Position numbers and translations under genes: made by a program | The notes under the pieces: generated by a model | Seen by the model: only the letters and a program-made list of their open reading frames with translations | What the model was told of the DNA's origin: nothing | Databases searched by the model: none | Source of the DNA: a virus | Lineage: Duplodnaviria; Heunggongvirae; Uroviricota; Caudoviricetes | Direction: 5' to 3' (one strand) | Length of the DNA: 33,734 nt | Virus record (IMG/VR): IMGVR_UViG_2778261657_000006 | Span: 1-33,734 of that record | Shown: positions 1-33,734 of the stretch, in pieces | How the letters are laid out: every line of letters begins with the position of its first letter | How positions within the stretch are numbered: position 1 is the stretch's first letter

Positions 1-75
1 AAAACGAGTATTTTTAGTCATCCTGTTTACCTCTTTCTCAGGAAGTTTAGTCTCCAGGATTCCCGGGGCGGTTCA

Positions 76-1152
76 GTGAGTATGGCTAACGCCTGGCTCA
101 GATTATGGCATGACATGCCAAATGACCCTAAGTGGCGAACAATTGCCAGGGTGTCAGGGCAGCCAATTGCAACAGTGATGGCAGTGTATATCCACCTCCT
201 GGTGAGTGCGTCACGAAATGTCACGCGAGGTCACATTGATGTCACGACAGAAGATTTGGCAAGTGCACTCGACGTGACAGAGGAGGTAATTGATTCAATT
301 TTGCAGACGATGCAGGGGCGGGTACTTGATGGTGATTTAATCACTGGATGGGAAAAACGCCAGGTGCTGAAAGAGGACAACGGCAATATTTCGCAAACCG
401 CAAAATCTCCGGCAGAGCGCAAGAGGGCGCAGCGAGAGAGGGAAAGAAAGCGGGAACAAAATGGCGATTGTCACGGCGAGTCACGAAATGTCACGCACAT
501 GTCACGACGAGTCACGACAGATAAAGATACAGATAAAGATACAGATCAAGAAGATCAAAACACTATGGTCCATGGCGTAAAAAACGCCACGAACCAGGCA
601 GGGGATGCTCAGACCGTCAATCTTGGTCAGCCAGCAGGCACGACACCGGAAGCCGACTCAGCGTATGCGCTGAAAGCCGATTCGGGCGCTGTGCAGCAGG
701 TGATGACCGCAAGGCAGGAGCAATCACACCAACTTCAGCAGCCTGAAGCCGATTCCGCCATTCAGCGGGAAGCCGATCGGGTAGTCCCGGAAAACACCGG
801 GCAGCCTGTGGGACGAGTGGATTATCCTGATGTGTTCGAACAGGTCTGGCGGGAATACCCGTTGCGTGCCGGGGCAAACCCGAAGAAATCCGCTTTCAGT
901 GCCTGGAAAGCCAGATTACGCGAGGGGGTGCCACCAGAGGCCATGCTGGATGGTGTGAGGCGTTACGCAAGATACCTGGCGGCTACCGGGAAAACGGGAA
1001 CGGAATTTGTTCAGCGAGCGACGACGTTTTTGGGACCGGACCGGAATTTTGAGAACCCTTGGTTGCTCCCGGCAAGCGGCACGAACAACCAGCGTTGTGT
1101 GAATCATATTTCTGAACCGGATAACGAAATTCCGCCGGGCTTCAGGGGGTAA
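76..1152 (+). CDS. Putative phage replication initiation protein (O-equivalent; C-terminal region resembles the YdaU/DUF1376-type replication domain)
   Basis: 358-aa ORF. The coding sequence contains two clusters of 10-bp-phased TCACG repeats and an adjacent AT-rich tandem repeat, as in lambda where ori lies inside O. Basic KR-rich linker in the middle and a conserved-looking C-terminal domain (YPDVFEQVWREYP...GPDRNFENPWLLP). Start may be GTG at 76 or ATG at 82. Family assignment from memory, not searched. Confidence 0.55.
   Translation: MSMANAWLRLWHDMPNDPKWRTIARVSGQPIATVMAVYIHLLVSASRNVTRGHIDVTTEDLASALDVTEEVIDSILQTMQGRVLDGDLITGWEKRQVLKEDNGNISQTAKSPAERKRAQRERERKREQNGDCHGESRNVTHMSRRVTTDKDTDKDTDQEDQNTMVHGVKNATNQAGDAQTVNLGQPAGTTPEADSAYALKADSGAVQQVMTARQEQSHQLQQPEADSAIQREADRVVPENTGQPVGRVDYPDVFEQVWREYPLRAGANPKKSAFSAWKARLREGVPPEAMLDGVRRYARYLAATGKTGTEFVQRATTFLGPDRNFENPWLLPASGTNNQRCVNHISEPDNEIPPGFRG
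211..246. repeat. Iteron-like cluster 1: four TCACG/TCACA motifs phased at 10-11 bp (putative origin iterons)
   Basis: Direct reading: tcacgaaatg tcacgcgagg tcacattgat gtcacgacag, with motifs starting at 211, 221, 231 and 242. Confidence 0.5.
471..520. repeat. Iteron-like cluster 2: five TCACG motifs phased at 10-11 bp
   Basis: Direct reading: tcacggcgag tcacgaaatg tcacgcacat gtcacgacga gtcacgacag, with motifs at 471, 481, 491, 502 and 512. Cluster 1 is nearly a copy of part of this cluster. Confidence 0.55.
520..557. repeat. AT-rich tandem repeat (gataaagataca x2, then gatcaagaagatca) flanking iteron cluster 2; candidate DNA-unwinding element
   Basis: Direct reading. Encodes the DKDTDKDTDQEDQ low-complexity stretch inside the replication protein. 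Confidence 0.4.
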
Positions 1153-1192
1153 GTGTTAATTTCTGGTCATGAGGTAATTTTCAGGAGGGCTT

Positions 1193-1468
1193 GTGGCAAA
1201 AGTTTTTACACAAGAAGAGCGGGAAAAAATTAAAGGGCAGGTTGTTAAGCTAGTACGCCAGAGTGGGCGAGAGACGCTACGGCAACTGGAAGCTAAAACA
1301 GGTGCGACAAGATATCTGATGAGCGTTCTTGCCAGAGAGCTGGTTGCGAGCGGTGATGTATACAACTCTGGCTACGGGTTATTCCCGTCTGAACAGGCTC
1401 GTAAGGACTGGCAAAACGCCCGCAAAAAAACTCTCGAGGGCAAAGCTGAAGAAACCATCTGTGGTTGA
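1193..1468 (+). CDS. Hypothetical small protein (91 aa), possibly DNA-binding
   Basis: GTG start preceded by AGGAGG at about 6 nt. Basic, helical-looking sequence. An overlapping ORF in another frame (1329..1616) makes the local gene model ambiguous. Confidence 0.4.
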   Translation: MAKVFTQEEREKIKGQVVKLVRQSGRETLRQLEAKTGATRYLMSVLARELVASGDVYNSGYGLFPSEQARKDWQNARKKTLEGKAEETICG

Positions 1469-1730
1469 TCCGGACCTTATCTGGTCATTACCAGACGGAG
1501 AAATACGTCACTATGACAGGCGTCTAAACATAATCCGTCGCGAGTGCCGGAAGAGCGAAGTTATGCGGCGTGTGTTGAACTTTTATCATACCAGTAATAA
1601 GAAATTGGTTCGGTAAATGAAATTAAAGTGTATTGACTCAGATGTGAGGTAATATGTCTATGCATATAAACACTTTGTATGCATGTTGTGTTATTTTTAG
1701 TATGATAGAGTGTGTCAGATTTCTTATGAT

Positions 1731-1760
1731 TAAAAACAACCCTCAATAGAGGGTTGTTAC
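1731..1760 (-). terminator. Rho-independent terminator (bidirectional hairpin) immediately 3' of the OLD-family gene
   Basis: Perfect inverted repeat aacaaccctc-aata-gagggttgtt (1735-1758) followed by a T-run on the minus strand (plus-strand taaaaa at 1731-1736). Confidence 0.55.
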
Positions 1761-1788
1761 TAAATAATATTTATTACAACATTAAAAA

Positions 1789-3600
1789 TTAAAGGATCCA
1801 GATTTCAGGATTCTTTAGCGTCTCAATTTGGTTTTTATTACTGGCATAAAATGCATGATACATGTCTATCATTTTTTCGTTGGAGCTGATAAAAACAGAT
1901 GGATCTTTGTTTAAAATTCTGCTATATGTATCAAATATTGCTTTGTATTCTGGTGTTAAATTATTAGATAGAACTGATGTTACTGTCTCAACTTTGTTTG
2001 ATGGATTGAAATTTTTAAAAAACAGTCCTTCGAAATGAGGTATTTGAATAAATACCATTGGTTTTTTACTTTTAGAGCATTCGTTCATTATGGATACATT
2101 TGAACCCCATGCTCCATTACCTGAAACGCTTCCTTGCTTTAAGCATTTTGGAATGTCGGAGTCATGTACTGCTATATACTCAACGTTAAATTGATTTAAT
2201 ATTTTAGCAAATGTTTTTATATTCCCTTTTCCTAAACAGTCAATGATATGATAATCAACTCCGACAATATCACATATTTTGTTAATGACGATTTTTTCAG
2301 TTGGGCCTTCAACTAATATTATATTGTCGTAAAAGAAAAACTCATTAACCATTGGGTTGCATAATCTTATCATTTTCATATTATCTTTTTCCTCTTCAGA
2401 AAAAGATAGTTCATCTGTAGATATTGTTTTATTTAGCGATTTGTCTTTTTCTATCCTAATTATAGTCGTGTGCTTCTTGGATAAGTCTATGAATACAGGG
2501 GAGTGTGTTGTAGCCATCACCTGCCAGTTATCATTGTTTGCTGCAAAATCATAAAGCGAGTCCCTCGCACTTCTAATTATAGGAGGGTGAAGAAATGATT
2601 CAGGCTCATCAATCAATAAAATATATTGTTTTTTCTCAACAGAGATAGGCTTACCTTTCGCTTTTTTTATTTTATCTCGTGCATGAGATTCGTGAGTCAA
2701 AATTTGCAAAGCAGACCATAAAACGGAGCGGCGAACACCGTGACCTTGGTTCTCGAGAAGAGAGCTATTTATCCCATCCATTTTCACTGTAAGGTTAGAT
2801 TCTGAAACCATAACATCCGCATCTACGGGATCCTTGGAAAGTATGTTTAATTCCAGTTCTAGCCCAGGAAAAACAGATGATGATGATTTGGAGACCTGCT
2901 GTAGAAGATCATCGATTTTTGATTTGGAATCTTTCATAAGAGTGTCTGTCAACTCTTGTATTTTCTGTATTATATCAGCTTTACTTTCCCCTGTTTTCAG
3001 TAACTCATCTTTTGCATCTTCCTTTAAGAAACTTATGATAATTTTTTTAGTTTCATCCATGGATTTATCTGGGCTTATTCTTATTGGTTGAGGAACTCGA
3101 CTTTGTAGTAGTGTGTCAAGTCCCCCAGAGCCCCCATCAATAAATATGCGTTTGCCAGAGGCATCATCAAGGCCATAGGATTGTTTTTGGGCTGCTTTTT
3201 CTGGATGTGACCAAACCCATTTAACACAATAATAGAGTTTGCTTTCCAATGGGGTATTATTTTTCTCCCAATCTCCCCCATACTTTCTTGCCATATTTCT
3301 TCTGTCAAGAGCATCATCTTTATAAAACCATTTCTCTCCCCCTAATGTACGAATATCATCATCAGTGATATCAGTGAAAATTCCGCACATTTCAATTGGT
3401 ATAGATATATCTGAGTTATAAAAATCATGAGCAGTCAGGCCTTTTGCTGATCCTAAAGATGCAAACTTTTCATACGCATCTAATATTGTTGACTTTCCAG
3501 AGTTATTTGGACCAATTAGCACAACTATATCATCGATATATACTTCTATTTCATCTTTTATCGACTTGTAATTTTTAATATTAAATTGCTGTAGCTTCAT
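1789..3600 (-). CDS. OLD-family (overcoming lysogenization defect-like) ABC-type ATPase fused to a TOPRIM nuclease domain; candidate anti-phage defence / exclusion protein
   Basis: 603-aa ORF. N-terminal Walker A GPNNSGKST (aa 30-38), Walker B/D-loop LLIDEPESFLHP, H-loop ATTHSP. C-terminal TOPRIM signature ILVEGPTEK (conserved Glu, about aa 431) and HDSD (DxD, about aa 480; codons around 2161-2169). Very AT-rich compared with the flanking phage genes. Candidate TATAAT -10 upstream and a hairpin terminator downstream. Confidence 0.8.
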   Translation of the reverse strand: MKLQQFNIKNYKSIKDEIEVYIDDIVVLIGPNNSGKSTILDAYEKFASLGSAKGLTAHDFYNSDISIPIEMCGIFTDITDDDIRTLGGEKWFYKDDALDRRNMARKYGGDWEKNNTPLESKLYYCVKWVWSHPEKAAQKQSYGLDDASGKRIFIDGGSGGLDTLLQSRVPQPIRISPDKSMDETKKIIISFLKEDAKDELLKTGESKADIIQKIQELTDTLMKDSKSKIDDLLQQVSKSSSSVFPGLELELNILSKDPVDADVMVSESNLTVKMDGINSSLLENQGHGVRRSVLWSALQILTHESHARDKIKKAKGKPISVEKKQYILLIDEPESFLHPPIIRSARDSLYDFAANNDNWQVMATTHSPVFIDLSKKHTTIIRIEKDKSLNKTISTDELSFSEEEKDNMKMIRLCNPMVNEFFFYDNIILVEGPTEKIVINKICDIVGVDYHIIDCLGKGNIKTFAKILNQFNVEYIAVHDSDIPKCLKQGSVSGNGAWGSNVSIMNECSKSKKPMVFIQIPHFEGLFFKNFNPSNKVETVTSVLSNNLTPEYKAIFDTYSRILNKDPSVFISSNEKMIDMYHAFYASNKNQIETLKNPEIWIL

Positions 3601-3650
3601 TACATGTATCCTTTTTCTGTTCGGAGTGGCACTTGCTAGTGCAAACTAAC

Positions 3651-3685
3651 ATTATAAAAGAATAAAGTGATAGTCTTTTTATTAA
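3651..3685 (-). promoter_or_regulatory. Candidate sigma70 promoter for the OLD-family gene
   Basis: Perfect TATAAT on the minus strand (plus-strand attata at 3651-3656) about 50 nt upstream of the ATG at 3600. The -35 element is weak and AT-rich. Not validated. Confidence 0.3.
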
Positions 3686-3800
3686 CACTGGGGCGTATCG
3701 TGATACATGTTATGTAAATGTTGCTTATCTCTTTCCTTTTATATGATTTGCTGTTATTTTTAAATGCCGAAGGCTTCCATATGTTTTTATCTCAGTTATC

Positions 3801-3846
3801 ACTATCTTTGATAGTTCGTGTGCATGCGCAGTTTCTTTGAAACTGC
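3801..3846. promoter_or_regulatory. Two adjacent palindromes (actatc-ttt-gatagt at 3801-3815; gcagtttc-ttt-gaaactgc at 3828-3846); candidate operator sites
   Basis: Direct reading of perfect inverted repeats in the AT-rich intergenic region between the divergent OLD-family and hok genes. Confidence 0.3.
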
Positions 3847-4030
3847 AGATATCCGCTCTTTACCCAAACGGACAGACAGATTTGTGTTATGCCAACGCAG
3901 AGCGTCGATGGGGAAATAGTATAATAAATGAAAGTTGTTAGTGTCGGATGGGCGTCGTTAACAGGATTTGAGAAAATGAATTTAATTGTTGTTATTGTTC
4001 TTATGGTTCGCCTTTCTGATTGATTTCATG

Positions 4031-4059
4031 TTGGCGAGGTAACGGTAGTTAAGTAGAAT
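4031..4059 (+). promoter_or_regulatory. Candidate hok promoter (TTGGCG - 17 nt - TAGAAT)
   Basis: Sigma70-like hexamers with 17-nt spacing. The predicted transcript would carry a leader of about 170 nt before the hok ATG, matching the long structured leader typical of hok mRNAs. Confidence 0.3.
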
Positions 4060-4234
4060 GGCTGTGGGTGCTTGAGGCTATCTGCCTCGGGCATGAACAC
4101 CAACGGCAGATAGAGAAAAGCCCCAGTTAACATTACGCGTCCTGCAAGACGCTTAACATTAATCTGAGGCCAATTTCATGCTAGACACATGTAGGTTAGC
4201 CTCTTACGTGCCGGAAGGCAAGGAGAAGCAGGCT

Positions 4235-4390
4235 ATGAAGCAGCAAAAGGCGATGTTAATCGCCCTGATCGTCATCTGTTTAACCGTCATAGTGACGGCA
4301 CTGGTAACGAGGAAAGACCTCTGCGAGGTACGAATCCGAACCGGCCAGACGGAGGTCGCTGTCTTCACAGCTTACGAACCTGAGGAGTAA
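4235..4390 (+). CDS. hokD: Hok/Gef-family membrane toxin (type I toxin), HokD/RelF-like
   Basis: 51-aa product MKQQKAMLIALIVICLTVIVTALVTRKDLCEVRIRTGQTEVAVFTAYEPEE: single N-terminal transmembrane helix plus the conserved Hok motif (TRK.LCE.R...G..EVAAF.AYE). The ORF track extends it in frame to 4178, but the recognisable Hok protein begins at the internal Met. Confidence 0.8.
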   Translation: MKQQKAMLIALIVICLTVIVTALVTRKDLCEVRIRTGQTEVAVFTAYEPEE

Positions 4391-4458
4391 GAGACTAGGC
4401 GGGGGAGAAATCCCTCGCCACCTCTGATGAGTCAGGCATCCTCAATGCACCCGCACTT

Positions 4459-4486
4459 AACCCGTTTCGGCGGGTTTTGTTTTTTC
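4459..4486 (+). terminator. Rho-independent terminator after hok
   Basis: Short GC stem acccg...cgggt followed by tttgttttttcc. Confidence 0.5.
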
Positions 4487-4557
4487 CTGGCATTCTGGTT
4501 TACAATTCGCACGCCAGCCTGAACAACTGGCACCTGCTGCGCCAGCAGAGAAAACAG

Positions 4558-4836
4558 ATGGCGCACAAGACCAAATTTCACAATTCTGATAACTCAGCCG
4601 ACCCTGCCATCCGGTACGGGCGGCGTTCACACGTCTTTAAAACTGACTGGTACCAGCATGATCCGTGCACTGAAGAACAGGCCGAATGGCTGATTCAGTG
4701 TTATCGCAGGCGCGGACGCGAGGTCAGGAAAGACCTCAGTCTTGACTTACGACACTGGATAATTTCCGTCAGGCTTCCTTATTCCGAACGCCCACCACGT
4801 CCATCCCGCACATTCCAGCAACGCATCTGGAGGTAA
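4558..4836 (+). CDS. Hypothetical protein in the position of Qin rem (between hok and the DUF968 gene)
   Basis: ORF in frame with track ORF 4477..4836, whose TTG start lies inside the hok terminator. The first ATG at 4558 gives about 92 aa. Assignment rests on synteny with the Qin prophage (hokD-rem-ydfU), recalled from memory. Confidence 0.4.
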   Translation: MAHKTKFHNSDNSADPAIRYGRRSHVFKTDWYQHDPCTEEQAEWLIQCYRRRGREVRKDLSLDLRHWIISVRLPYSERPPRPSRTFQQRIWR

Positions 4837-4837
4837 C

Positions 4838-5893
4838 ATGCGGGTATTGCTTCGACCTGTTCTGGTACCGGAACTCGGACTGGTTATCGTTAAGCCTGGC
4901 CGTGAATCCATGCAGGTATTCCATAACGGCAGAGTACTGGTGGAACCGGAACCGAAAAGTATGCGCGGTCTGCCGTCCGGAGTCGTTCCTGCCGTTCGCC
5001 AGCCGCTGGCGGAAGATAAATCATTACTGCCATTTTTCAGCGATGAGCGGGTAATTCGTGCTGCCGGTGGTGCTGGTGCATTGTCTGACTGGCTGTTGCG
5101 CCATATTAAATCCTGCCAGTGGCCACACGGCGATTATCATCACAGTGAAACCGTCATTCACCGTTATGGTACCGGCGCGATGGTGTTGTGCTGGCACTGT
5201 GACAACCAGCTGCGTGACCAGACCTCCGAATCATTGGAGCATCTGGCTCAACAAAACCTGGCAGCCTGGATGATTGACGTCATCCGTCACGCAATGAATG
5301 GCACGCAGGGGCGTGAATTATCACTGGCTGAACTGTACTGCTGGGCTGTTGTAAATAATGTGGTGGATGCCATGACCGAAAATATGGCGCGTCGAATCCT
5401 GAAACTTCCGGGTGAAAACATCCGCTCAGTGTACCGCGAAAGCGACATCGTACCGGGAGAACAGACCGCCACCAGCATACTGAAACAGCGCACAAAAAAT
5501 CTTGCGCCGCTGCCTCACGCCCACCAGCAAAACCCGCCACAGGAAAAGACGGTGGTCAGCATTGCCGTTGATCCGGAGTCACCGGCTCAGTATCTCCTGC
5601 GCCAGAAACCACAACGGGAAGAGATGCCTGTATACACGCGCTGGGTAAAAACGCAGAAATGCATGACGTGCGGTAATCAGGCAGATGATCCGCATCACAT
5701 CATTGGTCATGGACTGGGAGGGATGGGAACAAAGGCTGATGATTTGTTTGTTATTCCGCTGTGCCGTAAATGTCATAACGAACTGCACGCCGGGGTAAAA
5801 GATTTTGAAGAAAAACACGGCAGCCAGCTGTTGTTGCTGATTCGTTTTTTAATGCACGCGAGAAATTCGGGTGTCCTGAAGTGGAAAGCATGA
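4838..5893 (+). CDS. ydfU: DUF968-family protein (YdfU-like), with a C-terminal HNH-like Cys/His motif
   Basis: 351 aa. C-terminus CMTCGNQADDPHHIIGHG...CRKCHNELHAG (CxxC...HH...CxxCH). GGAG ribosome-binding site before the ATG. Sits immediately upstream of rusA and Q, as in Qin/DLP12-type prophages. Confidence 0.6.
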   Translation: MRVLLRPVLVPELGLVIVKPGRESMQVFHNGRVLVEPEPKSMRGLPSGVVPAVRQPLAEDKSLLPFFSDERVIRAAGGAGALSDWLLRHIKSCQWPHGDYHHSETVIHRYGTGAMVLCWHCDNQLRDQTSESLEHLAQQNLAAWMIDVIRHAMNGTQGRELSLAELYCWAVVNNVVDAMTENMARRILKLPGENIRSVYRESDIVPGEQTATSILKQRTKNLAPLPHAHQQNPPQEKTVVSIAVDPESPAQYLLRQKPQREEMPVYTRWVKTQKCMTCGNQADDPHHIIGHGLGGMGTKADDLFVIPLCRKCHNELHAGVKDFEEKHGSQLLLLIRFLMHARNSGVLKWKA

Positions 5894-6271
5894 ATGACTG
5901 AACGCATAGAATTTGTTTTGCCTTACCCGCCGACGGTGAATACCTACTGGCGACGTCGTGGCAGCACATATTTTGTATCAAAAGCCGGTGAGCGTTATCG
6001 CCGTGATGTGGCGCTTATTGTTCGCCAGCAGCGACTGAAATTAAACCTGTCCGGAAGGCTGGCAATAAAAATTATTGCAGAGCCACCGGATAAGCGCCGC
6101 CGCGACCTGGACAATATCCTGAAGGCACCACTGGATGCGCTGACGCATGCCGGACTACTTATAGACGACGAGCAGTTTGATGAAATCAATATTGTGCGCG
6201 GACTGCCTGTTCCTGGTGGGCGGTTGGGCGTGAAGATTTACGAAATTACAGGTGATAACGATGGTGCGTGA
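5894..6271 (+). CDS. rusA: RusA-family Holliday junction resolvase
   Basis: 125 aa with the RusA hallmarks: [54 protein letters not shown]. Confidence 0.85.
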
Positions 6272-6647
6272 TATTCAGCAGGTTATGGAGCGGTGGGGAG
6301 CATGGGCTGCGAACAATCACGAAGATGTGTCATGGGCGTCAATCGCTGCTGGTTTTAAAGGATTAATCCCGCCGAAAGTGAAATCACGCCCTCAGTGTTC
6401 TGATGATGATGCAATGATAATTTGTGGCTGTATGGCCCGGTTGAACAAGAAAAATCAGGATTTGCACGATTTGTTGGTGGATTATTACGTAGGTGGAATG
6501 ACTTTTATGGGGTTGGCACGAAAGCATGGGTGTTCGGATACCTGTATTGGCAAGCGCCTGCAGAAAGCGGAAGGGGTTATTGATGGCATGTTGATGATGC
6601 TTGATATCCGACTGGAGATGGACAGATACGTAGAACGAATCATGTAG
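6261..6647 (+). CDS. Late-gene antiterminator Q (phage 82 / QuuD-type)
   Basis: Product [23 protein letters not shown]...[23 protein letters not shown]... closely resembles the DLP12 QuuD / phage 82 Q family as recalled. Overlaps the rusA stop. Followed by a promoter-terminator pair. Start could also be 6252. Confidence 0.7.
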
Positions 6648-6651
6648 GAGC

Positions 6652-6681
6652 TTGACCAGACACATTGTCCGGGGCTATATT
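6652..6681 (+). promoter_or_regulatory. Candidate late promoter pR' (TTGACC - 17/18 nt - TATATT) just after Q
   Basis: Direct reading. Position matches lambdoid pR'. A hairpin at 6689-6706 (cgccag-caaaat-ctggcg) lies in the predicted leader. Confidence 0.45.
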
Positions 6682-6741
6682 CCTCACGCGCCAGCAAAAT
6701 CTGGCGTCGGGATTGGCGTCCCGGATGAAAAAGGCGACAAC

Positions 6742-6763
6742 AGACGCGCCAGCGTCTTTTTTA
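6742..6763 (+). terminator. Candidate tR' rho-independent terminator (end of a short 6S-like leader transcript)
   Basis: agacgc-gcca-gcgtct stem followed by ttttttatt, about 80 nt downstream of the candidate pR'. Confidence 0.5.
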
Positions 6764-6920
6764 TTGTCGTTTGCACTGTCACATCTCAATGGTGGGCTGT
6801 GTGGGGGCGGAGCGATCCGCGCCGGTTCCTTTTTCCCGGTTACGCCAACCCTGCACAGTTCACCACCATACTGATTGGCGTCAGCAGTGGTGATGATTCA
6901 CATAGAAAAAGGATCATCCT

Positions 6921-7409
6921 ATGGCTATTCAAATCTCAGTTGAAACTCTTTCCCCGATCACCCATAACCAAATCCCTGTCATTACTACCGAGCTTTTGGC
7001 ACAACTTTATGGCACCGAAACTAATAACATCAAAGTGAACTATACACGCAATGCCGAGCGTTTTGTTTGTGGGAAACACTACTTCAAATTGGAAGGGGCT
7101 GAGTTGCGGGAATTTAAGAACAAGGTTACTCAAAGTAACTTAGTTGCACCGCGTACAAAGCACCTCATCCTCTGGACAGAACGCGGAGCAGCCCGTCACA
7201 CCAAAATGCTGGAAACCGATCAGGCGTGGGAAGTGTTCGAAAAACTGGAAGACTGTTATTTCAGCCAAAAACAACCACCAGCAGCACAAAACACCCCAAC
7301 CCAAAATGATGGATGCGCATTACTGATCCACTTCGATAAACACGGTCAGGTCGACTTCACGGAAAAACTACCCGCCGATGCGATGGTATGCACTCTGGAA
7401 CGGTTTTAA
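6921..7409 (+). CDS. ORF6N-domain / antirepressor-like protein (BRO/KilA-N superfamily-like) in the Q-to-lysis interval
   Basis: 162 aa. N-terminal region (ITHNQIPVITTELLAQLYGTETNNIKVNYTRNAERF..GKHYFKLEG.ELREFK) resembles the ORF6N/antirepressor fold as recalled; not searched. AGGA-type ribosome-binding site (aaaaaggatcatcctATG). Confidence 0.5.
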   Translation: MAIQISVETLSPITHNQIPVITTELLAQLYGTETNNIKVNYTRNAERFVCGKHYFKLEGAELREFKNKVTQSNLVAPRTKHLILWTERGAARHTKMLETDQAWEVFEKLEDCYFSQKQPPAAQNTPTQNDGCALLIHFDKHGQVDFTEKLPADAMVCTLERF

Positions 7410-7485
7410 AAATTTTCCCCGAACGCTTTACGATCGTAAAAAGTTGAATATCCTGTTAAGAGTGGTTACTACGCCAAACAGCTTA

Positions 7486-7509
7486 AACCCGCCACTGAGC
7501 GGGTTTTTT
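7486..7509 (+). terminator. Rho-independent terminator
   Basis: acccgc-cactga-gcgggt stem followed by tttttat. Confidence 0.55.
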
Positions 7510-7631
7510 ATGCCTGAAAAACGGTACAGGACGTTAAACGCGCTGGTGGTTGCGAATACTGGTCTTTCGGCTTGTATTTTTGTAAATCGATATATACTTA
7601 TCTTGTGACCAGTAATGTCAGGGCAATTGAT

Positions 7632-8375
7632 ATGAATGAAGCTTGTTCTGTTGTTTTTGTTCATTCCCCGTTTGTTGTGCTCTTTGAAGGAAAAGAGCTC
7701 TCTCTGGAAAGTGGTAGTGCACTTCTTGTCAGGGGGGGAGCTGGATCGTTATTGCCCTTTTCGGAATGTTTTCGGCGAATAAGTCTCAGTGAATCGACAA
7801 TTATCCGTTACCTGTTGTGTGGAGACGAAAAACAGGATGTAGTTTTAGTCCGGCAAATACCACGATATCTTTGCGTGAGTTTTCCCAAGGCAGAATTGAT
7901 GGGCATCCTGATTGATTATCTTTGTGAGGAAAAGATTCATACGGACAATTTAGCGGAAATGCTTTCCTTTTCGTGTCTGGCGTTTTTCTCATCAGAGAAA
8001 ATGTTTTCGTCGTTTCTGACCGCGTGTATTGGCAATATTAGTGACAGGCTTAGTGCATTGTTTCGTACGGACATTGCAGCAAACTGGACTCTGAGAGATG
8101 TGTCTTCGCGGTTATGTATCAGTGAAAGTTTGTTAAAAAAAAGACTGAAAGAAGAAGGCACCTGTTTCAGTGAGTTGTTGCTTACAGAGAGAATGAGAAT
8201 GGCAGCAATGCTGTTGAATCAATCTCGTTGCGCCATCAACAGAATCGCTGCTCAGTGTGGCTATAATTTTACATCTTATTTTATCAGCGTATTCAGGAGT
8301 TATTTTGGTGTTACACCGGCAGGTTACAGGATGGCTGCATTCAATGAGATGAGTTTAAGTGTTACTCAAGAATAA
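7632..8375 (+). CDS. AraC/XylS-family transcriptional regulator (prophage-encoded cargo)
   Basis: C-terminal AraC-type helix-turn-helix pair (WTLRDVSSRLCISESLLKKRLKEE...INRIAAQCGYNFTSYFISVFRSYFGVTPAGYR). AT-rich compared with phage core genes. Track ORF starts at TTG 7572; the first ATG is at 7632. Confidence 0.75.
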   Translation: MNEACSVVFVHSPFVVLFEGKELSLESGSALLVRGGAGSLLPFSECFRRISLSESTIIRYLLCGDEKQDVVLVRQIPRYLCVSFPKAELMGILIDYLCEEKIHTDNLAEMLSFSCLAFFSSEKMFSSFLTACIGNISDRLSALFRTDIAANWTLRDVSSRLCISESLLKKRLKEEGTCFSELLLTERMRMAAMLLNQSRCAINRIAAQCGYNFTSYFISVFRSYFGVTPAGYRMAAFNEMSLSVTQE

Positions 8376-8398
8376 TTGAATTTTGCACTCATTGAAAA

Positions 8399-8426
8399 CA
8401 GGCTCGCTGCGGCGGGCCTTTTTTAT
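8399..8426 (+). terminator. Possible rho-independent terminator after the AraC-family gene
   Basis: GC-rich imperfect hairpin (ggctcgctgcggcgggcc) followed by tttttta. Confidence 0.35.
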
Positions 8427-8554
8427 ATCCGCGCCACGTCCGGCGTACATCACATCAGATAACACCACACAAAAGGTATCTGCGGGTGCCTTTGACGGGG
8501 TGTTGTTTTTTTACGGGCCGACAGTGGCCCTTTTTTATTTACAGGAGAAAAAGT

Positions 8555-8944
8555 ATGTCTGAACCCTTATCCGGTTCCGGCACGGCTGCGGCGCTCGGTG
8601 GGGCGACGGTATTCGGGCTGTTTACCGGAACGGATTTCGGGATTGTGTTTGGTGCATTCGCAGGGGCGCTGTTTGTGGCCACGATACCACAGAAGATTTC
8701 TGTCTGGCGTGTGGCAGCGCATTTTCTGGTGTCGTTCATTGTTGGCGTGCTGGGGGCGGATGTGATGGCGTCTTACCTGGTTGAAAAACTGAATCTCCAC
8801 AGCACATCTCTCGACGCGCTTTGCGCGGTACTGGTATCGGTGGTGTCGGTGAAGATTCTCTCATTCATCCACCAGCAGGATATCGCATCGCTGGTATCCG
8901 GGCTGTTCTCCCGTCTGCGGGGTGGAGGCGGTAATGTTAAGTAA
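8555..8944 (+). CDS. Putative holin (multi-transmembrane small protein)
   Basis: ATG preceded by aggaga. About three hydrophobic transmembrane segments and a charged C-terminus. First gene of the lysis cassette, upstream of the endolysin. Confidence 0.55.
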   Translation: MSEPLSGSGTAAALGGATVFGLFTGTDFGIVFGAFAGALFVATIPQKISVWRVAAHFLVSFIVGVLGADVMASYLVEKLNLHSTSLDALCAVLVSVVSVKILSFIHQQDIASLVSGLFSRLRGGGGNVK

Positions 8945-9212
8945 CCTTCCCGGATTACTGAATGTGGTGTTAAGCACGGTTATCGTGCTGACGCTCTTTT
9001 TTTATCGTCGTGGTGAGTCGAGACATAAACCGCTGATGTCGTGGCTGGCCTGGCTGCTGATGCTGCTTTATGCCTTTGCGCCGCTTTGTTATCTGTGTGG
9101 TCGCTTTCCACCCGGTAACTGGCTGGTCGTCCTGATTAACCTGGTGTTCTGCGTGCTGGTGATACGAGCACGCGGGAACGTATCAAAAATCCTTGTATTA
9201 CGAAGGCGCTGA
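8934..9212 (+). CDS. Putative second holin/antiholin-like membrane protein
   Basis: GGAGG ribosome-binding site 5 nt upstream. Two to three transmembrane helices and a basic C-terminal tail (VLRRR). Overlaps the preceding gene end. Confidence 0.5.
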   Translation: MLSNLPGLLNVVLSTVIVLTLFFYRRGESRHKPLMSWLAWLLMLLYAFAPLCYLCGRFPPGNWLVVLINLVFCVLVIRARGNVSKILVLRRR

Positions 9213-9213
9213 T

Positions 9214-9759
9214 ATGAAGTCGAAAGATGAAATTTTTGACGAAATTCTGGGAAAAGAGGGCGGTTACGTCAATCACCCGGATGATAAAGGTGGTCCGACT
9301 AAATGGGGCATCACTGAAAAAGTTGCCCGTGCACACGGTTATCAGGGCGATATGCGTGACCTGACGCGTGGGCAGGCGCTGGAAATACTCGAGGCGGACT
9401 ACTGGTACGGACCACGATTCGACCAGGTTGAGGACCTGTCTCCTGATATTGCCGCAGAGTTGTGCGATACGGGCGTGAACATGGGGCCAACTGTGGCGTC
9501 CAGAATGCTTCAGCGCTGGCTGAACGTTTTCAACCTGCGCGGGAAACTCTATCCGGATATGGATGCAGATGGACGCATCGGGCCGCGTACTCTTAATGCA
9601 TTACGGGCATATCTGAAAAATCGCAGCAGGGATGGTGAACTGGTACTGGTGAAAGCCCTGAACTGTACGCAGGGCGAGCGTTATCTGGAGCTGGCAGAGA
9701 AACGCGAGGCCAATGAGTCGTTTGTCTATGGCTGGATGAAAGAGCGCGTGGTGGTTTAA
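9214..9759 (+). CDS. Endolysin, glycoside hydrolase family 108-like with a C-terminal peptidoglycan-binding domain
   Basis: N-terminus MKSKDEIFDEILGKEGGYVNHPDDKGGPTKWGIT is the typical GH108 start (EGGY...D.GG.T..GIT). C-terminal PG_binding_3-like region. Family recalled, not searched. Confidence 0.7.
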   Translation: MKSKDEIFDEILGKEGGYVNHPDDKGGPTKWGITEKVARAHGYQGDMRDLTRGQALEILEADYWYGPRFDQVEDLSPDIAAELCDTGVNMGPTVASRMLQRWLNVFNLRGKLYPDMDADGRIGPRTLNALRAYLKNRSRDGELVLVKALNCTQGERYLELAEKREANESFVYGWMKERVVV

Positions 9760-9854
9760 AAACTGACACTGAAGTGCTGAACACCCTCAACTCATGCAGG
9801 CTCTTTTCTGGGGCTACGATGAGCGAAAGTAAGGGGCATAGCATCAGATAGCAA

Positions 9855-9890
9855 AAACCCCGGCTGCGGTAACAGTCCGGGGTTTTCTGT
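9855..9890 (+). terminator. Rho-independent terminator after the endolysin
   Basis: ccccgg...ccgggg stem followed by ttttctgttt. Confidence 0.55.
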
Positions 9891-9919
9891 TTCTGGCCCT
9901 GGGTAAGGCAAAGGAGAAC

Positions 9920-10102
9920 ATGAGGAAGTATAAACTAATTCTGTTGAGGTTGACTATGAAAAACGGCCTTGAATTGAAAGCGCCTGTAACTGATGACATC
10001 AGCAGAGCGGTGGCTTTTGCCATTAAGTGGGGGGCGGTCGGTATCGCTGTGTCTCCGATGCTGTATGGGATGGCAAAATTGATCATTGCTGTGAAATCGT
10101 AA
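9920..10102 (+). CDS. Small hydrophobic protein (60 aa)
   Basis: Strong AAGGAG ribosome-binding site 5 nt upstream of the ATG. C-terminal transmembrane-like segment. No recognisable family. Confidence 0.4.
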   Translation: MRKYKLILLRLTMKNGLELKAPVTDDISRAVAFAIKWGAVGIAVSPMLYGMAKLIIAVKS

Positions 10103-10119
10103 GTGGGGCAGGGGTAAAT

Positions 10120-10254
10120 ATGTCAGATAGCATTATAAAACTGGCGCGAATTCTCTGTGTGGTTGTTGGCCTTTCATTTTCAGCAATGTTGGTTGCCATT
10201 TTCATTTCCACCGCCTGGCGAGTATTGAGCTTATCCGGATTGATTGGTGGATAG
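10120..10254 (+). CDS. Small membrane protein (44 aa)
   Basis: ATG at 10120 within track ORF 10027..10254. Single transmembrane helix (ILCVVVGLSFSAMLVAIFI). Confidence 0.3.
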   Translation: MSDSIIKLARILCVVVGLSFSAMLVAIFISTAWRVLSLSGLIGG

Positions 10255-10258
10255 TGAG

Positions 10259-10441
10259 ATGAAGCGAAAACACTGGACACACAGAATGCCGCGAACGGCG
10301 GCGAAATGGGCACTGGTAGCGATACTGGTGCCTTTTTTCCTGGTGGGATGCGTCAGCCTGGATAAGGCGCGCCAGCTTTTCGATACGGCCTCGCAGGTCT
10401 GCGAAATTGTCGAAAGTGCCAGGCAGTGTATGCAGAACTGA
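10259..10441 (+). CDS. Small lipoprotein (60 aa): possible o-spanin-like or exclusion lipoprotein
   Basis: Signal peptide with lipobox FLVGC (MKRKHWTHRMPRTAAKWALVAILVPFFLVGC...). Confidence 0.45.
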   Translation: MKRKHWTHRMPRTAAKWALVAILVPFFLVGCVSLDKARQLFDTASQVCEIVESARQCMQN

Positions 10442-10528
10442 TCGCCTGTAAGAACAGAATATTGTTGAATCTAAATTTACTTTGAACAGTGGCCCGGATG
10501 GAAAGGGCATCTAAATAGGAGCAGAAAA

Positions 10529-10738
10529 ATGTTAACTGTAAAAGTCATGTCTCAAAATGGTGGGGAAGAGATCCATTGCGGGCGTAGCATTGGCTATCAT
10601 CCAGAGCAGCGGAGTATTGCCGTATCGGGAAAGGATGGGAAAGTCATTCTGAAAGATGGAGATATTGCTTATGTAATGAACCAAAACGCTCAAATAATAT
10701 CTGTTTATCGGCCCAATAATAGTCAGAAAAACATTTGA
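10529..10738 (+). CDS. Hypothetical protein (69 aa)
   Basis: AGGAG ribosome-binding site 8 nt upstream. Lies in an AT-rich cargo region. No recognisable family. Confidence 0.45.
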   Translation: MLTVKVMSQNGGEEIHCGRSIGYHPEQRSIAVSGKDGKVILKDGDIAYVMNQNAQIISVYRPNNSQKNI

Positions 10739-10861
10739 ATTTCGCAAGGCCAAAGTTCAGTGGTGATCGTTATCAACTAATTGAAATAACAAGCTTATGT
10801 TTGTGTAATTGGTGATATAGCATGTTAATGCTGAATATCAGCGTCAACATGGAGTTATACA

Positions 10862-11077
10862 ATGGTTTTTAAACACTATTACGTGAACAAAAATGCTCAG
10901 AGCAATGGCGATCATGAGGTGCATGCTGAGGAATGTTCATATCTTCCTGCTGTAGCTAACCGCGATTACCTTGGTTACTATAGTGATTGTTCTTCGGCGG
11001 TAACAGAGGCAAAGGCCAAAGGATATTCCCGGGTGAATGGTTGCTATTGGTGTGCCAATAAGTGCCACACGTCTTAA
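10862..11077 (+). CDS. Hypothetical small Cys-rich protein (71 aa)
   Basis: GGAG ribosome-binding site upstream. Cys residues at CSYL, DCSS, GCYWCANKCH suggest a metal-binding or disulfide-stabilised fold. Followed by a clean terminator. Confidence 0.5.
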   Translation: MVFKHYYVNKNAQSNGDHEVHAEECSYLPAVANRDYLGYYSDCSSAVTEAKAKGYSRVNGCYWCANKCHTS

Positions 11078-11096
11078 TCAATTGTCAATAAACCAT

Positions 11097-11120
11097 AAAG
11101 GCCGCTCTGCGGCCTTTTTC
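11097..11120 (+). terminator. Rho-independent terminator
   Basis: ggccgc-tct-gcggcc stem followed by tttttc. Confidence 0.6.
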
Positions 11121-11140
11121 ATGTTAAAAAAGATTGCGGC

Positions 11141-11177
11141 ATTACAGCAGCCCTTCACTCTAAGGGGCTGCTGTAAT
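11141..11177. repeat. 13-bp perfect inverted repeat (attacagcagccc / gggctgctgtaat) with an 11-nt loop
   Basis: Direct reading. Followed by two copies of aataaaaaaccgg (about 11185 and 11319). Confidence 0.5.
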
Positions 11178-11499
11178 GTGAGAAATAAAAAACCGGTCAC
11201 AGGGAGCAGCTACACAGAACCGGCCGGCGAAGACCGCCAATACCACCCATGCATTGATGCAACATACTAATTACAATAGCCGCTATTGATGTAAATGCAA
11301 TGTTATGCATCGACGAAAATAAAAAACCGGCAGGGGAAATCCATTGAAGATTTGCCGGTGGCAAAAGAGGGCCATGTTTTTAACCTTAGTCGCAGAGTTA
11401 CGGAGTGCAACTACGAATGCTGCCGGTATATGGCTGAATGGCGTTTCAATGATGTACGTCATCTTATCTGTAAATGTTAATGATAAACGCTCTCATTTG

Positions 11500-11560
11500 T
11501 GCGGGTCCTCCCGGTGTAGTGGCCTTACCACGGGGCGGGAGCGGCGCGGAAAACGGCTAG
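11500..11560. other. Putative cos site (cosN-like)
   Basis: cgggtcctcccggtg...acggggcgggagcggcgcgg resembles the lambda cosN region (cgggtcctttccggtg...acggggcggcgacctcgcgg) as recalled from memory. Lies about 200 bp upstream of the terminase small subunit gene with AT-rich DNA in between. Confidence 0.45.
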
Positions 11561-11717
11561 TTTTTTGCATTTTCATGGTGGCGGCAGCATGTGAGGTAAT
11601 TTATTGATAATTAAAAGCTATTTCCATTTTCACCTGTACAATATTTTTTTCTCCCTGTCATTAGACCAGTTTGCAATTGATTGATATATATAAATAAATC
11701 TGATTTTTACCTGCCGG

Positions 11718-12266
11718 ATGGAGTTGCCTATGTCAAATGTGATTGGGATCGGTGATGCTTATCACTGGAGTGTTTTTAAAATCGCCGAGGCTTTTGGACT
11801 TCATCGGGACACAGTAAAAAAACGTCTCCTCGCAGCCAACACTCCTGTGGCTGCAACTGTCAAAGGAAACCCCGTTTATGCCCTGCAGCATGTCGGCCCT
11901 GCCCTGTTTGGCCCGAAGCATGAGGCAGTAGACTCTGTTCATGATCCATCCCGGATGGAGCCGAAAGAGAGAAAGGACTGGTACCAGTCTGAAAATGAAA
12001 GGATCAAGCTGGAAAAGGAACAGCGAAAACTCATCCCTGTCGATGAAGTGGTCATCGTCTATTCATCCATGAGAAAGGCTGTCGTTCAGGTTCTGGAAAC
12101 CATTCCGGATATTCTGGAACGCGATTGCGCCCTGACTCCTCAGGCTGTTGGTGTCGTACAGCAGGCCATTGATGACCTGCGATACACCCTTCAGGAAAAA
12201 TCCTACGAGGCCTGTGCTGCTGAATTAATTTCTGATGAGGAAGGAGAGAGTCTCGAGGAGGAATAA
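11718..12266 (+). CDS. Terminase small subunit (Nu1-like)
   Basis: N-terminal helix-turn-helix-like region and acidic C-terminus. Immediately upstream of, and overlapping, the large terminase start. The likely true start is ATG 11730, which has a GGAG ribosome-binding site. Confidence 0.65.
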   Translation: MELPMSNVIGIGDAYHWSVFKIAEAFGLHRDTVKKRLLAANTPVAATVKGNPVYALQHVGPALFGPKHEAVDSVHDPSRMEPKERKDWYQSENERIKLEKEQRKLIPVDEVVIVYSSMRKAVVQVLETIPDILERDCALTPQAVGVVQQAIDDLRYTLQEKSYEACAAELISDEEGESLEEE

Positions 12267-14365
12267 TGGGTTTTTCATCAGCCCGAAACCTTGGCAGGGA
12301 CATATCTGCAGGATTTTCCCCACCACGTCGTATGCCGATTTCGGAGGCTGTTAAAAAATTCATGCGTGTTCCCAAAGGGGCTGGTAACTCGGTACCATGG
12401 GATCCTGAACTGACACCCTACATCATTGAGCCCATGAACTGCCTGGCATCGCGTGAATACGATGCGGTGATTTTTGTTGGCCCTGCGCGGACAGGGAAGA
12501 CCATCGGTCTGATCGATGGATGGATTGTCTATACCATCGTTTGCGATCCTTCGGACATGCTCGTCGTGCAGATGACCGAAGATAAGGCCCGCGAGCATTC
12601 TAAAAAGCGGCTCGACAGAACGTTCAGAAGTAGTGCGGCGGTAAAGAAAAGAATGAGTCCACGTCGTAACGATAATAATGTCCATGATAAGACGTTTAGG
12701 GATGGCTCGTTCCTTAAAATTGGTTGGCCCTCGGTCAACATTATGTCATCGTCGGATTACCGGTTTGTCGCCTTAACCGATTATGACCGTTTTCCGGAGA
12801 ATATCGACAGCGAGGGTGATGGTTTCTCCCTGGCCTCAAAACGTACCACCACATTTATGTCCGCCGGAATGACTCTGGTGGAGAGCTCGCCGGGACGTGA
12901 CATCTGTGACAGCAAATGGCGACGTAAGTCGCCCCATGAAGCGCCACCGACGACCGGTATTCTTTCCCTTTACAATCGTGGTGATCGCCGCCGCTGGTAC
13001 TGGCCATGTCCGCACTGCGGTGAATATTTTCAGCCAGCCATGGATACCATGACCGGCTATCGGGATGAACCAGATCCCTTTAAAGCCAGTGAGGCAGCGT
13101 ATCTACTTTGCCCGCACTGCAGCGGCGTTATCACTGCGGATAAAAAGCGTGAGCTCAATAGTGCAGGAGTCTGGTTGCGTGAAGGTCAGGACATTGATTG
13201 TAACGGCAACATTTCCGGTGAACCGCGCCGCTCCCGTATCGCCAGTTTTTGGATGGAGGGGCCCGCTGCCGCTTATCAGACCTGGGCGCAACTGATTTAT
13301 AAGTTGTTGACCGCCGAACAGGAATACGAGGCAACCGGAAGCGAAGAAACACTCAAGACGGTTATCAATACCGACTGGGGATTACCTTATCTTCCCCGCG
13401 CCAGCATGGAGCAACGAAAAAGTGAACTGCTTGAGCAGCGGGCGGAGCCAGTTCCTTCCCGCAGTGTGCCGGATGGCGTTAATTTCCTTGTGGCGACGGT
13501 GGATGTACAGGCGGGACGTCATCGCCGTTTTGTGGTTCAGGTAACGGGCTATGGTAGTCGCGGCGAGCGCTGGATAGTTGATCGTTACAACATCACGCAG
13601 TCGTTACGTTGTGACAATAATGGAGAAAGCCTGCGTATTGACCCTGCCGGTTATCCGGAAGACTGGGATGTCCTGCTGACGGATGTTTTTCATAAAAGCT
13701 GGCTGCTGGCCTCCGATCCTTCTCAACAAATGCGACTGATGGCAATGGCGGTGGACTCCGGCGGTGAAGACGGGGTCACTGATAATGCCTATAAATTCTG
13801 GCGTCGTTGCCGTCGTGATGGCCTTGGTAAACGTATTTACCTGTTTAAGGGCGACAGCATCCGGCGCGCAAAACTGATCACCCGTACATTCCCTGATAAC
13901 ACCGGACGAACGGGCCGACGGGCGCAGGCTGCGGGTGATGTGCCTCTCTGGCTTCTTCAGACTGACGCTCTGAAAGACCGGGTTAATAACGCGTTATGGC
14001 GTGATTCTCCCGGTCCTGGCTATGTGCATTTTCCCGACTGGCTGGGGAGCTGGTTTTACGACGAATTGACGTATGAAGAGCGGAGCAGTGACGGGAAATG
14101 GAGTAAGCCGGGGCGCGGTGCGAACGAAGCCTTTGACCTGATGGTGTATGCCGAGGCGCTGGTCATTCTGCATGGGTACGAGAAAATTCAGTGGCCTGAT
14201 GCGCCGGAGTGGGCGTGCCGGGAAACCTGGCTGGAGTGTGTCAGTGACAACGCGGAGCCACCTGTTCTGCCGGAGCCGGAACGTCCCCCGGCCAGAAAGA
14301 AGAAACGAAAAAAAATGGCACCCGATGAGGATAACCCCTGGGTGACATCCGGAGGATGGTTATGA
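12266..14365 (+). CDS. Terminase large subunit (lambda gpA family)
   Basis: 699 aa. Walker A-like VGPARTGKT, CPHCG zinc-ribbon-like motif as in lambda gpA, ATGA overlap with the small subunit stop. Confidence 0.8.
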   Translation: MGFSSARNLGRDISAGFSPPRRMPISEAVKKFMRVPKGAGNSVPWDPELTPYIIEPMNCLASREYDAVIFVGPARTGKTIGLIDGWIVYTIVCDPSDMLVVQMTEDKAREHSKKRLDRTFRSSAAVKKRMSPRRNDNNVHDKTFRDGSFLKIGWPSVNIMSSSDYRFVALTDYDRFPENIDSEGDGFSLASKRTTTFMSAGMTLVESSPGRDICDSKWRRKSPHEAPPTTGILSLYNRGDRRRWYWPCPHCGEYFQPAMDTMTGYRDEPDPFKASEAAYLLCPHCSGVITADKKRELNSAGVWLREGQDIDCNGNISGEPRRSRIASFWMEGPAAAYQTWAQLIYKLLTAEQEYEATGSEETLKTVINTDWGLPYLPRASMEQRKSELLEQRAEPVPSRSVPDGVNFLVATVDVQAGRHRRFVVQVTGYGSRGERWIVDRYNITQSLRCDNNGESLRIDPAGYPEDWDVLLTDVFHKSWLLASDPSQQMRLMAMAVDSGGEDGVTDNAYKFWRRCRRDGLGKRIYLFKGDSIRRAKLITRTFPDNTGRTGRRAQAAGDVPLWLLQTDALKDRVNNALWRDSPGPGYVHFPDWLGSWFYDELTYEERSSDGKWSKPGRGANEAFDLMVYAEALVILHGYEKIQWPDAPEWACRETWLECVSDNAEPPVLPEPERPPARKKKRKKMAPDEDNPWVTSGGWL

Positions 14366-14574
14366 ATCAGAATGATATTGAAGCCATGATCCAGCGTTAT
14401 ATCGATGCGGAAATGGCTGTGCTGGACGGTAAATCCGTCACCTTTAATGGTCAGCAGATGACCATGGAAAATTTGTCCGAGATCCGACAGGGCCGCCAGG
14501 AGTGGGAGCGGCGGCTTGCTGCCCTGACTGCGCGGCGGCGGGGGGATCCTGGGTATAAACTGGCGAGGTTCTGA
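14356..14574 (+). CDS. Head-tail joining protein gpW-like
   Basis: 72 aa in the lambda W position between terminase and portal. C-terminal RRRGDPGYKLARF resembles the lambda W C-terminus. Confidence 0.65.
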   Translation: MVMNQNDIEAMIQRYIDAEMAVLDGKSVTFNGQQMTMENLSEIRQGRQEWERRLAALTARRRGDPGYKLARF

Positions 14575-16079
14575 TGGCAATTCTGGATGATGTGATTGGT
14601 GTTTTTTCACCAGGCTGGAAGGCGGCGAGATTGCGCTCAAGAGCGTTAATTCGCGCTTATGAGGCCGTAAAACCCACCCGCACACACAAAGCCCGACGGG
14701 AAAACCGTTCTGCTGACCAGCTCAGTAAGTATGGGGCGGTTTCCCTGCGGGAGCAGGCCCGTTTTCTGGATATCAATCATGACCTGGTAATCGGTGCTTT
14801 CGACAAACTTGAGGAGCGGGTGATTGGTGCAAAGGGGATCATTGTTGAACCCCAGCCATTACTGAAAAACGGTGATATGGCCACAGAAGTGGCAATGATT
14901 ATCCGTCGTTTGTGGTCGGAATGGTCTGTCAGTCCGGATGTGACCGGGCAGTATACGCGCCCCATGCTCGAGCGTCTGCTGCTGCGTACCTGGTTACGTG
15001 ATGGTGAAGTGTTTGCCCAGATGGTCAGAGGCGCAGGTGCCGGGCTGGTCTGGACTGCCGGCGTGCCTTTCTGGCTCGAGGCAATAGAGCCGGATTTTGT
15101 GCCCATGCTCAGTGATGAGTCCGCGGGAATGAATCAGGGGGTTTTTCTGGATGAGTGGGGCAGGCCGAAAAAATACCTGGTTTATAAAAATTATCCGGTT
15201 ACCGGCCGACAGAGTGATACCAAAGAGATCGCCGCTGAAAATATGGTGCATCTGAAGTTTACCCGCCGGCTGCATCAGACGCGTGGTACATCCATGTTGT
15301 CAGGTGTGTTGATGCGGATCAGTGCGCTTAAGGAATATGAAGATGCTGAACTGACAGCGGCGCGTATTGCTGCGGCTCTGGGGCTGTATATCCGTAAAGG
15401 AGACGGACAGGATTATGAAGACGTTGTGACAAATAAAGATAATGACCGGGAACTGCATATCACTCCCGGCATTATTTATGACGATCTGCGCAAGGGGGAA
15501 GATATTGGCATGGTCAAATCCGATCGGCCTAACCCTAACCTGGAAACTTTTCGTAATGGTCAGTTGCGGGCCGTGGCGGCGGGCACACGTCTGAGTTTTT
15601 CCAGTGCAGCACGTAACTATAACGGTACCTACAGCGCCCAGCGACAGGAACTGGTCGAGTCCACCGATGGTTATCTGATCATGCAGGACTGTTTTATTGG
15701 TGCTGTAACCCGTCCGGTGTACCGGGCATGGCTGAATATGGTGGTTGCCGCTGGGTTGCTGAAAATCCCGCCGGATGTCGATATGAAAACGTTATATAAC
15801 GCAACATATTCTGGTCCGGTGATGCCGTGGATCGACCCTGTCAAGGAGGCTGAAGCCTGGAAAATCCAGATCCGTGGTGGTGCGGCGACAGAATCAGACT
15901 GGGTGCGCGCCAGTGGGCGTAATCCGGATGATGTCAAACGTCGGCGCAAGGCCGAAATTGATGAAAACCGCAGGCTGGAGCTGGTGTTTGATACCGATCC
16001 AGCCTGCGATAAAGGAGGTGGTAATGCTGAAACAGAACGCGTGGTTCCGCGGCGAACCGAAGGCCAGCCTGAAGAATAA
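14574..16079 (+). CDS. Portal protein (lambda gpB family)
   Basis: 501 aa, in portal position and of portal size. Overlaps the W stop (TGATGG). Confidence 0.75.
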   Translation: MAILDDVIGVFSPGWKAARLRSRALIRAYEAVKPTRTHKARRENRSADQLSKYGAVSLREQARFLDINHDLVIGAFDKLEERVIGAKGIIVEPQPLLKNGDMATEVAMIIRRLWSEWSVSPDVTGQYTRPMLERLLLRTWLRDGEVFAQMVRGAGAGLVWTAGVPFWLEAIEPDFVPMLSDESAGMNQGVFLDEWGRPKKYLVYKNYPVTGRQSDTKEIAAENMVHLKFTRRLHQTRGTSMLSGVLMRISALKEYEDAELTAARIAAALGLYIRKGDGQDYEDVVTNKDNDRELHITPGIIYDDLRKGEDIGMVKSDRPNPNLETFRNGQLRAVAAGTRLSFSSAARNYNGTYSAQRQELVESTDGYLIMQDCFIGAVTRPVYRAWLNMVVAAGLLKIPPDVDMKTLYNATYSGPVMPWIDPVKEAEAWKIQIRGGAATESDWVRASGRNPDDVKRRRKAEIDENRRLELVFDTDPACDKGGGNAETERVVPRRTEGQPEE

Positions 16080-18096
16080 TTCCTGGTTCAGGATGAAGGC
16101 GGGTAATAAAAGTGACGCAGATATTTATATCTATGACGAGATTGGTTTCTGGGGAGTTACGGCGAAGCAGTTTGTCAGTGATCTGAATGCGCTGGGTAAT
16201 ATCACCCACATTAATCTCCATATCAATTCACCGGGTGGCGATGTCTTTGAAGGCATCGCCATTTTTAATGCGCTGAAAAATCATGGGGCGTCCATCACTG
16301 TTTATGTGGATGGTGTCGCTGCATCCATGGCATCGGTCATTGCAATGGTGGGTGATCCCGTCATCATGCCGGAAAACGCATTCATGATGATCCATAAACC
16401 ATGGGGAGTGAGTGGTGGCGATGCGGATGACATGCGTGATTATGCCGACCTGCTTGATAAAGTTGAGTCGGTCCTGTTGCCTGCTTATGCGCAGAAAACC
16501 GGGAAAACAACCGATGAAATTGCTGCCATGCTGGCGGATGAAACCTGGATGTCCGGTGCCGAATGTCTGGCACACGGATTTGCTGACCAGGTGACACCGG
16601 AAGTTAAGGCAATGGCATGTATTCAGTCAAAACGTACAGAGGAATTTAAAAAAATGCCGGAATCCATCCGAAATATGATTATTCCGCCACGCAACAGCGC
16701 AACGCGTGAACCTGAAAACCCAAATGCAGTATCTCAGACACAGGCGCAGGTTACGACTCAGGTTGCCGCAACGACGAACAGCGCTGCGCCCACTGCAACT
16801 GCATCTTCCGCAGATGAAAACAGCATCCGTGCACAGGTGCTGGCTGAGCAAAAAGCACGCGTGAGTGGTATTAATGAGCTGTTCGGTATGTTTGGTGGGC
16901 GTTATCAGACATTGCAGGCCAGTTGTCTTTCCGATCCGGAGTGCTCGCTTGAGCAGGCCCGTGAGAAGTTACTGAACGAAATGGGTAAGGAATTCTCACC
17001 ATCAAATAAAAATACCCCGGCCCATATTTATGCCGGTAACGGTAATTTTGTGGGGGACGGGATCCGCCAGGCGCTGATGGCGCGTGCCGGATTTGCTGAG
17101 CGTGAACAGAATAACGTCTACAACGGGATGACCCTGCGCGAATATGCCCGTATGTCGCTGACTGAACGGGGTATCGGGGTTTCCGGTTATAACCCCATGC
17201 AGATGGTTGGTGCGGCATTCACACACAGCTCGTCTGACTTCGGTAATATTCTGCTGGATGTTGCGAACAAAGCCATTCTGCAGGGCTGGGAAGAAGCCCC
17301 TGAGACTTACGAGCAGTGGACCCGGAAAGGTCAGCTGTCTGATTTTAAAATTGCTCATCGTGTGGGAATGGGGGGCTTCAGTTCTCTGCGTCAGGTGCGT
17401 GAAGGGGCTGAATATAAGTACGTCACCACCGGAGATAAACAGGCCACGATTGCACTGGCGACCTATGGTGAACTGTTCAGTATCACCCGTCAGGCCATTA
17501 TCAATGATGATCTGAATATGCTGACCGATGTCCCGATGAAACTGGGCCGTGCGGCGAAATCCACTATTGCCGATCTGGTTTATGCCATTCTGACGTCTAA
17601 CCCGAAAATCTCCACAGATAATGTAAGTCTGTTCGATAAAGCGAAACATGCAAACGTACTGGAGAGCGCTGCAATGGACGTGGCATCGCTGGATAAAGCC
17701 CGCCAGTTGATGCGCGTTCAGAAAGAGGGGGAGCGTCATCTGAATATTCGTCCTGCGTTCGTACTGGTACCGACAGCGATGGAATCCGTGGCTAACCAGG
17801 TGATTCGTTCTGCCAGCGTGAAAGGCGCAGATATTAATGCCGGCATTATTAACCCGGTGAAAGATTTTGCGACCGTTATTGCTGAGCCGCGCCTTGATGA
17901 TAACAGCCAGACCACCTTTTATCTGGCTGCGGCAAAAGGTACGGATACAATTGAAGTGGCTTATCTCAATGGGGTGGATACGCCATATATTGATCAGATG
18001 GAGGGCTTCAGTGTGGATGGTGTGACAACGAAAGTGCGTATTGACGCCGGCGTTGCACCGGTTGATCACCGCGGTCTGGTGAAATGTACGGCGTAA
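16024..18096 (+). CDS. ClpP-like (S14) prohead protease fused to a major capsid protein domain
   Basis: Start ATG 16024 with ribosome-binding site aaaggaggtggta. N-terminal ClpP motifs (INSPGGDVFEGIAIFNAL, VAASMAS, MIHKPWG). Large C-terminal domain consistent with a capsid subunit. Track ORF begins at 15874 inside the portal gene. Confidence 0.7.
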   Translation: MLKQNAWFRGEPKASLKNNSWFRMKAGNKSDADIYIYDEIGFWGVTAKQFVSDLNALGNITHINLHINSPGGDVFEGIAIFNALKNHGASITVYVDGVAASMASVIAMVGDPVIMPENAFMMIHKPWGVSGGDADDMRDYADLLDKVESVLLPAYAQKTGKTTDEIAAMLADETWMSGAECLAHGFADQVTPEVKAMACIQSKRTEEFKKMPESIRNMIIPPRNSATREPENPNAVSQTQAQVTTQVAATTNSAAPTATASSADENSIRAQVLAEQKARVSGINELFGMFGGRYQTLQASCLSDPECSLEQAREKLLNEMGKEFSPSNKNTPAHIYAGNGNFVGDGIRQALMARAGFAEREQNNVYNGMTLREYARMSLTERGIGVSGYNPMQMVGAAFTHSSSDFGNILLDVANKAILQGWEEAPETYEQWTRKGQLSDFKIAHRVGMGGFSSLRQVREGAEYKYVTTGDKQATIALATYGELFSITRQAIINDDLNMLTDVPMKLGRAAKSTIADLVYAILTSNPKISTDNVSLFDKAKHANVLESAAMDVASLDKARQLMRVQKEGERHLNIRPAFVLVPTAMESVANQVIRSASVKGADINAGIINPVKDFATVIAEPRLDDNSQTTFYLAAAKGTDTIEVAYLNGVDTPYIDQMEGFSVDGVTTKVRIDAGVAPVDHRGLVKCTA

Positions 18097-18120
18097 ATGT
18101 CGCAGACAACAACCCTGATG

Positions 18121-18139
18121 GCCCGTAAGGGCTTTTTTT
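18121..18139 (+). terminator. Possible partial terminator after the capsid gene
   Basis: gccc-gtaa-gggc hairpin followed by ttttttt. Confidence 0.4.
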
Positions 18140-18182
18140 GTACCTGAAATCAGCCCCGGGCAGGGGCTGTATGGAGACAGTT

Positions 18183-18506
18183 ATGGCAAAGAATTTTGTG
18201 GAAGAAGGAAAAACGGTGGAGATCATTGCTGGTAAAGACATCAGCAGTGGTGAACTGGTGCAGGTGGGAGATATTTTTGCAGTGGCACTGACCGATATTG
18301 CAAAGGGCGAAACGGGGGACGGGATAGCTGAGGGTGTATTTATGTTGCCGAAGCTGAAAACGGATGACATGAAAACGGGTAAGAAGGTTTATCTGAAATC
18401 CGGAAAAGTTCAGCTGACGAACAGTGGTTCCGATCCGCTTGTCGGGGTTACCTGGGCGGATGCCGGAACCAGCGCAGAAGACGTGCCGGTAAAACTCAAT
18501 GTCTGA
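18183..18506 (+). CDS. Small head-associated structural protein (DUF2190-like)
   Basis: About 107 aa, directly after the capsid gene. ATG at 18183 within track ORF 18138..18506. Confidence 0.45.
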   Translation: MAKNFVEEGKTVEIIAGKDISSGELVQVGDIFAVALTDIAKGETGDGIAEGVFMLPKLKTDDMKTGKKVYLKSGKVQLTNSGSDPLVGVTWADAGTSAEDVPVKLNV

Positions 18507-18774
18507 TCCTTTTTCCCGGCTGGCTGCGCGTATGGATGCGGTCACGATCAGAAGAATGGGAAAGATGGCTTCGATTAATGATGTCGATATGACGGTGATC
18601 CCGGGAGAAACACTGGCAGAGCTGAACGCGCTTTCCGGACCGGCGTTTTCCCTGGTGGTGTTTTCTCCGGGATACCGCCCACGGCGCGGGGACCGCGTTG
18701 TTTATGACGGACAACAATGGACGGTCACACGGCATGAACGCTTTAACGGTAAGCCAATGATCTTTATTGAGTAA
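18499..18774 (+). CDS. Head-tail joining protein (lambda FII-like)
   Basis: 91 aa in the position preceding Z. RRGD...W.V.R pattern resembles FII. Confidence 0.55.
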   Translation: MSDPFSRLAARMDAVTIRRMGKMASINDVDMTVIPGETLAELNALSGPAFSLVVFSPGYRPRRGDRVVYDGQQWTVTRHERFNGKPMIFIE

Positions 18775-18785
18775 AGAGGTGTGGG

Positions 18786-19364
18786 ATGAAGGGGCTTGAA
18801 AATGCCATCCGTAATCTGAACAGCCTTGATACCCGTATGGTACCACAGGCCAGCGCATGGGCGATAAACCGTGTGGCCGCGAAAGCGGTCTCGGTTGCCA
18901 CCCGGCAGGTCGCCGGAAATACCGTTGCGGGAGATAACCAGGTGAAGGGGATCCCCCTGAAACTGGTGCGTGAGCGTGTCAGGGTACTTAAAGCCAGCCC
19001 GGACGGAAAAATGTATGCCCGTATTCGCGTAAATCGCGGCAACCTGCCCGCCATAAAACTGGGGGCTGCACAGGTCAGAATGACCCGGCGTGGTGGCAGG
19101 TTACATTACCGTGGCAGTGTGCTGAAAGTGGGTAAATATCTTTTCCGGAATGCCTTTGTTCAGCAACTGGCGAACGGTCGCTGGCATGTGATGCGGCGTA
19201 TTGACGGCAAAAATCGTTACCCCATTGATGTGGTGAAAATCCCGTTGTCCGGACCGCTGACACAGGCCTTTGAGAATGCCCGTCGTGACATCATTGGTAA
19301 CGAGATGCCGAAACAGCTGGGGTATGCCCTGAAACAACAACTGAGGTTATATCTGACCCGATGA
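18786..19364 (+). CDS. Z: Minor tail protein Z
   Basis: 192 aa, same size and position as lambda gpZ. GGTG ribosome-binding site. Confidence 0.7.
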   Translation: MKGLENAIRNLNSLDTRMVPQASAWAINRVAAKAVSVATRQVAGNTVAGDNQVKGIPLKLVRERVRVLKASPDGKMYARIRVNRGNLPAIKLGAAQVRMTRRGGRLHYRGSVLKVGKYLFRNAFVQQLANGRWHVMRRIDGKNRYPIDVVKIPLSGPLTQAFENARRDIIGNEMPKQLGYALKQQLRLYLTR

Positions 19365-19762
19365 ACCGACACACACAAATTCGTCAGGCCGTATTGTCGT
19401 GCCTGAAAGCGACGTGCAGGGAGAATACCGTCCTGTTCGATGGACTTCCTGCTTTTATTGATGCGCAGGAACTGCCCGCCGTGGCGGTATGGCTGAGCGA
19501 TGCGCAGTACACCGGAAAAATGGTGGATGAGGCTGACTGGCAGGCGGTTCTGCATGTCGCGGTCTTTATCCGGGCGCAGGCACCGGATACAGAACTGGAT
19601 ACGTGGATGGATGACATTATTTACCCGGCTCTGACAGATATTCCGGCACTTTCAGATCTTATCGATACCATGATCCCGCAGGGATTTAACTATCAGCGTG
19701 ATAACGATATGGCCACCTGGGCGATGGCGGAAATCACGTATCAGATCACATATACAAATTGA
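19361..19762 (+). CDS. U: Minor tail protein U (tail terminator)
   Basis: 133 aa, lambda gpU size and position. ATGA overlap with Z. Confidence 0.7.
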   Translation: MNRHTQIRQAVLSCLKATCRENTVLFDGLPAFIDAQELPAVAVWLSDAQYTGKMVDEADWQAVLHVAVFIRAQAPDTELDTWMDDIIYPALTDIPALSDLIDTMIPQGFNYQRDNDMATWAMAEITYQITYTN

Positions 19763-19776
19763 ACAAGGAGATGGTA

Positions 19777-20517
19777 ATGCCAACACCGAATCCACTGGAA
19801 AAAACGAAGGGCGCGGGGACGACGTTCTGGATGTATACCGGCAAAGGGGACGCCTTTGCGGCTCCGTTGTCAGATACTGACTGGCTGCGTCTTGCGATGG
19901 TGAAGGATTTACAGCCGGGCGAAATGACTGCAGATGCGGAAGATGACGATTATCTTGATGATGAAAATGCTGACTGGAAAACGACAACCCAGGGGCAAAA
20001 ATCCGTCGGTGATACTTCGGCGACGCTGGCCTGGCGTCCGGGTGACAGCGGGCAGAAAAAACTGGTTCAGTTGTTCGACTCTGGTGAAGTCTGTGCGTTT
20101 CGTATCAAATATCCCAACGGCACTGTTGATGTTTTCCGTGGCTGGCTGAGCTCGCTGGGGAAAACTGTTACCTCTAAAGAGGTGATGACCCGCACTGTGA
20201 AAATCAGCGGTGTGGGACGTCCGTATCTGGCAGAGGAAGGCACCGGGCTTGTTAGCGTGACCGGTCTGACGGTGGCACCGGCATCTGCCAGTGTCAGGGT
20301 GGGGGCAACGACGACGCTGACATTCAGCACAGTACCGGAAGATGCTTCTGATAAAACGGTGAGTGTGGCGTCATCATCTCCTGATATCGCCACGGTTACG
20401 CTGAGTGGCATGGTGGCCACGGTGAAAGGTGTGAAAGCGGGCAGCACCTCGATTGTGGGGATGACTGCGGGTGGTGCGCAGGTTGCTGTGGCCGGTATTA
20501 CCGTTAATGGTGATTAA
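19777..20517 (+). CDS. V: Major tail protein V with C-terminal Ig-like (Big_2) domain
   Basis: MPTPNPLEKTKGAGTTFWMYTGKGD...NGTVDVFRGW closely matches lambda gpV. AAGGAG ribosome-binding site 6 nt upstream of ATG 19777. Confidence 0.9.
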   Translation: MPTPNPLEKTKGAGTTFWMYTGKGDAFAAPLSDTDWLRLAMVKDLQPGEMTADAEDDDYLDDENADWKTTTQGQKSVGDTSATLAWRPGDSGQKKLVQLFDSGEVCAFRIKYPNGTVDVFRGWLSSLGKTVTSKEVMTRTVKISGVGRPYLAEEGTGLVSVTGLTVAPASASVRVGATTTLTFSTVPEDASDKTVSVASSSPDIATVTLSGMVATVKGVKAGSTSIVGMTAGGAQVAVAGITVNGD

Positions 20518-20534
20518 CCTGGCAGTCTGTTTTT

Positions 20535-20562
20535 TACCCCGGTATGCCGGGGTTTTTTGTTT
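20535..20562 (+). terminator. Rho-independent terminator between V and G
   Basis: ccccgg-tatg-ccgggg stem followed by ttttttgttt. Confidence 0.55.
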
Positions 20563-20573
20563 ACGGAGGGGAC

Positions 20574-20963
20574 ATGTTTCTGAAACAGGACACATTTAAC
20601 TACGGTAATCAGTCTGTGGTACTGACGGAATTATCCGGACTTCAGCGGGTGGAGTATCTGGCGTTTGTCCAGAAACGGACAGCTGAGTTTGACGCCCTGG
20701 ATGATGCCATGCCGGTGGCTGATCGTCAGATTGAATTTCTGCGTATGGGGATGGATATCAATGCCTGGCTGGTTTCCCGGTCAATGTGGAATACGGACCC
20801 GTCACAGGATGTGGATGCGCTGAATGAGGATGTAAAAAACACCTGGTCTTATGACGCGCTTGGCGACGGGGGCAGTCTGGTTTTATCCCTGAGTGGTATG
20901 CCGGTCTCCACCGGTGATGTTCAGAACGGTGAACAGGTTCCCCTGACACCGGAAAAGTCCTGA
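20574..20963 (+). CDS. G: Tail assembly chaperone G
   Basis: MFLKQDTFNYGNQSVVLTELSGLQRVEYLAF resembles lambda gpG. GGAGGGG ribosome-binding site. Confidence 0.8.
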   Translation: MFLKQDTFNYGNQSVVLTELSGLQRVEYLAFVQKRTAEFDALDDAMPVADRQIEFLRMGMDINAWLVSRSMWNTDPSQDVDALNEDVKNTWSYDALGDGGSLVLSLSGMPVSTGDVQNGEQVPLTPEKS

Positions 20964-21286
20964 CGCGGGAGATGCAGTTTGTGATGCAGCTTGCCCGGGA
21001 GTTCCGGCGGGCAGACTGGCGGCGGATGTTATCAGAAATGTCAGCGTCAGAACTGGGCGAATGGGGGGATTTCTTCCGGAAGCAGAGTTTCGGGGATATC
21101 TGGCTGGATGCACAGATTTCCACACTGAAGTCGCTGATGGTTCAGATGGTGTCCGGTGAACGTATTCCGGCGGATGATTTCAGTCTGGTTACGGATGACA
21201 GGGTGATCCCTGAACGCACGGATGAAGAGCTGATGCATCTGGGGGAAGGTATATCGGGAGGAATGAGATTTGGACCAGATTGCTGA
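20574..21286 (+). CDS. T: Tail assembly chaperone G-T fusion produced by a programmed -1 ribosomal frameshift
   Basis: The -1 frame opens at 20933 and runs to 21286 with no ribosome-binding site of its own. Candidate slip site GGAAAAG at 20951-20957, just before the G stop. Conserved G-T arrangement of lambda-like siphoviruses. Confidence 0.6.
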
Positions 21287-24200
21287 CCTTGTCATTGATT
21301 TAAGCATTGATACCGCCGATTTTAAAGAGCAGCTTCCGCGTGTAAAAAATCTGCTGAATGGTACAGCAAGGGAGGCGGAGCGGGCCGAAGCCCGTATGAA
21401 ACGGTTTGAGGAAAGTCAGAAACAGGCTGCCAGCGCGACGGTGATACAGACTCAGGCCGTGGTGAAGCATGCGCAGGGGCATGTTTCGCTGGCGGAAGAT
21501 GTGGAAAGGGCGCGCCTGCGGATGGAGGCCCTGAGTCGTCAGATGCGGGAGGAGCAGGTTCAGGCGGCTGCGCTGGCTGCGGCGCAGGATAAGATGGCTG
21601 CCGCATTTTATCGTCAGATCGACAGCGTAAAACAGGCCAGTGCGGGGCTGCAGGAGTTACAGCGTATTCAGCAGCAGATCCGACAGGCCAGAAACAGTGG
21701 CGGGATTGCTCAGCAGGATTATCTGGCCCTGATTTCTGAGGTGACAGCGAAAACCCGCGTTCTGACACAGGCAGAGGAAACGGCCACCCGCCAGAAAACC
21801 GCATTTATTCGTCAGCTGAAAGAACAGACAAGTCGCCAGAAAATGACCACGACGGAACTGCTTCGGGCAAAGGCGGCACAACTTGGGTGCAGCAGTGCCG
21901 CGGAGGTGTACATCCGTAAAATGGAGAAAGCCGGAAACACCACACATTCGCTGGGACTGAAAAGTGCGGCAGCCCGTCGGGAGCTGGGGGTCATGATTGG
22001 TGAACTGGCGCGTGGTAATTTCGGTGCGCTTCGTGGCTCCGGGATCACCCTGGCTAACCGTGCCGGCTGGATTGATAAATTAATGACTCCGAAAGGCCTG
22101 GCGGTGGGGGGAGTTATCGGAGGGATCACTGCTGCGGTTATTGGTCTGGGTAAAGCCTGGATGGAGGGGCAGGAAGAAGGCGAAGCCTTTAACCGGCAGC
22201 TTGAGCTCACCGGACACTATGCCGGTGTGACAGCCGGGCAGTTGTGGGCGCTCAGTAAAAATCTTTCCGGTAATGGCATCACGCAACATGCCATGGCGGG
22301 GTCACTGGCGCAGGTAGTGGGGAGCGGTGCATTTCACGGTAACGATATTGGTATGGTGGCGAAAGCTGCCGCACAGATGGAACGCTCGGTAGGGCAGTCT
22401 GTCAGTGACACCATCAGTCAGTTTAAACGGCTGAAGGATGATCCGGTCAGTGCTGCGAAGGCGCTGGATGATGAACTGCATTTTCTGACAGCCACCCAGC
22501 TTGAACAGATCCGTGTGCTCGGAGAGCAGGGGCGCACCAGTGACGCAGCCCGGATAGCCATGTCTGCACTGGCAGAGGAAACCGGTAAACGTACGTCGGA
22601 TATTGATAATAACCTCAATGCGCTGGGCAGTACGCTGCAAACCTTGTCTGACTGGTGGAAGCAGTTCTGGGATGCGGCCATGAACATTGGTCGGGAAGAT
22701 TCCCTTGATGCGCAGATTGCGTCGCTGCAGGAAAAAATTCAGCGGGCGAAGAAATTTCCGTGGACTAAGGCGTCCACCACGGGGGAATACGATCAGCAAC
22801 AACTGGATGCGCTGCAAGAGCGAAAACGCCAGCAGGATTTGCAGGATGCAAAAGAGCAGGCTGAGCGAAATTATCAGGAGCAGCAGAAACGCCGGAATGC
22901 TGAAAATGCCGCGCTGAACCGGATGAACGAAACGGAAGCAGCACGACATCAGCGTGAAATTGCGCGTATTAATGCCATGCAGTACGCCGATCAGGCGGTC
23001 AGGGACGCAGCGATACAGCGTGAAAATGAACGTTACGAAAAAGCCATTAAGAAAAAAACGCCTGCCACCCGTAATGATGAGGCCACCCGGCTATTACTGC
23101 AGTACAGCCAGCAACAGGCGCAGGTGGAGGGACAGATTGCCGCCGCCAGACAGTCAGCGGGCATGGCTACTGAAAGGATGACAGAAGCGCATAAACAGCT
23201 TCTGGCCCTTCAGCAGCGTATCAGCGATTTAGCCGGTAAAAAACTGACAGCAGATGAAAAAAGTGTACTGGCTCACAAGGATGAGCTGATTCAGGCACTG
23301 ACGCTGCTGGATGCAAAACAGCAGGAGCTGCAGAAGCAGACTGCCCTCAATGACCTGAAGAAAAAGACCATTCAGCTGACCAGTCAACTGGCTGAGGAAG
23401 AGCGCGCACAGCGTCAGCAACACGATCTGGACGTTGCCATGGCAGGAATGGGCGATCAGCAACGGCAGCGGTACCAGTCGCAGTTGCGTCTACGACAGCA
23501 GTACCAGCAACAGCTGGAGCAACTTGAACGGGACAGTAAGCAGAAAGGCTCGTATGGTTCTGACGCATACCGGAAGGCTGAACAGACGCTGACAGACAGT
23601 CTGAACCGGAAACTGAATGAGAATCGCCGCTACTGGCAACAGATGGATGCTGCGCAGGGGGAGTGGAGAAACGGTACAAAACGCGCGTTCATGAATTTTA
23701 CTGCCGACGCGGATAATGCTGCCGGGACTGCAGAACAGATGTTTATGTCTGCTTTCAGTAGTATGGGAAATGGTCTGGCAACTTTTGTTACCACCGGCAA
23801 ACTCAATTTCAAATCTTTCACCTCATCTGTGCTGTCAGATATGGCAAAAATTCTGGCGCAGGCAACCATGATGAAGGCTGTCAAAGGGATTGGCAGTGTG
23901 ATGGGGTTTGATTTCGGTGATGTGAAAACCAATGCAGAAGGTGGTGTTTATCAGTCTGCTGATTTGAGTCGCTACAGTGGCACGGTGGTTAACCGTCCGA
24001 CGTTTTTTGCTTTTGCAAAAGGCGCGGGGGTGATGGGTGAAGCGGGGCCTGAGGCTATCCTGCCCTTGCGCAGGGGGGCTGACGGTAAGCTGGGTGTTGT
24101 GGCAGCGACCTGTGGTTCGGGGATGGTGATGTTTGCGCCGCAGTACAACATCGAGATCAATAATGATGGCCAGAACGGACAGATTGGGCCGGAAGTCATG

Positions 24201-24293
24201 CAGGCGGTTTACAACCTGGGGAAAAGGGCTGCAGAAGATTTTATGCAACAACAGTCCCGTGATGGCGGGCAGTTAAGCGGAGTATACCGGTGA
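21270..24293 (+). CDS. H: Tail tape measure protein H
   Basis: 1007 aa. N-terminus DLVIDLSIDTADFKEQ and C-terminus NNDGQNGQIGPEVMQAVYNLGKRAAEDFMQQQSRDGGQLSG match lambda gpH. TTG start (frame opens at 21267) with GGGAGG ribosome-binding site. Confidence 0.9.
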   Translation: MDQIADLVIDLSIDTADFKEQLPRVKNLLNGTAREAERAEARMKRFEESQKQAASATVIQTQAVVKHAQGHVSLAEDVERARLRMEALSRQMREEQVQAAALAAAQDKMAAAFYRQIDSVKQASAGLQELQRIQQQIRQARNSGGIAQQDYLALISEVTAKTRVLTQAEETATRQKTAFIRQLKEQTSRQKMTTTELLRAKAAQLGCSSAAEVYIRKMEKAGNTTHSLGLKSAAARRELGVMIGELARGNFGALRGSGITLANRAGWIDKLMTPKGLAVGGVIGGITAAVIGLGKAWMEGQEEGEAFNRQLELTGHYAGVTAGQLWALSKNLSGNGITQHAMAGSLAQVVGSGAFHGNDIGMVAKAAAQMERSVGQSVSDTISQFKRLKDDPVSAAKALDDELHFLTATQLEQIRVLGEQGRTSDAARIAMSALAEETGKRTSDIDNNLNALGSTLQTLSDWWKQFWDAAMNIGREDSLDAQIASLQEKIQRAKKFPWTKASTTGEYDQQQLDALQERKRQQDLQDAKEQAERNYQEQQKRRNAENAALNRMNETEAARHQREIARINAMQYADQAVRDAAIQRENERYEKAIKKKTPATRNDEATRLLLQYSQQQAQVEGQIAAARQSAGMATERMTEAHKQLLALQQRISDLAGKKLTADEKSVLAHKDELIQALTLLDAKQQELQKQTALNDLKKKTIQLTSQLAEEERAQRQQHDLDVAMAGMGDQQRQRYQSQLRLRQQYQQQLEQLERDSKQKGSYGSDAYRKAEQTLTDSLNRKLNENRRYWQQMDAAQGEWRNGTKRAFMNFTADADNAAGTAEQMFMSAFSSMGNGLATFVTTGKLNFKSFTSSVLSDMAKILAQATMMKAVKGIGSVMGFDFGDVKTNAEGGVYQSADLSRYSGTVVNRPTFFAFAKGAGVMGEAGPEAILPLRRGADGKLGVVAATCGSGMVMFAPQYNIEINNDGQNGQIGPEVMQAVYNLGKRAAEDFMQQQSRDGGQLSGVYR

Positions 24294-24622
24294 TGGAGAT
24301 ATTTAGCTGGAAAGTCCGTCCGGATATGAAGGTGGATTCAGAGCCCAAAGTGGTGACAGTTAAACTGGGTGATGGTTATGAACAGCGTCGTCCGGCGGGA
24401 CTGAATCCTCTGTTGCCAACGTACAGTGTCACGATCCGTGTCCGTAAAGGGGAGCATCAGGCGCTGGAAGCGTTTCTGGCCCGGCACGGTGGGGTCAGGG
24501 CGTTTCAGTGGACACCGCCTTATGGCTGGACACCTGTCCGGGTGGTCTGCCGTAAATGGTCGTCCAGTGTGGGGGCGCTGTGGGTCACGGTAACCGCAAA
24601 TTTTGAACAGGTCGTGGTATGA
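24290..24622 (+). CDS. M: Minor tail protein M
   Basis: 110 aa; FSWKVRPDM...FQWTPPYGW...ANFEQVV matches lambda gpM. Confidence 0.9.
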   Translation: MMEIFSWKVRPDMKVDSEPKVVTVKLGDGYEQRRPAGLNPLLPTYSVTIRVRKGEHQALEAFLARHGGVRAFQWTPPYGWTPVRVVCRKWSSSVGALWVTVTANFEQVVV

Positions 24623-24631
24623 GGAGGACGG

Positions 24632-25330
24632 ATGCAGGATATCCGGCAGGAAACACTGAATGAATGTACCCGTACGGAGCAGTCTGCCAGCCTGGTACTC
24701 TGGGAAATTGATCTGACAGAGATTGGCGGGGAGCGTTATTTTTTCAGTAATGAGCCTAACGAGAAGGGGGAGGCCGTCACCTGGCAGGGCCGGAAATATG
24801 AGGTGTATCCTGTTCAGGGAGCAGGGTTTGAAATGAAAGGCAAGGGAAGCAGCGCCCGCCCCACCCTGACGGTGTCCAACCTGTACGGGATGGTTACCGG
24901 GATGGTGGAGGATTTACAGAGTCTGGCTGGCGGAACGGTGATCCGGCGTAAGGTTTACGCCCGTTTTCTGGATGCGGTGAATTTTACCAATGGAAACAGT
25001 GAAGCCGATCCGGAACAGGAGGTGATCAGTTACTGGCGTATTGAACAGTGCAGCGATCTGACGGCGGTGACGGCAACGTTTGTTCTGGCCTCGCCAGCGG
25101 AGACAGACGGTGCGGTTTTCCCGGGACGTACCATGCTGGCCAACACCTGTACCTGGACCTATCGCGGTGATGAGTGCGGTTATCACGGTCCGGCTGTCGC
25201 GGATGAATATGACGAGCCGACGTCTGATATCACGAAGGATAAATGCAGTAAATGCCTGAGTGGCTGTAAGTCACGTCATAACGTCGGTAACTTTGGCGGT
25301 TTCCTTTCCATCAATAAACTTTCGCAGTAA
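24632..25330 (+). CDS. L: Minor tail protein L
   Basis: 232 aa, lambda gpL size, with conserved Cys cluster (CTWTYRGDECGY...CSKCLSGC). Confidence 0.85.
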   Translation: MQDIRQETLNECTRTEQSASLVLWEIDLTEIGGERYFFSNEPNEKGEAVTWQGRKYEVYPVQGAGFEMKGKGSSARPTLTVSNLYGMVTGMVEDLQSLAGGTVIRRKVYARFLDAVNFTNGNSEADPEQEVISYWRIEQCSDLTAVTATFVLASPAETDGAVFPGRTMLANTCTWTYRGDECGYHGPAVADEYDEPTSDITKDKCSKCLSGCKSRHNVGNFGGFLSINKLSQ

Positions 25331-25334
25331 ATCC

Positions 25335-26078
25335 ATGACAGAGACTGAATCAGTGATTCTGGCGCACGCCCGGCGATGTGCGCCAGCGGAGTCGTGCGGC
25401 TTCGTGGTGAGAACGCCGGAGGGGGAAAGGTATCTTCCCTGCGTGAATATCTCCGGTACTCCGGAGGCGTGTTTCCGGATGGTACCGGAAGACTGGCTGC
25501 GGGCACAAATACAGGGCGAGGTGGTGGCGCTGGTCCACAGCCATCCCGGTGGCTTGCCCTGGCTGAGTGAAGCCGACCGTCAGCTGCAGGTACAGAGTGA
25601 TTTGCCGTGGTGGCTGGTCTGCCGGGGTGAAATTCATAAATTCCGCTGCGTGCCACATCTGACCGGAAGGCGCTTTGAGCACGGGGTGACGGACTGTTAC
25701 ACGCTGTTCCGGGATGCTTATCATCTGGCAGGAATTGAGATACCGGATTTTCATCGTGAGGATGACTGGTGGCGTAACGGTCAGAATCTTTACCTGGATA
25801 ACATGGCAGATACCGGCTTTTACCCGGTCACCCTGTCAGCGGCGCAGCCGGGCGATGTGTTGCTGTGCTGCTTTGGTTCATCGGTGCCGAATCATGCCGC
25901 CATTTACTGTGGTGACGGCGAGCTGCTGCACCATATTCCTGAACAACTGAGTAAACGAGAGAGGTATACAGAAAAATGGCAGCGACGCACACACTCCCTC
26001 TGGCGGCACCGGGCATGGCACGCCTCTGCCTTTACGGGGATTTGCAACGATTTGGTCGCCGCATCGACCTTCGTGTGA
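25335..26078 (+). CDS. K: Tail assembly protein K (JAB/MPN and NlpC/P60 domains)
   Basis: HSHPGG JAMM motif and a downstream Cys-containing NlpC/P60-like region. The 3' end overlaps the I start by about 100 nt. Confidence 0.8.
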   Translation: MTETESVILAHARRCAPAESCGFVVRTPEGERYLPCVNISGTPEACFRMVPEDWLRAQIQGEVVALVHSHPGGLPWLSEADRQLQVQSDLPWWLVCRGEIHKFRCVPHLTGRRFEHGVTDCYTLFRDAYHLAGIEIPDFHREDDWWRNGQNLYLDNMADTGFYPVTLSAAQPGDVLLCCFGSSVPNHAAIYCGDGELLHHIPEQLSKRERYTEKWQRRTHSLWRHRAWHASAFTGICNDLVAASTFV

Positions 26079-26623
26079 AAACGGGGGCTGAAGCCATCCG
26101 GGCGCTGGCCACACAACTTCCGTCGTTTCGTCAGAAACTGAGTGACGGCTGGTATCAGGTACGTATCGCCGGGCGGGATGTCAGCGAGTCCGGGGTAACG
26201 GCACAGCTCCATGAGCCGTTACCGGACGGTGCGGTGATCCACATTGTTCCCCGGCTTGCCGGTGCAAAGCATGGCGGAATTTTTCAGACCATCCTGGGGG
26301 CTGTGGTTGTTGCGGTAGCCTGGTGGAACCCCGCGGGCTGGCTGGGTGCGGCAGCACTTACGGGGATGTATGCCGCCGGGGCCAGTATGATCCTCGGCGG
26401 GATAGCGCAGATGCTGACACCGGCCATCAAAACGCCGTCCATGGAGTCCGCGGATAACGGCAAACAGAACACCTTTTTTTCCTCGCTGGATAATATGATC
26501 GCCCAGGGGAATCCGTTACCGGTACTGTATGGTGAGATGCGTGTGGGGTCGCGTGTGATTTCACAGAGTATCAGTACTGCTGATGAGGGTGATGGTGGTC
26601 AGGTTGTGGTGATTGGTCGCTGA
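25976..26623 (+). CDS. I: Tail assembly protein I
   Basis: MAATHTLPLAAPGMARLCLYGDLQRFGRRIDLRVKTGAEAIRALATQLP... and C-terminal GEMRVGSRVISQSISTADEGDGGQVVVIGR match lambda gpI. Confidence 0.9.
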   Translation: MAATHTLPLAAPGMARLCLYGDLQRFGRRIDLRVKTGAEAIRALATQLPSFRQKLSDGWYQVRIAGRDVSESGVTAQLHEPLPDGAVIHIVPRLAGAKHGGIFQTILGAVVVAVAWWNPAGWLGAAALTGMYAAGASMILGGIAQMLTPAIKTPSMESADNGKQNTFFSSLDNMIAQGNPLPVLYGEMRVGSRVISQSISTADEGDGGQVVVIGR

Positions 26624-26642
26624 TGTAAAACGTTTTATGTGA

Positions 26643-26668
26643 AACCGCCTGCGGGCGGTTTTGTTGTT
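26643..26668 (+). terminator. Terminator-like hairpin between I and J
   Basis: aaccgcc-tgcg-ggcggtt stem followed by ttgttgtt. Confidence 0.35.
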
Positions 26669-26683
26669 AATGGAGCCAGATAA

Positions 26684-29600
26684 ATGGGTAAAGGTGGCAG
26701 CAAGGGGCACACTCCTCGCGAAGCGAAAGATAACCTGAAATCCACGCAGTTACTGAGCGTGATTGATGCGATCAGTGAAGGGCCGATTGAAGGTCCGGTG
26801 GACGGAATGAAAAGCGTGTTGCTGAACAGTACGCCGGTGCTGGACAGTGAAGGTAAGGCCAATTTCTCCGGGGTCACGGTGGTGTTCCGTGCCGGTGAGC
26901 AGGAGCAGACACCGCCGGAGGGATTTGAATCCTCCGGCTCCGAGACGGTGCTGGGTACGGAAGTGAAGTACGACACGCCGATTACCCGGACCATCACGTC
27001 TGCAAACATCGACCGTCTGCGCTTTACCTTCGGTGTGCAGGCACTGGTGGAAACCACCTCAAAGGGTGACAGGAATCCGTCGGAAGTCCGTCTGCTGGTT
27101 CAGATACAGCGTAATGGTGGCTGGGTGACGGAAAAAGACATCACCATTAAGGGCAAAACCACCTCGCAGTATCTGGCCTCGGTGGTGGTGGGTAACCTGC
27201 CGCCGCGCCCGTTTAATATCCGGATGCGCAGAATGACGCCGGACAGCACTACAGACCAGCTGCAGAACAAAACGCTCTGGTCGTCATACACCGAAATCAT
27301 CGATGTGAAACAGGGCTACCCGAACACGGCACTGGTCGGTGTACAGGTGGACTCGGAGCAGTTCGGCAGCCAGCAGGTGAGTCGTAATTATCATCTTCGC
27401 GGGCGCATTCTGCAGGTGCCGTCGAACTATAACCCGCAGACGCGGCAATACAGCGGTATCTGGGACGGAACGTTTAAACCGGCATACAGCAACAACATGG
27501 CCTGGTGTCTGTGGGATATGCTGACCCATCCGCGCTACGGCATGGGGAAACGTCTTGGTGCGGCAGATGTGGATAAATGGGCGCTGTATGTCATCGGCCA
27601 GTACTGCGACCAGTCGGTGCCGGACGGTTTTGGCGGTACGGAGCCGCGCATCACCTGTAATGCGTACCTGACCACACAGCGTAAGGCGTGGGATGTGCTC
27701 AGTGATTTCTGCTCGGCGATGCGCTGTATGCCGGTATGGAACGGGCAGACGCTGACGTTCGTGCAGGACCGGCCGTCGGATAAGGTGTGGACCTATAACC
27801 GCAGTAATGTGGTGATGCCGGATGATGGCGCGCCGTTCCGCTACAGTTTCAGCGCCCTGAAGGACCGCCATAATGCCGTTGAGGTGAACTGGATTGACCC
27901 GGATAACGGCTGGGAAACGGCAACAGAGCTTGTGGAGGACACGCAGGCCATTGCCCGTTACGGTCGTAATGTCACGAAGATGGATGCCTTTGGCTGTACC
28001 AGCCGGGGGCAGGCACACCGAGCCGGGCTGTGGCTGATTAAAACGGAGCTGCTGGAAACGCAGACCGTGGACTTCAGCGTGGGTGCTGAAGGGCTTCGCC
28101 ATGTGCCGGGCGATGTCATTGAAATCTGCGATGATGACTATGCCGGTATCAGCACCGGCGGGCGCGTGCTGGCGGTGAACAGCCAGACCCGGACGCTGAC
28201 GCTCGACCGTGAAATCACGCTGCCATCCTCCGGCACCACGCTGATAAGCCTGGTTGACGGAAATGGCAATCCGGTCAGCGTGGAGGTTCAGTCCGTCACC
28301 GACGGCGTGAAGGTGAAAGTGAGCCGGGTTCCTGACGGCGTTGCCGAGTACAGCGTGTGGGGGCTGAAGCTGCCGACGCTGCGCCAGCGCCTGTTCCGCT
28401 GCGTGAGTATCCGTGAGAACGACGACGGCACGTATGCCATCACCGCCGTGCAGCATGTACCGGAAAAAGAGGCCATCGTGGATAACGGGGCGCACTTTGA
28501 CGGCGACCAGAGCGGCACGGTGAATGGTGTCACGCCGCCAGCGGTGCAGCACCTGACCGCCGAAGTCACCGCAGACAGCGGGGAATATCAGGTGCTGGCG
28601 CGCTGGGACACGCCGAAGGTGGTGAAGGGGGGGAGCTTTATGCTTCGCCTGACCGTGGCCGCGGATGACGGCAGTGAGCGGCTGGTCAGCACGGCCCGGA
28701 CGACGGAAACCACTTACCGCTTCACACAACTGGCACTGGGGAACTACAGGCTGACAGTCCGGGCGGTAAATGCCCGGGGGCAGCGGGGCGATCCGGCGTC
28801 GGTATCGTTCCGGATTGCCGCACCGGCAGCACCGTCGAGGATTGAGCTGACGCCGGGCTATTTTCAGATAACCGCCACGCCGCATCTTGCCGTTTATGAC
28901 CCGACGGTACAGTTTGAGTTCTGGTTCTCGGAAAAGCGGATTACCGATATCAGGCAGGTTGAAACCACAGCCCGCTATCTTGGTACGGCGCTGTACTGGA
29001 TAGCCGCCAGTATCAATATTAAACCGGGCCATGATTATTACTTTTATATCCGCAGTGTGAACACCGTTGGCAAATCGGCATTCGTGGAGGCCGTCGGTCG
29101 GGCGAGCGATGATGCGGAAGGTTACCTGGATTTTTTCAAAGGCAAGATAACCGAATCCCATCTCGGCAAGGAGCTGCTGGAAAAAGTCGAGCTGACGGAG
29201 GATAACGCCAGCAGACTGGAGGAGTTTTCGAAAGAGTGGAAGGACGCCAACGATAAGTGGAATGCCATGTGGGCTGTCAAAATTGAGCAGACCAAAGACG
29301 GCAAACATTATGTCGCGGGTATTGGCCTCAGCATGGAGGACACGGAGGAAGGCAAACTGAGCCAGTTTCTGGTTGCCGCCAATCGTATCGCGTTTATTGA
29401 CCCGGCAAACGGGAATGAAACGCCGATGTTTGTGACGCAGGGCAACCAGATATTCATGAACGACGTGTTCCTGAAGCGCCTGACGGCCCCCACCATTACC
29501 AGCGGCGGCAATCCTCCGGCCTTTTCCCTGACACCGGACGGAAAGCTGACCGCTAAAAATGCGGATATCAGTGGCAGTGTGAATGCGAACTCCGGGACGC

Positions 29601-30082
29601 TCAGTAATGTGACGATAGCTGAAAACTGTACGATAAACGGTACGCTGAGGGCGGAAAAAATCGTCGGGGACATTGTAAAGGCGGCGAGCGCGGCTTTTCC
29701 GCGCCAGCGTGAAAGCAGTGTGGACTGGCCGTCAGGTACCCGTACTGTCACCGTGACCGATGACCATCCTTTTGATCGCCAGATAGTGGTGCTTCCGCTG
29801 ACGTTTCGCGGAAGTAAGCGTACTGTCAGCGGCAGGACAACGTATTCGATGTGTTATCTGAAAGTACTGATGAACGGTGCGGTGATTTATGATGGCGCGG
29901 CGAACGAGGCGGTACAGGTGTTCTCCCGTATTGTTGACATGCCAGCGGGTCGGGGAAACGTGATCCTGACGTTCACGCTTACGTCCACACGGCATTCGGC
30001 AGATATTCCGCCGGATACGTTTGCCAGCGATGTGCAGGTTATGGTGATTAAGAAACAGGCGCTGGGCATCAGCGTGGTCTGA
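26684..30082 (+). CDS. J: Tail tip / host specificity protein J (central tail fibre)
   Basis: 1132 aa. N-terminus [37 protein letters not shown] matches lambda gpJ. Confidence 0.92.
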
Positions 30083-30143
30083 GTGTGTTACAGAGGTTCG
30101 TCCGGGAACGGGCGTTTTATTATAAAACAGTGAGAGGTGAACG

Positions 30144-30764
30144 ATGCGTAATGTGTGTATTGCCGTTGCTGTATTTGCCGCACTTGCGGTGACAGTCACT
30201 CCGGCCCGTGCGGAAGGTGGACATGGTACGTTTACGGTGGGCTATTTTCAGGTGAAACCGGGTACATTGCCGTCGTTGTCGGGCGGGGATACCGGTGTGA
30301 GTCATCTGAAAGGGATTAACGTGAAGTACCGTTATGAGCTGACGGACAGTGTGGGGGTGATGGCTTCCCTGGGGTTCGCCGCGTCGAAAAAGAGCAGCAC
30401 AGTGATGACCGGGGAGGATACGTTTCACTATGAGAGCCTGCGTGGACGTTATGTGAGCGTGATGGCCGGACCGGTTTTACAAATCAGTAAGCAGGTCAGT
30501 GCGTACGCCATGGCCGGAGTGGCTCACAGTCGGTGGTCCGGCAGTACAAGGGATTACCGTAAGACGGAAATCACTCCCGGGTATATGAAAGAGACGACCA
30601 CCGCCAGGGACGAAAGTGCAATGCGGCATACCTCAGTGGCGTGGAGTGCAGGTATACAGATTAATCCGGCAGCGTCCGTCGTTGTTGATATTGCTTATGA
30701 AGGCTCCGGCAGTGGCGACTGGCGTACTGACGGATTCATCGTTGGGGTCGGTTATAAATTCTGA
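30144..30764 (+). CDS. lom: Lom-like outer membrane protein (Ail/Lom/OmpX family beta-barrel)
   Basis: Signal peptide ending in an ARAEG cleavage region, alternating beta-strand pattern, C-terminal ...GVGYKF. In the lom position after J. Confidence 0.85.
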   Translation: MRNVCIAVAVFAALAVTVTPARAEGGHGTFTVGYFQVKPGTLPSLSGGDTGVSHLKGINVKYRYELTDSVGVMASLGFAASKKSSTVMTGEDTFHYESLRGRYVSVMAGPVLQISKQVSAYAMAGVAHSRWSGSTRDYRKTEITPGYMKETTTARDESAMRHTSVAWSAGIQINPAASVVVDIAYEGSGSGDWRTDGFIVGVGYKF

Positions 30765-30791
30765 TTAGCCAGGTAACACAGTGTTATGACA

Positions 30792-30817
30792 GCCCGCCGG
30801 AACCGGTGGGCTTTTTT
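30792..30817 (+). terminator. Rho-independent terminator after lom
   Basis: gcccgccgg-aa-ccggtgggc stem followed by tttttt. Confidence 0.6.
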
Positions 30818-30828
30818 GTGGGGTGAAT

Positions 30829-33153
30829 ATGGCAGTAAAGATTTCAGGAGTCCTGAAAGACGGCACAGGAAAACCGGTACAGAACTGCACCATTCAGCTG
30901 AAAGCCAGACGTAACAGCACCACGGTGGTGGTGAACACGGTGGGCTCAGAGAATCCGGATGAAGCCGGGCGTTACAGCATGGATGTGGAGTACGGTCAGT
31001 ACAGTGTCATCCTGCAGGTTGACGGTTTTCCACCATCGCACGCCGGGACCATCACCGTGTATGAAGATTCACAACCGGGGACGCTGAATGATTTTCTCTG
31101 TGCCATGACGGAGGATGATGCCCGGCCGGAGGTGCTGCGTCGTCTTGAACTGATGGTGGAAGAGGTGGCGCGTAACGCGTCCGTGGTGGCACAGAGTACG
31201 GCAGACGCGAAGAAATCAGCCGGCGATGCCAGTGCATCAGCTGCTCAGGTCGCGGCCCTTGTGACTGATGCAACTGACTCAGCACGCGCCGCCAGCACGT
31301 CCGCCGGACAGGCTGCATCGTCAGCTCAGGAAGCGTCCTCCGGCGCAGAAGCGGCATCAGCAAAGGCCACTGAAGCGGAAAAAAGTGCCGCAGCCGCAGA
31401 GTCCTCAAAAAACGCGGCGGCCACCAGTGCCGGTGCGGCGAAAACGTCAGAAACGAATGCTGCAGCGTCACAACAATCAGCCGCCACGTCTGCCTCCACC
31501 GCGGCCACGAAAGCGTCAGAGGCCGCCACTTCAGCACGAGATGCGGTGGCCTCAAAAGAGGCAGCAAAATCATCAGAAACGAACGCATCATCAAGTGCCG
31601 GTCGTGCAGCTTCCTCGGCAACGGCGGCAGAAAATTCTGCCAGGGCGGCAAAAACGTCCGAGACGAATGCCAGGTCATCTGAAACAGCAGCGGAACGGAG
31701 CGCCTCTGCCGCGGCAGACGCAAAAACAGCGGCGGCGGGGAGTGCGTCAACGGCATCCACGAAGGCGACAGAGGCTGCGGGAAGTGCGGTATCAGCATCG
31801 CAGAGCAAAAGTGCGGCAGAAGCGGCGGCAATACGTGCAGAAAATTCGGCAAAACGTGCAGAAGATATAGCTTCAGCTGTCGCGCTTGAGGATGCGGACA
31901 CAACGAGAAAGGGGATAGTGCAGCTCAGCAGTGCAACCAACAGCACGTCTGAAACGCTTGCTGCAACGCCAAAGGCGGTTAAGGTGGTAATGGATGAAAC
32001 GAACAGAAAAGCCCCACTGGACAGTCCGGCACTGACCGGAACGCCAACAGCACCAACCGCGCTCAGGGGAACAAACAATACCCAGATTGCGAACACCGCT
32101 TTTGTACTGGCCGCGATTGCAGATGTTATCGACGCGTCACCTGACGCACTGAATACGCTGAATGAACTGGCCGCAGCGCTCGGGAATGATCCAGATTTTG
32201 CTACCACCATGACTAACGCGCTTGCGGGTAAACAACCGAAGAATGCGACACTGACGGCGCTGGCAGGGCTTTCCACGGCGAAAAATAAATTACCGTATTT
32301 TGCGGAAAATGATGCCGCCAGCCTGACTGAACTGACTCAGGTTGGCAGGGATATTCTGGCAAAAAATTCCGTTGCAGATGTTCTTGAATACCTTGGGGCC
32401 GGAGAGAATTCGGCCTTTCCGGCAGGTGCGCCGATCCCGTGGCCATCAGATATCGTTCCGTCTGGCTACGTCCTGATGCAGGGGCAGGCGTTTGACAAAT
32501 CAGCCTACCCAAAACTTGCTGTCGCGTATCCATCGGGTGTGCTTCCTGATATGCGAGGCTGGACAATCAAGGGGAAACCCGCCAGCGGTCGTGCTGTATT
32601 GTCTCAGGAACAGGATGGAATTAAGTCGCACACCCACAGTGCCAGTGCATCCGGTACGGATTTGGGGACGAAAACCACATCGTCGTTTGATTACGGGACG
32701 AAAACAACAGGCAGTTTCGATTACGGCACCAAATCGACGAATAACACGGGGGCTCATGCTCACAGTCTGAGCGGTTCAACAGGGGCCGCGGGTGCTCATG
32801 CCCACACAAGTGGTTTAAGGATGAACAGTTCTGGCTGGAGTCAGTATGGAACAGCAACCATTACAGGAAGTTTATCCACAGTTAAAGGAACCAACACACA
32901 GGGTATTGCTTATTTATCGAAAACGGACAGTCAGGGCAGCCACAGTCACTCATTGTCCGGTACAGCCGTGAGTGCCGGTGCACATGCGCATACAGTTGGT
33001 ATTGGTGCGCACCAGCATCCGGTTGTTATCGGTGCTCATGCCCATTCTTTCAGTATTGGTTCACACGGACACACCATCACCGTTAACGCTGCGGGTAACG
33101 CGGAAAACACAGTCAAAAACATTGCATTTAACTATATTGTGAGGCTTGCATAA
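30829..33153 (+). CDS. stf: Side tail fibre protein (Stf-like): lambda-type N-terminus, Ala/Ser-rich low-complexity shaft, C-terminal HxH-repeat tip domain
   Basis: N-terminus [36 protein letters not shown] matches lambda Stf. Long A/S/T-rich repeats. C-terminal [24 protein letters not shown] repeats and seven His-x-His motifs (HTHS, HAHS, HAHT, HSHS, HAHT, HQHP, HAHS, HGHT). Confidence 0.85.
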
Positions 33154-33734
33154 TGGCATTCAGAATGAGTGAACAACCACGGACCATAAAAATTTATAAT
33201 CTGCTGGCCGGAACTAATGAATTTATTGGTGAAGGTGACGCATATATTCCGCCTCATACCGGTCTGCCTGCAAACAGTACCGATATTGCACCGCCAGATA
33301 TTCCGGCTGGCTTTGTGGCTGTTTTCAACAGTGATGAGGCATCGTGGCATCTCGTTGAAGACCATCGGGGTAAAACCGTCTATGACGTGGCTTCCGGCGA
33401 CGCGTTATTTATTTCTGAACTCGGTCCGTTACCGGAAAATTTTACCTGGTTATCGCCGGGAGGGGAATATCAGAAGTGGAACGGCACAGCCTGGGTGAAG
33501 GATACGGAAGCAGAAAAACTGTTCCGGATCCGGGAGGCGGAAGAAACAAAAAAAAGCCTGATGCAGGTAGCCAGTGAGCATATTGCGCCGCTTCAGGATG
33601 CTGCAGATCTGGAAATTGCAACGGAGGAAGAAACCTCGTTGCTGGAAGCCTGGAAGAAGTATCGGGTATTGCTGAACCGTGTTGATACATCAACTGCACC
33701 TGATATTGAGTGGCCGACTTCACCTGCAGAGTAA
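33153..33734 (+). CDS. tfa: Tail fibre assembly protein (Tfa chaperone)
   Basis: 193 aa directly downstream of, and overlapping, the stf stop. Typical Tfa position and size. Confidence 0.8.

Follow-up and report, generated by a model that had tools for sequence, protein, structure and literature searches.

The window, the whole 33,734-nt stretch of Caudoviricetes DNA analysed here, opens with the terminal 75 bp of an IS629/IS1203 (IS3-family) element (positions 1-75), which directly adjoins a replication gene: positions 1 to 76 or 86 match the IS629 ends of many Stx phages at 96-100% identity, and homology to intact phages begins at position 76. The open reading frame spans 76-1152, and the ATG at 82 is the annotated start in intact relatives, giving a gene at 82-1152 (+) for a protein of 356 aa. 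This protein carries the NCBI name 'phage replisome organizer' and matches phrog_3729, 'replication initiation protein' (E = 2e-255). A Pfam search found no family for it or for 32 relatives, with Phage_rep_O likewise unmatched, and because of this lack of a hit the initiator is not regarded as a relative of lambda O. The model TIGR01714 (phage_rep_org_N) aligns with residues 5-125 over its full length and collinearly, albeit below threshold (E = 0.015; 15.5 bits against a cut-off of 49.8), and is matched by 6 of the 32 relatives, again sub-threshold, with a best E of 9e-4.

In the intact phages vB_EcoS-640R1 and Tritos and in a related E. coli prophage the gene order is repressor, cro, cII/YdaT, initiator gene and lygF (DUF977), and by this order the gene occupies the O slot of a Rac/Qin-like lambdoid early-right operon (cI-cro-cII/YdaT, then this gene). 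In the window, the IS junction has taken the place of what lay upstream, part of the Shine-Dalgarno included (GAAGAGGTGAGTATG becoming GGTTCAGTGAGTATG), and lygF, the first downstream gene, which encodes a predicted DNA binder, has suffered a +1 frameshift in an A-run. The frameshifted lygF and the promoter and Shine-Dalgarno lost to the insertion together place the window copy in a decaying prophage, and as IS629 removed both promoter and ribosome-binding site this copy is probably silent, a fossil that might never fire. No helicase-loader gene is annotated within ~4 kb downstream in the window lineage.

An AlphaFold model of the initiator (mean pLDDT 60, confident only in two domains at 72-93) predicts a helical N-terminal domain (aa 1-127), a disordered linker (aa 128-243) and a C-terminal domain (aa 244-356); Foldseek searches of this model against the PDB returned nothing under E = 1, with vague winged-helix or sigma-like matches only. 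The C-terminal tail (1075-1149, +), which ends VNHISEPDNEIPPGFRG, is nearly identical to the tail of host DnaT: it matches positions 155-179 of NF002770 DnaT (E = 5e-4), aligns with residues 71-96 of PDB 6aep (INSVSEPDNHIPPGFRG), and its last 17 residues are a near-copy of the E. coli DnaT tail, the match being limited to the last ~25 residues. The window protein does not match PF17948, the C-terminal three-helix ssDNA-binding domain of DnaT. A DnaT-like identity for the globular C-domain was considered and rejected, with hhalign against PF17948-bearing relatives giving a probability of 0.1%; since no relationship of the C-domain was found in this way, a significant profile match to DnaT structures was discounted as probably driven by the PF17948-bearing members of the alignment.

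Inside this gene lie two arrays of a short, phased direct repeat. On the + strand, GTCACG starts at 210, 220, 241, 470, 480, 490, 501 and 511; together with a copy at 230-235 that reads GTCACA, this makes nine copies of GTCAC(G/A), split between array 1 (210-246, +; copies at 210, 220, 230 and 241; encoding aa 43-55) and array 2 (470-516, +; copies at 470, 480, 490, 501 and 511; encoding aa 130-145). Successive spacings are 10/10/11 bp in array 1 and 10/10/11/10 bp in array 2, all copies within each array are direct and in the same orientation, with a core of 5-6 bp and a period of 10-11 bp, and the array starts are separated by 260 bp. Across both strands of the 33.7-kb window there are 24 copies of GTCACG, nine of which fall inside 210-516; at the density of the rest of the window, 0.14 copies would be expected in 320 bp (Poisson P = 6e-14). 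The original prediction had listed helically phased TCACG motifs in two clusters about 260 bp apart, followed by an AT-rich tandem repeat, and this description stands in its phasing, its separation, the tandem repeat (517-551) and every motif position apart from 231, where the letters read TCACA. No DnaA box was found near the repeat region. A single inverted GTCACG (273-278, -; motif search and repeat listing, I9/I10) lies between the arrays; like the inverted repeat at 566-596 described below, it was absent from the earlier list.

Directly following array 2 is an A-rich, purine-biased tract (517-565), which we propose as a DNA-unwinding element from its repeat structure, base composition and duplex stability. 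It consists of (ACAGATAAAGAT)x2.9 followed by CAAGAAGATCAAAACAC; Tandem Repeats Finder reports the 12-bp unit at 517-551 with 2.9 copies and 95% matches. The tract has a GC content of 29% (27-29% for the 12-bp tandem repeat) versus 54% for the gene, its top strand is 71% purine, and GATC occurs within it at 544 and 553. By nearest-neighbour calculation in 40-bp windows, the least stable window of positions 1-1700 begins at 521. The same arrangement recurs among relatives: in all 28 loci examined, the stability minimum of the gene (40-bp windows) begins approximately -4 to +13 bp from where the last array-2 iteron ends; a seeming outlier in the scan (L101) was traced to a stray motif and has a corrected offset of +12. 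Both the repeat unit of the tract, be it (GATAAA)n, (ACAGAT)n or (AGAAGA)n, and the encoded peptide (DKDT, EEKR and others) vary by locus, and what stays constant is low GC (0.27-0.47) and a purine bias of the coding strand. Among 80 close E. coli relatives the iterons are almost fixed at 4+5, and the 12-bp unit is present in 2 to 4 copies.

Immediately 3' of the A-rich tract is an inverted repeat with 13-bp arms, TGGTCCATGGCGT-AAAAA-ACGCCACGAACCA (566-596; I18), which pairs at 11 of 13 positions, a score matched by none of 200 shuffles. Related hairpins occur in L084, L085, L086 and L113 and unrelated ones in L089, L095 and L097; the hairpin is not universal among relatives, and it has a terminator-like score on the minus strand. 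A scan for promoters and terminators found nothing else exceeding shuffle expectation, and an Rfam search of positions 1-4000 found no RNA family.

For any repeat that lies within a coding sequence, there is the possibility that it simply records a duplicated peptide motif (here SRNVT...VTT), with no function at the level of DNA. Similar peptides are indeed encoded at both sites (SRNVTRGH..DVTT and ESRNVTHMSRRVTT), and the original prediction had itself named a duplicated peptide as an outcome that would overturn it. The reading frame decides the matter: spacings of 10 and 11 bp are not multiples of three, the copies fall in codon phases 3, 1, 2, 1 in array 1 and 2, 3, 1, 3, 1 in array 2, and one and the same hexamer is consequently translated as SR, VT or (C/G)H. 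Codon choice is forced: 20,000 trials of synonymous-codon recoding of the protein left 0.88 GTCACG copies on average and never more than 6, versus 8 observed. Synonymous sites within the cores are likewise frozen: across 14 diverged relatives sharing the array-1 register, third-codon positions are 99% conserved inside GTCAC cores and 61% elsewhere, and fully invariant at 83% of positions in cores versus 10% elsewhere. In loci with other motif classes, the peptide differs and the DNA periodicity is kept. With the motif translated in each of the three frames, and given the synonymous-site analysis, the peptide-duplication reading is excluded for practical purposes, and by these sequence comparisons the repeats are constrained as DNA rather than as peptide and act at the DNA level.

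Comparison with the phages of related initiators, as proposed in the original prediction, showed that the arrays recur at corresponding positions in the gene. DNA for relatives was drawn from exact-protein look-ups, a scan of species-representative genomes, annotated phages and viral-contig scans; as the first viral-contig scan gave only relatives of 97-99% identity, unusable for covariation, scans with distant queries were added. Removal of near-duplicates left 89 loci from phages of alpha-, beta- and gamma-proteobacteria, with hosts including Escherichia, Shigella, Serratia, Scandinavium, Aeromonas, Pseudomonas, Stenotrophomonas, Entomomonas, Bordetella, Aquitalea, Chromobacterium, Castellaniella, Pseudothauera, Janthinobacterium, Ralstonia, Sphingobium and Novosphingobium. 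Array 1 typically occupies nucleotides 129/139/149/160 of the gene and array 2 approximately nucleotides 340-460; successive iterons are spaced by 10 bp in 121 of 166 cases and by 11 bp in 32. Array 2 is present in 81 of the 89 loci, seven of them carrying it alone; two loci carry array 1 alone and six carry neither.

The iterons of these loci fall into five classes: TCACG, TGACG, TAACG, GAACG and CAACG. With class assigned independently for each array region, arrays 1 and 2 belong to the same class in all 74 loci callable in both (TCACG 29, TGACG 4, TAACG 6, GAACG 26, CAACG 9), versus a mean of 22 and a maximum of 39 matches in 100,000 permutations of random pairing, a count that ignores kinship: the loci are related, and because the independent evidence amounts to about five class states, each of them altered jointly in the two arrays, the covariation is not phylogenetically independent. 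The original prediction had considered the spacing of the two clusters unusual and suggestive of a bipartite or duplicated binding array; the bipartite arrangement is borne out family-wide, and, with both arrays conserved and always of the same class, the layout proves to be the family norm rather than a peculiarity of the window. The inverted copy at 273-278 is class-specific and not universal, the inverted 5-mer of a locus's own class being found in 23 of 32 TCACG-class loci (as CGTGA) and rarely in the GAACG (3 of 30) and TAACG (1 of 6) classes; its GTGAC core is retained throughout the 14-locus alignment, including in L094, although the peptide there differs.

Only the first ~140 residues of the initiator are common to the loci. 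C-terminal halves and the downstream gene vary, with the adjacent gene being DnaC-like, lambda-P-like, DnaB-like or a primase-helicase, or with no annotated loader or helicase nearby. This mosaicism allows the repeat to be assigned to a part of the protein. L114, L115 and L116 share the N-domain, differ in C-domain and loader, and keep GTCACG (in L114, 5+5 copies accompany a PF17948 DnaT-like C-domain and a lambda-P-like neighbour). Conversely, L113 joins a different N-domain to a window-type C-domain and has zero GTCAC, carrying instead GAAGGGGCT-like repeats of its own, 11-bp-spaced and also at two places. By these sequence comparisons the motif follows the N-terminal domain and goes with neither the C-terminal domain nor the helicase or loader encoded next door, and we therefore infer that the N-terminal domain is the binder. 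A mutual-information analysis of iteron class against N-domain residues gave no useful signal: its highest-scoring columns were either aa 42-56, which array 1 encodes, or aa 114 and 117, which may overlap array 2 in relatives with short linkers, and because these columns may themselves be iteron-encoded no recognition residues can be named.

The model of the protein suggests how its coding sequence accommodates such elements. Array 1 (aa 43-55) falls at the end of a predicted helix (aa 29-49) and in a low-confidence loop, with pLDDT < 50 at aa 48-51, at a site where relatives carry indels of 7-15 residues, including a 7-aa indel (21 nt, two iterons); array 2 and the A-rich tract (aa 130-162) form the start of the 115-residue disordered linker. 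With one element in an indel-tolerant loop and the others in a disordered linker, the gene would tolerate cis-acting DNA at both places.

Taken together, motif enrichment, selection at the DNA level, class covariation, the stability minimum, linkage to the N-domain, gene context, the structure model and precedents make it quite probable that the repeats are the origin from which a Rac/Qin-like lambdoid prophage carries out vegetative replication, placed inside the coding sequence of its own initiator. The intragenic, origin-like architecture put forward in the original prediction is thus supported, with all that it would lead one to expect of the sequence borne out, including the initiator slot, the DNA-level constraint and the A-rich stability minimum. 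In the mechanism we propose, the N-terminal region of the initiator would bind the iterons of both arrays, its oligomers lining up along one face of the DNA helix. The core origin would comprise array 2 (470-516) and the A-rich tract (517-565), with binding and supercoiling opening the latter, after which the C-terminal part of the protein would recruit a helicase. In relatives, recruitment may proceed via the adjacent DnaC-like, lambda-P-like, DnaB-like or primase-helicase gene; in the window lineage, where the annotation of the ~4 kb downstream includes no loader gene, host factors are presumably used, possibly via the DnaT-like tail, whose resemblance hints at the use of host primosome factors. 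Array 1 (210-246), lying 210-260 bp upstream, would be a second binding array for the same protein, most likely auxiliary or controlling, either through cooperative looping of both arrays into one nucleoprotein complex or as a barrier to forks or transcription combined with copy control. It appears dispensable, because some relatives carry only array 2 and the A-rich tract.

Other roles for the arrays must be weighed against that of an origin. The sites lie inside a transcribed gene, downstream of an early promoter, and two arrays could loop; they might thus be autoregulatory operators or roadblocks that throttle transcription of the early-right operon, with the true origin elsewhere. Iteron-type initiators, such as the Rep proteins of plasmids, are commonly autoregulators. 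Such a role nevertheless leaves two things unexplained: the position of the gene's stability minimum, next to array 2 in 28 of 28 loci, and the conservation of an A-rich, purine-biased tract when both its repeat unit and its peptide vary. The flanks of intact relatives hold no other GTCACG cluster. We consider this alternative unlikely as a replacement for an origin, noting that an autoregulatory role can coexist with origin function, particularly at array 1.

That the arrays are bound not by the initiator but by a different factor (a host protein, LygF/DUF977, YdaT/CII, a terminase or a partition protein) might be supposed from the predicted DNA binding of the downstream LygF/DUF977 protein. 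Against this, the same motif occurs beside differing neighbours, as in Pseudomonas P7869, Aeromonas pAEv1818 and E. coli loci with a lambda-P or DnaC-like neighbour; the hosts span three proteobacterial classes, yet motif class tracks N-domain lineage; and a swap of the N-domain removes the motif, all of which renders a different binder very improbable. It is very improbable, too, that the repeats serve mainly as recombination substrates for domain shuffling or indels at the junction of N- and C-domain. Whilst the family is strongly mosaic at precisely this junction and repeat copy number is polymorphic, recombination would account for variation but not for the strictness with which core sequence, orientation and helical phasing are conserved, nor for the co-switching of array 1 within the N-domain; recombination is more plausibly a by-product.

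Returning to an origin within the initiator gene, close parallels exist in known systems, one being that of lambda and Stx phages, in which the origin lies in the middle of O and consists of iterons followed by an AT-rich tract, with extra iterons adding residues to O (PMC7466680). The window shares with this ori-in-O arrangement an origin (here probable) in the part of the initiator gene that encodes the interdomain linker; tandem repeats that bind the initiator (here putatively), then an AT-rich tract, then an inverted repeat; and changes in iteron number that add or remove residues of the protein. As in lambda, the gene sits in the same slot of a lambdoid early-right operon. The protein family is nonetheless unrelated, with no match to Phage_rep_O, no P gene follows in the window lineage, and a second array lies inside the region coding for the putative DNA-binding domain. 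The O-binding iterons of lambda are ~19 bp with internal dyad symmetry, unlike the direct 5-6-bp cores every 10-11 bp found here. The original prediction had noted that both repeat unit and protein family differ from those of lambda O, as is borne out by the 10-11-bp period and the absence of a Pfam match.

A second precedent is the Bacillus phage SPP1, whose oriL lies inside gene 38 and whose gp38 also binds a second site, oriR (PMC5737612, PMC6316719). The window resembles oriL in carrying direct repeats and an adjacent AT-rich unwinding element (here predicted) within the gene of a replisome organizer that, like G38P/gp38, is not an AAA+ protein; NCBI gives the present protein the name 'phage replisome organizer', and its match to TIGR01714 is collinear but weak and below the cut-off. 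Both systems also have a second repeat set, which in SPP1 (oriR) binds gp38 and for which binding at array 1 is putative here. They differ in that the N-domain shows homology only below threshold (with 32 relatives searched, the best E is 9e-4), in that the second array is ~210-260 bp away in the same gene, versus ~13 kb in SPP1, and in that the hosts here are Proteobacteria and the partner helicases or loaders vary, none being annotated in the ~4 kb downstream in the window.

Iteron plasmids (P1 incC/incA, F ori2/incC, R6K and pSC101) similarly place direct repeats by an AT-rich tract with a second array nearby. There, the role of this additional array is copy control or handcuffing, and by analogy array 1 may possibly be such a control array. 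Plasmid iterons are 17-22 bp, spaced by ~22 bp, intergenic, bound by Rep_3/WH-type proteins and usually accompanied by DnaA boxes, unlike the present region with no DnaA box near it. The sites described here share the generic features of iteron origins in being multiple, direct, helically phased and constrained as DNA, and in co-varying with a linked initiator. An origin within an initiator gene is a layout already known in other phages; it is the unstudied initiator family and the conserved second array that are noteworthy here.

A more ambitious reading, which we offer tentatively and with more doubt than confidence, is that the two arrays together make up a functional bipartite origin peculiar to this widespread initiator family. 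Array 1 would be overprinted, across all three frames, on the loop of the DNA-binding domain and array 2 on the linker by the unwinding element, their specificity would have switched jointly at least four times, and array 1 would be a looping enhancer or a fork-barrier or copy-control site (compare SPP1 oriR and plasmid inc arrays). Were this so, the classes would represent naturally orthogonal origin-initiator pairs that govern the compatibility of co-resident prophages. A related possibility is that the window lineage, for which the ~4 kb downstream show no annotated loader gene, taps the host primosome by mimicking the tail of DnaT.

Open-access papers and preprints yielded no publication on iterons or an origin for this initiator family; papers on Eru-type replication regions of Stx phages make no mention of iterons or of this protein family, and the literature on Rac oriJ gave no information at the level of sequence. 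Placing a likely origin at base-pair resolution, together with five natural specificity classes, would offer testable constructs for phage replication, prophage induction and prophage-prophage incompatibility, and possibly a supply of orthogonal origin-initiator pairs for engineering. The locus also illustrates clearly how DNA that acts in cis can dictate the protein sequence it encodes, here in three reading frames. The initiator family is common in prophages of E. coli, Shigella and STEC and occurs also in Pseudomonas, Aeromonas, Ralstonia, Bordetella and other phages: a single cluster at 90% identity comprises 5,786 sequences, and at E <= 1e-5 the matches extend to 1,438 clusters.

The two GTCACG iteron arrays inside the initiator gene vary in length among relatives. 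Array 1 gains two iterons through a 21-nt insertion (7 aa, 'TCHGVSR') in relatives that include those of E. coli and E. albertii (loci L088, L114, L240, L242 and L247; proteins P0003, P0022 and P0057), and array 2 carries up to 9 iterons in some of them. Deletion has removed most of array 2 and the A-rich tract that follows it from the gene for the 302-aa initiator P0020. P0047, the replication protein of a further relative (L113 2501-3586), pairs an unrelated N-terminal domain with the same C-terminal domain as the window initiator. GTCAC is absent from its gene, which carries its own GAAGGGGCT-like repeats at 11-bp spacing in two places (gene nucleotides ~185-207 and ~450-472), so the placement of two separate arrays within one initiator gene may be shared by a second initiator family.

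Directly 3' of the A-rich tract lies a hairpin-forming inverted repeat (window 566-596), in which 11 of 13 positions pair, a value reached by none of 200 shuffles. Hairpins, whether related or unrelated, are found at the equivalent position in ~10 of 28 relatives, and differences on both arms that would preserve pairing could be read by eye between the stems of L089 and L097 and between the stem termini of the window and L085. On the minus strand, the hairpin has a terminator-like score. The A-rich tract itself contains two GATC (Dam) sites (window 544-547 and 553-556), with at least one GATC visible in the equivalent tract of several relatives (L083, L084, L085 and L116); such sites could be there by chance, as the repeat unit of the tract is GAT-rich.

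At its C-terminus, the initiator ends in a tail (...VNHISEPDNEIPPGFRG; window 1075-1149) that is near-identical to the one in which host DnaT ends (INSVSEPDNHIPPGFRG; PDB 6aep), with no DnaT similarity detectable in the remainder of the C-domain. The tail may mimic a host primosome interaction motif, in a lineage without an annotated helicase-loader gene next to the initiator.

An IS629/IS1203 end adjoins the replication gene, 6 bp 5' of its ATG (window 1-81). Because this end has replaced the promoter-proximal sequence and the Shine-Dalgarno is weakened at the junction (GAGGTGA to CAGTGAG), the initiator of the window copy is probably silent; the iterons are still intact despite the junction. 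Downstream, lygF (DUF977, 'Ren-like exclusion protein'; window 1193-1616) holds a run of seven A (1424-1430) where two relatives have six, and the resulting frameshift breaks up the 140-aa gene, leaving an ORF of 91 aa with the rest out of frame; this points to a pseudogene or else to an error in sequencing. Just past the replication module, on the opposite (minus) strand, is a 603-aa gene (window 1789-3600) whose annotation in relatives is ATP-dependent nuclease, and which is suspected to encode an OLD-family defence-type nuclease. A match to 80% or more of window 1-4000, a stretch that takes in this gene, occurs in only 4 complete E. coli genomes out of 5,426.

Follow-up and report, generated by a model that had tools for sequence, protein, structure and literature searches.

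The region at the left end of the window (the whole stretch of 33,734 nucleotides that was analysed) is the distal end of a replication module of the lambdoid/Rac type, in a natural loader-less form. It comprises an initiator and a non-essential Ren-like gene, now a pseudogene, with a separate OLD cargo beside it, and in our opinion the C-terminal tail of the initiator would recruit the DnaB-DnaC complex of the host; we hold this reading as a whole with somewhat more confidence than doubt. The sequence-only reading of this DNA had proposed truncation of the module, its replacement by a cargo insertion, or direct recruitment of the host loader by the initiator in order to account for a missing helicase loader. 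The last of these is the best supported, as far as sequence comparison can tell. The finding is ordinary as written, consisting of a common and already catalogued loader-less module with a recently frameshifted accessory gene. Nevertheless, it bears on two questions: how lambdoid phages that encode only an initiator load DnaB, and how the preprimosome containing DnaT recruits DnaB-DnaC. The features discussed below are the following.

1..75, minus strand: end of an insertion sequence of the IS3 family (IS629-like), with its terminal inverted repeat ending at 75.
82..1152, plus strand: replication initiator ("phage replisome organizer"), 356 aa from ATG82.
210..552, no strand: putative origin within the initiator gene, with GTCACG iterons and A/T-rich repeats.
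1111..1149, plus strand: codons for the last 13 initiator residues, SEPDNEIPPGFRG, carrying the DnaT-type tail motif (DnaT matches).
1153..1192, plus strand: spacer of 40 nt between the initiator and DUF977, with a Shine-Dalgarno sequence AGGAGG at 1183-1188.
1193..1616, plus strand: DUF977/Ren-like gene with a +1 frameshift (PF06163, phrog_142), native product 140 aa.
1424..1430, plus strand: A7 homopolymer, the frameshift site (A6 in intact alleles).
1735..1758, minus strand: 10-bp GC-rich hairpin with a U-run on the minus strand, downstream of OLD.
1789..3600, minus strand: OLD-family ATP-dependent nuclease, 603 aa (AAA_15, E=8.5e-30; OLD-like_TOPRIM, E=2.3e-14).

Absence of a helicase loader in the window

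The earlier observation that no helicase-loader gene comes after the initiator holds across the whole 33.7-kb window. Lambda P, Rac YdaV, E. coli DnaC, POCJ13 gp17 and phage DnaC-like and DnaB-like proteins were used as tblastn queries against the whole window and gave a best E value of 0.19; this reference set is small (6 queries in the window), and very divergent loaders could escape it. No homolog of lambda P (PF06992) was matched in the window after the initiator. Among the open reading frames of at least 100 aa in the window, only those of the OLD nuclease and of the terminase gpA carry a Walker A motif. Directly downstream of the initiator there is no DnaC-like AAA+ gene, the 40-nt spacer being followed by DUF977.

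The initiator, its putative origin and the 5' edge of the module

The initiator matches the profile phrog_3729 (E=2e-255) and, weakly, Phage_rep_org_N/TIGR01714 (Pfam, NCBIfam). The open reading frame called mechanically begins at GTG76 (76/82..1152), and PGAP places the start of the homologs at the ATG. A winged-helix domain forms the N-terminal part of the protein and a helical domain its C-terminal part (model residues 246-330); the long linker between them is disordered. AlphaFold2 pLDDT values are ~90 at residues 250-330 and below 50 at 127-245. The C-terminal domain received no domain call from Pfam or NCBIfam and no significant match from Foldseek, and DnaT was not among the PDB matches that Foldseek gave for the model (best E=2.5). 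The three-helix ssDNA-binding domain of DnaT (PF17948) was not matched in the initiator at E<=1. Lambda O gave no tblastn match in the window either, and the N-terminal domain is not of the lambda-O type.

The GTCACG iterons are arranged in two clusters, at 210-248 and 470-518, with a spacing of 10-11 nt. Behind them, at 517-552 and still inside the initiator gene, come three A/T-rich repeats of 12 nt, ACAGATAAAGAT. The copy number of this 12-nt unit differs among relatives, whose initiators have 356, 360 and 376 aa.

At the 5' edge, the reverse complement of 1-80 reads TGAACCGCCCCGGGAATCC...ATGACTAAAAATACTCGTTTT, and the start of an IS3-family orfA (MTKNTRF...) runs leftward at the window edge. 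The element adjoins the initiator 6 nt upstream of its ATG, and it is exactly at position 76 that the window diverges from all relatives. In NCTC9966 an identical end adjoins an IS3-family transposase. What lies upstream of the initiator in the window copy is thus an insertion sequence and not the phage early genes. As this IS3-family element separates the initiator from its early promoter, the window copy of the module may not be firing at all.

A DnaT-type tail as possible docking site for the host loader

The tail peptide of the initiator, VNHISEPDNEIPPGFRG, follows the motif S-x-P-D-x-x-I-P-x-G-F-R-G-COOH, as does the C-terminus of host DnaT. Residues 154-179 of E. coli DnaT match the window with E=5e-6 (tblastn), the tail corresponds to positions 155-179 of the NCBIfam DnaT family, and phmmer matches it to the DnaT chains of PDB entries 6aep, 2ru8 and 9zbt_D. 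None of 105 DnaT orthologs departs from D, I, P, G, F, R and G within the motif, and these residues are equally fixed in initiator homologs with as little as 45% identity. The pLDDT of the tail in the AlphaFold model is only 49-65. The window initiator has just this tail in common with the DnaT family and is not filed as a member of it. Moreover, the tail is found on at least four unrelated N-terminal architectures (window type, lambda-O type, YdaU/DUF1376 and DnaT-CTD-like), and also on loader-less initiators, including that of LLS, an experimentally grown phage that was not classed by the architecture screen.

The distribution of the tail follows the type of loader. The gene next to 88 evaluable tail-bearing genes in IMG/VR is DnaC-like, at +2 to +6 nt, in 47 cases; there is only DUF977 in 29 and neither in 12, a group in which very divergent loaders could be missed with the small reference set. 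None of the 88 had a lambda-P-like or DnaB-like neighbour at a distance of up to 4 kb. When loci in viral contigs were picked via the loader, a tail-bearing gene preceded ~75 of 79 diverse DnaC-like loaders, 78 of 79 YdaV-like loaders and 0 of 79 lambda-P-like loaders. The IMG/VR samples behind all these counts are mostly made up of closely related enterobacterial prophages, and the counts are not independent events. The tail is missing from initiators that combine the window N-terminal domain with a lambda-P-like partner, and from the O protein of Stx1_499, which comes with a helicase of its own. Initiator and loader genes lie side by side universally, and the phage modules may have a common origin with the host dnaT-dnaC operon, so that this co-occurrence is not independent evidence of physical contact.

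From these comparisons we infer that the tail would recruit host DnaB-DnaC. The initiator would probably bind the iterons and melt the adjoining A/T-rich repeats, and the host DnaB-DnaC complex would probably be brought in directly via the last ~13 residues of the initiator. A phage copy of DnaC would be used by the tail where one is present, as in Rac (YdaV), POCJ13 (gp17) and the IMG/VR locus L105. Where it is absent, as in the window, host DnaC would serve, which would make a phage loader gene dispensable. More tentatively, and somewhat short of calling it probable, we propose that the motif might be a portable docking peptide for DnaC-type loaders or for DnaB-DnaC, linking the PriA-PriB-DnaT preprimosome and the loader-less phages. 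As regards DnaT itself, its N-terminal domain has been proposed as a possible recruiter of DnaB/DnaC (PMC13377028), and the recruitment of DnaB-DnaC by the preprimosome containing DnaT "remains unknown" (Nat Commun 2026). The DnaT primosome literature searched names no partner for residues 154-179, and the string PPGFRG does not occur in the literature searched.

The tail could instead dock on PriA and/or PriB and not on DnaC, in such a way that mimicry of DnaT builds a restart-type preprimosome which loads DnaB-DnaC, although we consider this unlikely. In the tail, hydrophobic residues (I, P, P, F) come after an acidic stretch, and the C-terminal tips of SSB, which resemble such a tail, bind PriA. 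In addition, the C-terminal domain of DnaT sits on PriA via a conserved hydrophobic interface, but the tail residues are not named in that interface in the structure paper (PMC13377028). Docking on PriA would not predict that the tail tracks the loader type, DnaC-type against lambda-P-type, and initiators with their own origin-binding domain need no fork recognition by PriA.

We also give a low probability to the tail contacting DnaB itself, or only aiding ssDNA binding or oligomerisation, with DnaC acting without direct contact with the initiator. This would agree with the behaviour of DnaT cut at residue 153, which loses ssDNA affinity and cooperativity; lacking residues 154-179, it binds ssDNA ~2-fold more weakly and less cooperatively, the sole effect measured for this removal (PMC4132743, 2014). 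All tail-bearing systems end by loading host DnaB, yet lambda-P-type modules load host DnaB too, and the tail preceded none of their 79 loaders. Besides, an invariant 7-residue terminal motif with variable spacers resembles a peptide-docking motif and not a DNA-binding surface.

Recruitment of the host complex through the tail would, if true, explain how loader-less lambdoids (the window prophage, Tritos and LLS) replicate on the host loader alone. For the host, the tail would be the missing contact that hands the PriA-PriB-DnaT preprimosome to DnaB-DnaC. We think that the shared invariant tail of 7-13 residues, tied to DnaC-type and not to lambda-P-type loaders, offers a cheap testable hypothesis for both questions.

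The loader-less order in relatives and the OLD cargo

Of 5,426 complete E. coli genomes, ~1,538 have the initiator and DUF977 contiguous, and this order is also seen in complete phage genomes. The succession of initiator, 40-nt spacer and DUF977 is found in relatives whether their cargo is OLD, as in the window, or something else, and the same +40-nt junction is present in 29/29 loader-less IMG/VR loci, which span two different initiator N-terminal domains. The closest example in a phage that has been handled in the laboratory is Tritos, a phage of E. coli LF82, in which an initiator 97.8% identical to that of the window precedes an intact 140-aa DUF977. Tritos has been induced and propagated, and it forms plaques on MG1655 (K-12) (PMC9928086). 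The VG48B2 prophage and the complete genomes of Evi and Tritos yielded no loader or helicase. Lambdoid phages without a loader are already recognised as a class, comprising 34 of 314 phages, whose mechanism is described as "not yet understood" (PMC12315714, Genome Res 2025). The loader-less order of initiator and DUF977 is a common, working arrangement in E. coli phages, and it belongs to a class that is already known.

The expectation that a loader is the norm is nevertheless true of the nearest full modules (L105, POCJ13 and Rac). In L105 an initiator 95.6% identical at the DNA level is followed by DnaC-like, DUF1627 and DUF977 genes, and the layout is the same in Shigella phage POCJ13 and in Rac. 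The pair of DnaC-like and DUF1627 genes, with 1.46 kb, occupies the initiator-DUF977 junction of the full modules, and the window module is without this two-gene cassette. When the window is compared with the full modules at the junction, only ~15 nt upstream of the DUF977 start can be aligned; elsewhere in the 40-nt spacer the best likeness to the first nucleotides of the DnaC-like gene is 7 nt long (GTCATGA), a match too weak to tell loss of the cassette from its gain.

The sequence-only reading had named comparison with intact relatives as the check on truncation, and these relatives, for example Tritos, turn out to have the same loader-less order. A loader encoded upstream of the window, which had also been considered, is contradicted by the relatives, in which the upstream order is cI, cro, ydaT.

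As for the cargo, the OLD nuclease has both the N-terminal ABC/AAA_15 ATPase and the C-terminal OLD-type TOPRIM domains. It lies in an AT-rich island that extends from ~1589 to ~4038, with a GC content of 29-40% compared to ~50-60% in the flanks; in most relatives the match to the window ends at 1588 and picks up again near 4039. The start of the island falls within the last DUF977 codons, beyond the initiator-DUF977 junction, which speaks against truncation or replacement of a loader by this cargo. Moreover, the same initiator, spacer and DUF977 occur with other cargos, so the cargo is not the cause of the missing loader either. The OLD island is a separate cargo that replaced another one downstream of DUF977, and it is unrelated to the missing loader.

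We thus find it very improbable that the module is a defective remnant from which the OLD insertion removed the loader, leaving a prophage unable to replicate alone. It is true that full modules with a DnaC-like gene between initiator and DUF977 exist, and that the window copy is decaying otherwise, with an insertion sequence just upstream and a frameshift in DUF977. However, besides the position of the island edge, the junction is identical beside four other cargos and in ~1,500 complete genomes, and the plaques formed by Tritos, which has the same module, already contradict such a defect.

The hairpin at 1735-1758 had been described as a bidirectional terminator. A strong hairpin is indeed present (-15.8 and -17.4 kcal/mol, z = -5.3 and -4.4), but bidirectionality does not stand, since the U-run is found only on the minus strand. 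A scan for consensus terminators called this hairpin on neither strand. It is likely the intrinsic terminator of the OLD gene.

The DUF977/Ren-like gene and its frameshift

Two overlapping small open reading frames after the initiator, 1193..1468 and 1329..1616, had been taken as ambiguous or alternative genes. Both frames do exist, but they are contiguous parts of one PF06163 (DUF977) profile, the first covering positions 1-82 (E=1.5e-14) and the second positions 83-131 (E=5e-8). The phrog_142 profile, "Ren-like exclusion protein", matches the two halves with E=3e-27 and 1.8e-12, respectively, and the C-terminus of lambda Ren aligns to window positions 1527-1586. The 91-aa product of 1193..1468 has 79 native residues followed by 12 out-of-frame residues, and the native C-terminal half is resumed at 1431, in the next frame, and ends with the stop codon at 1614-1616. 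Judging from these matches, 1193..1468 and 1329/1461..1616 are the N- and C-terminal halves of a single DUF977/Ren-like gene, and 1193..1616 should be annotated as one DUF977 pseudogene and not as two genes. An independent start of the C-terminal half at GTG1461 was rejected, as this is an internal Val codon in the intact gene and no Shine-Dalgarno-like motif lies upstream of it.

The window contains no single intact frame of ~140 aa for DUF977, owing to the +1 shift at A7. Over 1150-1800, the window differs by a single additional A from E. coli VG48B2, whose 140-aa gene is intact. We found the A7 allele in 93 index blocks and in 8/8 independent contigs that were read among those encoding the identical 91-aa product; these contigs are 99.2-100% identical to the window, and all become equal to the intact VG48B2 allele when one A is removed. 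More than 1,000 relatives carry the in-frame A6. A homopolymer sequencing error was discarded as the source of A7, there being one 1-nt indel in 8.6 kb with respect to VG48B2. A7 recurs in at least 8 independent assemblies and is therefore a genuine mutation, as opposed to an error in the reads. The A7 lineage has up to 28 other differences across 4.4 kb, with zero other substitutions in the DUF977 region and no secondary decay of the gene. By this allele comparison, DUF977 has been recently inactivated in the window lineage via A6 to A7 slippage.

It would be quite surprising if A7 were instead a programmed site, yielding full-length DUF977 via +1/-2 ribosomal frameshifting or transcriptional slippage in addition to the 91-aa form. 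Homopolymeric A runs are slippage sites, and the allele is kept without decay in a lineage that has diverged elsewhere; yet the large number of relatives in frame at A6 argues against it, restoration of the frame needs a +1 shift, which A-runs disfavour, and the absence of decay is uninformative, as there are no other substitutions in the gene region. We can practically dismiss the DUF977/Ren-like protein as the missing loader or adaptor: although it follows the initiator in all 29 loader-less loci and has an N-terminal winged-helix-like region (weak GntR-type match), it occurs beside DnaC-like loaders in full modules, is missing from loader-less LLS, is frameshifted across the whole window lineage, is without an ATPase motif and is homologous to Ren of lambda, a protein that replication does not require.

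By its sequence homology to Ren, DUF977 may protect from Rex-type exclusion, the function after which Ren was named. The literature searched contained no experimental work on DUF977 and nothing relevant on YdaU/YdaV.

Comparison with known systems

The window module is alike to the initiator-only lambdoid modules (Tritos, LLS and the rest of the 34/314), whose genomes encode one origin-binding initiator and neither a helicase nor a loader. It differs from Tritos in having a frameshifted instead of an intact DUF977, the OLD nuclease as cargo and an insertion sequence adjoining the initiator. With LLS it has in common only the terminal IPEGFRG tail, the N-terminal domain of the LLS initiator being of the lambda-O type and DUF977 being absent.

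The Rac-type modules (ydaU-ydaV-ydaW of E. coli K-12, gp16-gp19 of POCJ13 and L105) carry the same DnaT-type tail and, like the window, end in a Ren-like/DUF977 gene; the C-terminal domain of POCJ13 gp16 is 62% identical to that of the window initiator. Unlike the window, they have a DnaC paralog, which shares ~50% identity with the DnaC of the host and lies 6 nt downstream of the initiator, and a DUF1627/YdaW-like gene.

In lambda O-P-ren, ren is the last gene as in the window, and DUF977 belongs to the same PHROG as Ren. The ori of lambda lies within gene O, and the putative origin of the window is likewise within the initiator gene. The logic is also the same in that the C-terminus of the lambda initiator is given to helicase recruitment, but the window has no P homolog, and lambda O ends in ...TDWIYGVDL and not in a DnaT-type tail. 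Another type for comparison is that of O-like initiators with a DnaT_C domain and P-like loaders (O157 prophage type; DopC/DopE, PMC5509034). The O157 type shares the N-terminal domain of the window initiator, with 85-86% identity over residues 1 to ~150, which shows domain shuffling at the linker/origin. Its initiator has the PF17948 three-helix domain, lacks the terminal tail and is followed by a lambda-P-like gene.

Finally, the host dnaT-dnaC operon can be set beside the phage module. The window initiator has neither the N-terminal domain of DnaT nor a detectable PF17948 three-helix domain, and it is origin-specific, whereas DnaT is PriA-dependent. Nevertheless, DnaT ends in the same invariant motif, and it is encoded directly upstream of DnaC.

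Absence of a helicase loader

The replication initiation gene (initiator) near the start of the window is followed after 40 nt by DUF977, a Ren-like gene, and the sequence-only reading that no helicase loader of the lambda-P or DnaC type comes after it is upheld. With lambda P, Rac YdaV, E. coli DnaC, POCJ13 gp17, a phage DnaC-like ATPase and a DnaB-like helicase as tblastn queries, no loader or helicase was found in the 33.7-kb window (best E=0.19), and among its ORFs of 100 aa or longer a Walker-A motif occurs only in the OLD nuclease and the large terminase subunit. The features of the window are the following.

1-75, minus strand: end of an IS3-family (IS629-like) element, with terminal inverted repeat and first orfA codons
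76..1152: mechanical initiator ORF; ATG82 is the likely start (356 aa), in agreement with PGAP annotations
210-248 and 470-518: GTCACG repeat clusters with helical spacing, inside the initiator gene
517-552: three copies of a 12-nt A/T-rich repeat after the GTCACG clusters, inside the initiator gene; putative origin
1193..1468: DUF977 N-half (Pfam PF06163 profile positions 1-82)
1461 (or 1329) to 1616: DUF977 C-half (PF06163 profile positions 83-131)
~1589 to ~4038: AT-rich OLD island (29-40% GC), left edge within the last DUF977 codons
4178-4390: hokD-type Hok/Gef toxin gene
4459-4476: consensus intrinsic terminator after the hokD-type gene
6252-6647: Q antiterminator
within 11718-33734: small and large (gpA-type) terminase genes, followed by large ORFs

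An initiator was also said to be normally followed by a loader, and the closest full modules do carry one. In the IMG/VR locus L105, whose initiator has 95.6% DNA identity to window 76-1150, the order is initiator, 6 nt, a DnaC-like gene, a DUF1627/YdaW-like gene of ~250 aa and DUF977 at +1500; this order is shared by the Shigella Stx phage POCJ13, with an initiator C-domain 62% identical to the window's, and by Rac of K-12 (ydaU-ydaV-ydaW). Relative to these full modules, the window form is thus one minus a 1.46-kb two-gene cassette, for which the L105-type comparison leaves both directions, loss or gain. The +40-nt junction between initiator and DUF977 is found after two initiator N-domains, the window type and the lambda-O type.

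The loader-less feature is real but ordinary, and its class is already documented. In seven deposited phage genomes the initiator has 95.7-98.3% identity to that of the window, and in the complete genomes of phages Evi (40 kb) and Tritos (46 kb) no loader or helicase is annotated or detectable. Tritos, prophage 3 of E. coli LF82, is spontaneously induced, and it has been plaqued on MG1655 hsdR-, propagated to confluent lysis and imaged (PMC9928086). A 2025 survey describes phage LLS and 34 of 314 enterobacterial lambdoid phages as lacking both helicase and loader and encoding an O-type initiator alone (PMC12315714).

Cargo and flanks of the module

The suggestion that cargo had truncated or replaced the module does not hold, since the island starts only at ~1589 and relatives bearing quite different cargo (DUF4406/ead genes; DUF5677; a 444-aa protein in Tritos; an acetyltransferase and a regulator in Evi) keep initiator, 40-nt spacer and DUF977 unchanged. 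Intact related phages, the comparison proposed with that suggestion, have the identical order without a loader. Most relatives stop matching at ~1589 and resume near 4039, and a contiguous match spanning 80% or more of window 1-1800 is found in 1,538 of 5,426 complete E. coli genomes. Between DUF977 and hokD lies a hot spot for cargo, with the OLD nuclease in the window and other cargos in relatives; the recombination boundary on its left falls within the last ~9 DUF977 codons, so that each cargo supplies its own DUF977 C-terminus. As for the bidirectional terminator proposed here, a strong hairpin does exist at 1735-1758, but its bidirectionality is not supported: the plus strand, 3' of DUF977, has no U-tract after it, and a consensus terminator scan made no call on either strand. 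With a U-run on the minus strand only, it is best read as the OLD gene terminator.

On the upstream side, base 76 is the exact point where every relative departs from the window, the IS3-family end being inserted 6 nt 5' of the initiator ATG. In relatives, the native ribosome-binding region AGAAGAGG precedes the equivalent of base 76, with ydaT, cro and cI-type genes still farther upstream. The IS end takes the place of the native Shine-Dalgarno region and cuts the initiator off from the cro/ydaT early operon; initiator expression in this prophage copy may have been abolished.

Downstream, hokD has by far the highest expression of all prophage genes in the Tritos lysogen (PMC9928086). Between Q and the holin/endolysin genes, 6921-8375 carries an ORF6N-domain gene and one for an AraC-family HTH regulator, apparently moron cargo of the late operon; the VG48B2 counterpart of the former is a truncated pseudogene. 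The morphogenesis module (11718-33734) looks complete, in contrast to the degraded prophage of E. coli VG48B2. Portal, tape-measure, J-type tip and tail-fibre roles are guessed for its large ORFs by size and order, and the last ORF (tail-fibre assembly?) extends to the window end.

One frameshifted DUF977 gene

The small ORFs that had appeared ambiguous and overlapping are a single, recent DUF977 pseudogene. They match contiguous halves of PF06163, and both also match phrog_142 'Ren-like exclusion protein'. Over 1150-1800, the sole difference from VG48B2 is an A7 run at 1424-1430 (A6 in VG48B2); a +1 shift is needed to restore the frame, DUF977 is one 140-aa protein in VG48B2 and in strain E300010, and the GTG at 1461 corresponds to a Val codon in the interior of the intact gene. 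An 8.6-kb alignment to VG48B2 contains 181 substitutions and only two indels (the A7 base and one 12-nt origin repeat unit), so the window is not full of homopolymer errors. Moreover, A7 with the OLD gene is present in all eight contigs read (NCBI, ENA, Logan; over 4.4 kb 99.2-100% identical to the window, with initiators of 356, 360 or 376 aa) and the exact 91-aa truncated product in 93 index blocks of the assembly collection, which establishes the frameshift as a real, inherited allele. With one A removed, 9/9 alleles equal the intact VG48B2 allele; the frameshift is therefore recent, and selection cannot be inferred from these alleles.

The A7 allele was found only together with the OLD cargo (eight relatives of window 76-4468, L132-L139), and A6 is retained in some OLD-bearing prophages (VG48B2, strain 135, XJ34). 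A7 is common in draft and metagenome assemblies; the best-matching sequences from 5,426 complete RefSeq E. coli genomes include none. Of 1,045 complete genomes with a match, the 40 with the best coverage each depart from the window, at the A-run or elsewhere, and at most one record reaches 99% identity or more.

DUF977 was rejected as a substitute loader: it lies beside DnaC-like genes in full modules, is absent from the LLS genome, is a homolog of lambda Ren in the position of ren, and is inactivated in the A7 lineage.

A DnaT-type tail on the initiator

The initiator is an end-to-end match to phrog_3729 'replication initiation protein' (E=2e-255). Its last ~25 residues match the extreme C-terminus of DnaT (window ...CVNHISEPDNEIPPGFRG, E. 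coli DnaT ...RDVNTVSEPDSQIPPGFRG). In the motif S-x-P-D-x-x-I-P-x-G-F-R-G, the D, I, P, G, F, R and G are invariant among 105 DnaT orthologs and the x positions variable, and initiator homologs down to 45% identity show the same pattern. Outside the tail, the protein does not resemble DnaT: a Pfam search gave no PF17948 match and the C-terminal helical domain, modelled with confidence, has no significant Foldseek match, to DnaT or other.

Recombination at the linker/origin makes the initiators mosaic (IMG/VR loci L011-L130; proteins P0001-P0120). The window-type N-domain is also joined to a DnaT-like PF17948 C-domain (O157 type, P-like gene next), and the window-type C-domain to lambda-O-type and other N-domains. 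The origin repeat ACAGATAAAGAT encodes a DKDT repeat in the linker and varies in copy number between near-identical relatives (three in the window, four in VG48B2; initiators of 356, 360 or 376 aa).

A DNA pattern for D-x-x-I-P-x-G-F-R-G-stop retrieved at least 120 IMG/VR loci, all of those among the matches listed being in frame with a true stop. Among the matches listed, 88 were evaluable in these phylogenetically clumped samples: 47 have a DnaC-like gene at +2 to +6 nt, 29 have DUF977 at +40 nt and no loader, 12 have neither, and within 4 kb no lambda-P-like or DnaB-like gene occurs at any of them. When loaders were chosen instead, a tail-bearing gene preceded 78/79 YdaV-like and ~75/79 diverse DnaC-like loaders (48-54% identity to host DnaC; 28 distinct tail strings), and lambda-O-type ends (...TDWIYGVDL) preceded 79/79 lambda-P-like genes. 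The tail is absent from initiators with a window-type N-domain, PF17948 domain and P-like partner, in agreement with the description of DopC/DopE (PMC5509034).

From these sequence patterns we infer that the tail is part of a DnaC-type loading pathway. Most simply, it would be a docking peptide for DnaC or DnaB-DnaC, much as the lambda O C-terminus serves P. Docking on PriA/PriB is possible, and so is docking on DnaB. For DnaT itself, a 2026 structure paper proposes the N-domain as a possible recruiter and leaves the mechanism open (PMC13377028), and removal of residues 154-179 has weaker, less cooperative ssDNA binding as its sole reported effect (PMC4132743). We think that use of the host loader is the best reading, with a specific, testable motif behind it: a tail-bearing initiator might use host DnaC, which would make a phage dnaC copy optional.

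Comparison with known systems

As in lambda, where ori lies within gene O, the putative origin lies within the initiator gene. Stx1_499 O shares the window C-domain and has no tail; unlike the window initiator, it is accompanied by its own DnaC-like ATPase and DnaB-like helicase. Rac YdaU and POCJ13 gp16 end in the same motif as the window initiator, and so does the O-family protein of the loader-less LLS, whose N-domain is unrelated.

Follow-up and report, generated by a model that had tools for sequence, protein, structure and literature searches.

What function is served by a long, AT-rich gene set between a DUF977 gene and the hok/sok locus of an E. coli lambdoid prophage, running opposite to all of the phage genes that flank it? 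The locus lies in a sequence of 33,734 nucleotides, the whole of which is referred to here as the window (IMG/VR record IMGVR_UViG_2778261657_000006), and the coordinates of its features are collected in Table 1. An open frame of 603 codons would be expected by chance with a probability of ~6e-22, given the composition of the gene's own coding strand, and comparison of this old-like gene with its orthologues yields a dN/dS of 0.07, indicating strong purifying selection. The ORF has a GC content of 34.3% and the island that contains it 34.1%, whereas the remainder of the window reaches 52.7%, and no other 1.8-kb stretch of the window is as low in GC. Both base composition and ORF orientations uphold the description, made in a first-pass annotation of this DNA, of an AT-rich gene lying antisense to the surrounding phage genes. 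The product is recorded in RefSeq as WP_016248732, with the label 'ATP-dependent nuclease'. Its sequence, profile matches, and predicted fold all assign it to the OLD family, whose members are already known as anti-phage proteins, and the gene does not define a new system category. From family and context we infer a defence role: the gene is likely a lysogenic-conversion (moron) gene for a stand-alone Class 1 OLD nuclease that protects the lysogen and its prophage by abortive infection.

Table 1. Coordinates of the old-like gene, its motifs, and the surrounding island within the window
Feature	Position	Strand	Detail
AT-rich cargo island between DUF977 gene and hok/sok locus	1617..3980	.	composition and flank homology
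Intrinsic-terminator-like hairpin, 3' of old-like gene	~1730..1760	-	folding and sequence
Old-like gene	1789..3600	-	intact ATG-to-stop ORF, 603 aa
Toprim metal-B region	1993..2040	-	PHFEG (H522, E524) and invariant K536
Toprim metal-A site	2155..2311	-	VEGPTE (residues 430-435; E431, E435) to HDSD (residues 479-482; D480, D482)
Walker B	2599..2619	-	LLIDEPE, residues 328-334; D331/E332
Walker A	3493..3513	-	GPNNSGKST, residues 30-38; position gives the codons of GPNNSGK (residues 30-36, with K36)
AT-rich non-coding leader, part of island	3601..3980	-	380 bp

The island is bounded by the loss of flank homology to other prophages, which ends at ~1620 on one side and at ~3980-4047 on the other. 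Four of 5,426 complete E. coli genomes carry the old-like gene, and both ends of the island likewise occur in four of the 5,426; the flanking prophage backbone is common and holds unrelated cargo in the same slot elsewhere. In K-12, the equivalent place in the Qin prophage is occupied by relB-relE-hokD, so that the first-pass comparison with Qin was correct. The DUF977-hokD junction is a variable cargo slot of E. coli prophages, and the earlier designation of the gene as cargo is upheld. Its only neighbours are the DUF977 gene, which is convergent with it, and hok/sok, in agreement with the earlier remark that no partner gene accompanies it. A search of the window for tRNA genes, which might confer self-immunity via a phage tRNA, returned none. 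Literature searches found no paper that names WP_016248732 and none on an OLD gene adjoining hok in a lambdoid prophage.

The encoded protein begins with an ABC ATPase (residues ~1-372) that harbours a helical insertion (~181-312). A Toprim nuclease (~422-540) comes next, and the chain ends in a short run of helices peculiar to the clade of the old-like protein. Three Pfam families are matched above their cut-offs: AAA_15 (8.5e-30, residues 1-371) and AAA_21 (2.9e-16), both above curated thresholds, and the OLD-like_TOPRIM family PF20469 (2.3e-14, 54 bits vs a cut-off of 23, residues 422-482). An AF2 model of the protein (pLDDT 76.9) agrees with these assignments, and the call of an ABC ATPase joined to a Toprim domain is upheld. 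The model contains long helices at residues 181-240 and 287-312 within the ATPase, predicted with low pLDDT (36-65), and this insertion sits where the OLD protein of Thermus scotoductus (Ts OLD) has its dimerisation domain. The top Foldseek matches are full-length OLD proteins (E 1e-20 to 1e-14), and alignments spanning the whole predicted fold were obtained with GajA, Ts OLD, and the retron Eco8 OLD effector, the best match being a GajA chain. A search of the BFVD viral structures returned mostly giant-virus ATPases and SMC-like proteins, and phage P2 Old was not among the matches.

Each motif and residue number listed in the first-pass annotation was found at its given position. Downstream of Walker B lie the D-loop residue H338 and then H366 of the H-loop (THSP, residues 365-368), and K36, D331, E332, H338, H366, E431, E435, D480, and D482 show no variation across 61 homologues. 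Alignment with P2 Old pairs its ATPase residues K37, D299/E300, H306, and H332 with K36, D331/E332, H338, and H366, and its Toprim residues E398, E402, D453, and D455 with E431, E435, D480, and D482; in Ts OLD, E377, D431, and D433 correspond to E431, D480, and D482. Killing by P2 Old is abolished by mutation of K37, D299, H306, H332, E398, E402, D453, or D455 in the region up to the DxD motif (PMC7049728), and all eight of these residues are conserved in the old-like protein. The second metal site required a different comparison, because the metal-B/K550 segment was left unaligned by MAFFT with P2 Old as a result of differing spacing: the DxD motif and metal-B residues are separated by 40 residues in the old-like protein, 86 in P2 Old, and 45 in Ts OLD. 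A profile alignment to the Ts OLD structure (PDB 6P74) was used instead and pairs H522 and E524 with S478 and E480 of the Ts OLD metal-B site, in which residue roles have been described (PMC7049728). K536 is presumably the counterpart of Ts R487 or P2 K550, the basic catalytic residue. As judged from these alignments, the two-metal Toprim active site is complete. A C terminus with some fold other than Toprim, the outcome that would have overturned the original assignment, did not emerge; a Toprim fold with the full set of catalytic residues was found.

The old-like gene belongs to a separate and widespread clade, PHROG 4747 (560-603 aa), for which the papers found provide neither a name nor a functional test. 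An 88% orthologue in Yersinia ruckeri adjoins the integrase of a P2/186-like prophage, and an 87% orthologue is carried by a Serratia P4-like satellite, where it is flanked by the Ogr/Delta gene and the integrase. The position in the satellite looks like the cos-adjacent defence hotspot described in P4-like satellites by Rousset et al. (PMC9122126). Entries in the supplementary tables of Rousset et al. given as 'similar to OLD-family nucleases' are fused PARIS proteins (AAA_15/DUF4435). For homologues of 45-48% identity, the setting is either the margin of a DUF927 integrative element or the vicinity of NERD-UvrD and T5orf172 genes; at the E. coli P0025 locus, two genes and ~2 kb separate the homologue from the NERD-UvrD gene, which is therefore not adjacent. 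No conserved neighbour was detected across the loci of five relatives from five taxa. Among the near-identical cassettes on the lambdoid prophage, the P2/186-like prophage, and the P4-like satellite, homology stops within ~20 bp of the ORF, and the elements that carry these cassettes compete with one another.

The distribution of the gene bears on the possibility that it works for the phage itself during lytic growth, contributing to replication, recombination, or takeover of the host as a RecF/SbcC/Rad50-like ATPase-nuclease, or that it has a cellular role like that of Cran1. The old-like gene adjoins replication and nin-region genes, and the N terminus of its product matches SMC_N, RecF, and Rad50 models. 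Cran1, an archaeal OLD-family ATPase, is reported to have a cell-cycle role and not one in defence, an indication that non-defence roles are possible for OLD ATPases, and the E. coli protein YbjD acts in defence without need of its Toprim domain (PMC13261556). The matches to RecF, SMC, Rad50, and SbcC models are, however, limited to ~45-60 N-terminal residues around the P-loop, and the bit scores are far below the cut-offs (recF, 20 vs 172; SMC, 22 vs 567; SbcC, 12.5 vs 478). The housekeeping RecF/SbcC-like protein that the first-pass annotation had named as a refuting outcome is thus represented only by P-loop matches of ~45 residues. The gene is also antisense to the early operon, and its presence in so few genomes, on a backbone that is common with other cargo, indicates that it is dispensable for the phage. 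That it recurs in integrative elements, a P2/186-like prophage, and a P4-like satellite also counts against this reading, and a role in the phage's own biology is considered improbable.

The position of the gene brings to mind another function, that of a selfish addiction or toxin module, which would kill cells that lose the prophage or are defective in DNA repair and would have no specific anti-phage role. The gene directly adjoins hok/sok in the slot that holds relBE in Qin, and P2 Old kills recBC cells (PMC10568477). Neither an antitoxin-like partner gene nor an antisense RNA was detected in the island, however, and both of the characterised Class 1 OLDs from mobile elements, P2 Old and the Vibrio cholerae protein Vc OLD, act against phages, making a purely selfish module quite improbable.

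Class placement of the old-like protein follows from the absence of partners. A Class 1 OLD is stand-alone in the definition of Schiltz (2019/2020), and the old-like protein is Class 1 by this published definition, since neither a helicase, a reverse transcriptase, nor an AriB protein accompanies it. Class 1 proteins additionally lack the Class 2 C-terminal helical bundle that contributes a catalytic Lys, and draw their basic residue from the loop that follows metal-B. In the alignment to the clade profile, the Ts OLD Toprim domain is covered up to Ts residue 504 with Class 1-like spacing, but the old-like protein has ~50 extra C-terminal helical residues. Of the PADLOC models, Old is the best match (3.4e-73, 245 bits), with an alignment that covers profile positions 2-476 of 578 (82%) and misses the last ~100; P2 Old itself scores 712 bits against the same model. 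This match suggests that standard defence finders can be expected to detect the gene. Searched against characterised OLD proteins, the clade profile scores 114 bits with P2 Old in one collinear alignment, 99 with Ts OLD, 47 with GajA, and 25 with YbjD. With Old as the best model and no partner gene, the single-gene, P2 Old-type (class 1) architecture proposed at the outset held.

The similarity to GajA introduces the further possibility of an orphan or degenerate part of a multi-gene OLD system, either a GajA that has no GajB or a retron Class 3 effector that has lost its reverse transcriptase and ncRNA, which would be inactive or dependent on a partner encoded at another site. GajA (of Gabija, a Class 2 or 4 OLD) and the retron Eco8 effector (a Class 3 OLD) have the same overall fold as the old-like protein in full-length Foldseek alignments, with a GajA chain first among them; several PADLOC GajA models match at ~1e-26, and the NCBIfam model of the retron Eco8 effector matches weakly. 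The GajA models reach at most 89 bits, however, vs 245 for Old, and the Eco8 model (NF038234) 37.8 bits vs a cut-off of 250. GajA needs an adjacent GajB helicase, and the Eco8 effector needs a reverse transcriptase and msDNA, none of which is present at the old-like locus: the island contains no helicase or reverse-transcriptase ORF, a GajB (UvrD-like helicase) ORF is absent both from the island and from the sequence flanking it, the gene downstream is convergent, and Rfam detects no retron RNA, nor any other RNA family within the island. In addition, loci were read for five relatives, each from a different taxon, and in none of them does a UvrD-type helicase or reverse transcriptase adjoin the gene. 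Decay of such a component is countered by the strong purifying selection on the gene, and an orphan remnant is very improbable. Least probable of all is the alternative left open in the first-pass annotation, a fused single-protein PARIS (AriA joined to an AriB Toprim/DUF4435 domain) that senses anti-restriction proteins like Ocr and acts through a tRNA-cleaving effector, which has the ATPase-plus-Toprim architecture in common with the old-like protein and is matched by the PADLOC AriA (2.4e-31, ~108 bits) and AriAB (6.2e-20, 69 bits) models, but is unsupported in that both scores fall short of that for Old, the best AriAB stretch spans only residues 321-471, DUF4435 (PF14491) has no match at E <= 1 whereas OLD-like_TOPRIM is above its cut-off, the protein is collinear with P2 Old over 419 columns, no PARIS structure is among the best 50 Foldseek matches listed, and the fused-PARIS sequences in the tables of Rousset et al. 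contain none of the signature peptides of the old-like clade.

Assignment as a stand-alone Class 1 OLD nuclease allows comparison with the characterised members of the family, of which P2 Old (phage P2, UniProt P13520) is the closest, albeit distant, relative. BLASTP gives 24% identity over 527 aa (E 3e-20), and hhalign a probability of 99.5% over the 419 collinear columns. Both are single genes carried by temperate phages as non-essential lysogenic-conversion cargo, and both proteins have the order ABC ATPase, helical insertion, Toprim. The two are collinear from residue 1 only up to the DxD motif, and the C-terminal part of P2 Old, with its metal-B residues and K550, has no direct alignment with the old-like protein. 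The loci also differ, in that no tin-like gene lies downstream of the old-like gene, and P2 Old excludes lambda, whereas the carrier of the old-like gene is a lambdoid prophage. P2 Old is an abortive-infection tRNA nuclease that is triggered by RecBCD inhibition and has the tRNA anticodon stem as its substrate (PMC12445682).

Ts OLD, a Class 1 enzyme, is the best sequence match in the PDB (6P74; phmmer 3e-16, profile 2.1e-27) and the second-best Foldseek match (1.4e-19), with ~16% identity and the same Toprim layout. At 603 aa, the old-like protein exceeds the deposited Ts chain (528 aa) by 75 residues; additional helices follow its Toprim domain, and its subclade-specific insertion of 22 residues (97-118) is absent from Ts OLD. 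Ts OLD is chromosomally encoded and is not known to have a phage phenotype. Vc OLD, an abortive-infection DNA nickase that acts independently of RecBCD, is reported to be <25% identical to P2 and Ts OLD and to fall in a clade of its own; its activity needs Walker A, Walker B, and DxD residues (PMC12392090). By its published description it resembles the old-like protein in being a stand-alone OLD on a mobile defence element, and the residues that Vc OLD requires are present in the old-like protein. YbjD (OldB) of E. coli is also a stand-alone ATPase-Toprim protein (PMC13261556), but a very distant one, with a BLASTP match of 2e-07 over ~180 residues, and is encoded by a core-genome gene, whereas the old-like gene is mobile cargo that is seldom found. 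Among Class 1 OLDs, P2 Old, Vc OLD, and YbjD have been characterised, and no two of them share a mechanism. Because these proteins differ, and because the Toprim domain of YbjD is dispensable, analogy is a weak guide to the trigger and substrate of the old-like protein.

Within these bounds, a sequence of events can be proposed for defence by the old-like protein. It would be made in the lysogen, expression being predicted with promoter evidence at chance level, and would form a homodimer via its helical insertion, remaining inactive until an infection cue is received. The cue would lead to ATP binding and hydrolysis, which would enable the Toprim domain to cleave a double-stranded nucleic acid, and this cleavage would halt both the infected cell and the phage. 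If the protein acts in defence, its mode could well be that of P2 Old, by analogy, with the anticodon stem of host tRNA as the target and loss of RecBCD as the cue. It might instead, as a more tentative suggestion drawn from Vc OLD, nick replicating phage DNA independently of RecBCD, and the remaining share of the probability falls to some other trigger or target. The early-left arm of the related VG48B2 prophage, a region outside the window, has no Pfam Gam domain, which fits a RecBCD-guard that the carrier phage would not set off. The competition among lambdoid, P2/186-like, and P4-like carriers implies that the cue would have to be one that none of them produces. The distinct post-DxD region of the clade could set a new substrate specificity. 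Carriage by such competing elements is a hint that PHROG 4747 may constitute a fourth stand-alone OLD type, with a trigger and/or target unlike those of P2 Old, Vc OLD, and YbjD, although this is rather unlikely.

The OLD family was founded on stand-alone Class 1 proteins, and these are also its least understood members, with phenotypes assigned only to P2 Old, Vc OLD, and YbjD. The old-like gene represents a clade that is broad, well conserved, and highly mobile, and of which no published test was found, and it raises the questions of whether the guarding of RecBCD and amputation of tRNA are general to phage-borne OLDs or specific to P2, and of how a lambdoid carrier avoids setting off the OLD that it encodes. 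In Qin/Rac-like prophages, the DUF977-hokD junction is additionally a promising place to mine for further defence genes.

The non-coding parts of the island contain candidate signals for expression of the old-like gene. The leader is present solely in the same four E. coli genomes as the gene and is not in common with the Yersinia or Serratia loci. It contains an AGGA ribosome-binding site, a short palindrome (GCACTAGCAAGTGC), and a perfect TATAAT at 3656-3651 (-), 56 nt upstream of the ATG, for which no acceptable -35 element was found. TATAAT occurs at ~2.5 per kb in the island, and promoter-like sites in a consensus scan show no excess over shuffled sequence, so that the promoter of its own that had been attributed to the gene is not above chance and is weakly supported. 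Small ORFs on either side of the gene, in the leader (380 bp) and the trailer (170 bp), were considered as partners or antitoxins and rejected, being short, of low complexity, and confined to four near-identical genomes. The hairpin terminator proposed in the same annotation is borne out by folding. It was overlooked by a simple terminator scan as a result of a strict T-tail rule, and lies ~30 nt past the stop codon, where a 10-bp stem (AACAACCCUC/GAGGGUUGUU) is followed by a U-run. The predicted dG is -20.4 kcal/mol (z = -4.5), and none of 200 shuffled sequences folds as well.

The first-pass annotation of this prophage segment, which proposed that a 603-residue protein is an OLD-family ATPase-Toprim nuclease carried as cargo, is borne out in nearly every detail, its promoter claim excepted. 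The reading frame is real and runs uninterrupted from ATG to stop. AT-rich DNA gives rise to frequent stop codons, and 603 open codons would be expected by chance with p ~6e-22 at the coding-strand composition. The ORF is the lowest-GC 1.8-kb stretch of the window (34.3% GC, versus 34.1% for the surrounding cargo island and 52.7% for the remaining window). The ATPase motifs lie where they had been placed (GPNNSGKST, residues 30-38; LLIDEPE, 328-334; THSP, 365-368), as do the Toprim motifs VEGPTE (430-435, containing E431 and E435) and HDSD (479-482, containing D480 and D482).

Placement in the OLD family is backed by four independent lines: Pfam, PADLOC, PDB sequence matching, and predicted fold. 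Matches to AAA_15 (8.5e-30, residues 1-371), AAA_21, and OLD-like_TOPRIM (PF20469; 2.3e-14, residues 422-482) all exceed the curated cut-offs. The top PADLOC model is "Old" (3.4e-73, residues 1-507), with AriA (2.4e-31), GajA models (1e-26 or weaker), and fused AriAB (6e-20) far behind. Among PDB sequences, the best match is 6P74, the Thermus scotoductus Class 1 OLD (Ts OLD), which scores 3e-16 in a single-sequence search and 2.1e-27 when a family profile of 61 sequences is used. From that 61-sequence alignment, AlphaFold2 gave a model (pLDDT 76.9, pTM 0.74) that matches GajA, Ts OLD, and the retron Eco8 OLD effector along its whole length (E 1e-20 to 1e-14); the TM-scores are only ~0.5, as anticipated where several domains can move relative to one another. 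Its least confident regions (199-225, 255-267, and 312-322) fall within long helices inserted in the ATPase, the place occupied in Ts OLD by the dimerization domain (PMC7049728). Fused PARIS is not supported, since there is no DUF4435 match, and the protein does not qualify as a member of Gabija, the retron effectors, or RecF/SbcC/SMC either.

OLD classes are defined in the literature by gene context (PMC10568477; PMC7049728). No helicase, reverse transcriptase, or second ORF accompanies the gene at the window locus, where it is flanked downstream by a convergent DUF977 gene and upstream by hok/sok, and the loci of five relatives from five taxa contain no conserved neighbor, adjacent helicase, or reverse transcriptase. 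By gene context, the protein is therefore a Class 1 OLD. Among the characterized OLDs, scored against a common family profile with the database size kept constant, P2 Old ranked first at 114 bits in a single collinear alignment (positions 1-448), followed by Ts OLD (99 bits, in two pieces), GajA (47 bits), and YbjD (25 bits). BLASTP identity to P2 Old is 24% across 527 residues, and the hhalign probability is 99.5%. Of the OLDs scored, P2 Old is thus the nearest characterized relative, yet a distant one. The P2-centered PADLOC model gives 712 bits for P2 Old itself, 245 for the window protein, and 264-279 for other members of its clade. This clade corresponds to PHROG 4747 (1.8e-145), annotated "unknown function," and is broad, comprising >100 clusters at 40-50% identity, mostly of ~562 residues, from Gamma- and Betaproteobacteria, Rhizobium, Leptospira, and Flavobacteriales; the 603-residue enterobacterial subclade has a 22-residue insertion (97-118). 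Within the phage-genome collection, the nearest homologue comes from Rhizobium phage RHph_Y3_56_1 (6756-8382; 41.6% identity), where an ATP-dependent endonuclease and a TOPRIM-domain protein are annotated as separate genes; either the OLD is split or frameshifted there, or this is a natural variant in two pieces.

Killing of recBC cells by P2 Old individually requires K37, D299, H306, H332, E398, E402, D453, D455, D541, E543, and K550 (Schiltz et al., PMC7049728). Once P2 Old was included in the family alignment, the first eight of these residues corresponded to K36, D331, H338, H366, E431, E435, D480, and D482, all invariant in 61 homologues with identities down to 41%. The last three did not align, because the spacing from DxD to the metal-B motif differs (86 residues in P2 Old, 40 here). 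In a profile alignment to 6P74, a conserved PHFEG motif (H522, E524) instead falls on the Ts OLD metal-B ligands S478 and E480. Invariant K536, a few residues past the position of Ts OLD R487, would be the equivalent of that basic residue. Given the invariant ATPase and metal-A residues and the PHFEG match at metal B, the active site looks complete.

Family knowledge suggests that the protein would be produced in the lysogen, would dimerize via its helical insertion like Ts OLD, and would be kept inactive before infection; ATP hydrolysis would license the Toprim domain to cut double-stranded nucleic acid, aborting infection. Characterized Class 1 relatives differ in mechanistic details. P2 Old is activated by RecBCD loss and amputates tRNA anticodon arms, chiefly of tRNA-Thr(UGU) (PMC12445682); Vibrio cholerae OLD acts independently of RecBCD as a DNA nickase and blocks the replication of phages (PMC12392090); and the phenotypes of Escherichia coli YbjD do not need its Toprim domain (PMC13261556). 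A P2-like mode is slightly favored, a choice that sequence cannot decide: P2 Old is nearest in sequence, and a related copy of the carrier prophage has no Pfam Gam domain in its early-left arm and so would not set off a RecBCD guard. The window contains no tRNA gene able to give self-immunity.

The gene is laid out as an independent transcription unit. It is antisense to every adjoining phage gene, as first described, and the terminator reported 3' of its stop codon is indeed a strong hairpin with a 10-bp G+C-containing stem and a U-run (dG -20.4 kcal/mol; z -4.5 versus shuffles). The claim of its own promoter is the weakest of the annotation: a consensus scan returns promoter-like sites no more often than in shuffles, and a perfect TATAAT 56 nt upstream of the ATG lacks a usable -35 element in an island with ~2.5 TATAAT per kb.

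Features of the window
Feature	Positions	Strand	Remark
DUF977 ("Ren-like") gene	1193-1616	+	frameshifted around 1424; ORFs 1193-1468 and 1329-1616
DUF977-hokD cargo slot	1617-4050
AT-rich island	about 1617-3980
OLD gene	1789-3600	-	603 codons
hok/sok-type locus	4066-4390	+	type I toxin-antitoxin, complete
sok	4066-4240	+	Rfam match
mok	4178-4390	+
hokD	4235-4390	+
immI-like cassette	6675-7409	+
c4-a1b1	6675-6727	+	Rfam match
isrK	6688-6762	+	Rfam match
C4 antisense RNA	6785-6870	+	Rfam match
ORF6N-domain gene	6921-7409	+	antirepressor-like
AraC-family regulator gene	7572-8375	+	HTH_18/HTH_AraC
Late region	9755-27796
IS009	33496-33694	+	full-length Rfam match, 223.7 bits

The gene is rare in E. 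coli, occurring in 4 of 5,426 complete genomes (VG48B2, XJ34, XJ6-3, and strain 135), at an identical location in each, as "ATP-dependent nuclease" WP_016248732.1 in a Qin/Rac-like lambdoid prophage inserted beside potABCD. The island ends (1600-1800 and 3601-3990) are confined to those genomes; the flanking DUF977 and hokD sequences, by contrast, occur in thousands. Their junction is a slot whose cargo varies among E. coli prophages, others of which carry QueH with a methyltransferase, a DUF5677 protein, an alpha/beta hydrolase, DUF7167 or DUF551 proteins, a KilA-N protein, or a SAM methyltransferase; Qin has relBE at the equivalent place, as the annotation had noted. The slot could be mined systematically for defense or counter-defense genes. 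Shortly past the OLD terminator, the DUF977 gene is split by an additional A that VG48B2 lacks, and it is either a pseudogene or affected by a homopolymer-run sequencing error. The OLD leader is immediately preceded by the hok/sok locus.

Orthologues at 87-88% protein identity are likewise AT-rich (34-36% GC), and dN/dS is 0.07 between the window gene and those of Serratia and Yersinia. DNA homology to the Yersinia (L003, 6001-7812) and Serratia (L010, 6001-7812) loci covers the ORF only (window 1793-3618), ending within about 20 bp of its ends. The gene has therefore passed between lambdoid phage, P2/186-like phage, and P4-like satellite as a cassette of little more than the ORF, with no evident mechanism. 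In Yersinia ruckeri it adjoins the integrase of a P2/186-like prophage, and in Serratia marcescens it lies in a P4-like satellite between the Ogr/Delta gene and the integrase, a position that may match the cos-adjacent defense hotspot of such satellites (Rousset et al., PMC9122126). Homologues at 45-48% identity occur at the edge of DUF927 integrative elements (Pseudomonas aeruginosa), beside an integrase (Flavobacteriales), and near NERD-UvrD and T5orf172 genes (another E. coli). A lone conserved gene of foreign composition, repeatedly captured by competing elements at variable slots or edges, is contextually what is expected of an anti-phage gene, but not proof. The gene already carries a generic RefSeq annotation and fits an established class; its clear best PADLOC match to Old suggests that defense finders would flag it. 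Its interest lies in a clade for which no published test was found, in the mechanistic heterogeneity of Class 1 OLDs, and in its lambda-like carrier.

Elsewhere in the window, the ORF6N-domain gene directly follows the c4-a1b1, isrK, and C4 RNAs, and together they make up an immI-like cassette of the P1/P7 type under antisense control, shortly after the Q antiterminator. The AraC-family gene falls in a patch of reduced GC content (about 42-43%), with Q on one side and the holin genes on the other, and is probably another cargo gene; Stx phages carry toxin genes at this position. With its long terminase, portal, head, and tail ORFs, the late region appears complete, whereas in the VG48B2 prophage, 98% identical elsewhere, this region is interrupted by IS3 and has suffered a large deletion; the window therefore derives from a different strain, and its prophage may be intact. 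The IS009 match lies at the far end, past the tail-fiber region.

Follow-up and report, generated by a model that had tools for sequence, protein, structure and literature searches.

The region 4031-4486 of the window (the whole 33,734-nucleotide stretch of viral DNA analysed here) very probably contains, judging from its sequence, an intact hok/sok-type type I toxin-antitoxin cassette of the hokD/hokW clade. The cassette is located in the early-right (nin) region of a Qin/mEp460-like lambdoid prophage and is divergent from a gene for an OLD-family ATPase-TOPRIM nuclease (603 aa; 1789..3600, minus strand; identified with Pfam and PADLOC), which is treated here as context only. An earlier note, made from the nucleotide sequence, had described a Hok-family type I toxin with a hok-type leader, divergent from an OLD-family gene and without relBE, and Pfam, alignment, Rfam, and the ORF list all agree with that description.

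The toxin gene (4235..4390, plus strand) encodes 51 aa and is preceded by a Shine-Dalgarno sequence (SD), GGAG, at 4222-4225. It matched Pfam HOK_GEF over profile positions 1 to 42 of 42 (E = 1.2e-23; 82.9 bits, with a cut-off of 22), and its coding sequence is nucleotide identical, over the aligned columns, to hokD (b1562) of K-12 MG1655, in keeping with the previous identification of the product as a Hok/Gef toxin apparently identical to HokD/RelF. The hok ORF is intact in the sequence. In near-identical genomes the toxin bears the RefSeq name hokD (WP_000813254.1), a name that mirrors protein identity only.

An upstream in-frame ATG at 4178, pointed out earlier, proved to be the mok start: it lies 57 nt upstream of the hok ATG and aligns exactly with the annotated K-12 mokC start. 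From this codon the ORF list gives a mok reading frame of 70 codons (4178..4390, plus strand), in frame with hok and ending at the same stop codon, and an SD for mok (GAGG; 4166..4169, plus strand) can be read 8 nt upstream of the ATG. There is, in other words, an overlapping mok frame with its own SD upstream of hok; translational coupling of the two frames is putative here. The conservation of this and of other elements was read from a panel of 71 distinct hok leaders from species-representative genomes, retrieved with a pattern that touches only dcb and the SD of hok; the leader and the Hok protein sequence of R1 are both included. The column of the mok start holds an ATG in 46 of the 71 leaders, and in 25 of those 46 the frame is open and in frame with hok.

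A TACG motif at the Tyr47 codon (4373..4376, plus strand), read from the sequence, is a candidate site for TadA A-to-I editing, which would change Tyr to Cys. Editing at the same Tyr has been reported at about 6% for K-12 hokD, the coding DNA of which is identical, and Tyr and Cys alternate at this position among homologues. Folding of the sequence around the motif gave no significant local structure (z = -0.44), consistent with the low editing level reported for hokD.

Promoters, hok mRNA, and Sok RNA

The predicted hok promoter (4031..4059, plus strand) is composed of a -35 TTGGCG (4031-4036), a 17-nt spacer, and a -10 TAGAAT (4054-4059), as had been proposed previously, and both the consensus scan and the conservation of the -10 point to this site. 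The scan of the region gave 3 sites, with 2.4 expected, which is at chance level compared with shuffles; because the generic scan performs no better than shuffles, the promoter calls rest on homology and conservation. The -10 pattern T-A-n-A-A-T is conserved in 70 to 71 of 71 independent hok loci and is invariant in a five-locus alignment; the -35 is not conserved across the family.

The full-length hok mRNA would extend from 4066 to 4486 on the plus strand (about 421 nt), the 5' end being placed from the homologous 5' ends of R1 and hokC and from the distance to the -10. This gives a leader of 169 nt (4066 to 4235), matching the approximately 170 nt suggested earlier, and the Rfam sok model matched the leader at 4066-4240 with 114.1 bits (gathering score, 59). 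At the other end, the terminator scan recovered the intrinsic terminator that had been noted at 4459..4486 (plus strand), with a 7-bp stem (4459-4476) followed by TTGTTTTTTC, the T-run reaching 4486; it marks where the full-length hok mRNA ends.

The full-length mRNA has a predicted minimum free energy (MFE) of -171.6 kcal/mol (z = -7.84 compared with shuffles) and is closed by 5'-3' pairing. In this fold the translational activator element tac (GGGUGCUUGAGG; 4066..4077, plus strand), which was delimited by fold pairings and by covariation with fbi, pairs with the fold-back inhibition element fbi (CCUCAAUGCACCC; 4440..4452, plus strand), while the SD of mok is paired with ucb (AAGCCCC; 4118..4124, plus strand), the anti-SD of mok. 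A 9-bp-stem hairpin at 4078..4113 (plus strand; arms CUAUCUGCC and GGCAGAUAG at 4078-4086 and 4105-4113), which the earlier note had singled out, appears in both the full-length and truncated folds and corresponds to the conserved stem stacked upon the tac-fbi helix. It is 93.7% paired in the 71 leaders, compared with 41 to 55% for shifted controls, with compensatory changes present; the pair 4080/4111, for example, is TA in 37 leaders, AT in 19, GT in 10, and GC in 4.

In the nascent transcript, tac is predicted to pair with 4084-4094 in a metastable hairpin (4068..4094, plus strand), which is the MFE structure of the first 35 to 48 nt (-18.8 to -19.0 kcal/mol; z of about -3.5 to -5) and is 84.5% paired in the 71 leaders compared with 34 to 47% for shifted controls, with AT-to-GC double changes. 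For the ucb/SD helix the panel gives 86.8% pairing, the pair 4125/4165 being GC in 43 leaders or AT in 25; for the tac/ucb helix it gives 97.6%. All four of these panel helices (hairpin, metastable, ucb/SD, and tac/ucb) exceed the shifted controls and show double compensatory changes. The element dcb (GCCUC; 4199..4203, plus strand) is complementary to the SD of mok and pairs with 4166-4170 in the truncated-mRNA MFE structure. It is invariant in the five-locus alignment; the panel carries no covariation information on it, the motif having been part of the search pattern.

The duplex of tac with fbi has an energy of -21.5 kcal/mol, compared with -12.2 +/- 2.3 kcal/mol for shuffled 3' UTRs, 1 of 1,000 of which was as good. 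In most panel loci fbi is found at the same position, about 47 to 57 nt past the stop codon, and tac and fbi covary in distinct, matched sequence classes across the panel and across genera. In the matrix of tac-by-3'-UTR duplex energies one column was unusable, at least one 3' UTR, probably too short, having no valid duplex in the 36-80 nt window; the comparison draws on the remaining columns. Upstream of fbi, a stem-loop with a 9-bp stem and a GAAA loop (4398..4419, plus strand) is present in all folds and, by analogy to R1, would mark the end of the processed, truncated hok mRNA.

When the mRNA was cut at 4420 or 4430, the MFE structure became an open form in which tac is paired with ucb and the SD of mok with dcb, an arrangement that costs 15 kcal/mol when forced on the full-length mRNA. 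Both tac-fbi closure and the alternative closed and open pairings of hok/sok mRNAs are thus found in the predicted folds, with the SD of mok passing from ucb to dcb and tac from fbi to ucb. For an mRNA cut at 4424, the MFE structure is the metastable-hairpin fold, favoured by about 4 kcal/mol over the open form when this is forced; the open form as modelled hinges on the assumed 3' end.

A Sok-like antisense gene of about 77 nt is predicted on the minus strand at 4110..4186, its ends aligned to the annotated K-12 sokC ncRNA, with a promoter within mok. At its 5' end the RNA has a single-stranded tail complementary to the start region of mok, which is followed by a long terminator hairpin and then by a U-rich tail; its fold has an energy of -30.5 kcal/mol (z = -5.25), and the hairpin contains an 18-nt insertion compared with hokC and R1-type loci. 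The candidate Sok promoter (4193..4221, minus strand) has a -35 TTGCCT (4221 to 4216), a 17-nt spacer, and a -10 TAACCT (4198 to 4193). The generic promoter scan did not flag it, and TAACCT is weak by consensus. The pattern T-A-n-n-n-T is conserved in the panel: A4197 and T4193, as well as the +1 G at 4186, are invariant in 71 of 71 leaders, and all 71 have the 17-nt spacer. The promoter-less sokW mutant of Sakai prophage 5 (Sp5), constructed with primers YO-421 and YO-422, replaces exactly the hexamer TAACCT, a change made to do away with antitoxin activity (PMC8621323).

The Rfam match is on the plus strand, and a plus-strand Sok was therefore considered. It was rejected: the consensus of the model ends in the SD of hok and an AUG, aligned to 4235-4237, so the model is written in the sense of hok mRNA, and homology to annotated K-12 sokC puts Sok on the minus strand.

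The earlier note had held that Sok control could not be read from the sequence. With the antisense gene placed by sokC homology and promoter conservation, that question is largely answerable; the caution stands for expression, which is a prediction here. The alignment that had been suggested as a check for mok, sok, tac, and fbi placed all canonical hok/sok regulatory elements in the leader and 3' UTR. Besides the sok model, an Rfam search of 3000-5500 at a permissive threshold returned only a chance-level snoRNA match (E = 0.15). A tRNA scan of the window found zero tRNA genes, a repeat search of 3560-4070 gave only short chance-level matches, and a Pfam search gave no match for the small ORF at 3928-4023, the conserved 29-aa upstream peptide, or the 92-aa ORF at 4558-4836.

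Comparison with known hok systems

In hokW-sokW of Sp5 in E. coli O157:H7, a lambdoid-prophage hok/sok locus with a 51-aa toxin like that of the window, the toxin, the antitoxin, and the loss of Sok on mitomycin C induction have been demonstrated (Takada et al. 2021, PMC8621323). Primers and probes from that study show 0 to 1 mismatches with the window over the initial ~48 nt of the mRNA, over the Sok -10 TAACCT, and around dcb/SD-hok. The toxins differ at the C terminus (...VFVDYESEK for Sp5, as read from primers, versus ...VFTAYEPEE in the window), and several bases differ in the Sok 5' tail/mok start region (GAGGCCAATTTCATGCTAGAC in the window versus GAGGCTCAATCCATGCTGAAC in Sp5); the two loci have neither the -35 region nor the sequence upstream of 4047 in common. 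A closely related Stx2 converting phage (933W type) has a hok cassette about 94% identical over 4047-4462, and the locus lies in another part of that phage genome than in the window. An in-frame mok is also found in phage records annotated "MokW."

The Qin prophage of K-12 carries hokD (relF) as the third gene of the relBEF operon, at a position syntenic with that of the window, between the replication region and rem/ydfU/Q. Identity is 100% over the DNA that runs from 4221 to the end of the stop codon and includes the SD of hok and all of hok; the 3' UTR, in which fbi and the terminator lie, is near-identical and differs by a few substitutions. Everything upstream of 4221 is missing from K-12 hokD, namely, the hok promoter, tac, the hairpins, ucb, the mok start, the Sok target, the Sok gene, and the Sok -10; relE abuts the point matching 4221, and hokD is co-transcribed with relBE. 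The window has no relBE, as the earlier note had observed, and the 603-aa OLD-family gene at 1789-3600 is found in its place on the minus strand. Assignment of the locus to the K-12-type, relBEF-member form of hokD was rejected on the absence of relBE, the full 169-nt leader, and K-12 homology that starts only at 4221. On sequence comparison, the window contains the un-rearranged, complete ancestral form of the K-12 hokD gene. It has already been stated in the literature that an ancestral ORF of ~70 codons was cut to 51 codons by relBE integration, and the window makes concrete the published claim that this integration took away the leader and the antitoxin.

The paradigm system, R1 hok/sok (parB), matches the window in the order of its elements and in how their folding is organised: tac, metastable hairpin, conserved hairpin, ucb, SD of mok, mok, dcb, a Sok promoter inside mok, fbi, and terminator. 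It is located on a plasmid, whereas the window locus is on a prophage, and the R1 Hok and window toxin proteins are only distantly similar (HokW and R1 Hok share 44% identity; PMC8621323). In the window mok is in the hok frame, whereas it is in another frame in 14 panel leaders, including the R1 type; the tac/fbi class is GGGUGC/GCACCC in the window and GGCGC/GCGCC for R1, and the R1 Sok hairpin is 18 nt shorter. The closest annotated reference with all three genes is hokC/mokC/sokC (gef) on the K-12 chromosome. The mokC start, the hokC start and stop, and the sokC ends align to 4178, 4235, 4390, 4186, and 4110, respectively, and mok is in frame in both loci. In the hokC locus of K-12 the 18-nt hairpin insertion is absent, the Sok -10 contains a gap of 1 nt, and an IS186 lies just downstream, at the expected place of fbi.

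The hok/sok locus of the window is an ordinary, already known system. As a discovery it carries little weight, the system being textbook, the toxin being in RefSeq as HokD, and the cassette being found in most complete E. coli genomes (4722 of 5426). RefSeq labels only the 51-aa CDS here and leaves out the mok frame, the gene for Sok RNA, and the elements of the mRNA, all of which can be placed to the nucleotide.

Predicted regulation and activity of the cassette

The elements described above are features of the sequence, and their function is read from homology to R1 hok/sok and Sp5 hokW-sokW. The promoter at 4031-4059 would yield an mRNA of about 420 nt, the 5' tac of which would be kept in the metastable hairpin during transcription. 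Once the mRNA is complete, tac would pair with fbi near the 3' end and ucb would sequester the mok Shine-Dalgarno sequence, leaving the message translationally silent. Slow 3' trimming would take off fbi, upon which tac would move to ucb and the mok start region would open. Translation of mok, an in-frame N-terminal extension of hok, would then drive that of the 51-aa membrane toxin. Short-lived Sok (4186 to 4110, opposite strand) would pair with the mok start region, leading to decay and blocking the toxin, which would be made only after the synthesis of Sok has ceased, as might happen on prophage induction, on loss of the element, or when an infecting phage shuts off transcription. For R1, slow 3' processing, RNase III cleavage of the Sok-hok duplex, and killing on Sok decay have been shown, and these steps have been partly shown for hokW-sokW (PMC8621323). 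The biological role, for close relatives as well, may lie in help with lysis timing, in prophage retention, or in abortive infection.

A locus complete in appearance could, like the majority of hok loci on the K-12 chromosome, be dead or silent and persist as a passenger in decay that has no role at present; of those K-12 loci, hokA, hokC, hokD, and hokE are reported to be inactive. Some decay of the prophage is visible as a frameshift in the DUF977 gene upstream of the OLD cassette, compared with a near-identical strain, and the weak consensus of the Sok -10 points in the same direction. However, the K-12 loci were inactivated by IS insertions or rearrangement, and no lesion of this kind is present in the window, which has the ORF, mok, both promoters, tac, ucb, dcb, fbi, and terminator in intact form. 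Moreover, the near-identical hokW-sokW locus is functional (PMC8621323), and the cassette is kept at 95 to 99% identity in about 1900 E. coli records. We therefore regard a dead locus as very unlikely and favour an intact hok/sok cassette, with the qualification that intactness as predicted from sequence is no proof of activity, since most K-12 chromosomal hok loci are reported to be inactive.

OLD gene and the slot upstream of hok

The product of the OLD-family gene matched Pfam AAA_15 (8.5e-30) and OLD-like_TOPRIM (2.3e-14), and its best PADLOC match was Old (3.4e-73), ahead of the GajA models. With an N-terminal ABC-type ATPase, a C-terminal TOPRIM domain, and no adjacent UvrD-like helicase gene, it belongs to class 1 (single-gene, P2 Old-like). 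The ORFs flanking it are DUF977 and hok, and it is located on a low-GC cassette at about 1620-3978. PADLOC returned no match for Hok and hence gives no information on a defence role of the toxin.

It had been asked earlier whether hok and the nuclease cooperate as an abortive-infection module. Such a two-gene module, with the toxin as effector or back-up of the nuclease sensor or with 3601-4030 as a common regulatory region, would fit the adjacent, divergent arrangement of the two genes about 430 bp apart, the presence of the OLD gene beside hok in 4 of the 4 E. coli genomes that have it, the frequency of defence genes (Old, PD-T7-1, and PDC-S15) in the slot upstream of hok, and the reported lowering of T4 plating by R1 hok/sok. 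The distribution of the genes argues otherwise. While the OLD gene is found in 4 of 5426 complete E. coli genomes, the hok cassette is common among them without it, other cargo occupies the slot, and an obligate link is unsupported. The four loci with the OLD gene are copies of a single, nearly unchanged prophage (96.8 to 99.9% identity) and hence represent one acquisition event, and homology to other hok-bearing phages ends at 3978/3979, which marks the OLD cassette as a separate low-GC insertion. In eight other phages or prophages the neighbours of hok differ, and conserved co-occurrence of OLD and hok was not found. Furthermore, PADLOC places the protein under single-gene Old, the helicase partner gene is not adjacent, and in a survey preprint the proximity of hok to defence systems was at chance level (12% versus 9.4%). 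Cooperation of the two genes as a module is highly improbable; the OLD gene is best read as defence cargo of low GC content that was acquired independently, in a slot of variable content, and not as a partner of hok.

The slot upstream of hok is occupied by PD-T7-1 in mEp460, by PDC-S15 in Tritos, by relBE-ydfV-flxA in K-12, and by other cargo elsewhere; among the nine loci sampled, the contents between DUF977, a replication-associated gene, and hok are Old, PD-T7-1, PDC-S15, RelBE, an acetyltransferase, QueH, and an adhesin. A literature search for a lambdoid hotspot beside hok found no description of one. It is conceivable, albeit unlikely, that hok/sok is the fixed right-hand anchor of an undescribed cargo/defence hotspot, the DUF977-to-hok slot, in Qin/mEp460-type lambdoid prophages. 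If so, hok/sok might stabilise the adjacent cargo by post-segregational killing, or it might be activated by read-through from the early operon that silences Sok, in which case the module would be coupled to prophage induction.

The toxin gene, its leader and the Sok gene

A 70-codon open reading frame (ORF) on the plus strand (4178-4390) contains the 51-codon Hok frame, which starts at the ATG at 4235 and whose 51-amino-acid product matches the whole Pfam HOK_GEF profile (E = 1.2e-23; 82.9 bits, cut-off 22). A consensus scan placed the hok promoter (TTGGCG-17-TAGAAT, 4031-4059, plus strand) and a single plus-strand intrinsic terminator, with its stem at 4459-4476 and a T-run to 4486. The minus strand carries the gene for a 603-amino-acid OLD-family protein with AAA_15 and OLD-like_TOPRIM domains (Pfam; 1789-3600), for which the top PADLOC match was the single-gene Old model (3.4e-73). 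Every feature listed in an earlier note on this DNA was found where that note had put it, and its reading of a Hok-family toxin with a hok-type leader is correct, the finding being real. The locus is a textbook hok/sok system in one of the commonest genomic settings for such loci, and as such is already known.

The Rfam "sok" model RF01794 matched at full length on the plus strand (4066-4240; 114.1 bits, gathering score 59). Since its consensus ends in the hok Shine-Dalgarno (SD) sequence and AUG, what the model represents is the sense strand of the hok mRNA leader; the plus strand was accordingly rejected as the strand that encodes Sok. We aligned the window with hokC/mokC/sokC of Escherichia coli K-12 and with the hok loci of an IncHI1 plasmid, an IncY phage-plasmid and phage mEp460, and carried the K-12 annotation over through this five-locus alignment. 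On the plus strand the mokC start fell at 4178 and the hokC start and stop at 4235 and 4390. On the minus strand sokC had its 5' end at 4186 and its 3' end at 4110. The in-frame upstream ATG at 4178, previously noticed without an assignment, coincides with the annotated mokC start and is the mok start; K-12 mokC, like mok in the window, is in frame with hok. The search for mok, sok, tac and fbi by alignment to hok loci recovered a complete hok leader, and every element of the hok/sok circuit is present and intact at the sequence level.

On the minus strand, the Sok promoter could be read as a -35 element, TTGCCT (4221 to 4216), a 17-nt spacer and a -10 element, TAACCT (4198 to 4193), with the +1 G 3' of it at 4186; a comparison of 71 leaders shows conservation of the T-A-n-n-n-T skeleton, of the spacer length of 17 nt and of the +1 G. 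The 77-nt Sok RNA (4186 to 4110) has a predicted fold of -30.5 kcal/mol (z = -5.25): a short 5' tail, complementary to the mok start region, stays single-stranded, and a long hairpin and then a U-rich tail follow. This hairpin exceeds that of hokC and R1-type loci by 18 nt. The 18-nt insertion, ACGCGTCCTGCAAGACGC, lies within 4128-4163 (sense) and sets the hokD/hokW clade (the window, mEp460 and the IncY phage-plasmid) apart from those loci; it is a small hairpin itself and extends the terminator stem of Sok as well as the stem that Sok targets. At the sequence level, the locus shares homology with Sok genes known from annotation or experiment.

Primers and probes designed for hokW-sokW of prophage Sp5 of E. 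coli O157:H7 match the window with 0-1 mismatches in the tac/hairpin and dcb/Sok-promoter regions, and the "promoter-less" sokW construct substitutes exactly the window's TAGGTTA (TAACCTA on the minus strand) (PMC8621323). HokW of Sp5 is toxic and is neutralised by sokW; mitomycin C induction leads to the disappearance of sokW and to RecA-dependent production of HokW, and loss of hokW-sokW halves phage release (PMC8621323). This work directly supports the Sok gene in the window. From plasmid R1 hok/sok and hokW-sokW together we infer the likely transcription start sites, 3' processing of the hok mRNA, mok-hok translational coupling, RNase III decay of the Sok-hok duplex and toxicity of Hok at this locus. 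As a best estimate, and the least certain part of our account, the toxin would be held back by Sok and freed once Sok transcription ceases, most plausibly either when the prophage is induced, which is the hokW model, or when a superinfecting phage shuts off host transcription.

The predicted RNA folding switch

The full-length mRNA (4066-4486) has a predicted fold of -171.6 kcal/mol (z = -7.84), in which tac, the first 12 nt (GGGUGCUUGAGG), pairs with fbi (CCUCAAUGCACCC) at 4440-4452, the hairpin at 4078-4086/4105-4113 is stacked on the tac-fbi helix, and ucb (GCCCCAG) is paired with CUGAGGC, which holds the mok SD. The nascent transcript (nucleotides 1-35 to 1-48) is instead predicted to form a hairpin pairing tac with 4084-4094, which is the metastable structure known from R1 hok. 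For mRNAs ending at 4420 or 4430, directly 3' of the stem-loop at 4398-4419, the unconstrained minimum free energy structure is the open form, tac/ucb plus SD-mok/dcb (dcb GCCUC, 4199-4203), which carries a 15 kcal/mol penalty when imposed on the full-length RNA in a constrained fold. An mRNA ending at 4424 is predicted to adopt the metastable variant rather than the open form, so the open-form prediction is sensitive to the exact 3' end. As modeled, the predicted folds reproduce the hok switch.

Scanning species-representative genomes with a pattern limited to dcb and SD-hok yielded 112 stretches, of which 81 had a Hok-length ORF directly 3'. These loci, from Escherichia, Shigella, Kluyvera, Citrobacter, Klebsiella, Serratia, Pantoea, Erwinia and further genera, include the exact R1 Hok sequence. 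Covariation was assessed over 71 distinct leaders, with pairing partners moved by 1-3 columns as controls. The hairpin at 4078-4086/4105-4113 was paired in 93.7% of cells (41-55% when shifted), pair 4080/4111 being TA, AT, GT or GC; the metastable hairpin was paired in 84.5% (34-47% when shifted), with AT-to-GC double changes; and ucb/SD-mok was paired in 86.8% (19-39% when shifted), 43 leaders having GC and 25 having AT at pair 4125/4165. The tac/ucb helix was paired in 97.6% of cells, yet it is nearly invariant and carries little information. The best complement of the 5' 13 nt is found ~47-57 nt past the stop codon in most panel loci, and the tac and fbi sequences vary jointly in classes, such as the pair GGGUGCUCUGGAU and GAUCCAUGAGCACCC in Serratia and, in another class, the pair GGGCGCCUGAGGC and GCCUUCAGGCGCCC. 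The tac-fbi duplex of the window reaches -21.5 kcal/mol, against -12.2 +/- 2.3 for shuffled 3' untranslated regions (UTRs), 1 in 1000 of which was equally good. The alternative helices have both thermodynamic and comparative support.

Relation to K-12 hokD and the prophage cargo slot

The suggestion in the earlier note that the product is identical to HokD/RelF was borne out by 100% DNA identity with K-12 across the entire coding sequence. Aligned against the relE-hokD region of MG1655, the window is 100% identical from 4221 to the stop codon at 4390, which covers the hok SD and the full coding sequence, and only a few substitutions separate the near-identical 3' UTRs, fbi and terminator included. 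This alignment gave no homology to the K-12 hokD region 5' of 4221, because relE ends at that point in K-12. The K-12 locus is a truncated version of the one in the window. The truncation relative to the complete form is already published: relF (hokD) and relBE form one co-transcribed unit, relBE integration cut the ancestral ~70-codon hokD ORF down to 51 codons, and K-12 hokD is without components of the canonical system owing to rearrangement. The Tyr47 codon of hok, TAC, and the following G (4373-4376) form TACG, the motif of TadA A-to-I editing; in K-12 hokD, whose coding DNA is identical, this site is reported to undergo editing at ~6%, changing Tyr to Cys. Panel Hok homologues alternate between Tyr and Cys at this position, and the fold around the motif is weak (z = -0.44).

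The window is a lambdoid prophage with a replication protein, DUF977, the OLD gene, hok, DUF968, RusA, Q, lysis genes and a full morphogenesis region, and is syntenic with K-12 Qin around hokD. Homology to other hok-bearing phages begins at 3979 (4047 in Stx phages), and the stretch from ~1620 to 3978 has 28-39% GC versus ~50% in its flanks. This stretch, bounded by the DUF977 gene on one side and hok on the other, is a cargo slot that varies across Qin/mEp460-like lambdoid prophages, holding Old in the window, PD-T7-1 in mEp460, a PDC-S15 candidate in Tritos, relBE-ydfV-flxA in K-12, and a methyltransferase with a hypothetical protein in HannyBb; further records hold a helix-turn-helix protein with an acetyltransferase, a methyltransferase remnant with QueH, and the Paa adhesin. 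Several of these cargo genes are antisense to the early operon, and in Tritos an RmrT/RmrA-like pair lies just downstream of hok.

The possibility, raised earlier, that hok and the neighbouring nuclease act as a joint module is disfavoured. Matches to the hok cassette, labelled HokD, MokW, Gef or host killer protein, were found in 4722 of 5426 complete E. coli genomes, as well as in many lambdoid or Stx phages, and matches to the OLD gene in only 4 genomes of that set, all with the same prophage. With hok constant and the cargo variable, other elements carrying different genes in the slot, a dedicated hok-OLD module is argued against; the arrangement is compatible with a hok gene that borders a cargo hotspot. 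In a recent survey preprint, hok showed enrichment in prophages and, overall, none near defence systems.

Other features of the prophage

A 29-residue hydrophobic ORF, MLVLKCALAIAAVMAIYCLAVVLMDRLSD, with a GTG start preceded by AGGAGG, lies just 5' of the hok promoter in mEp460, Tritos, HannyBb and the E. coli strains 377323_2f and S19-651, and tblastn also found it in phage Evi. It has no annotation in RefSeq/GenBank or just overlaps an automatic "hypothetical protein." At its right edge (3978/3979), the OLD cassette of the window interrupts this ORF, of which just the last ~45 nt remain, fused to unrelated sequence as ORF 3928-4023; a Pfam search with the peptide and this ORF gave no match. 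The DUF977 gene (1193-1616) has seven A's at 1424-1430 versus six in strain VG48B2, which is identical over the rest of this stretch. The extra A splits the gene into overlapping ORFs (1193-1468 and 1329-1616), so that it is a frameshift pseudogene unless the extra A is a homopolymer sequencing error.

Rfam matches to c4-a1b1 (6675-6727), isrK (6688-6762) and C4 antisense RNA (6785-6870) lie just 3' of the Q antiterminator gene and 5' of an ORF6N/KilAC-type antirepressor ORF (6921-7409); together they are a P1/P7-style C4 antisense immunity module within a lambdoid prophage. A 267-amino-acid ORF (7572-8375), located after the antirepressor ORF and before the lysis genes, looks like another cargo gene; a near-identical genome has a shorter RefSeq coding sequence there, with no label beyond helix-turn-helix protein. 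A full-length match (223.7 bits) to Rfam IS009, a candidate small RNA family, spans 33496-33694, close to where the tail-gene region ends.

Follow-up and report, generated by a model that had tools for sequence, protein, structure and literature searches.

In the stretch of DNA analysed here (the window, 33,734 nucleotides), an antirepressor-like gene and an AraC/XylS-family regulator gene stand between the antiterminator gene Q and the lysis genes, which raises the question of where late transcription starts and which of the two genes it would carry. The source is an E. coli lambdoid prophage, and the interval from the end of Q (6647) to the first holin gene (8555) holds both genes. The original prediction placed the late switch pR'/tR' at 6652-6763 and regarded both genes as late-operon cargo. 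The best explanation of the whole, to which we give a probability of roughly 0.6, is instead that the Q-to-lysis interval is a mosaic in which two inserted modules flank a probable late promoter. This estimate covers, taken together, an RNA control module upstream of pR', the AraC gene as cargo behind pR' and a regulator that would target the acid-resistance (AR2) network. The features of the interval are listed below.

6252 to 6647, plus strand: Q antiterminator gene, Q21/PF06530 family, H-19B/933W/QuuD subtype, with a likely GTG start at 6264 (RefSeq coordinates) giving 127 aa
6652 to 6681, plus strand: promoter of the IsrK/C4/antirepressor module (TTGACC, 18-nt spacer, TATATT)
6675 to 6727, plus strand: a1/b1 target hairpins of the C4 antisense RNA (RF03163)
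6688 to 6763, plus strand: IsrK-like short RNA with its intrinsic terminator, stem 6742-6757 plus T6 (RF01394, terminator scan)
6785 to 6870, plus strand: C4-type antisense RNA (RF01695)
6875 to 6913, plus strand: downstream C4 target sites b2 and a2 (complementarity to the C4 loops)
6921 to 7409, plus strand: ORF6N-domain antirepressor-type gene, C-terminally truncated, 162 aa (PF10543)
7427 to 7463, plus strand: probable late promoter pR' (homology to the Stx-phage PR' region)
7485 to 7509, plus strand: predicted intrinsic terminator, the first in the late unit, at which the mobile AraC module has its left edge (8-bp stem plus T-run)
7510 to 7631, plus strand: conserved region upstream of the AraC gene, accompanying it in SA31-1, C5 and a porcine variant
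7632 to 8375, plus strand: AraC/XylS regulator of the YdeO/GadW/GadX/AppY/Psr/PatE subgroup, 247 aa (Pfam, NCBIfam, BLASTP)
8400 to 8425, plus strand: terminator 3' of the AraC gene (8-bp stem with 6 GC pairs, plus T-run; fold z -3.2)
8515 to 8536, plus strand: second terminator-like hairpin, directly before the holin ribosome-binding site (terminator scan; weak fold, z -1.5)
8555 to 8944, plus strand: first holin gene of the lysis cassette, which ends the cargo interval (PF16931, 3.7e-22)

From 8555 onward, the lysis cassette comprises two holin genes and a GH108 endolysin gene (Pfam). Hairpins followed by a T-run were found by the terminator scan at 6742-6763, 8400-8425 and 8515-8536.

The first module begins directly behind Q. 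A promoter scan of positions 6200-8700, reporting sites with at least 9 of the 12 consensus positions, returned 6652-6681 as its sole site (10/12), and this promoter is kept in TUM9757 and in the nin-region copy of Stx2a_F723. The sequence behind it is matched by the Rfam models isrK (RF01394, 79.4 bits against a gathering score of 50), c4-a1b1 (RF03163, 52.2 bits against 46.7) and, just past isrK, C4 antisense RNA (RF01695, 74 bits against 45), with matches likewise present in Stx2a_F723 and TUM9757. The IsrK-like RNA folds at -28.6 kcal/mol (z -2.3) and the C4-type RNA at -43.5 kcal/mol (z -4.4), none of 200 shuffles of the latter being equally stable.

The pairing elements of the C4-type RNA are the loop UCCUUUUUC and the single strand ACGCCAA. 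Its a' loop could form nine Watson-Crick pairs with a2 (GAAAAAGGA, 6905-6913), which overlies the Shine-Dalgarno sequence of ORF6N, and its b' element seven with b2 (UUGGCGU, 6875-6881), while upstream copies of the targets are found at 6713-6719 (b1) and 6727-6734 (a1). Whole-sequence duplex energies between C4 and its targets were indistinguishable from those of shuffles (z -0.1 to -1.9), and pairing was judged by loop-restricted complementarity instead. The loop-target runs are perfect over 7-9 bp, against 3-6 bp for non-cognate runs with the TUM9757 allele. In that allele the changes are concordant, affecting the b loop together with both b targets and the a loop together with its downstream target. 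Such allele-specific covariation of antisense loops also distinguishes P1 from P7 at immI c4-icd-ant.

The order of Q, IsrK RNA with terminator, processed C4-like RNA, antirepressor gene and lysis genes is shared with the isrK locus of Gifsy-1, arranged as antQ-isrK-orf45-anrP-isrJ-lysis (PMC4825925). The window differs from Gifsy-1 and P1 in that a2 covers the Shine-Dalgarno sequence of the antirepressor gene itself, which is truncated, and in that a leader ORF like orf45/icd is not evident, the one ORF overlapping C4 being a 40-aa TTG ORF (6771-6893). The two known systems themselves act differently, IsrK of Gifsy-1 being a translation activator and C4 of P1 a repressor. By its predicted elements, the stretch from 6652-6763 onward is an RNA control module of the P1-immI/Gifsy-1 isrK type, serving a truncated antirepressor gene.

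The identification of 6921..7409 as an ORF6N/antirepressor-like gene holds, as PF10543 matches at 3e-21 with an intact domain (residues 12-96) and homologues carry an antirepressor annotation. Relative to the intact 185-aa allele of TUM9757, the gene lacks 72 bp and consequently its last 23 residues, including the RGW...L..LM.L motif common to two intact ORF6N proteins. RefSeq/PGAP marks it as an incomplete pseudogene ('missing C-terminus'), and in UTAK-5 the same gene is additionally broken by an IS66 insertion. With its last 23 codons lost, ORF6N may be decaying. These losses make it doubtful that it still acts as a working antirepressor, with IsrK/C4 as an SOS-independent trigger of prophage induction as in Gifsy-1, even if the RNA control elements are all intact, the ORF is open behind a good Shine-Dalgarno sequence, about 40 residues past the domain are kept and the truncated allele is identical in 12 genomes with the whole arrangement.

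The second module carries the regulator, which was correctly predicted to be of the AraC/XylS family and AT-rich. HTH_18 matches at 1e-13 (51.6 bits, cut-off 33.6) and HTH_AraC at 3e-13 (49.9 bits, cut-off 26.6), the DNA-binding domain of GadX (3mkl) is matched at 2e-22, and the GC content is 41-44%, the flanks having 50-55%. An N-terminus found family-wide, M-x-x-x-C-S-V, backs the start codon at 7632, and the recognition helices (SESLLKK.LK.E and SYFI..F) are near-identical to those of the relatives. The best NCBIfam model is YdeO (146.9 bits over positions 2-228 of 253), but this score lies under the cut-off of 348 and the regulator is therefore not an equivalog; the GadX model gives 98 bits against a cut-off of 500. 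An AlphaFold2 model built on a 9-sequence alignment has a mean pLDDT of 65, falling below 50 at residues 60-133 in the N-terminal domain.

The regulator is colinear over its full length with YdeO, GadW, PsrA and ECs_0287, to which it is 35-39% identical in BLASTP alignments of 230-242 residues. Across the characterised relatives, identity is 30-39% over the full length and reaches 40% with GadX over the 132-aa DNA-binding region. ECs_0287 is presumed to be PatE on account of where in Sp1 it lies and of the family it belongs to. The comparison with prophage AraC regulators bears out the suggested link to regulators that rewire acid resistance or virulence, the relatives being PsrA/B, PatE and AppY. 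GadX, GadW, YdeO, AppY, PsrA/B and PatE have each been tied to gadE/AR2 (PMC10877973, PMC10057817). Judged by family membership, the window regulator would most likely bind promoters that are AT-rich and belong to the gadE/hdeA acid-resistance (AR2) network. Its close relatives are just 75-86% identical and none is specifically named, and the RefSeq protein accessions of the locus had no literature match.

A counterpart of this gene in both type and placement is PsrA (ECs_1087, Sp4 of O157:H7 Sakai), with its paralogue PsrB. PsrA too is an AraC regulator encoded by a prophage; it measures about 240 aa and shares the N-terminal domain. As in the window, psrA is preceded by a Q gene of this subtype (about 80% identical) and followed by the lysis genes. 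Ahead of it there is also a homologous pR'-terminator element, which an inserted gene has likewise separated from Q. The two regulators are only 35% identical, and in Sp4 only, a CAAX-protease gene stands between Q and the pR'-like element, followed by a small ORF, psrA and tRNA genes. Activation of gadE/yhiF and repression of the T3SS have been shown experimentally for PsrA/B (PMC10877973), whereas the window regulator is known from sequence. HnrS is a prophage sRNA affecting psrA. Unlike the window regulator in its Q-lysis slot, AppY (DLP12), ECs_0287 and the homologue in phage mEp332 are found at the tail-fibre end of their prophages.

Of 5426 complete E. coli genomes, 65 (1.2%) carry the regulator, and among the genomes listed with the regulator allele many come from cattle or farm sources. 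The AraC-plus-holin module follows three Q types in other genomes and always precedes the same holin gene type; together with its upstream region, it is retained in at least four prophage contexts. The intact ORF recurs in 38 genomes at 99-100% conservation, and dN/dS against a 91%-identical variant is 0.30, or 0.22 in the DNA-binding half, which places the regulator under purifying selection. This retention and conservation, together with the ties of all the named relatives to gadE/AR2, render it unlikely that the regulator is silent or decaying cargo, or that its targets are genes of the phage or of other horizontally acquired DNA and not the acid-resistance network of the host. That explanation draws on the rarity of the gene, on its being only 30-40% identical to characterised relatives, on an AT-richness typical of H-NS-silenced DNA, on the already degraded ORF6N neighbour and on truncated or split copies (protein clusters P0006-P0011; strain C7). 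It is also favoured by the fact that no sigma-70 promoter was found directly upstream of the AraC gene at the scan threshold (at least 9/12), the best candidate by eye within 7510-7631 being TTGTAT (7572-7577), a 15-nt spacer and TATACT (7593-7598).

The antiterminator Q matches PF06530 at 2.5e-52 (176 bits) and shares about 80% of its residues with H-19B Q, Sp4 Q and QuuD; with H-19B Q, tblastn gives 83% identity, and a global alignment with the 144-aa protein gives 105 identical residues, the window Q being devoid of the 17-aa C-terminal tail present in H-19B Q. A homologue of the PR' region serving this type of Q is located at 7424-7512, with 76-77% identity to the PR' region of Sakai Sp5 and H-19B, 78% to the Sp4 element and 93% to TUM9757. 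Within it, the predicted pR' consists of a -35 TTTACG (7427-7432), a 16-nt spacer and a -10 TATCCT (7449-7454), with a start near 7459. Both hexamers align with those of the Stx PR', and AAGAGTGGTTA is conserved in the comparison with Sakai Sp5 and H-19B, although the -10 differs from the Stx version, TATCAT. AAGAGT (7458-7463), near the predicted start, is similar to the lambda pause element AACGAT. The start site of the Stx PR' has been mapped 258 nt before tR' (PMC7547250), and corresponds to position 744 of the Stx locus L014. Counted by hand, pR' agrees with the consensus at just 8 of 12 positions, and it is missing from the promoter scan because this falls under the threshold. A switch of the H-19B/933W type is expected to have its promoter immediately adjacent to Q, whereas pR' begins 780 bp past the Q stop codon, an atypical spacing with the isrK-ORF6N module in between. 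The late promoter nevertheless probably sits between ORF6N and the AraC gene, which would put the AraC gene in the stx-equivalent slot and ORF6N upstream of pR'.

The hairpin at 7485-7509 is retained in six loci with three Q types, and its homologue was scored as a terminator in locus L003. In SA31-1 and C5, an own promoter-like sequence lies between Q and this shared terminator. The tR' of Stx phages, mapped at +258 (StxS), is distinct from and distal to the homologous first hairpin (PMC7547250). It has no counterpart in the window, and 7485-7509 is a predicted terminator. Since the PR' homologue lies between the two genes and ORF6N is C-terminally truncated, 7485-7509 is read as belonging to the late transcription unit, whose first terminator it would be, and not to ORF6N. 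The idea that each gene is followed by its own terminator thus survives for the AraC gene (8400-8425) and fails for ORF6N, and between pR' and the regulator there is one terminator, 7485-7509, instead of the two (6742-6763, 7486-7509) originally assumed. A short pR' transcript as an IsrJ homologue was considered and dropped, no Rfam isrJ or StxS-like match being found in 7410-7640 at E <= 1.

Stx phages (933W, H-19B, Sakai Sp5) share with the window the homologous Q, promoter, initial transcribed region and first hairpin, and they too carry their cargo directly behind the pR'-hairpin and before the lysis genes. They differ in that PR' overlaps the 3' end of Q, in possessing a StxS/tR' segment and tRNA genes that the window does not have, and in carrying a toxin where the window carries a regulator. 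The view of the Q-to-lysis interval as a cargo hotspot with the AraC gene in the stx slot is therefore upheld, with the module found behind three Q types and psrA in the same slot of Sp4. As pR' lies downstream of ORF6N, which is moreover truncated, the antirepressor-like gene would not be late-operon cargo, contrary to the original prediction.

In the mosaic reading, the strong promoter at 6652-6681 would produce a short IsrK-like RNA ending at 6763, and read-through transcripts would carry the C4-type antisense RNA, the loops of which would pair with the ORF6N ribosome-binding site and leave ORF6N untranslated. Then, pR' (7427-7454) and the terminator at 7485-7509, with the AraC gene directly after, would form the slot occupied by stx in Stx phages and by psrA in Sakai Sp4. 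Upon induction, Q-modified RNA polymerase from pR' would pass the terminators at 7485-7509, 8400-8425 and 8515-8536, so that the regulator would be co-transcribed with the lysis genes. In a lysogen, any expression of the regulator would have to rely on leakage through a terminator or on weak promoter activity within 7510-7631. Alternatively, an always-on pR' that is partly terminated at 7485-7509 could have the AraC regulator transcribed continuously in lysogens as an extra Psr/PatE-like activator of the gadE network. By analogy, this could arise because the homologous hairpin of Stx phages lets a 258-nt transcript pass, and we consider it a long shot.

It is very unlikely, finally, that the promoter at 6652-6681 and the terminator at 6742-6763 are themselves pR'/tR', with ORF6N and AraC as late-operon cargo and the IsrK-like RNA as a short terminated late transcript like lambda 6S RNA or StxS, given that the 6652-6763 stretch matches three RNA families of antirepressor control, that the PR' homologue for this 80%-identical H-19B/933W-type Q lies at 7424-7512, that the same promoter, leader and terminator recur about 98% identical (coding part about 84%) in Stx phages, within the nin region, where no Q precedes them, Q lying much further downstream and the late promoter elsewhere, and that deletion of PisrK in Gifsy-1 still gives phage if AnrP is supplied, which makes PisrK dispensable for late gene expression there (PMC4825925). 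What speaks for it is the canonical position 5 bp past the Q stop codon, the only near-consensus promoter of the interval and the short terminated transcript it yields. Among the matches listed, moreover, those that go beyond the initial ~345 nt of Q carry on into the isrK leader. TUM9757 has nearly the same Q, promoter and first hairpin as the window, with a single mismatch, in the spacer, whereas its remaining leader diverges. The upstream half of the spacer also differs from the Stx nin-region copy, which would leave space for a Q-binding element.

For specialists, nothing in the locus is surprising, and an AraC regulator in the stx slot simply adds one more case to an arrangement already known. 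The locus does carry a caution for annotation, as a strong promoter and terminator after Q can be an IsrK/C4 leader wedged before the real late promoter, and misreading such a leader as pR'/tR' assigns the wrong genes to the late operon. If continuous transcription in lysogens were true, cargo of the stx slot need not be coupled to induction, and E. coli lineages, many of the listed genomes being derived from cattle or farms, would possess an extra, induction-free activator of the gadE network. The arrangement seen for Psr, with the gene immediately after pR' in the stx slot, is encountered again behind different Q types, and the regulator represents a further, uncharacterised branch of the prophage AraC regulators feeding into the acid-resistance/virulence network of E. 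coli.

Features of the Q-to-lysis region and its surroundings in this lambdoid prophage of E. coli (window positions)
4838-5893: DUF968 gene
5894-6271: RusA gene
6252-6647: Q antiterminator gene (Pfam PF06530)
6652-6681: near-consensus promoter 3' of Q (TTGACC, 18-nt spacer, TATATT; promoter scan)
6675-6727: c4-a1b1 RNA (Rfam RF03163, 52 bits; gathering score 46.7)
6688-6762: isrK RNA (RF01394, 79 bits; gathering score 50)
6742-6763: terminator 3' of Q
6785-6870: C4 antisense RNA (RF01695, 74 bits; gathering score 45)
6921-7409: ORF6N-domain ORF
7427-7432: candidate pR' -35, TTTACG (homology to Stx PR')
7449-7454: candidate pR' -10, TATCCT (homology to Stx PR')
near 7459: candidate pR' start (homology to Stx PR')
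7458-7465: conserved AAGAGT-GG, pause-element-like
7485-7509: hairpin with T-run, 3' of pR'
7632-8375: AraC-type regulator gene
8555-8944 and 8922-9212: two holin genes
9211-9759: GH108 endolysin gene

The genes and coordinates of the original prediction are correct, and its view of the Q-to-lysis interval as a cargo site holds, whereas the late switch had been mis-assigned. The AraC gene appears to be the first gene past the probable late promoter pR' and the first predicted terminator, which is the position of stx in Stx phages. It is AT-rich as described (GC 41-44% versus 50-55% in the flanks). Of 5426 complete E. coli genomes, 12 contain the whole 6600-8500 stretch at no less than 99.6% identity, and for most of these the recorded source is cattle, bovine or farm.

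The promoter and terminator at 6652-6763, first read as pR'/tR', belong to an IsrK/C4 antisense-RNA module. Three Rfam families lie within 6675-6870, each scoring over its gathering score, and a copy of the leader occurs in the nin region of Stx phages. The C4 element folds at -43.5 kcal/mol (z -4.4), far more stably than shuffled sequences. There is full complementarity between its hairpin loop UCCUUUUUC and the target GAAAAAGGA at 6905-6913, which spans the ORF6N Shine-Dalgarno sequence (start codon ATG, 6921), and the single-stranded ACGCCAA element of C4 has its own complement, UUGGCGU, at 6875-6881; second copies of both target motifs stand 5' of C4 (6713-6719 and 6727-6734). A variant of the module stands behind the same Q in strain TUM9757, where concordant changes affect the b loop together with its two targets and the a loop together with its downstream one. 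Between these two alleles, cognate loop-target runs reach 7-9 bp versus 3-6 bp for non-cognate ones. Such concordant change is what sets the c4 alleles of the heteroimmune phages P1 and P7 apart. Translation of ORF6N would be blocked by the C4-type RNA.

The non-coding leader (6665-6920) is about 98% identical to that of the Stx phage Stx2a_F723 (L002 5999-6255), whereas identity drops to about 84% in the antirepressor coding sequence next to it, and past codon 116 the two diverge completely. Selection on the RNA elements would fit this contrast, as would a recent swap of the leader alone. The antirepressor served by the Stx-phage module has 224 aa, and the module itself lies 5' of roi and Q. 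The Gifsy-1 isrK locus has the same gene and RNA order as the window, namely Q, IsrK, a processed RNA, the antirepressor and the lysis genes (PMC4825925); the likeness is one of Q-isrK-antirepressor order.

Phage homologues of the ORF6N gene carry an antirepressor annotation. Relative to the TUM9757 allele, which encodes 185 aa, the window gene lacks 72 bp, lost between short repeats of the TTTAAA type, so that codon 162 now runs straight into the original stop. The 23 residues lost include the RGW...L..LM.L motif common to another intact ORF6N protein. RefSeq flags the gene as incomplete; the UTAK-5 copy is additionally interrupted by an IS66 element. The antirepressor gene is truncated, and it is probably RNA-controlled and outside the late unit. 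It had been taken for cargo downstream of pR'; since it lies upstream of the probable pR', it is not late-operon cargo.

The late promoter is probably situated between ORF6N and the AraC gene, at 7427-7454. A tblastn search of phage records gives the window Q 83% identity to that of H-19B; in global alignments, it shares 101-105 identical residues with H-19B Q, Sakai Sp4 Q and QuuD. At their Q stop codons, H-19B and Sakai Sp5 read TTTACGATCGTAAAAATCTGCATATCATGATAAGAGTGGTTACATTGCC...AACCCGCCGATGCGCGGGTTTTTTT. Its homologue is 7424-7512 (76-77% identity to H-19B/Sp5, 78% to the Sp4 element, 93% to TUM9757), and 6648-6763 is not homologous to it. The AAGAGT-GG at 7458-7465 presumably resembles the lambda pause element AACGAT-GGG. 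By our own count, pR' has only 8 of the 12 consensus bases, which is why it was absent from the promoter scan. By mapping, the Stx PR' start precedes the 3' end of StxS by 258 nt (Sy et al., PMC7547250); in Sp5, the same distance back from the second terminator leads to a start 5 nt past TATCAT.

Stx phages also carry a terminator-like hairpin with T7 about 28-53 nt downstream of the PR' start (Sp5, L014 771-796), a candidate partial terminator or pause site, even though the published tR' and StxS 3' end lie at +258 (PMC7547250). This first hairpin, the homologue of 7485-7509, is not the mapped tR', and the +258 tR' is absent in the window. A perfect 14-bp palindrome with a central GATC, TTTACGATCGTAAA, overlaps the pR' -35 (7427-7440; L014 712-725). 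Present once in the window, with 0.01 matches expected by chance, it also occurs in EC11, UTAK-5, TUM9757, Stx2a_F723, H-19B and Sakai Sp5, contains the Q stop codon in Stx phages, and might be bound by a protein or be Dam-sensitive.

In Sakai Sp4, psrA (ECs_1087) occupies the same Q-to-lysis interval as the AraC gene, with a homologous pR'-terminator element between a CAAX-protease gene and ECs_1086-psrA; the window architecture thus matches that of a characterised regulator. There, the protease gene separates Q from the pR'-like element (L006 37088-38222; element at 38137-38222) as isrK-ant does in the window, so that displacement of pR' from Q recurs. The segment running from the terminator at about 7483 through the AraC gene to the holin follows three Q types, in SA31-1, C5 and UTAK-5, and a wild-boar isolate carries a 91%-identical AraC variant between Q and holin; the other genomes listed with this variant are mostly pig ETEC strains. 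By this repeated placement, the AraC module is mobile and keeps to this slot. The shared terminator is preceded, in SA31-1 and in C5 alike, by a promoter-like sequence particular to each, located 3' of Q. Strain C5 also bears a PemK/MazF-type toxin gene (L004 4403-4804), another cargo gene of the same slot, between pR'-tR' and the AraC module, and PGAP annotates its AraC gene with a longer N-terminus (306 aa). A second cargo hotspot of the same AraC subgroup is the tail-fibre end of prophages, where AppY in DLP12, ECs_0287 in Sp1 and a homologue carried by mEp332, a viable phage, are placed (L008 10682-11431; L015 13102-13845; L017 3992-4744).

Elsewhere in the window, a 603-aa ORF in the early region on the opposite strand (1789-3600, minus) combines an AAA_15 ATPase domain (8.5e-30) with an OLD-like TOPRIM domain (2e-14). 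These domains make it an OLD-family nuclease, with anti-phage defence as its probable role; in EC11, two different hypothetical genes fill the same slot. The sok antisense RNA of a hok/sok toxin-antitoxin pair (4066-4240; RF01794, 114 bits) lies just 5' of the DUF968 gene, and the tail-fibre end holds an Rfam IS009 match (33496-33694; RF02111, 224 bits).

The regulator has the AraC double helix-turn-helix (Pfam), as expected for the AraC/XylS family, and its best NCBIfam model is YdeO, almost full length (147 bits versus a cut-off of 348). The BLAST and HMM comparison proposed with the original prediction identifies its prophage-borne kin: in full-length BLASTP, identities are 39% to ECs_0287 (presumed PatE), 35% to PsrA and 30% to AppY, besides 36.5% to YdeO and 36% to GadW. 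Across this group, the regulator included, the recognition helices are near-invariant. The regulator is a further member of a well-known kind. Close relatives (75-86% identity) bear no specific name, and the searchable literature holds no mention of the RefSeq protein accession numbers. The AlphaFold model of the N-terminal half is unreliable. The gene occurs in 65 of the 5426 genomes, chromosomal in every case and with at least 95% identity in 42; many of the carriers listed among these 42 come from cattle, farm or wildlife sources. Its dN/dS against the porcine variant (0.30 overall, 0.22 in the DNA-binding half) speaks for a functional gene.

Q would act at 7427-7463, and the modified polymerase would pass the terminators at 7485-7509, 8400-8425 and 8515-8536, so that on induction the regulator would be made with the lysis proteins. 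Any expression in the lysogen may be due to leak through a terminator or to a weak promoter within the conserved stretch 7510-7631. PMC10877973 and PMC10057817 link GadX, GadW, YdeO, AppY, PsrA/B and PatE, all the named subgroup members, to gadE, hdeA or the AR2 system. Action on gadE, hdeA or AR2 is the best functional prediction for the regulator, which may activate acid-resistance promoters.

Follow-up and report, generated by a model that had tools for sequence, protein, structure and literature searches.

In phage lambda the spanin genes Rz/Rz1 occupy the slot right after the endolysin gene, Rz1 being made as a prolipoprotein, about 60 aa in length, that has periplasmic Cys residues. Canonical spanins bridge the periplasm. 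Under many laboratory conditions, phages with defective spanins are still able to lyse their hosts. Phage T1 encodes in its lysis cassette a single-gene u-spanin with an N-terminal lipoprotein signal, gp11, which is about 130 aa long. Colicin lysis proteins are made as precursors of about 45-52 aa and mature to envelope-permeabilising lipoproteins of about 28-33 aa; they are plasmid-borne and SOS-regulated, have no Cys pair and act slowly through phospholipase A activation, and their cleaved signal peptides have been reported to be stable and functionally important. To our knowledge, the cationic peptide gp28 of phage phiKT, which is not a lipoprotein, provides the only established explanation of how a spanin-less phage breaches the outer membrane.

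In a 2018 census, 91 of 677 phages of Gram-negative hosts (about 13%) had no recognisable spanin; u-spanins were described as having a C-terminal transmembrane (TM) domain and a periplasm-spanning body, and periplasmic Cys residues forming disulfide links were near-universal in two-component spanins (PMC6139136). The same survey listed phage phiP27 as carrying a 'separated' two-component spanin (i-spanin 20348-20542, o-spanin 20706-20861; Kongari 2018, PMC6139136). With 62 periplasmic residues in total this pair was the shortest among the 677 phages, and its o-spanin call rested on position and lipobox, that is, it was predicted and not tested (PMC6139136). The phiKT protein gp28 is described in a preprint as a cationic antimicrobial peptide and outer-membrane 'disruptin' (bioRxiv 10.1101/515445). 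LambdaSo cannot lyse its host without Lcc6, a small accessory membrane protein that works at the holin level in the cytoplasmic membrane (bioRxiv 10.1101/2024.01.23.576932). Literature on Phage_holin_8/3_7 and on spanin-less systems yielded nothing specific to the cassette described here.

Lysis cassette of a lambdoid prophage

We analysed a stretch of viral DNA of 33,734 nt (33.7 kb), referred to as the window. A lambdoid E. coli prophage has its lysis cassette at positions 8555-10441, within the Q-antiterminated late operon and with all cassette elements on the + strand. The cassette and its surroundings comprise the following features:

6252-6647: Q gene, late operon regulator upstream of the cassette (PF06530)
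8400-8419: terminator-like hairpin that ends the AraC cargo gene
8515-8540, + strand: terminator-like hairpin with T-run, just upstream of the first holin gene, in the late operon after Q
8555-8944, + strand: holin-family gene 1 (129 aa, Phage_holin_8; PF16931, E 3.7e-22; phrog_198 'holin', 1.5e-41)
8934-9212, + strand: holin-family gene 2 (92 aa, putative 3-TM Phage_holin_3_7; PF05449, E 8.4e-21; phrog_217 'holin', 3.7e-35)
9214-9759, + strand: endolysin (181 aa; PF05838, 1.2e-26; PF09374, 9e-27; phrog_315 'endolysin', 9.5e-54)
9858-9892, + strand: intrinsic-terminator-like hairpin (stem 9858-9882, U-tract 9883-9892) at the left edge of the ORF A insert
9920-10102, + strand: ORF A (60 aa, hydrophobic C-terminal half; phrog_1115, 6e-40)
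10120-10254, + strand: ORF B (44 aa, single TM; phrog_4906, 1.6e-19)
10259-10441, + strand: ORF C (60-aa prolipoprotein, lipobox LVGC31; phrog_7528, 4.7e-36)
10308-10339, + strand: RNA hairpin (11 bp, GNRA loop) with U6 run, inside codons 17-27 of ORF C

The two holin-family genes overlap by 11 nt and lie upstream of the endolysin gene, and their products score above the gathering cut-offs of their families (Phage_holin_8, 79.2 bits against 26.4; Phage_holin_3_7, 74.2 bits against 25.4). The endolysin combines a Glyco_hydro_108 catalytic domain (PF05838, 93.4 bits, cut-off 21.2) with a PG_binding_3 domain (PF09374, 93.5 bits, cut-off 24.6), and no N-terminal TM or SAR segment was evident when its sequence was read by eye. 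Scans of the whole 33.7-kb window found neither an Rz homologue nor a second lipobox ORF adjoining the lysis genes. The initial annotation, which had described a non-lambda cassette with two holins, a GH108-type endolysin and no Rz/Rz1 pair, was thus borne out by the profile matches and by these scans. A reading of the locus as a type 10 secretion system, prompted by the holin-endolysin pair beside toxin cargo, was dropped since the cassette lies in a prophage late region that carries Q, terminase and long downstream ORFs consistent with structural genes.

A hairpin is indeed present where a terminator had been proposed (9855-9890). Its core stem (9858-9882) contains one bulged U, is followed by UUUUCUGUUU and folds at -27.3 kcal/mol (z = -4.2; 0 of 200 shuffles folded as well). 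This element was detected by folding after it had escaped the rule-based terminator scan, probably since the bulged U interrupts the stem, so that the uninterrupted outer helix has a loop beyond the 8-nt limit of that scan. The hairpin upstream of ORF A is kept in four contexts (the window, PhiR12_3, Cronobacter L096 and phiSTEC1575-Stx2k), and the 9858-9892 terminator is part of that insert, at its left border. As the surrounding late operon is Q-dependent, the terminator need not uncouple the expression of the genes on its two sides in lytic growth. The hairpin within ORF C was kept in 55 of 55 distinct gene sequences and marks the point of lowest synonymous diversity of the gene. Rfam matched neither hairpin, giving only weak sub-threshold hits, and a scan of the + strand from 7300 to 11800 found no sigma-70-like promoter. 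Since the internal hairpin would, moreover, stop transcripts that are not antiterminated, the sequence makes it likely that ORF C is expressed late only.

ORF C and the accessory ORFs A and B

The predicted precursor encoded by ORF C begins with a signal peptide of 30 aa, whose n-region is long and basic, and continues with a mature peptide of 29-30 aa. The lipobox L-V-G-C31, Cys48 and Cys57 were invariant in alignments of 23 and 28 sequences, and the lipobox and both Cys residues were also kept in the intact divergent representatives. The residues after the lipobox Cys are V/A at +2 and S/T at +3, with no Asp, so that by sequence ORF C carries a predicted outer-membrane lipoprotein signal, as an o-spanin does. 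Its signal peptide is the sole hydrophobic segment and its C-terminus (…ARQCMQN) is polar. The mature peptide is predicted to form an amphipathic helix (muH about 0.5) with a net charge of 0 to -1, and an AlphaFold2 model gave a single long helix at low confidence (pLDDT 67). ORF C is a real protein under purifying selection: pN/pS amounts to 0.24 over 49 distinct sequences and to 0.215 in the mature-peptide codons outside the hairpin, and the n-region is conserved at the protein level with normal synonymous variation. Compared with a Lelliottia-type homologue, the signal peptide is 81% identical versus 41% for the mature part.

Database searches placed ORF C in a narrow family. No match at E<=1 was obtained in Pfam, NCBIfam or the spanin-annotated PHROG families, and for none of the three small ORFs did Pfam, NCBIfam, PADLOC or PDB sequences give a significant match. 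A profile search of 1.84 billion proteins with ORF C recovered only 23 representatives (50% identity level), namely 20 short family proteins (44-111 aa) and three longer ones (220-635 aa), the latter with short partial matches only.

ORF A is preceded by a ribosome-binding site (AAGGAG, 3 nt ahead of the ATG), and ORF B shows one clear TM helix (KD19 maximum 2.8). Their pN/pS values are 0.37 (ORF A, 14 distinct sequences) and 0.24 (ORF B, nine distinct sequences). Together with the separate PHROG families, the range of 0.24-0.37 across the three ORFs supports the initial view that three small translated genes are present. The GC contents of ORF A (0.45) and ORF B (0.44) differ from that of ORF C (0.55), which lies within the range of the lysis genes and ORF C (0.51-0.56). 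Both ORFs A and B are missing from most ORF C-bearing loci. By tblastn, ORF B was found in 276 phage records, mostly of Stx phages, and ORF A in 14. In each of three records that we inspected, ORF B immediately precedes Rz. Its place in lambdoid and Stx phages is between lysozyme R and a complete Rz/Rz1, where it is joined by ORF A in a few cases (PhiR12-type). We observed ORF C alone, A+C, A+B+C, B+Rz, A+B+Rz and ant+B+Rz, and similarity to Rz-bearing phages stops at the B/C boundary (window position ~10262, 4 nt into ORF C). ORFs A and B are therefore optional, lower-GC mobile inserts encoding accessory small membrane proteins; as ORF B lies between R and Rz in Stx phages, neither of them replaces a spanin. 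They resemble Lcc6 in being single-TM phage proteins of about 45-65 aa near lysis genes, but differ from it in being optional across relatives.

Occurrence of ORF C in the spanin slot

ORF C follows the endolysin gene in 87 of 87 loci recovered via an intact homologue (80 from IMG/VR, three from GTDB genomes, and E. coli EC11, phiP27, phiSTEC1575 and the window), although these loci stem from closely related Enterobacteriaceae prophages and the counts are not independent events. In the commonest layout ORF C comes directly after the endolysin without ORFs A or B, and more than 30 of the 87 loci have no gene in between. Six further divergent members from Yersinia, Cronobacter and metagenomes keep this layout. 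The start of ORF C overlaps the endolysin stop by 4 nt at L090, L093 and L094 (the junction in L090 reads ATGA) and lies 16 nt past it at L092 and L095. The accompanying endolysin is of the GH108 or the M15 type, M15 peptidases being found in many relatives, and in the Lelliottia locus L009 ORF C is combined with a lambda-S-type holin (PF05106), not with the holin8/holin3_7 pair. ORF C is thus the constant last gene of the cassette, independent of a particular holin or endolysin type. Among 5,426 complete E. coli genomes, 312 contained the gene, some in as many as seven copies, and it was also detected in Salmonella, Citrobacter, Cronobacter, Yersinia and Lelliottia. The search for partners and spanins covered the window and flanks of +/-4-6 kb at the loci; a partner or a spanin may be encoded farther away in the prophage or by the host. 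Among the 88 loci scanned, no ORF C locus contained another Rz1-like lipobox ORF near the cassette; the same scan recovered Rz1 and Bor in control loci.

We also classified by terminal gene 80 loci that had been chosen only by their holin3_7 gene. ORF C was present in 67, while four carried a lambda-type Rz with embedded Rz1 in the same place, and none carried both. Four contigs ended too early to be classified. Neither ORF C nor Rz was found in the remaining five, one of which was broken by an insertion element, suggesting that the slot may be dispensable. In Yersinia phage vB_YpM_39 the same holins and GH108 endolysin are followed by an overlapped i-/o-spanin pair (phrog_1026, phrog_1275), which joins the endolysin at the same ATGA junction. 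The only copy of ORF C beside a full Rz/Rz1 belongs to phage GER2; it contains three in-frame stops and has decayed into a pseudogene. These observations demonstrate that ORF C and two-component spanins fill an equivalent slot, and that ORF C and Rz/Rz1 have a complementary distribution. Located in the lysis cassette next to the endolysin, ORF C holds the position of an o-spanin.

Candidate role of ORF C

The o-spanin published for phiP27 (20706-20861) is an orthologue of ORF C, 90% identical and annotated from Met10. Its supposed i-spanin partner is a 64-aa ORF with a TTG start and no PHROG family, runs antisense to a 90-aa ORF with a family of its own (phrog_36812), occurs in only three of the 88 surveyed loci and is absent from the window. 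We rejected it as a partner of ORF C because it is unconserved and antisense to a family-bearing ORF; the published phiP27 i-spanin is probably spurious. Holin3_7 and holin8 were likewise rejected as partners, since ORF C occurs with a lambda-S-type holin in L009. The gene calls of L090-L095 and L009 contained no i-spanin gene, and the ORF list of the minimal locus L010, inspected by eye, held no embedded or overlapping i-spanin-like ORF with an N-terminal hydrophobic segment. Among the surveyed loci a conserved partner of ORF C is absent, be it adjacent, overlapping or enclosing.

From these features we infer, with moderate confidence, that ORF C may encode a partner-less outer-membrane lysis lipoprotein. 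The cassette would represent a mobile four-gene phiP27-type module of Phage_holin_8, Phage_holin_3_7, a cytoplasmic endolysin and ORF C, the last being the candidate for the third lysis step, the breach of the outer membrane. The Sec pathway would export ORF C, which would then receive its lipid at Cys31 and be processed by signal peptidase II; because the +2/+3 residues are V/A and S/T and not Asp, Lol would carry it on to the outer membrane and place it in the inner leaflet. Once the holin has fired and the endolysin has stripped the murein, the amphipathic, disulfide-capable 29-residue peptide would destabilise the outer membrane without a phage-encoded inner-membrane partner, unlike the periplasm-bridging canonical spanins. 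The hairpin inside ORF C would restrict synthesis to Q-antiterminated late transcription, and ORFs A and B and the hairpin before ORF A would be separate inserts in an insertion-prone gap between the endolysin and the outer-membrane gene. More tentatively, ORF C could belong to a third class of phage outer-membrane disruptors, in which a lone lipoprotein of ~30 residues replaces the whole spanin complex without forming a bridge. The signal peptide is of unusual length and more strongly conserved than the mature peptide, and might persist in the inner membrane after cleavage as a second functional product of the same gene, which would parallel the signal peptides of colicin lysis proteins. Against the lone action of ORF C stands that a peptide of 29-30 residues cannot span the periplasm and that a lone-lipoprotein mechanism is not established; the peptide is also neutral or slightly acidic, in contrast to the cationic, membrane-active gp28 of phiKT. 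The viability of phiP27 says little in this respect, because spanin-defective phages often still lyse in the laboratory.

Comparison with the known systems revealed partial likenesses. ORF C shares with lambda Rz/Rz1 the slot right after the endolysin, in which the two are interchangeable in otherwise identical cassettes, and with Rz1 the length of the prolipoprotein and the periplasmic Cys. In contrast to Rz1, it has no inner-membrane partner gene, is neither embedded in nor overlapped with another gene, shows no sequence similarity and yields a mature peptide that is predicted to be helical and not proline-rich; in contrast to canonical spanins, it falls short of bridging length. Like T1 gp11 it is a single lysis-cassette gene with an N-terminal lipoprotein signal, but it is about half the size of gp11 or less and ends in a polar tail where a u-spanin would have a C-terminal TM domain. 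With phiKT gp28 it has in common that a small single-gene product would take over the outer-membrane step of the spanins; however, ORF C has a lipobox and, albeit amphipathic, lacks the positive net charge. To colicin lysis proteins the likeness is one of size and class only, as ORF C has a Cys pair and gave no match to the Lysis_col profile (Pfam, E<=1).

Other explanations have to be weighed against a partner-less lysis lipoprotein. ORF C might be the o-spanin of a true two-component spanin, with ORF B, ORF A, the phiP27 64-aa ORF, a holin-family protein or a host protein as its partner. Such a pairing would agree with the cataloguing of phiP27 as a separated pair (PMC6139136), with the two invariant periplasmic Cys and with the location of ORF B, an N-in single-TM protein, immediately upstream of ORF C in the window. 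We nevertheless regard it as unlikely: the phiP27 i-spanin is a TTG-started, family-less, antisense and rare ORF (3 of 88 loci), ORFs A and B are missing from most ORF C loci while ORF B is widespread beside complete Rz/Rz1, the periplasmic parts of ORFs B and C total only about 42 residues, ORF C occurs without holin8/holin3_7 in L009, and the minimal locus L010 offers no i-spanin-like ORF. Receptor blocking and serum resistance are frequent functions of small lipoproteins of phages, and ORF C could by analogy serve in lysogenic conversion or superinfection exclusion, as Cor, Llp or Bor do, and simply ride at the end of the cassette. Morons cluster in the gap around it (bor, in reverse orientation, in eight loci, ant, ORFs A and B), and the family, with its 23 representatives at 50% identity, is narrow and host-restricted. 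Yet ORF C lies on the late-operon strand, has no promoter or terminator of its own, shares the GC content of the lysis genes and does not occur intact together with Rz/Rz1 in the slot, being a pseudogene where they are present; the terminator-like hairpin near its start makes expression in lysogens less likely, and PADLOC gave no match. The exclusion or cargo idea of the initial annotation thus found no positive evidence and, for ORF C, is disfavoured by the translational coupling to the endolysin; we consider it improbable.

The same annotation had grouped ORFs A, B and C as a joint three-part spanin equivalent or cargo module. The window, E. coli EC11, Cronobacter L096 and about 25 IMG/VR loci have them side by side, closely spaced and on one strand, but every sub-combination listed above exists, the GC content of ORFs A and B is unlike that of ORF C, both occur beside complete Rz/Rz1, homology with Rz-bearing phages ends near the B/C boundary (~10262) and ORF C alone is conserved; we therefore give a joint module hardly any credence. 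What holds of that proposal is the lipoprotein as a plausible spanin equivalent, supported by the endolysin-adjacent slot and the lipobox; clear homology to characterised spanins, which the annotation had named among the findings that would contradict it, was looked for in Pfam, NCBIfam and PHROG and was not found. It is also very unlikely that the feature selected at 10259-10441 is mainly an RNA hairpin or terminator encoding a peptide of little function. The hairpin and U-run in 55 of 55 distinct sequences, with synonymous diversity lowest there, would fit such a reading, whereas the low pN/pS of mature codons outside the hairpin, the invariant lipobox and both Cys, and the n-region, protein-conserved despite normal synonymous variation, speak for the peptide.

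If the partner-less lipoprotein reading is correct, a 30-residue lipoprotein doing the job of Rz/Rz1 would provide an outer-membrane disruptor of minimal size that is easy to test, and the published two-component spanin annotation of phiP27 would be corrected. If ORF C is not lytic, these widespread prophages would be natural spanin-less phages. The ORF C cassette is common, and this release apparatus has toxin cargo as its neighbour in phiP27 (stx2e), phiSTEC1575 (stx2k) and Cronobacter (a pertussis-like toxin). In SerU-LTIIb, a degenerate prophage fragment, toxin genes come after the endolysin.

Cassette components and the optional genes A and B

The lysis cassette of the window comprises the following features:

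8555-8944: Phage_holin_8 (PF16931, holin8) gene
8934-9212: Phage_holin_3_7 (PF05449, holin3_7) gene
9214-9759: endolysin with Glyco_hydro_108 (GH108) and PG_binding_3 domains
9858-9892: bulged G+C-rich hairpin with U-tract, -27.3 kcal/mol, z -4.2
9920-10102: ORF A
10120-10254: ORF B
10259-10441: ORF C, encoding a 60-aa prolipoprotein
10308-10339: terminator-like RNA hairpin within C (codons 17-27), 11 bp, GNRA loop GCGA/GCAA, then U6, -16 to -20 kcal/mol

The two holins, GH108 endolysin, terminator hairpin and three small ORFs described in the initial annotation were all found. Each small ORF matched a PHROG family and pN/pS values were 0.37 (A), 0.24 (B) and 0.24 (C), indicating that, judged by sequence, all three are genuine genes.

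Between endolysin and C, other loci contained A, A with B, a P22-type antirepressor, bor on the opposite strand, a 93-aa ORF, the L31/antisense-90-aa pair of phage phiP27, or nothing. B was found in 276 phage records, most of them Stx-converting phages, and lay directly 5′ of Rz in all three records inspected: PhiR12_3 carries A and B between R and Rz, while in VT2phi_272 and L137 B follows an antirepressor gene and precedes Rz. The terminator hairpin 5′ of A was kept in four of the A/B-bearing contexts and is therefore part of the A insert. The GC content of A (0.45) and B (0.44) was lower than that of the lysis genes and C (0.51-0.56). The variable gap contents, the position of B beside Rz, the hairpin contexts and the lower GC together show that A and B are optional passengers of an insertion-prone gap, whose nearest analogues are small membrane proteins acting as accessory lysis factors, such as LambdaSo Lcc6. 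The gap between endolysin and C or Rz was an insertion hot spot in many loci (e.g., L007 5444-6004; L043 5485-5826 (-); L140 5415-7381), holding, besides A and B, a P22_AR_N antirepressor, opposite-strand bor (8 loci), the 93-aa ORF phrog_33497 or an insertion element.

C and Rz/Rz1 at the end of the cassette

We compared 88 loci with a C homologue (80 IMG/VR contigs, three GTDB genomes, reference phages, E. coli EC11 and the window), in which reference proteins were placed by tblastn. C lay downstream of a holin-holin-endolysin set in 87/87 loci with an intact copy, the 88th being phage GER2. The endolysin was of the GH108 or M15 peptidase type, and most commonly C followed it after about 14 nt with nothing between. 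Six further, divergent members from Yersinia, Cronobacter and metagenomes, individually inspected, showed the same four genes: in L090 (as ATGA), L093 and L094 the endolysin stop and the C start share 4 nt, in L092 and L095 C begins 16 nt past the stop, and Cronobacter L096 has the layout A-B-C. In the Lelliottia locus (56% identity) the holin8/holin3_7 pair was missing and a lambda S-type holin was present, with GH108 and C still adjoining. Among 5,426 complete E. coli genomes, 312 carried the C gene.

To avoid circularity, a set of 80 IMG/VR loci was drawn with the holin3_7 gene as the only criterion. Of these, 67 ended in C and four had, at that same position, a lambda-type Rz with Rz1 embedded in it; five had neither (one of them broken by an insertion element), and in the remaining four the contig broke off too early to show the terminal gene. 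C and Rz occurred together in none of the 80. In L151, Rz begins 16 nt past the M15 endolysin. In Yersinia phage vB_YpM_39, the same holin pair and GH108 precede an i-spanin/o-spanin pair whose genes overlap (phrog_1026, phrog_1275), and the endolysin/i-spanin junction is ATGA, as in L090. A C copy next to a complete S-R-Rz/Rz1 set was found only in the Stx-type phage GER2 (L005, 2989-3171), where it has the Rz/bor region on one side and the terminase on the other and has decayed (64% identity, three in-frame stops). In a lipobox scan that recovered Rz1 and Bor as positive controls, none of the C loci showed a further spanin-like lipoprotein close to the cassette, and no Rz homologue was found across the window, in agreement with the initial remark that no Rz/Rz1 pair was evident. 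That C may perform the outer-membrane step of lysis is argued chiefly from this complementary distribution.

Anatomy and proposed role of C

Clustered at 90% identity, the C family formed 145 clusters, and every cluster whose source organism is named was enterobacterial. At 50% identity, 1.84 billion proteins yielded 23 representatives, of which 20 were 44-111 aa long and the three longer ones matched only in short stretches; no homology beyond the family itself was detected. The signal peptide (Met1-Gly30, 30 aa, 10259-10351) consists of a basic 16-residue n-region, MKRKHWTHRMPRTAAK, with a RKHWTHRxPR motif, an h-region and the lipobox LVGC31. The mature peptide, C-VSLDKARQLFDTASQV-C-EIVESARQ-C-MQN, includes a predicted amphipathic helical segment (muH ~0.5); the net charge of C is 0 to -1, and Cys48 and Cys57 were invariant in alignments, 8 or 9 residues apart in intact representatives. 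Met1, whose codon is the one overlapping the endolysin stop, is likely the start, since it was kept in 48/49 distinct sequences and codons 1-9 showed a pN/pS of 0.22 with normal synonymous variation. Compared with the Lelliottia-type homologue P0224, identity was 81% in the signal peptide versus 41% in the mature part, a roughly twofold difference in favour of the signal peptide that runs opposite to what is usually seen.

The internal hairpin was retained in 55/55 distinct gene sequences, including the 56%-identical Lelliottia homologue. Substitutions were almost all pair-compatible; only two closely related sequences, which lack one pair, and the Lelliottia locus, which lacks the outermost pair, depart from this. 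Synonymous diversity was lowest in the gene here (0.046 in codons 16-26 versus 0.19 elsewhere). In a Q-antiterminated operon, the hairpin would stop ordinary transcripts before the mature-peptide codons, which would fit a late-only, potentially toxic product. That the hairpin is the sole selected feature at C seems very unlikely to us.

In the spanin census of Kongari et al., phiP27 is a singleton family with a "separated" two-component spanin (i-spanin 20348-20542, o-spanin 20706-20861), the shortest pair listed, with 62 periplasmic residues (PMC6139136). Its o-spanin is the orthologue of C. The C gene itself is thus not new, having been catalogued in 2018; what is new is that C appears to stand alone, is consistently the fourth gene of a mobile and widespread cassette and alternates with Rz/Rz1 in one slot. 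The phiP27 i-spanin (L002 3787-3981) is a 64-aa ORF with a TTG start and no PHROG family, antisense to a 90-aa ORF (L002 3771-4043, -) with its own family, phrog_36812. It was seen in only three loci, all phiP27-like, and because it is not conserved beyond them the published i-spanin annotation is probably spurious. By eye, no i-spanin-like ORF, and none with an N-terminal hydrophobic segment, was seen among the ORFs of the minimal locus L010. C thus appears to have no conserved partner gene.

We lean towards the view that C, given its lipobox and the established rules of lipoprotein biogenesis, would be exported, lipidated and sorted to the outer membrane, and that, once the holin has triggered and murein is degraded, it would compromise this membrane without a phage-encoded inner-membrane partner. 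C resembles small lytic lipoproteins, colicin release proteins for instance, in size and in a functionally suggestive signal peptide. It is also like the spanins in slot and interchangeability, but fails the defining tests of two-component spanins, having no partner and being too short; a true o-spanin with an unrecognised partner seems unlikely. C is not a unimolecular spanin of the T1 gp11 type, because it has no C-terminal TMD, nor a cationic peptide like the phiKT disruptor, because of its net charge. A lysogenic-conversion or superinfection-exclusion lipoprotein, the latter proposed initially, is about equally improbable for C, since operon coupling, composition, mutual exclusion with Rz/Rz1 and the internal terminator all speak against it. 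The suggestion that the small-ORF trio is a spanin equivalent remains plausible for C, which occupies the spanin slot, but not for A and B. Nor did the trio hold up as one module, since every intact C follows the endolysin and A and B are optional; we give next to no credence to the three acting as a unit.

Genomic setting

The window is a lambdoid prophage of E. coli. The 2.2-kb region was 98.7% identical to E. coli EC11 and, in parts, 83-87% identical to phages SerU-LTIIb and phiP27. DUF968 and RusA genes and an Ash/ORF6N region holding the isrK and C4 RNAs also lie 5′ of the cassette. Surrounding features are:

1789-3600 (-): OLD-family ATPase/TOPRIM nuclease, 603 aa (PADLOC Old 3.4e-73)
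6252-6647: antiterminator Q, 5′ of the cassette
6675-6727: c4-a1b1 (Rfam, above gathering score)
6688-6762: isrK Hfq-binding sRNA (Rfam, above gathering score)
6785-6870: C4 antisense RNA (Rfam, above gathering score)
7632-8375: AraC-family regulator (phrog_1450), GC 0.42, terminators on both flanks
10529-10738: 69-aa ORF (phrog_3909), between C and terS
10862-11077: Cys-rich 71-aa ORF (phrog_4298), between C and terS
11097-11117: strong bidirectional terminator-like hairpin
from 11718: terminase genes, 3′ of the cassette

The OLD-family gene is a defence gene borne by the prophage. The three RNAs at 6675-6870, just 3′ of Q and overlapping the Ash/ORF6N ORFs, look like an immI-like or Gifsy-1 IsrK-type antirepressor control module. 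The AraC-family gene, separated from the holin by two terminator-like hairpins, occupies a cargo slot between Q and holin that holds stx2e in phiP27 and a pertussis-like toxin subunit in Cronobacter L096 (1489-2217); the same AraC gene also precedes the cassette in about 12 IMG/VR loci. The two ORFs between C and terS are conserved and alternate in relatives with an ORF of the phiP27 L33 type. Phage vB_Apl-pPE4 (PP818812.1, 18166-20286), whose recorded host is Actinobacillus pleuropneumoniae, carries this enterobacterial holin-holin-endolysin-C region at 84-88% identity, and its host assignment or sequence origin may deserve a check.

Follow-up and report, generated by a model that had tools for sequence, protein, structure and literature searches.

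A structure-conserved 39-nt hairpin between the lysis and packaging genes of a prophage with a predicted lambda-type cos site

Results and discussion

Organization of the region

A hairpin of 39 nt, conserved in structure and apparently undescribed, was found between the lysis and packaging genes of a prophage, at a place where enterobacterial prophages swap modules. The DNA analysed, referred to here as the window, was the 33,734-nt stretch of IMG/VR record IMGVR_UViG_2778261657_000006. On balance, the region at 10450–11720 is best read as the accessory zone of a lambda-type cos prophage, leading from its lysis cassette to its packaging genes. Four kinds of parts would make up this zone: a low-GC gene cassette, the junction hairpin, two terminator-like hairpins on the minus strand (X and Y), and a cosQ-cosN-cosB block. 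The same somewhat favourable judgement is meant jointly for the cassette, the roles proposed for the junction hairpin and for X and Y, and the cos block. Most of the region is textbook biology, namely a cos site, a moron-like cassette and terminators; the main interest lies in the hairpin.

All the features listed in an earlier sequence-only reading of this region were found in the sequence, with small corrections of coordinates. Its interpretation stood for the cos site and for the lack of annotation, but not for the two genes as orphans or for the inverted repeat as a terminator or small RNA. The description of the region as AT-rich fits positions 10600–11100 (GC content of 0.34–0.45, with about 0.47–0.57 in the flanking genes) and not positions 11100–11600 (0.42–0.51). 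As that reading had stated, the inverted repeat and the repeated motif are unannotated: the RefSeq and GenBank records are blank there, and Rfam gave no match. Searching Rfam 15 with positions 10400–11760 returned no matches at the gathering threshold and, at E ≤ 10, only terminator and miRNA models at chance level; a search with the hairpin region of a relative likewise gave nothing credible.

Eight sites of the intrinsic terminator type were observed in the region, compared with 1.8 expected. A promoter scan of both strands between 10200 and 11900 found no sigma-70-like promoter. Fold z-scores for the whole region were -2.9 and -3.4, the two strands being alike, and are dominated by one hairpin; they therefore give no evidence for a larger structured RNA.

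The junction hairpin in the window

The inverted repeat, previously given as 13 bp, is indeed perfect but has 14 bp, with arms at 11140–11153 and 11165–11178 separated by 11 nt. By our own arithmetic, about 1e-4 perfect 14-bp repeats with a short loop are expected by chance in 1.3 kb. As RNA, the repeat forms a 17-bp helix (11139–11179) of -29 kcal/mol. It belongs, on the plus strand, to a conserved family of about 39 nt, the score of the family model R1 being 53.6 bits on the plus strand versus 41.8 bits on the minus strand.

We rejected 11139–11179 as an intrinsic terminator because no conserved U-run lies directly 3′ of the stem on either strand. Directly after the stem, the plus strand reads GAGAAAUAAAAAA; the minus strand does have a U-run, UCUUUUUU, which comes 8 nt beyond the stem and lacks conservation across the family. 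A U-run after the hairpin is missing in most contexts, which again indicates that the hairpin is not an intrinsic terminator. The earlier proposals of a minus-strand terminator or a stand-alone small RNA were not sustained, given the unrelated flanks, the lack of a conserved U-run and the G.U wobbles, which fit the plus strand. A protein-binding role, also proposed earlier, is plausible.

Structure and distribution of the hairpin family

Members of the family share a lower stem (GCAUUA/UAAUGC), usually followed by a 2×2 internal loop (CA/GA); their upper stem has 10 bp and is free in sequence, and the terminal loop has 3–7 nt. The usual geometry is thus 6 bp, the 2×2 loop and 10 bp, whereas in the window copy the internal loop is closed and the helix runs continuously over 17 bp. 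The internal loop was closed in approximately 19% of copies, the window's included, and is therefore not essential.

Conservation of the inverted repeat among related prophages had been suggested as a check. The hairpin was found in prophages of Enterobacterales, though 56 of the 80 loci with the same terminase (70%) lack it. It was also absent from the two reference stretches scanned, the right end of lambda (45900–48502) and the DLP12 stretch of K-12 (574000–584000). The hairpin is therefore dispensable. At least 120 IMG/VR contigs carry it, as do 21 phage records, including those of phiP27, cdtI, phi458 and Fels-1. A genome scan gave 46 species-representative matches, of which 37 form the hairpin and represent approximately 35 species of Enterobacterales; the other nine, outside Enterobacterales, mostly have little or no stem, and two are unrelated palindromes. 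The scan pattern fixed the lower stem and so carries an ascertainment bias; it is the smaller set anchored by the model or by proteins that shows the lower stem to be conserved. A short-query search of E. coli genomes yielded 77 genomes with near-exact copies, a figure that is no measure of prevalence because the E-value limits return near-exact copies only.

In the alignment, 97.9–98.1% of cells were paired, compared with 33–54% in slid controls. Five pairs were changed on both sides, and none of 500 shuffles reached the covariation score; the shuffle control ignores relatedness, and the double-sided changes fall in few clades and so represent few independent events. Variants, model-found or independent, had wholly different upper stems (AAAGCCACUC/GAGUGGCUUU and AAGCUCAU/GUGGGCUU) and kept CAUUACA...GAUAAUG. 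The upper-stem pairs comprised 421 Watson-Crick, 75 G.U and 5 A.C pairs, and the sense strand folded better than the antisense strand in 43 of 50 variants. The hairpin probably folds from the late-sense strand, most likely in late mRNA; G.T wobbles are tolerated in single-stranded DNA too, so that the strand bias is no proof of RNA.

The usual position of the hairpin is just after a stop codon, between lysis and packaging genes. A stop triplet lies within 16 nt upstream at 175 of 185 sites, and both the orientation and the position relative to stop codons are constant. Its flanks fell into 51 left types and 60 right types, found in 80 combinations and reassorted exactly at the hairpin edges. 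Nearly all prophage regions have a single copy. In prophages of Klebsiella, Ewingella and Enterobacter, two direct copies bracket small gene cassettes, as in loci L208 (one gene), L239 (two genes) and L262.

Searching the literature for text strings of the hairpin and of the cos site retrieved no relevant paper, and a search for prophage small RNAs near terminase or endolysin genes retrieved only a preprint on Pas sRNA, whose loci lie elsewhere, by Q/holin. With no match in Rfam and none in the searchable literature, we regard the hairpin family as undescribed.

Comparison with known systems

Phage T7 has RNase III processing stem-loops between its genes, such as R1.1, and 3′ hairpins that stabilise transcripts are known generally. 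Like these, the junction hairpin lies between genes and would be part of a long polycistronic phage transcript; it has a helix of approximately 18 bp, a small internal loop, conserved pairing and free upper-stem sequence. In contrast, its lower stem and internal loop show much stronger sequence conservation than RNase III is known to require, and the window copy has a closed internal loop. RNase III signals are cut at a defined bond in a helix of about 20 bp, with which the geometry of the hairpin (6 bp, the 2×2 loop and 10 bp, or 17 continuous bp in the window) may be compared.

The hairpin also resembles the attC sites of integrons, which likewise are imperfect hairpins right after cassette ORFs: the base of the stem is conserved, a spacer is unpaired, the upper stem varies, and folding is single-strand-specific. 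It differs in usually being the only site per element. The R″/R′ core sites (GTTRRRY/RYYYAAC) are absent and no integrase was found among the neighbouring genes inspected, and identity with attC was rejected on these grounds.

In T4-type phages, PeSL cassettes consist of a strong early promoter and a terminating stem-loop and occur in many copies per genome (Arbiol et al. 2010, PMC2839356). They lie at the borders of stretches where small accessory genes are inserted, deleted or replaced, and were proposed to allow modular shuffling by recombination (PMC2839356). The junction hairpin is similarly a short conserved intergenic stem-loop at mosaic borders, with reassorted flanks and with cassettes bracketed by two copies. 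In contrast to PeSLs, it has neither promoter nor U-tract, occurs as a rule once per locus and belongs to the late operon of temperate siphoviruses. It was therefore not classed as a PeSL; only the role at mosaic borders is alike.

Possible functions of the junction hairpin

Comparably to the RNase III stem-loops between T7 genes, the hairpin may serve as a processing or stability signal in late mRNA that marks the 3′ end of the lysis/accessory block. It may in addition be a linker for homologous recombination, at which left and right modules and small gene cassettes would be exchanged; this suggestion comes from the approximately 40 bp that are nearly identical in otherwise unrelated phages.

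Several of the same observations could be read at the level of DNA, the hairpin folding as a single strand or a cruciform that a recombinase or another DNA-binding protein would recognise, with attC-like cassette exchange mobilising the adjacent small genes. The conserved stem base and unpaired spacer with a free upper stem, the location directly after the stop codons of many unrelated genes and the paired direct copies around the one-gene and two-gene cassettes of L208 and L239 are all consistent with such a site, and the strand-specific tolerance of G.T pairs also fits a folded top strand. We nevertheless consider this unlikely, as the sequence lacks integron-type core sites, no recombinase gene is linked to the hairpin in the contexts inspected, single copies prevail, and ordinary homologous recombination over 40 identical bases is enough to account for the mosaicism, with no need of a dedicated enzyme. 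A stronger form of this idea seems quite improbable to us: that the hairpin is the site of a dedicated cassette-exchange mechanism, functionally attC-like and unrelated in sequence, through which Enterobacterales prophages gain, lose and swap morons and lysis/packaging modules, and of which the paired copies in Klebsiella, Ewingella and Enterobacter prophages would be footprints. It is rather improbable, too, that the hairpin itself is without function in this phage, being a neutral or selfish remnant recopied by recombination, with X, Y and the adjoining spacer as decaying debris of module exchange. Its dispensability (missing from 70% of the same-terminase loci, lambda and DLP12) would agree with this, the indels of 134, 8 and 2 bp and the broken ORFs described below point to decay, and the very high identity between genera could reflect recent transfer. 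Pairing, however, is kept through compensatory and wobble changes, even where upper stems are fully replaced, and orientation and position relative to the stop codon are constant, which argues for selection on structure and not drift.

Were the hairpin a processing or stability signal in late mRNA, the late operon of lambdoid phages would gain a further, conserved point of post-transcriptional control. Should it act mainly as a linker for recombination or as a cassette site, both the old "module boundary" view of lambdoid mosaicism and the movement of morons such as virulence cargo would have a concrete sequence basis open to testing. The hairpin is common, almost unchanged, to prophages of many enterobacterial genera, including phages associated with Stx, Cdt and carbapenemase strains, and sits exactly where lysis, accessory and packaging modules reassort. 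It is well suited as a candidate for a new entry among RNA-motif families.

The repeated motif and the minus-strand hairpins

The repeated motif noticed earlier was confirmed as the 14-nt sequence AAATAAAAAACCGG, at 11183–11196 and 11317–11330. Its two matches in the window compare with 0.01 expected, and none of 100 shuffles gave two. Each copy constitutes the U-tract and stem base of a terminator-like hairpin reading on the minus strand. Copy 1 and hairpin X (11192–11224) together span 11183–11224; this structure is weak (-11 to -16 kcal/mol), has a UUUUUUAUUU tail and varies in its stem among relatives, with an 8-bp deletion in the L003 type. Copy 2 and hairpin Y (11326–11359) span 11316–11359 and are followed by UUUUUUAUUUU, with -13.5 to -17 kcal/mol. 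Hairpin Y is nearly invariant over 30 variants; one T-to-C variant makes a G.U pair on the minus strand, and diverged copies lie directly after the Rz stop codon in L046 and L017. A minus-strand terminator is a plausible reading of the repeated motif, the hairpin being followed by a CCGGUUUUUUAUUU tail (U6AU3-4). The stem-loop and U6AU3-4 form are present (-11 to -17 kcal/mol), and upstream on the minus strand no promoter or consistent gene was found. X and Y would stop antisense transcription entering the late genes from the cos side. Minus-strand promoter candidates seen by eye had spacers of 11–14 nt.

The 134 bp between the motif copies (11197–11330) are an indel among relatives. They are present in the window, L003, L007, L074 and phiSTEC1575-Stx2k and missing in phage cdtI and 10 IMG/VR loci, and represent a mosaic insertion or deletion. 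On the minus strand this segment contains a 37-aa hydrophobic ORF (11201–11314), which has 18 aa in the L007 type and is frameshifted by the 8-bp deletion in the L003 type. As it is truncated or frameshifted in relatives and has no ribosome-binding site, it was rejected as a type I toxin.

Between hairpin Y and the cos block lies a variable spacer (11360–11500) with no consistent gene and one invariant block, GGCGTTTCAATGAT, at 11441–11454; identity between types is 83%, with one 2-bp indel. When 11377–11501 was tested as coding in six frames, the synonymous fraction was mildly raised in two frames that share wobble positions (20/51 and 18/48, compared with approximately 25% expected). Corrected for multiple testing, the excess is not significant; both frames are also interrupted by indels, and coding was rejected. 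In a tblastn search, the minus-strand ORF of this spacer required a frameshift in the Stx2k phage. An ORF across cos (11344–11607), open in all variants and lacking codon-position bias, was likewise dismissed as a gene, and a derivation of the minus-strand terminator or ORF from lambda bor was dismissed, there being no DNA or protein similarity.

It might be supposed that the inverted repeat, X and Y all belong to minus-strand transcription, either as a terminator stack for a small RNA or small gene between cos and 11317 or, for the repeat, as the terminator proposed in the sequence-only reading. X and Y are canonical in having a hairpin and U-tract on that strand, and in the window UCUUUUUU follows the inverted repeat there by 8 nt. 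A 52-aa minus-strand ORF is called by PGAP in an E. coli relative, its frame being one of those with a mildly raised synonymous fraction (18/48), and the 37-aa hydrophobic ORF looks like a type I toxin. We still judge this unlikely. Across the family, the plus-strand sequences that precede the hairpin are unrelated, so that no minus-strand U-run is conserved; wobble pairs favour the plus strand by 75 to 5; neither strand has a sigma-70-like promoter between 10200 and 11900; frameshifts or truncations affect the minus-strand ORFs in the L003, L002 and L007 variants, which are common; and there is no Rfam, Pfam or PHROG match.

The orfA-orfB cassette

The two small ORFs with ribosome-binding sites, one of them Cys-rich, were verified on the plus strand. 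orfA (10529–10738) lies directly after the lysis genes, encodes 69 aa and has AGGAG 8 nt upstream of its start. orfB (10862–11077) encodes a Cys/His-rich protein of 71 aa with five Cys and has GGAG 8 nt upstream. Neither is an orphan as had been thought, since both belong to families: orfA to phrog_3909 (E = 9e-37) and orfB to phrog_4298 (E = 4.5e-32). Homologues of orfA form 29 clusters, every one from Enterobacterales, and its position after the lysis genes is kept in Salmonella and Enterobacter prophages carrying other terminases; Pfam, NCBIfam and PADLOC gave no match.

At least 812 homologues of orfB, with 57–75% identity, were found in several phyla, and orfB is a member of a widespread uncharacterised family. 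Residues H18, H21, C25, C43, C61, C64, C68 and H69 are invariant. An AF2 model had a pLDDT of 93; Foldseek found no match to it among PDB folds at E < 1, and sequence searches of Pfam, NCBIfam, PADLOC and PDB sequences gave no match. As a highly conserved Cys/His protein with neither family annotation nor structural neighbour, orfB is the second lead from this region. A promoter-like site, TTGAAA-17-TGTAAT, was read by eye upstream of orfB (about 10783–10811) and was unscored by the promoter tool.

The cassette is closed by a bidirectional intrinsic terminator (11097–11122, stem 11097–11117), which agrees with the earlier reading: a 9-bp stem with six GC pairs and a 3-nt loop is followed by TTTTT. 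It was scored on both strands (-14 to -15 kcal/mol). The order of terminator and then hairpin recurs in unrelated loci, for example L008 and L259. Six of the 80 loci of the window's terminase family contain the cassette, which adjoins a Nu1-type terminase in Salmonella.

Morons, a concept of Juhala and Hendrix, are known in lambdoid phages, and lambda bor adjoins cos. We regard orfA-orfB as moron-like cargo on the basis of its low GC content, its terminator and its presence or absence among relatives; composition, terminator and variable presence fit, and as to a promoter, the scan gave none and one was seen by eye. Like lambdoid morons, the two genes are additional and low in GC, lie between lysis genes and cos, have a terminator to themselves and are present in some relatives and missing in others. 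In contrast to them, orfA-orfB lies on the late-sense strand, has no similarity to bor and has a promoter suggested only by eye.

The predicted cos site and the terminase genes

The stretch thought earlier to resemble lambda cosN does so: 11501–11556 aligns to cosQ and cosN in the lambda record itself. On the plus strand, the cosQ-like block GCGGGTCCTCCCGGTG (11501–11516) aligns to lambda ACGGGTCCTTTCCGGTG at an equal distance from cosN. The predicted 12-nt 5′ cohesive end, assigned by homology to lambda cosN, is GGGCGGGAGCGG (11533–11544), the alignment being ...CCACG|GGGCGGGAGCGG|CGCGG in the window versus ...TTACG|GGGCGGCGACCT|CGCGG in lambda. Around this site 15 of 28 positions are identical to lambda, and cosN is invariant in 56 distinct family sequences. 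From these sequences, nicks are predicted at 11532/11533 on the top strand and 11544/11545 on the bottom strand. A cosB-like leader (11545–11717), highly conserved over the 56 distinct family sequences, contains a direct repeat (AGTTTTTTGCATTTTCA/AGCTATTTCCATTTTCA) at 11559 and 11616.

The leader extends to terS (11718–12266, plus strand), which encodes a small terminase subunit of the DUF1441 type (PF07278, E = 2e-44; phrog_141, "terminase small subunit", E = 3e-65). It is followed on the same strand by terL (12266–14365), which encodes a large subunit of the lambda gpA family (PF05876 GpA_ATPase, E = 2e-81; PF20454 GpA_nuclease, E = 3e-85). All 80 loci of the terminase family share the conserved DNA between about 11501 and terS, to the left of which the sequence is mosaic.

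A lambda-type cos site is thus recognised by the lambda-homologous cosN, the cosQ-like block on its left, the cosB leader on its right and the large terminase of the gpA family. As in lambda, a GGGTCCT..CCGGTG block, ACG|GGGCGG......|CGCGG, a leader of approximately 175 bp and terS-terL occur in the same order and spacing, and the prophage DNA is contiguous across the site. Differences are that the predicted 12-nt end matches lambda at only 7 of 12 positions, that the small subunit is DUF1441 and not Phage_Nu1, and that the cosB sequence is unrelated to the R and I1 sites of lambda.

The paper on LF82/Tritos does not state how the genome ends were fixed. In GenBank, the records of the independently deposited phages cdtI and Tritos start at the equivalent of 11533 and end with ...CCACG, an indirect pointer to the virion ends. 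From the cos alignment, these record starts and the gpA-type terminase, it follows that the window is contiguous prophage DNA in which the lysis end continues into the terminase end, as the sequence-only reading had implied; this holds if the cos assignment does. It is very improbable that the cos-like sequence is a relic in a phage that is defective or packages its DNA otherwise. Several E. coli relatives do have a frameshifted terS and a truncated terL beside the same sequence, but in the window both genes are intact, the whole cosQ-cosN-cosB block is conserved, and the relative Tritos, whose record starts at the cos site, makes virions. Placing cosN at 11533–11544 is useful mainly for annotating the window's terminase family. 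In phiSTEC1575-Stx2k, the same module of junction hairpin, X and Y lies upstream of the true lambda cos sequence.

Setting of the region

The window is lambdoid prophage DNA, presented in the orientation of the late genes. The stretch studied here (10450–11720) is preceded by two holins (PF16931 and PF05449), a GH108 endolysin and three small lysis-associated ORFs, and followed by the genes for the DUF1441 small terminase, terS (11718–12266), and the gpA-family large terminase, terL (12266–14365). Every feature listed by the sequence-only reading is present, and taken together the region has an ordinary prophage organisation. The last lysis-associated ORF (10244–10441; 65 aa, phrog_7528) has the lipobox LVGC and may encode a spanin lipoprotein, either o-spanin-like or unimolecular; no gene of Rz type was recognised in the lysis cassette of the window. 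Rfam matches at gathering level elsewhere in the window were sok antitoxin RNA (4066–4240), a1b1/isrK/C4-type RNAs ahead of the lysis genes (6675–6870), and, at the far end, IS009 (33496–33694), which according to a 2026 preprint often lies close to the prophage sRNA PasB. The isrK and C4-type RNAs lie on the plus strand, which fits this being the late-sense strand.

A hairpin family at the lysis-terminase junction

The inverted repeat of the junction hairpin (11139–11179) has perfect arms at 11140–11153 and 11165–11178; it had been described as perfect and 13 bp long, and is indeed perfect but measures 14 bp. Searching IMG/VR for ATTACAGCAGNCCTTCA matched at least 120 contigs, in which roughly 39 nt, GCATTACAGCAGCCCTTCAGTGAGGGGCTGCGATAATG, were nearly constant and the flanks on each side were unrelated between contigs. 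By BLAST, the block was found without annotation in phiP27, cdtI, phi458, and Fels-1, and at 85–90% identity in Klebsiella and Edwardsiella phages, always 3′ of the final lysis or accessory gene and ahead of HNH, terS or cos. Scanning a single genome of each species with a pattern in which the lower stem was fixed returned 46 loci, 37 of which carried a stable family hairpin and came from about 35 Enterobacterales species, including Citrobacter, Klebsiella-like hosts, Erwinia, Pectobacterium, Rahnella, Hafnia, and Edwardsiella. The other 9 loci, all outside Enterobacterales, mostly had little or no stem, two of them (Phormidium and Psychromonas) being unrelated palindromes; these 9 served as a built-in control. 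The hairpin was absent from the scanned lambda right end and the scanned K-12 DLP12 stretch, had no family match in Rfam 15, and was absent as a sequence string from the searchable literature. Judged from these sequence comparisons, the inverted repeat is a copy of a hairpin family that is both widespread and unannotated, and whose structure has good comparative support.

The family has a lower stem GCAUUA/UAAUGC, a 2 × 2 internal loop CA/GA, an upper stem of 10 bp and a loop of 3–7 nt. In the window copy UG replaces GA and closes the internal loop, which is why the repeat had appeared perfect; the loop is closed in about 19% of copies, in one Salmonella copy in another way (AA/UU).

In a further common context, seen in locus L131 (2060–2165), a conserved C-rich stretch (CACCCGCCGCGCACCCAGCGCAC) and an intrinsic terminator on the plus strand come after the hairpin, together making up a unit of roughly 110 nt that resembles an sRNA and had no match in Rfam. 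The same arrangement was observed in loci L139, L142, L156, L176, L189, L100, L141, and L243 (Salmonella). The covariance model of the family also gave a weak match inside the terS coding sequence (UACAGCAGGCCAUUGAUGACCUGCGAUA, 12157–12184, plus strand; 20 bits, rough E about 1e-3), which may be due to chance or to a distant relation to the hairpin.

Evidence for selection on the structure

Pairing was retained in 98.1% of cells among 37 distinct sequences and in 97.9% in a 24-sequence set including added diverged variants, five pairs changed on both sides (e.g., C-G to G-C, C-G to A-U, and G-C to A-U), and the observed covariation score was reached by none of 500 column shuffles, these statistics being inflated by relatedness and the double changes coming from a few clades. 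With the partner slid as a control, pairing was only 33–54%. When the covariance model was run on 80 terminase-anchored loci, collected regardless of the hairpin, 24 contained it; in some of these copies the entire upper stem was swapped (AAAGCCACUC/GAGUGGCUUU), and protein-anchored Enterobacter loci had the upper stem AAGCUCAU/GUGGGCUU. Both replaced variants retained CAUUACA...GAUAAUG. Conservation across related prophages, the check proposed by the sequence-only reading, was found in the form of a family with compensatory changes in Enterobacterales prophages.

In a strand-symmetric search covering 50 distinct variants, the upper stems comprised 421 Watson-Crick, 75 G.U and only 5 A.C pairs, and the late-sense strand gave the better fold in 43 of the 50, by a mean of 4.3 kcal/mol. 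Selection on the fold therefore acts on the sense strand, with the caveat that single-stranded DNA tolerates G.T too.

Position and possible role of the hairpin

A stop triplet lies within 16 nt upstream in 175 of 185 sites, the chance expectation being about half. On clustering, the 40-nt flanks fell into 51 types on the left and 60 on the right, which occur in 80 combinations; a single left type is joined to 9 right types. Homology between the window and its relatives breaks off at the outermost base of the hairpin on either side. Prophage regions usually have a single copy; in three loci two direct copies bracket small cassettes, namely a DUF2560 gene in Klebsiella phage ST846-OXA48phi9.2 (L208, 1691–2041), two genes (805 nt) between Rz and HNH-terS in an Ewingella prophage (L239, 1265–2108), and an 86-nt remnant in Enterobacter (L262, 3372–3496). 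The junction hairpin is conserved, folds on the sense strand and lies where the lysis/accessory block ends on its 3′ side; its edges coincide with module junctions, in clear association with mosaic boundaries.

A minus-strand terminator or small RNA, as suggested earlier for the inverted repeat, does not fit, and an intrinsic terminator was rejected because in most contexts the hairpin lacks a downstream U-run. Within the long late transcript, the hairpin would act as a processing and/or 3′-stabilising signal. Its geometry, an approximately 18-bp helix that contains a small internal loop and is located between genes of a polycistronic phage mRNA, resembles that of the RNase III sites of T7. 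It may also be a linker where modules and morons are exchanged, since 40 nearly identical base pairs suffice for phage recombinases. A site-specific, attC-like recombination site is a less likely reading, as the hairpin has neither core sites nor, in the contexts inspected, a linked recombinase. Among published elements, the PeSL motif of T4-type phages comes nearest; it borders indels and is proposed to mediate the shuffling of modules (PMC2839356). The junction hairpin has no promoter and implies no terminator activity, and is therefore not a PeSL. The processing signal and linker are functions that we infer. The hairpin itself is dispensable, being absent from 70% of same-terminase loci.

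The orfA-orfB cassette

The two small plus-strand genes, orfA (10529–10738) and orfB (10862–11077), each with a Shine-Dalgarno sequence, had been taken for orphans; in fact both have homologues, orfA matching phrog_3909 (E 9e-37) and orfB phrog_4298 (E 4.5e-32). Homologues of orfA formed 29 clusters, Enterobacterales in every case, and in Salmonella and Enterobacter prophages the gene occupies the same slot directly 3′ of the lysis genes, adjoining packaging modules of Nu1, DUF1441 or Terminase_4 type. Those of orfB number at least 812, with 57–75% identity over the full length, and range from Salmonella to Bacteroidota and Acidobacteriota, with further members in Vibrionaceae and others. The orfB family (about 68 aa) is strikingly conserved, with the invariant pattern YYVNKNAQxNGDHEVH...C...C...GCxxCxxxCHT; it had no match in Pfam, NCBIfam, PADLOC or PDB sequences, and a confident AF2 model (pLDDT 93) had no Foldseek neighbour in PDB. 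The pair behaves in a moron-like way, having low GC (0.34–0.45), its own terminator (a 9-bp GC-rich hairpin plus T-run at 11097–11122, scored on both strands) and a patchy presence (6 of 80 terminase-family loci). The promoter scan found none for the pair; a TTGAAA-17-TGTAAT site before orfB, read by eye, was the sole promoter-like candidate.

The cos site and packaging module

A sequence similar to lambda cosN was found around 11533. In an alignment with the lambda record itself, the sequence of the window is GCGGGTCCTCCCGGTG(16 nt)ACG/GGGCGGGAGCGG/CGCGG and that of lambda ACGGGTCCTTTCCGGTG(15 nt)ACG/GGGCGGCGACCT/CGCGG. Eighty IMG/VR loci encoding the same small terminase were fetched; in the 78 retaining upstream sequence, the segment running from about 11501 up to where terS starts was kept at 85–97% identity, with unrelated sequence types to its left, so the packaging module is bounded on the left at 11501. 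Phage cdtI, in its GenBank record, ends in ...GCCTGCCACG and starts with GGGCGGGAGCGTCGCGG; the record of Tritos, an LF82 prophage producing virions and deposited independently, ends in ...CTGCCACG and starts at the same base. In phiSTEC1575-Stx2k, the upstream module of the window is placed before the exact lambda cos sequence. The lambda alignment, the conserved block and the cdtI and Tritos record starts support the cos assignment made earlier, which we accept, with a 12-nt cohesive end predicted at 11533–11544; the accompanying proposal, that the window is contiguous prophage DNA across cos, is accepted with it.

Within the conserved cosB-like leader, a direct repeat, AGTTTTTTGCATTTTCA (11559–11575) and AGCTATTTCCATTTTCA (11616–11632), 57 bp apart, provides candidate binding sites for the small terminase. 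An 87-aa plus-strand frame (11344–11607) crosses the predicted cut and is open in all variants examined, also across the 2-bp indel; having no codon-position bias, it is probably not a gene.

The repeated motif and hairpins X and Y

Copies of the 14-nt motif AAATAAAAAACCGG lie at 11183 and 11317, two where 0.01 were expected. Read on the minus strand, both are CCGGUUUUUUAUUU, and each directly follows a terminator-like hairpin, X (11192–11224) or Y (11326–11359). Y (−13.5 to −17 kcal/mol) is almost invariant in 30 variants, one T-to-C change giving a G.U pair on the minus strand; X is weaker and more variable. Diverged Y-like hairpins lie directly 3′ of an Rz stop codon in other family members. 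The earlier proposal of a minus-strand terminator or small RNA, which failed for the inverted repeat, fits the motif, where a hairpin and U-tract are present on that strand. No promoter for an X/Y transcript was found on either strand, nor a consistent ORF for them to terminate, the frames being broken by 2-bp and 8-bp indels. With low to moderate confidence, we read X and Y as terminators acting in the antisense direction, or as remnants of such terminators.

The 134-bp segment separating the motif copies is missing from cdtI-type relatives and present in others, so the copies delimit an indel, which arose either when two similar terminators recombined or through slippage loss between the copies. 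Lambda bor was rejected as the origin of a minus-strand terminator or ORF, having no similarity. No larger RNA structure was found in the region, and synonymous excess in the stretch up to cos was only mild. A 37-aa hydrophobic minus-strand ORF (11201–11314, MHNIAFTSIAAIVISMLHQCMGGIGGLRRPVLCSCSL), frameshifted or truncated in relatives, resembles a type I toxin but has no ribosome-binding site; it ends exactly at the U-tract of X.
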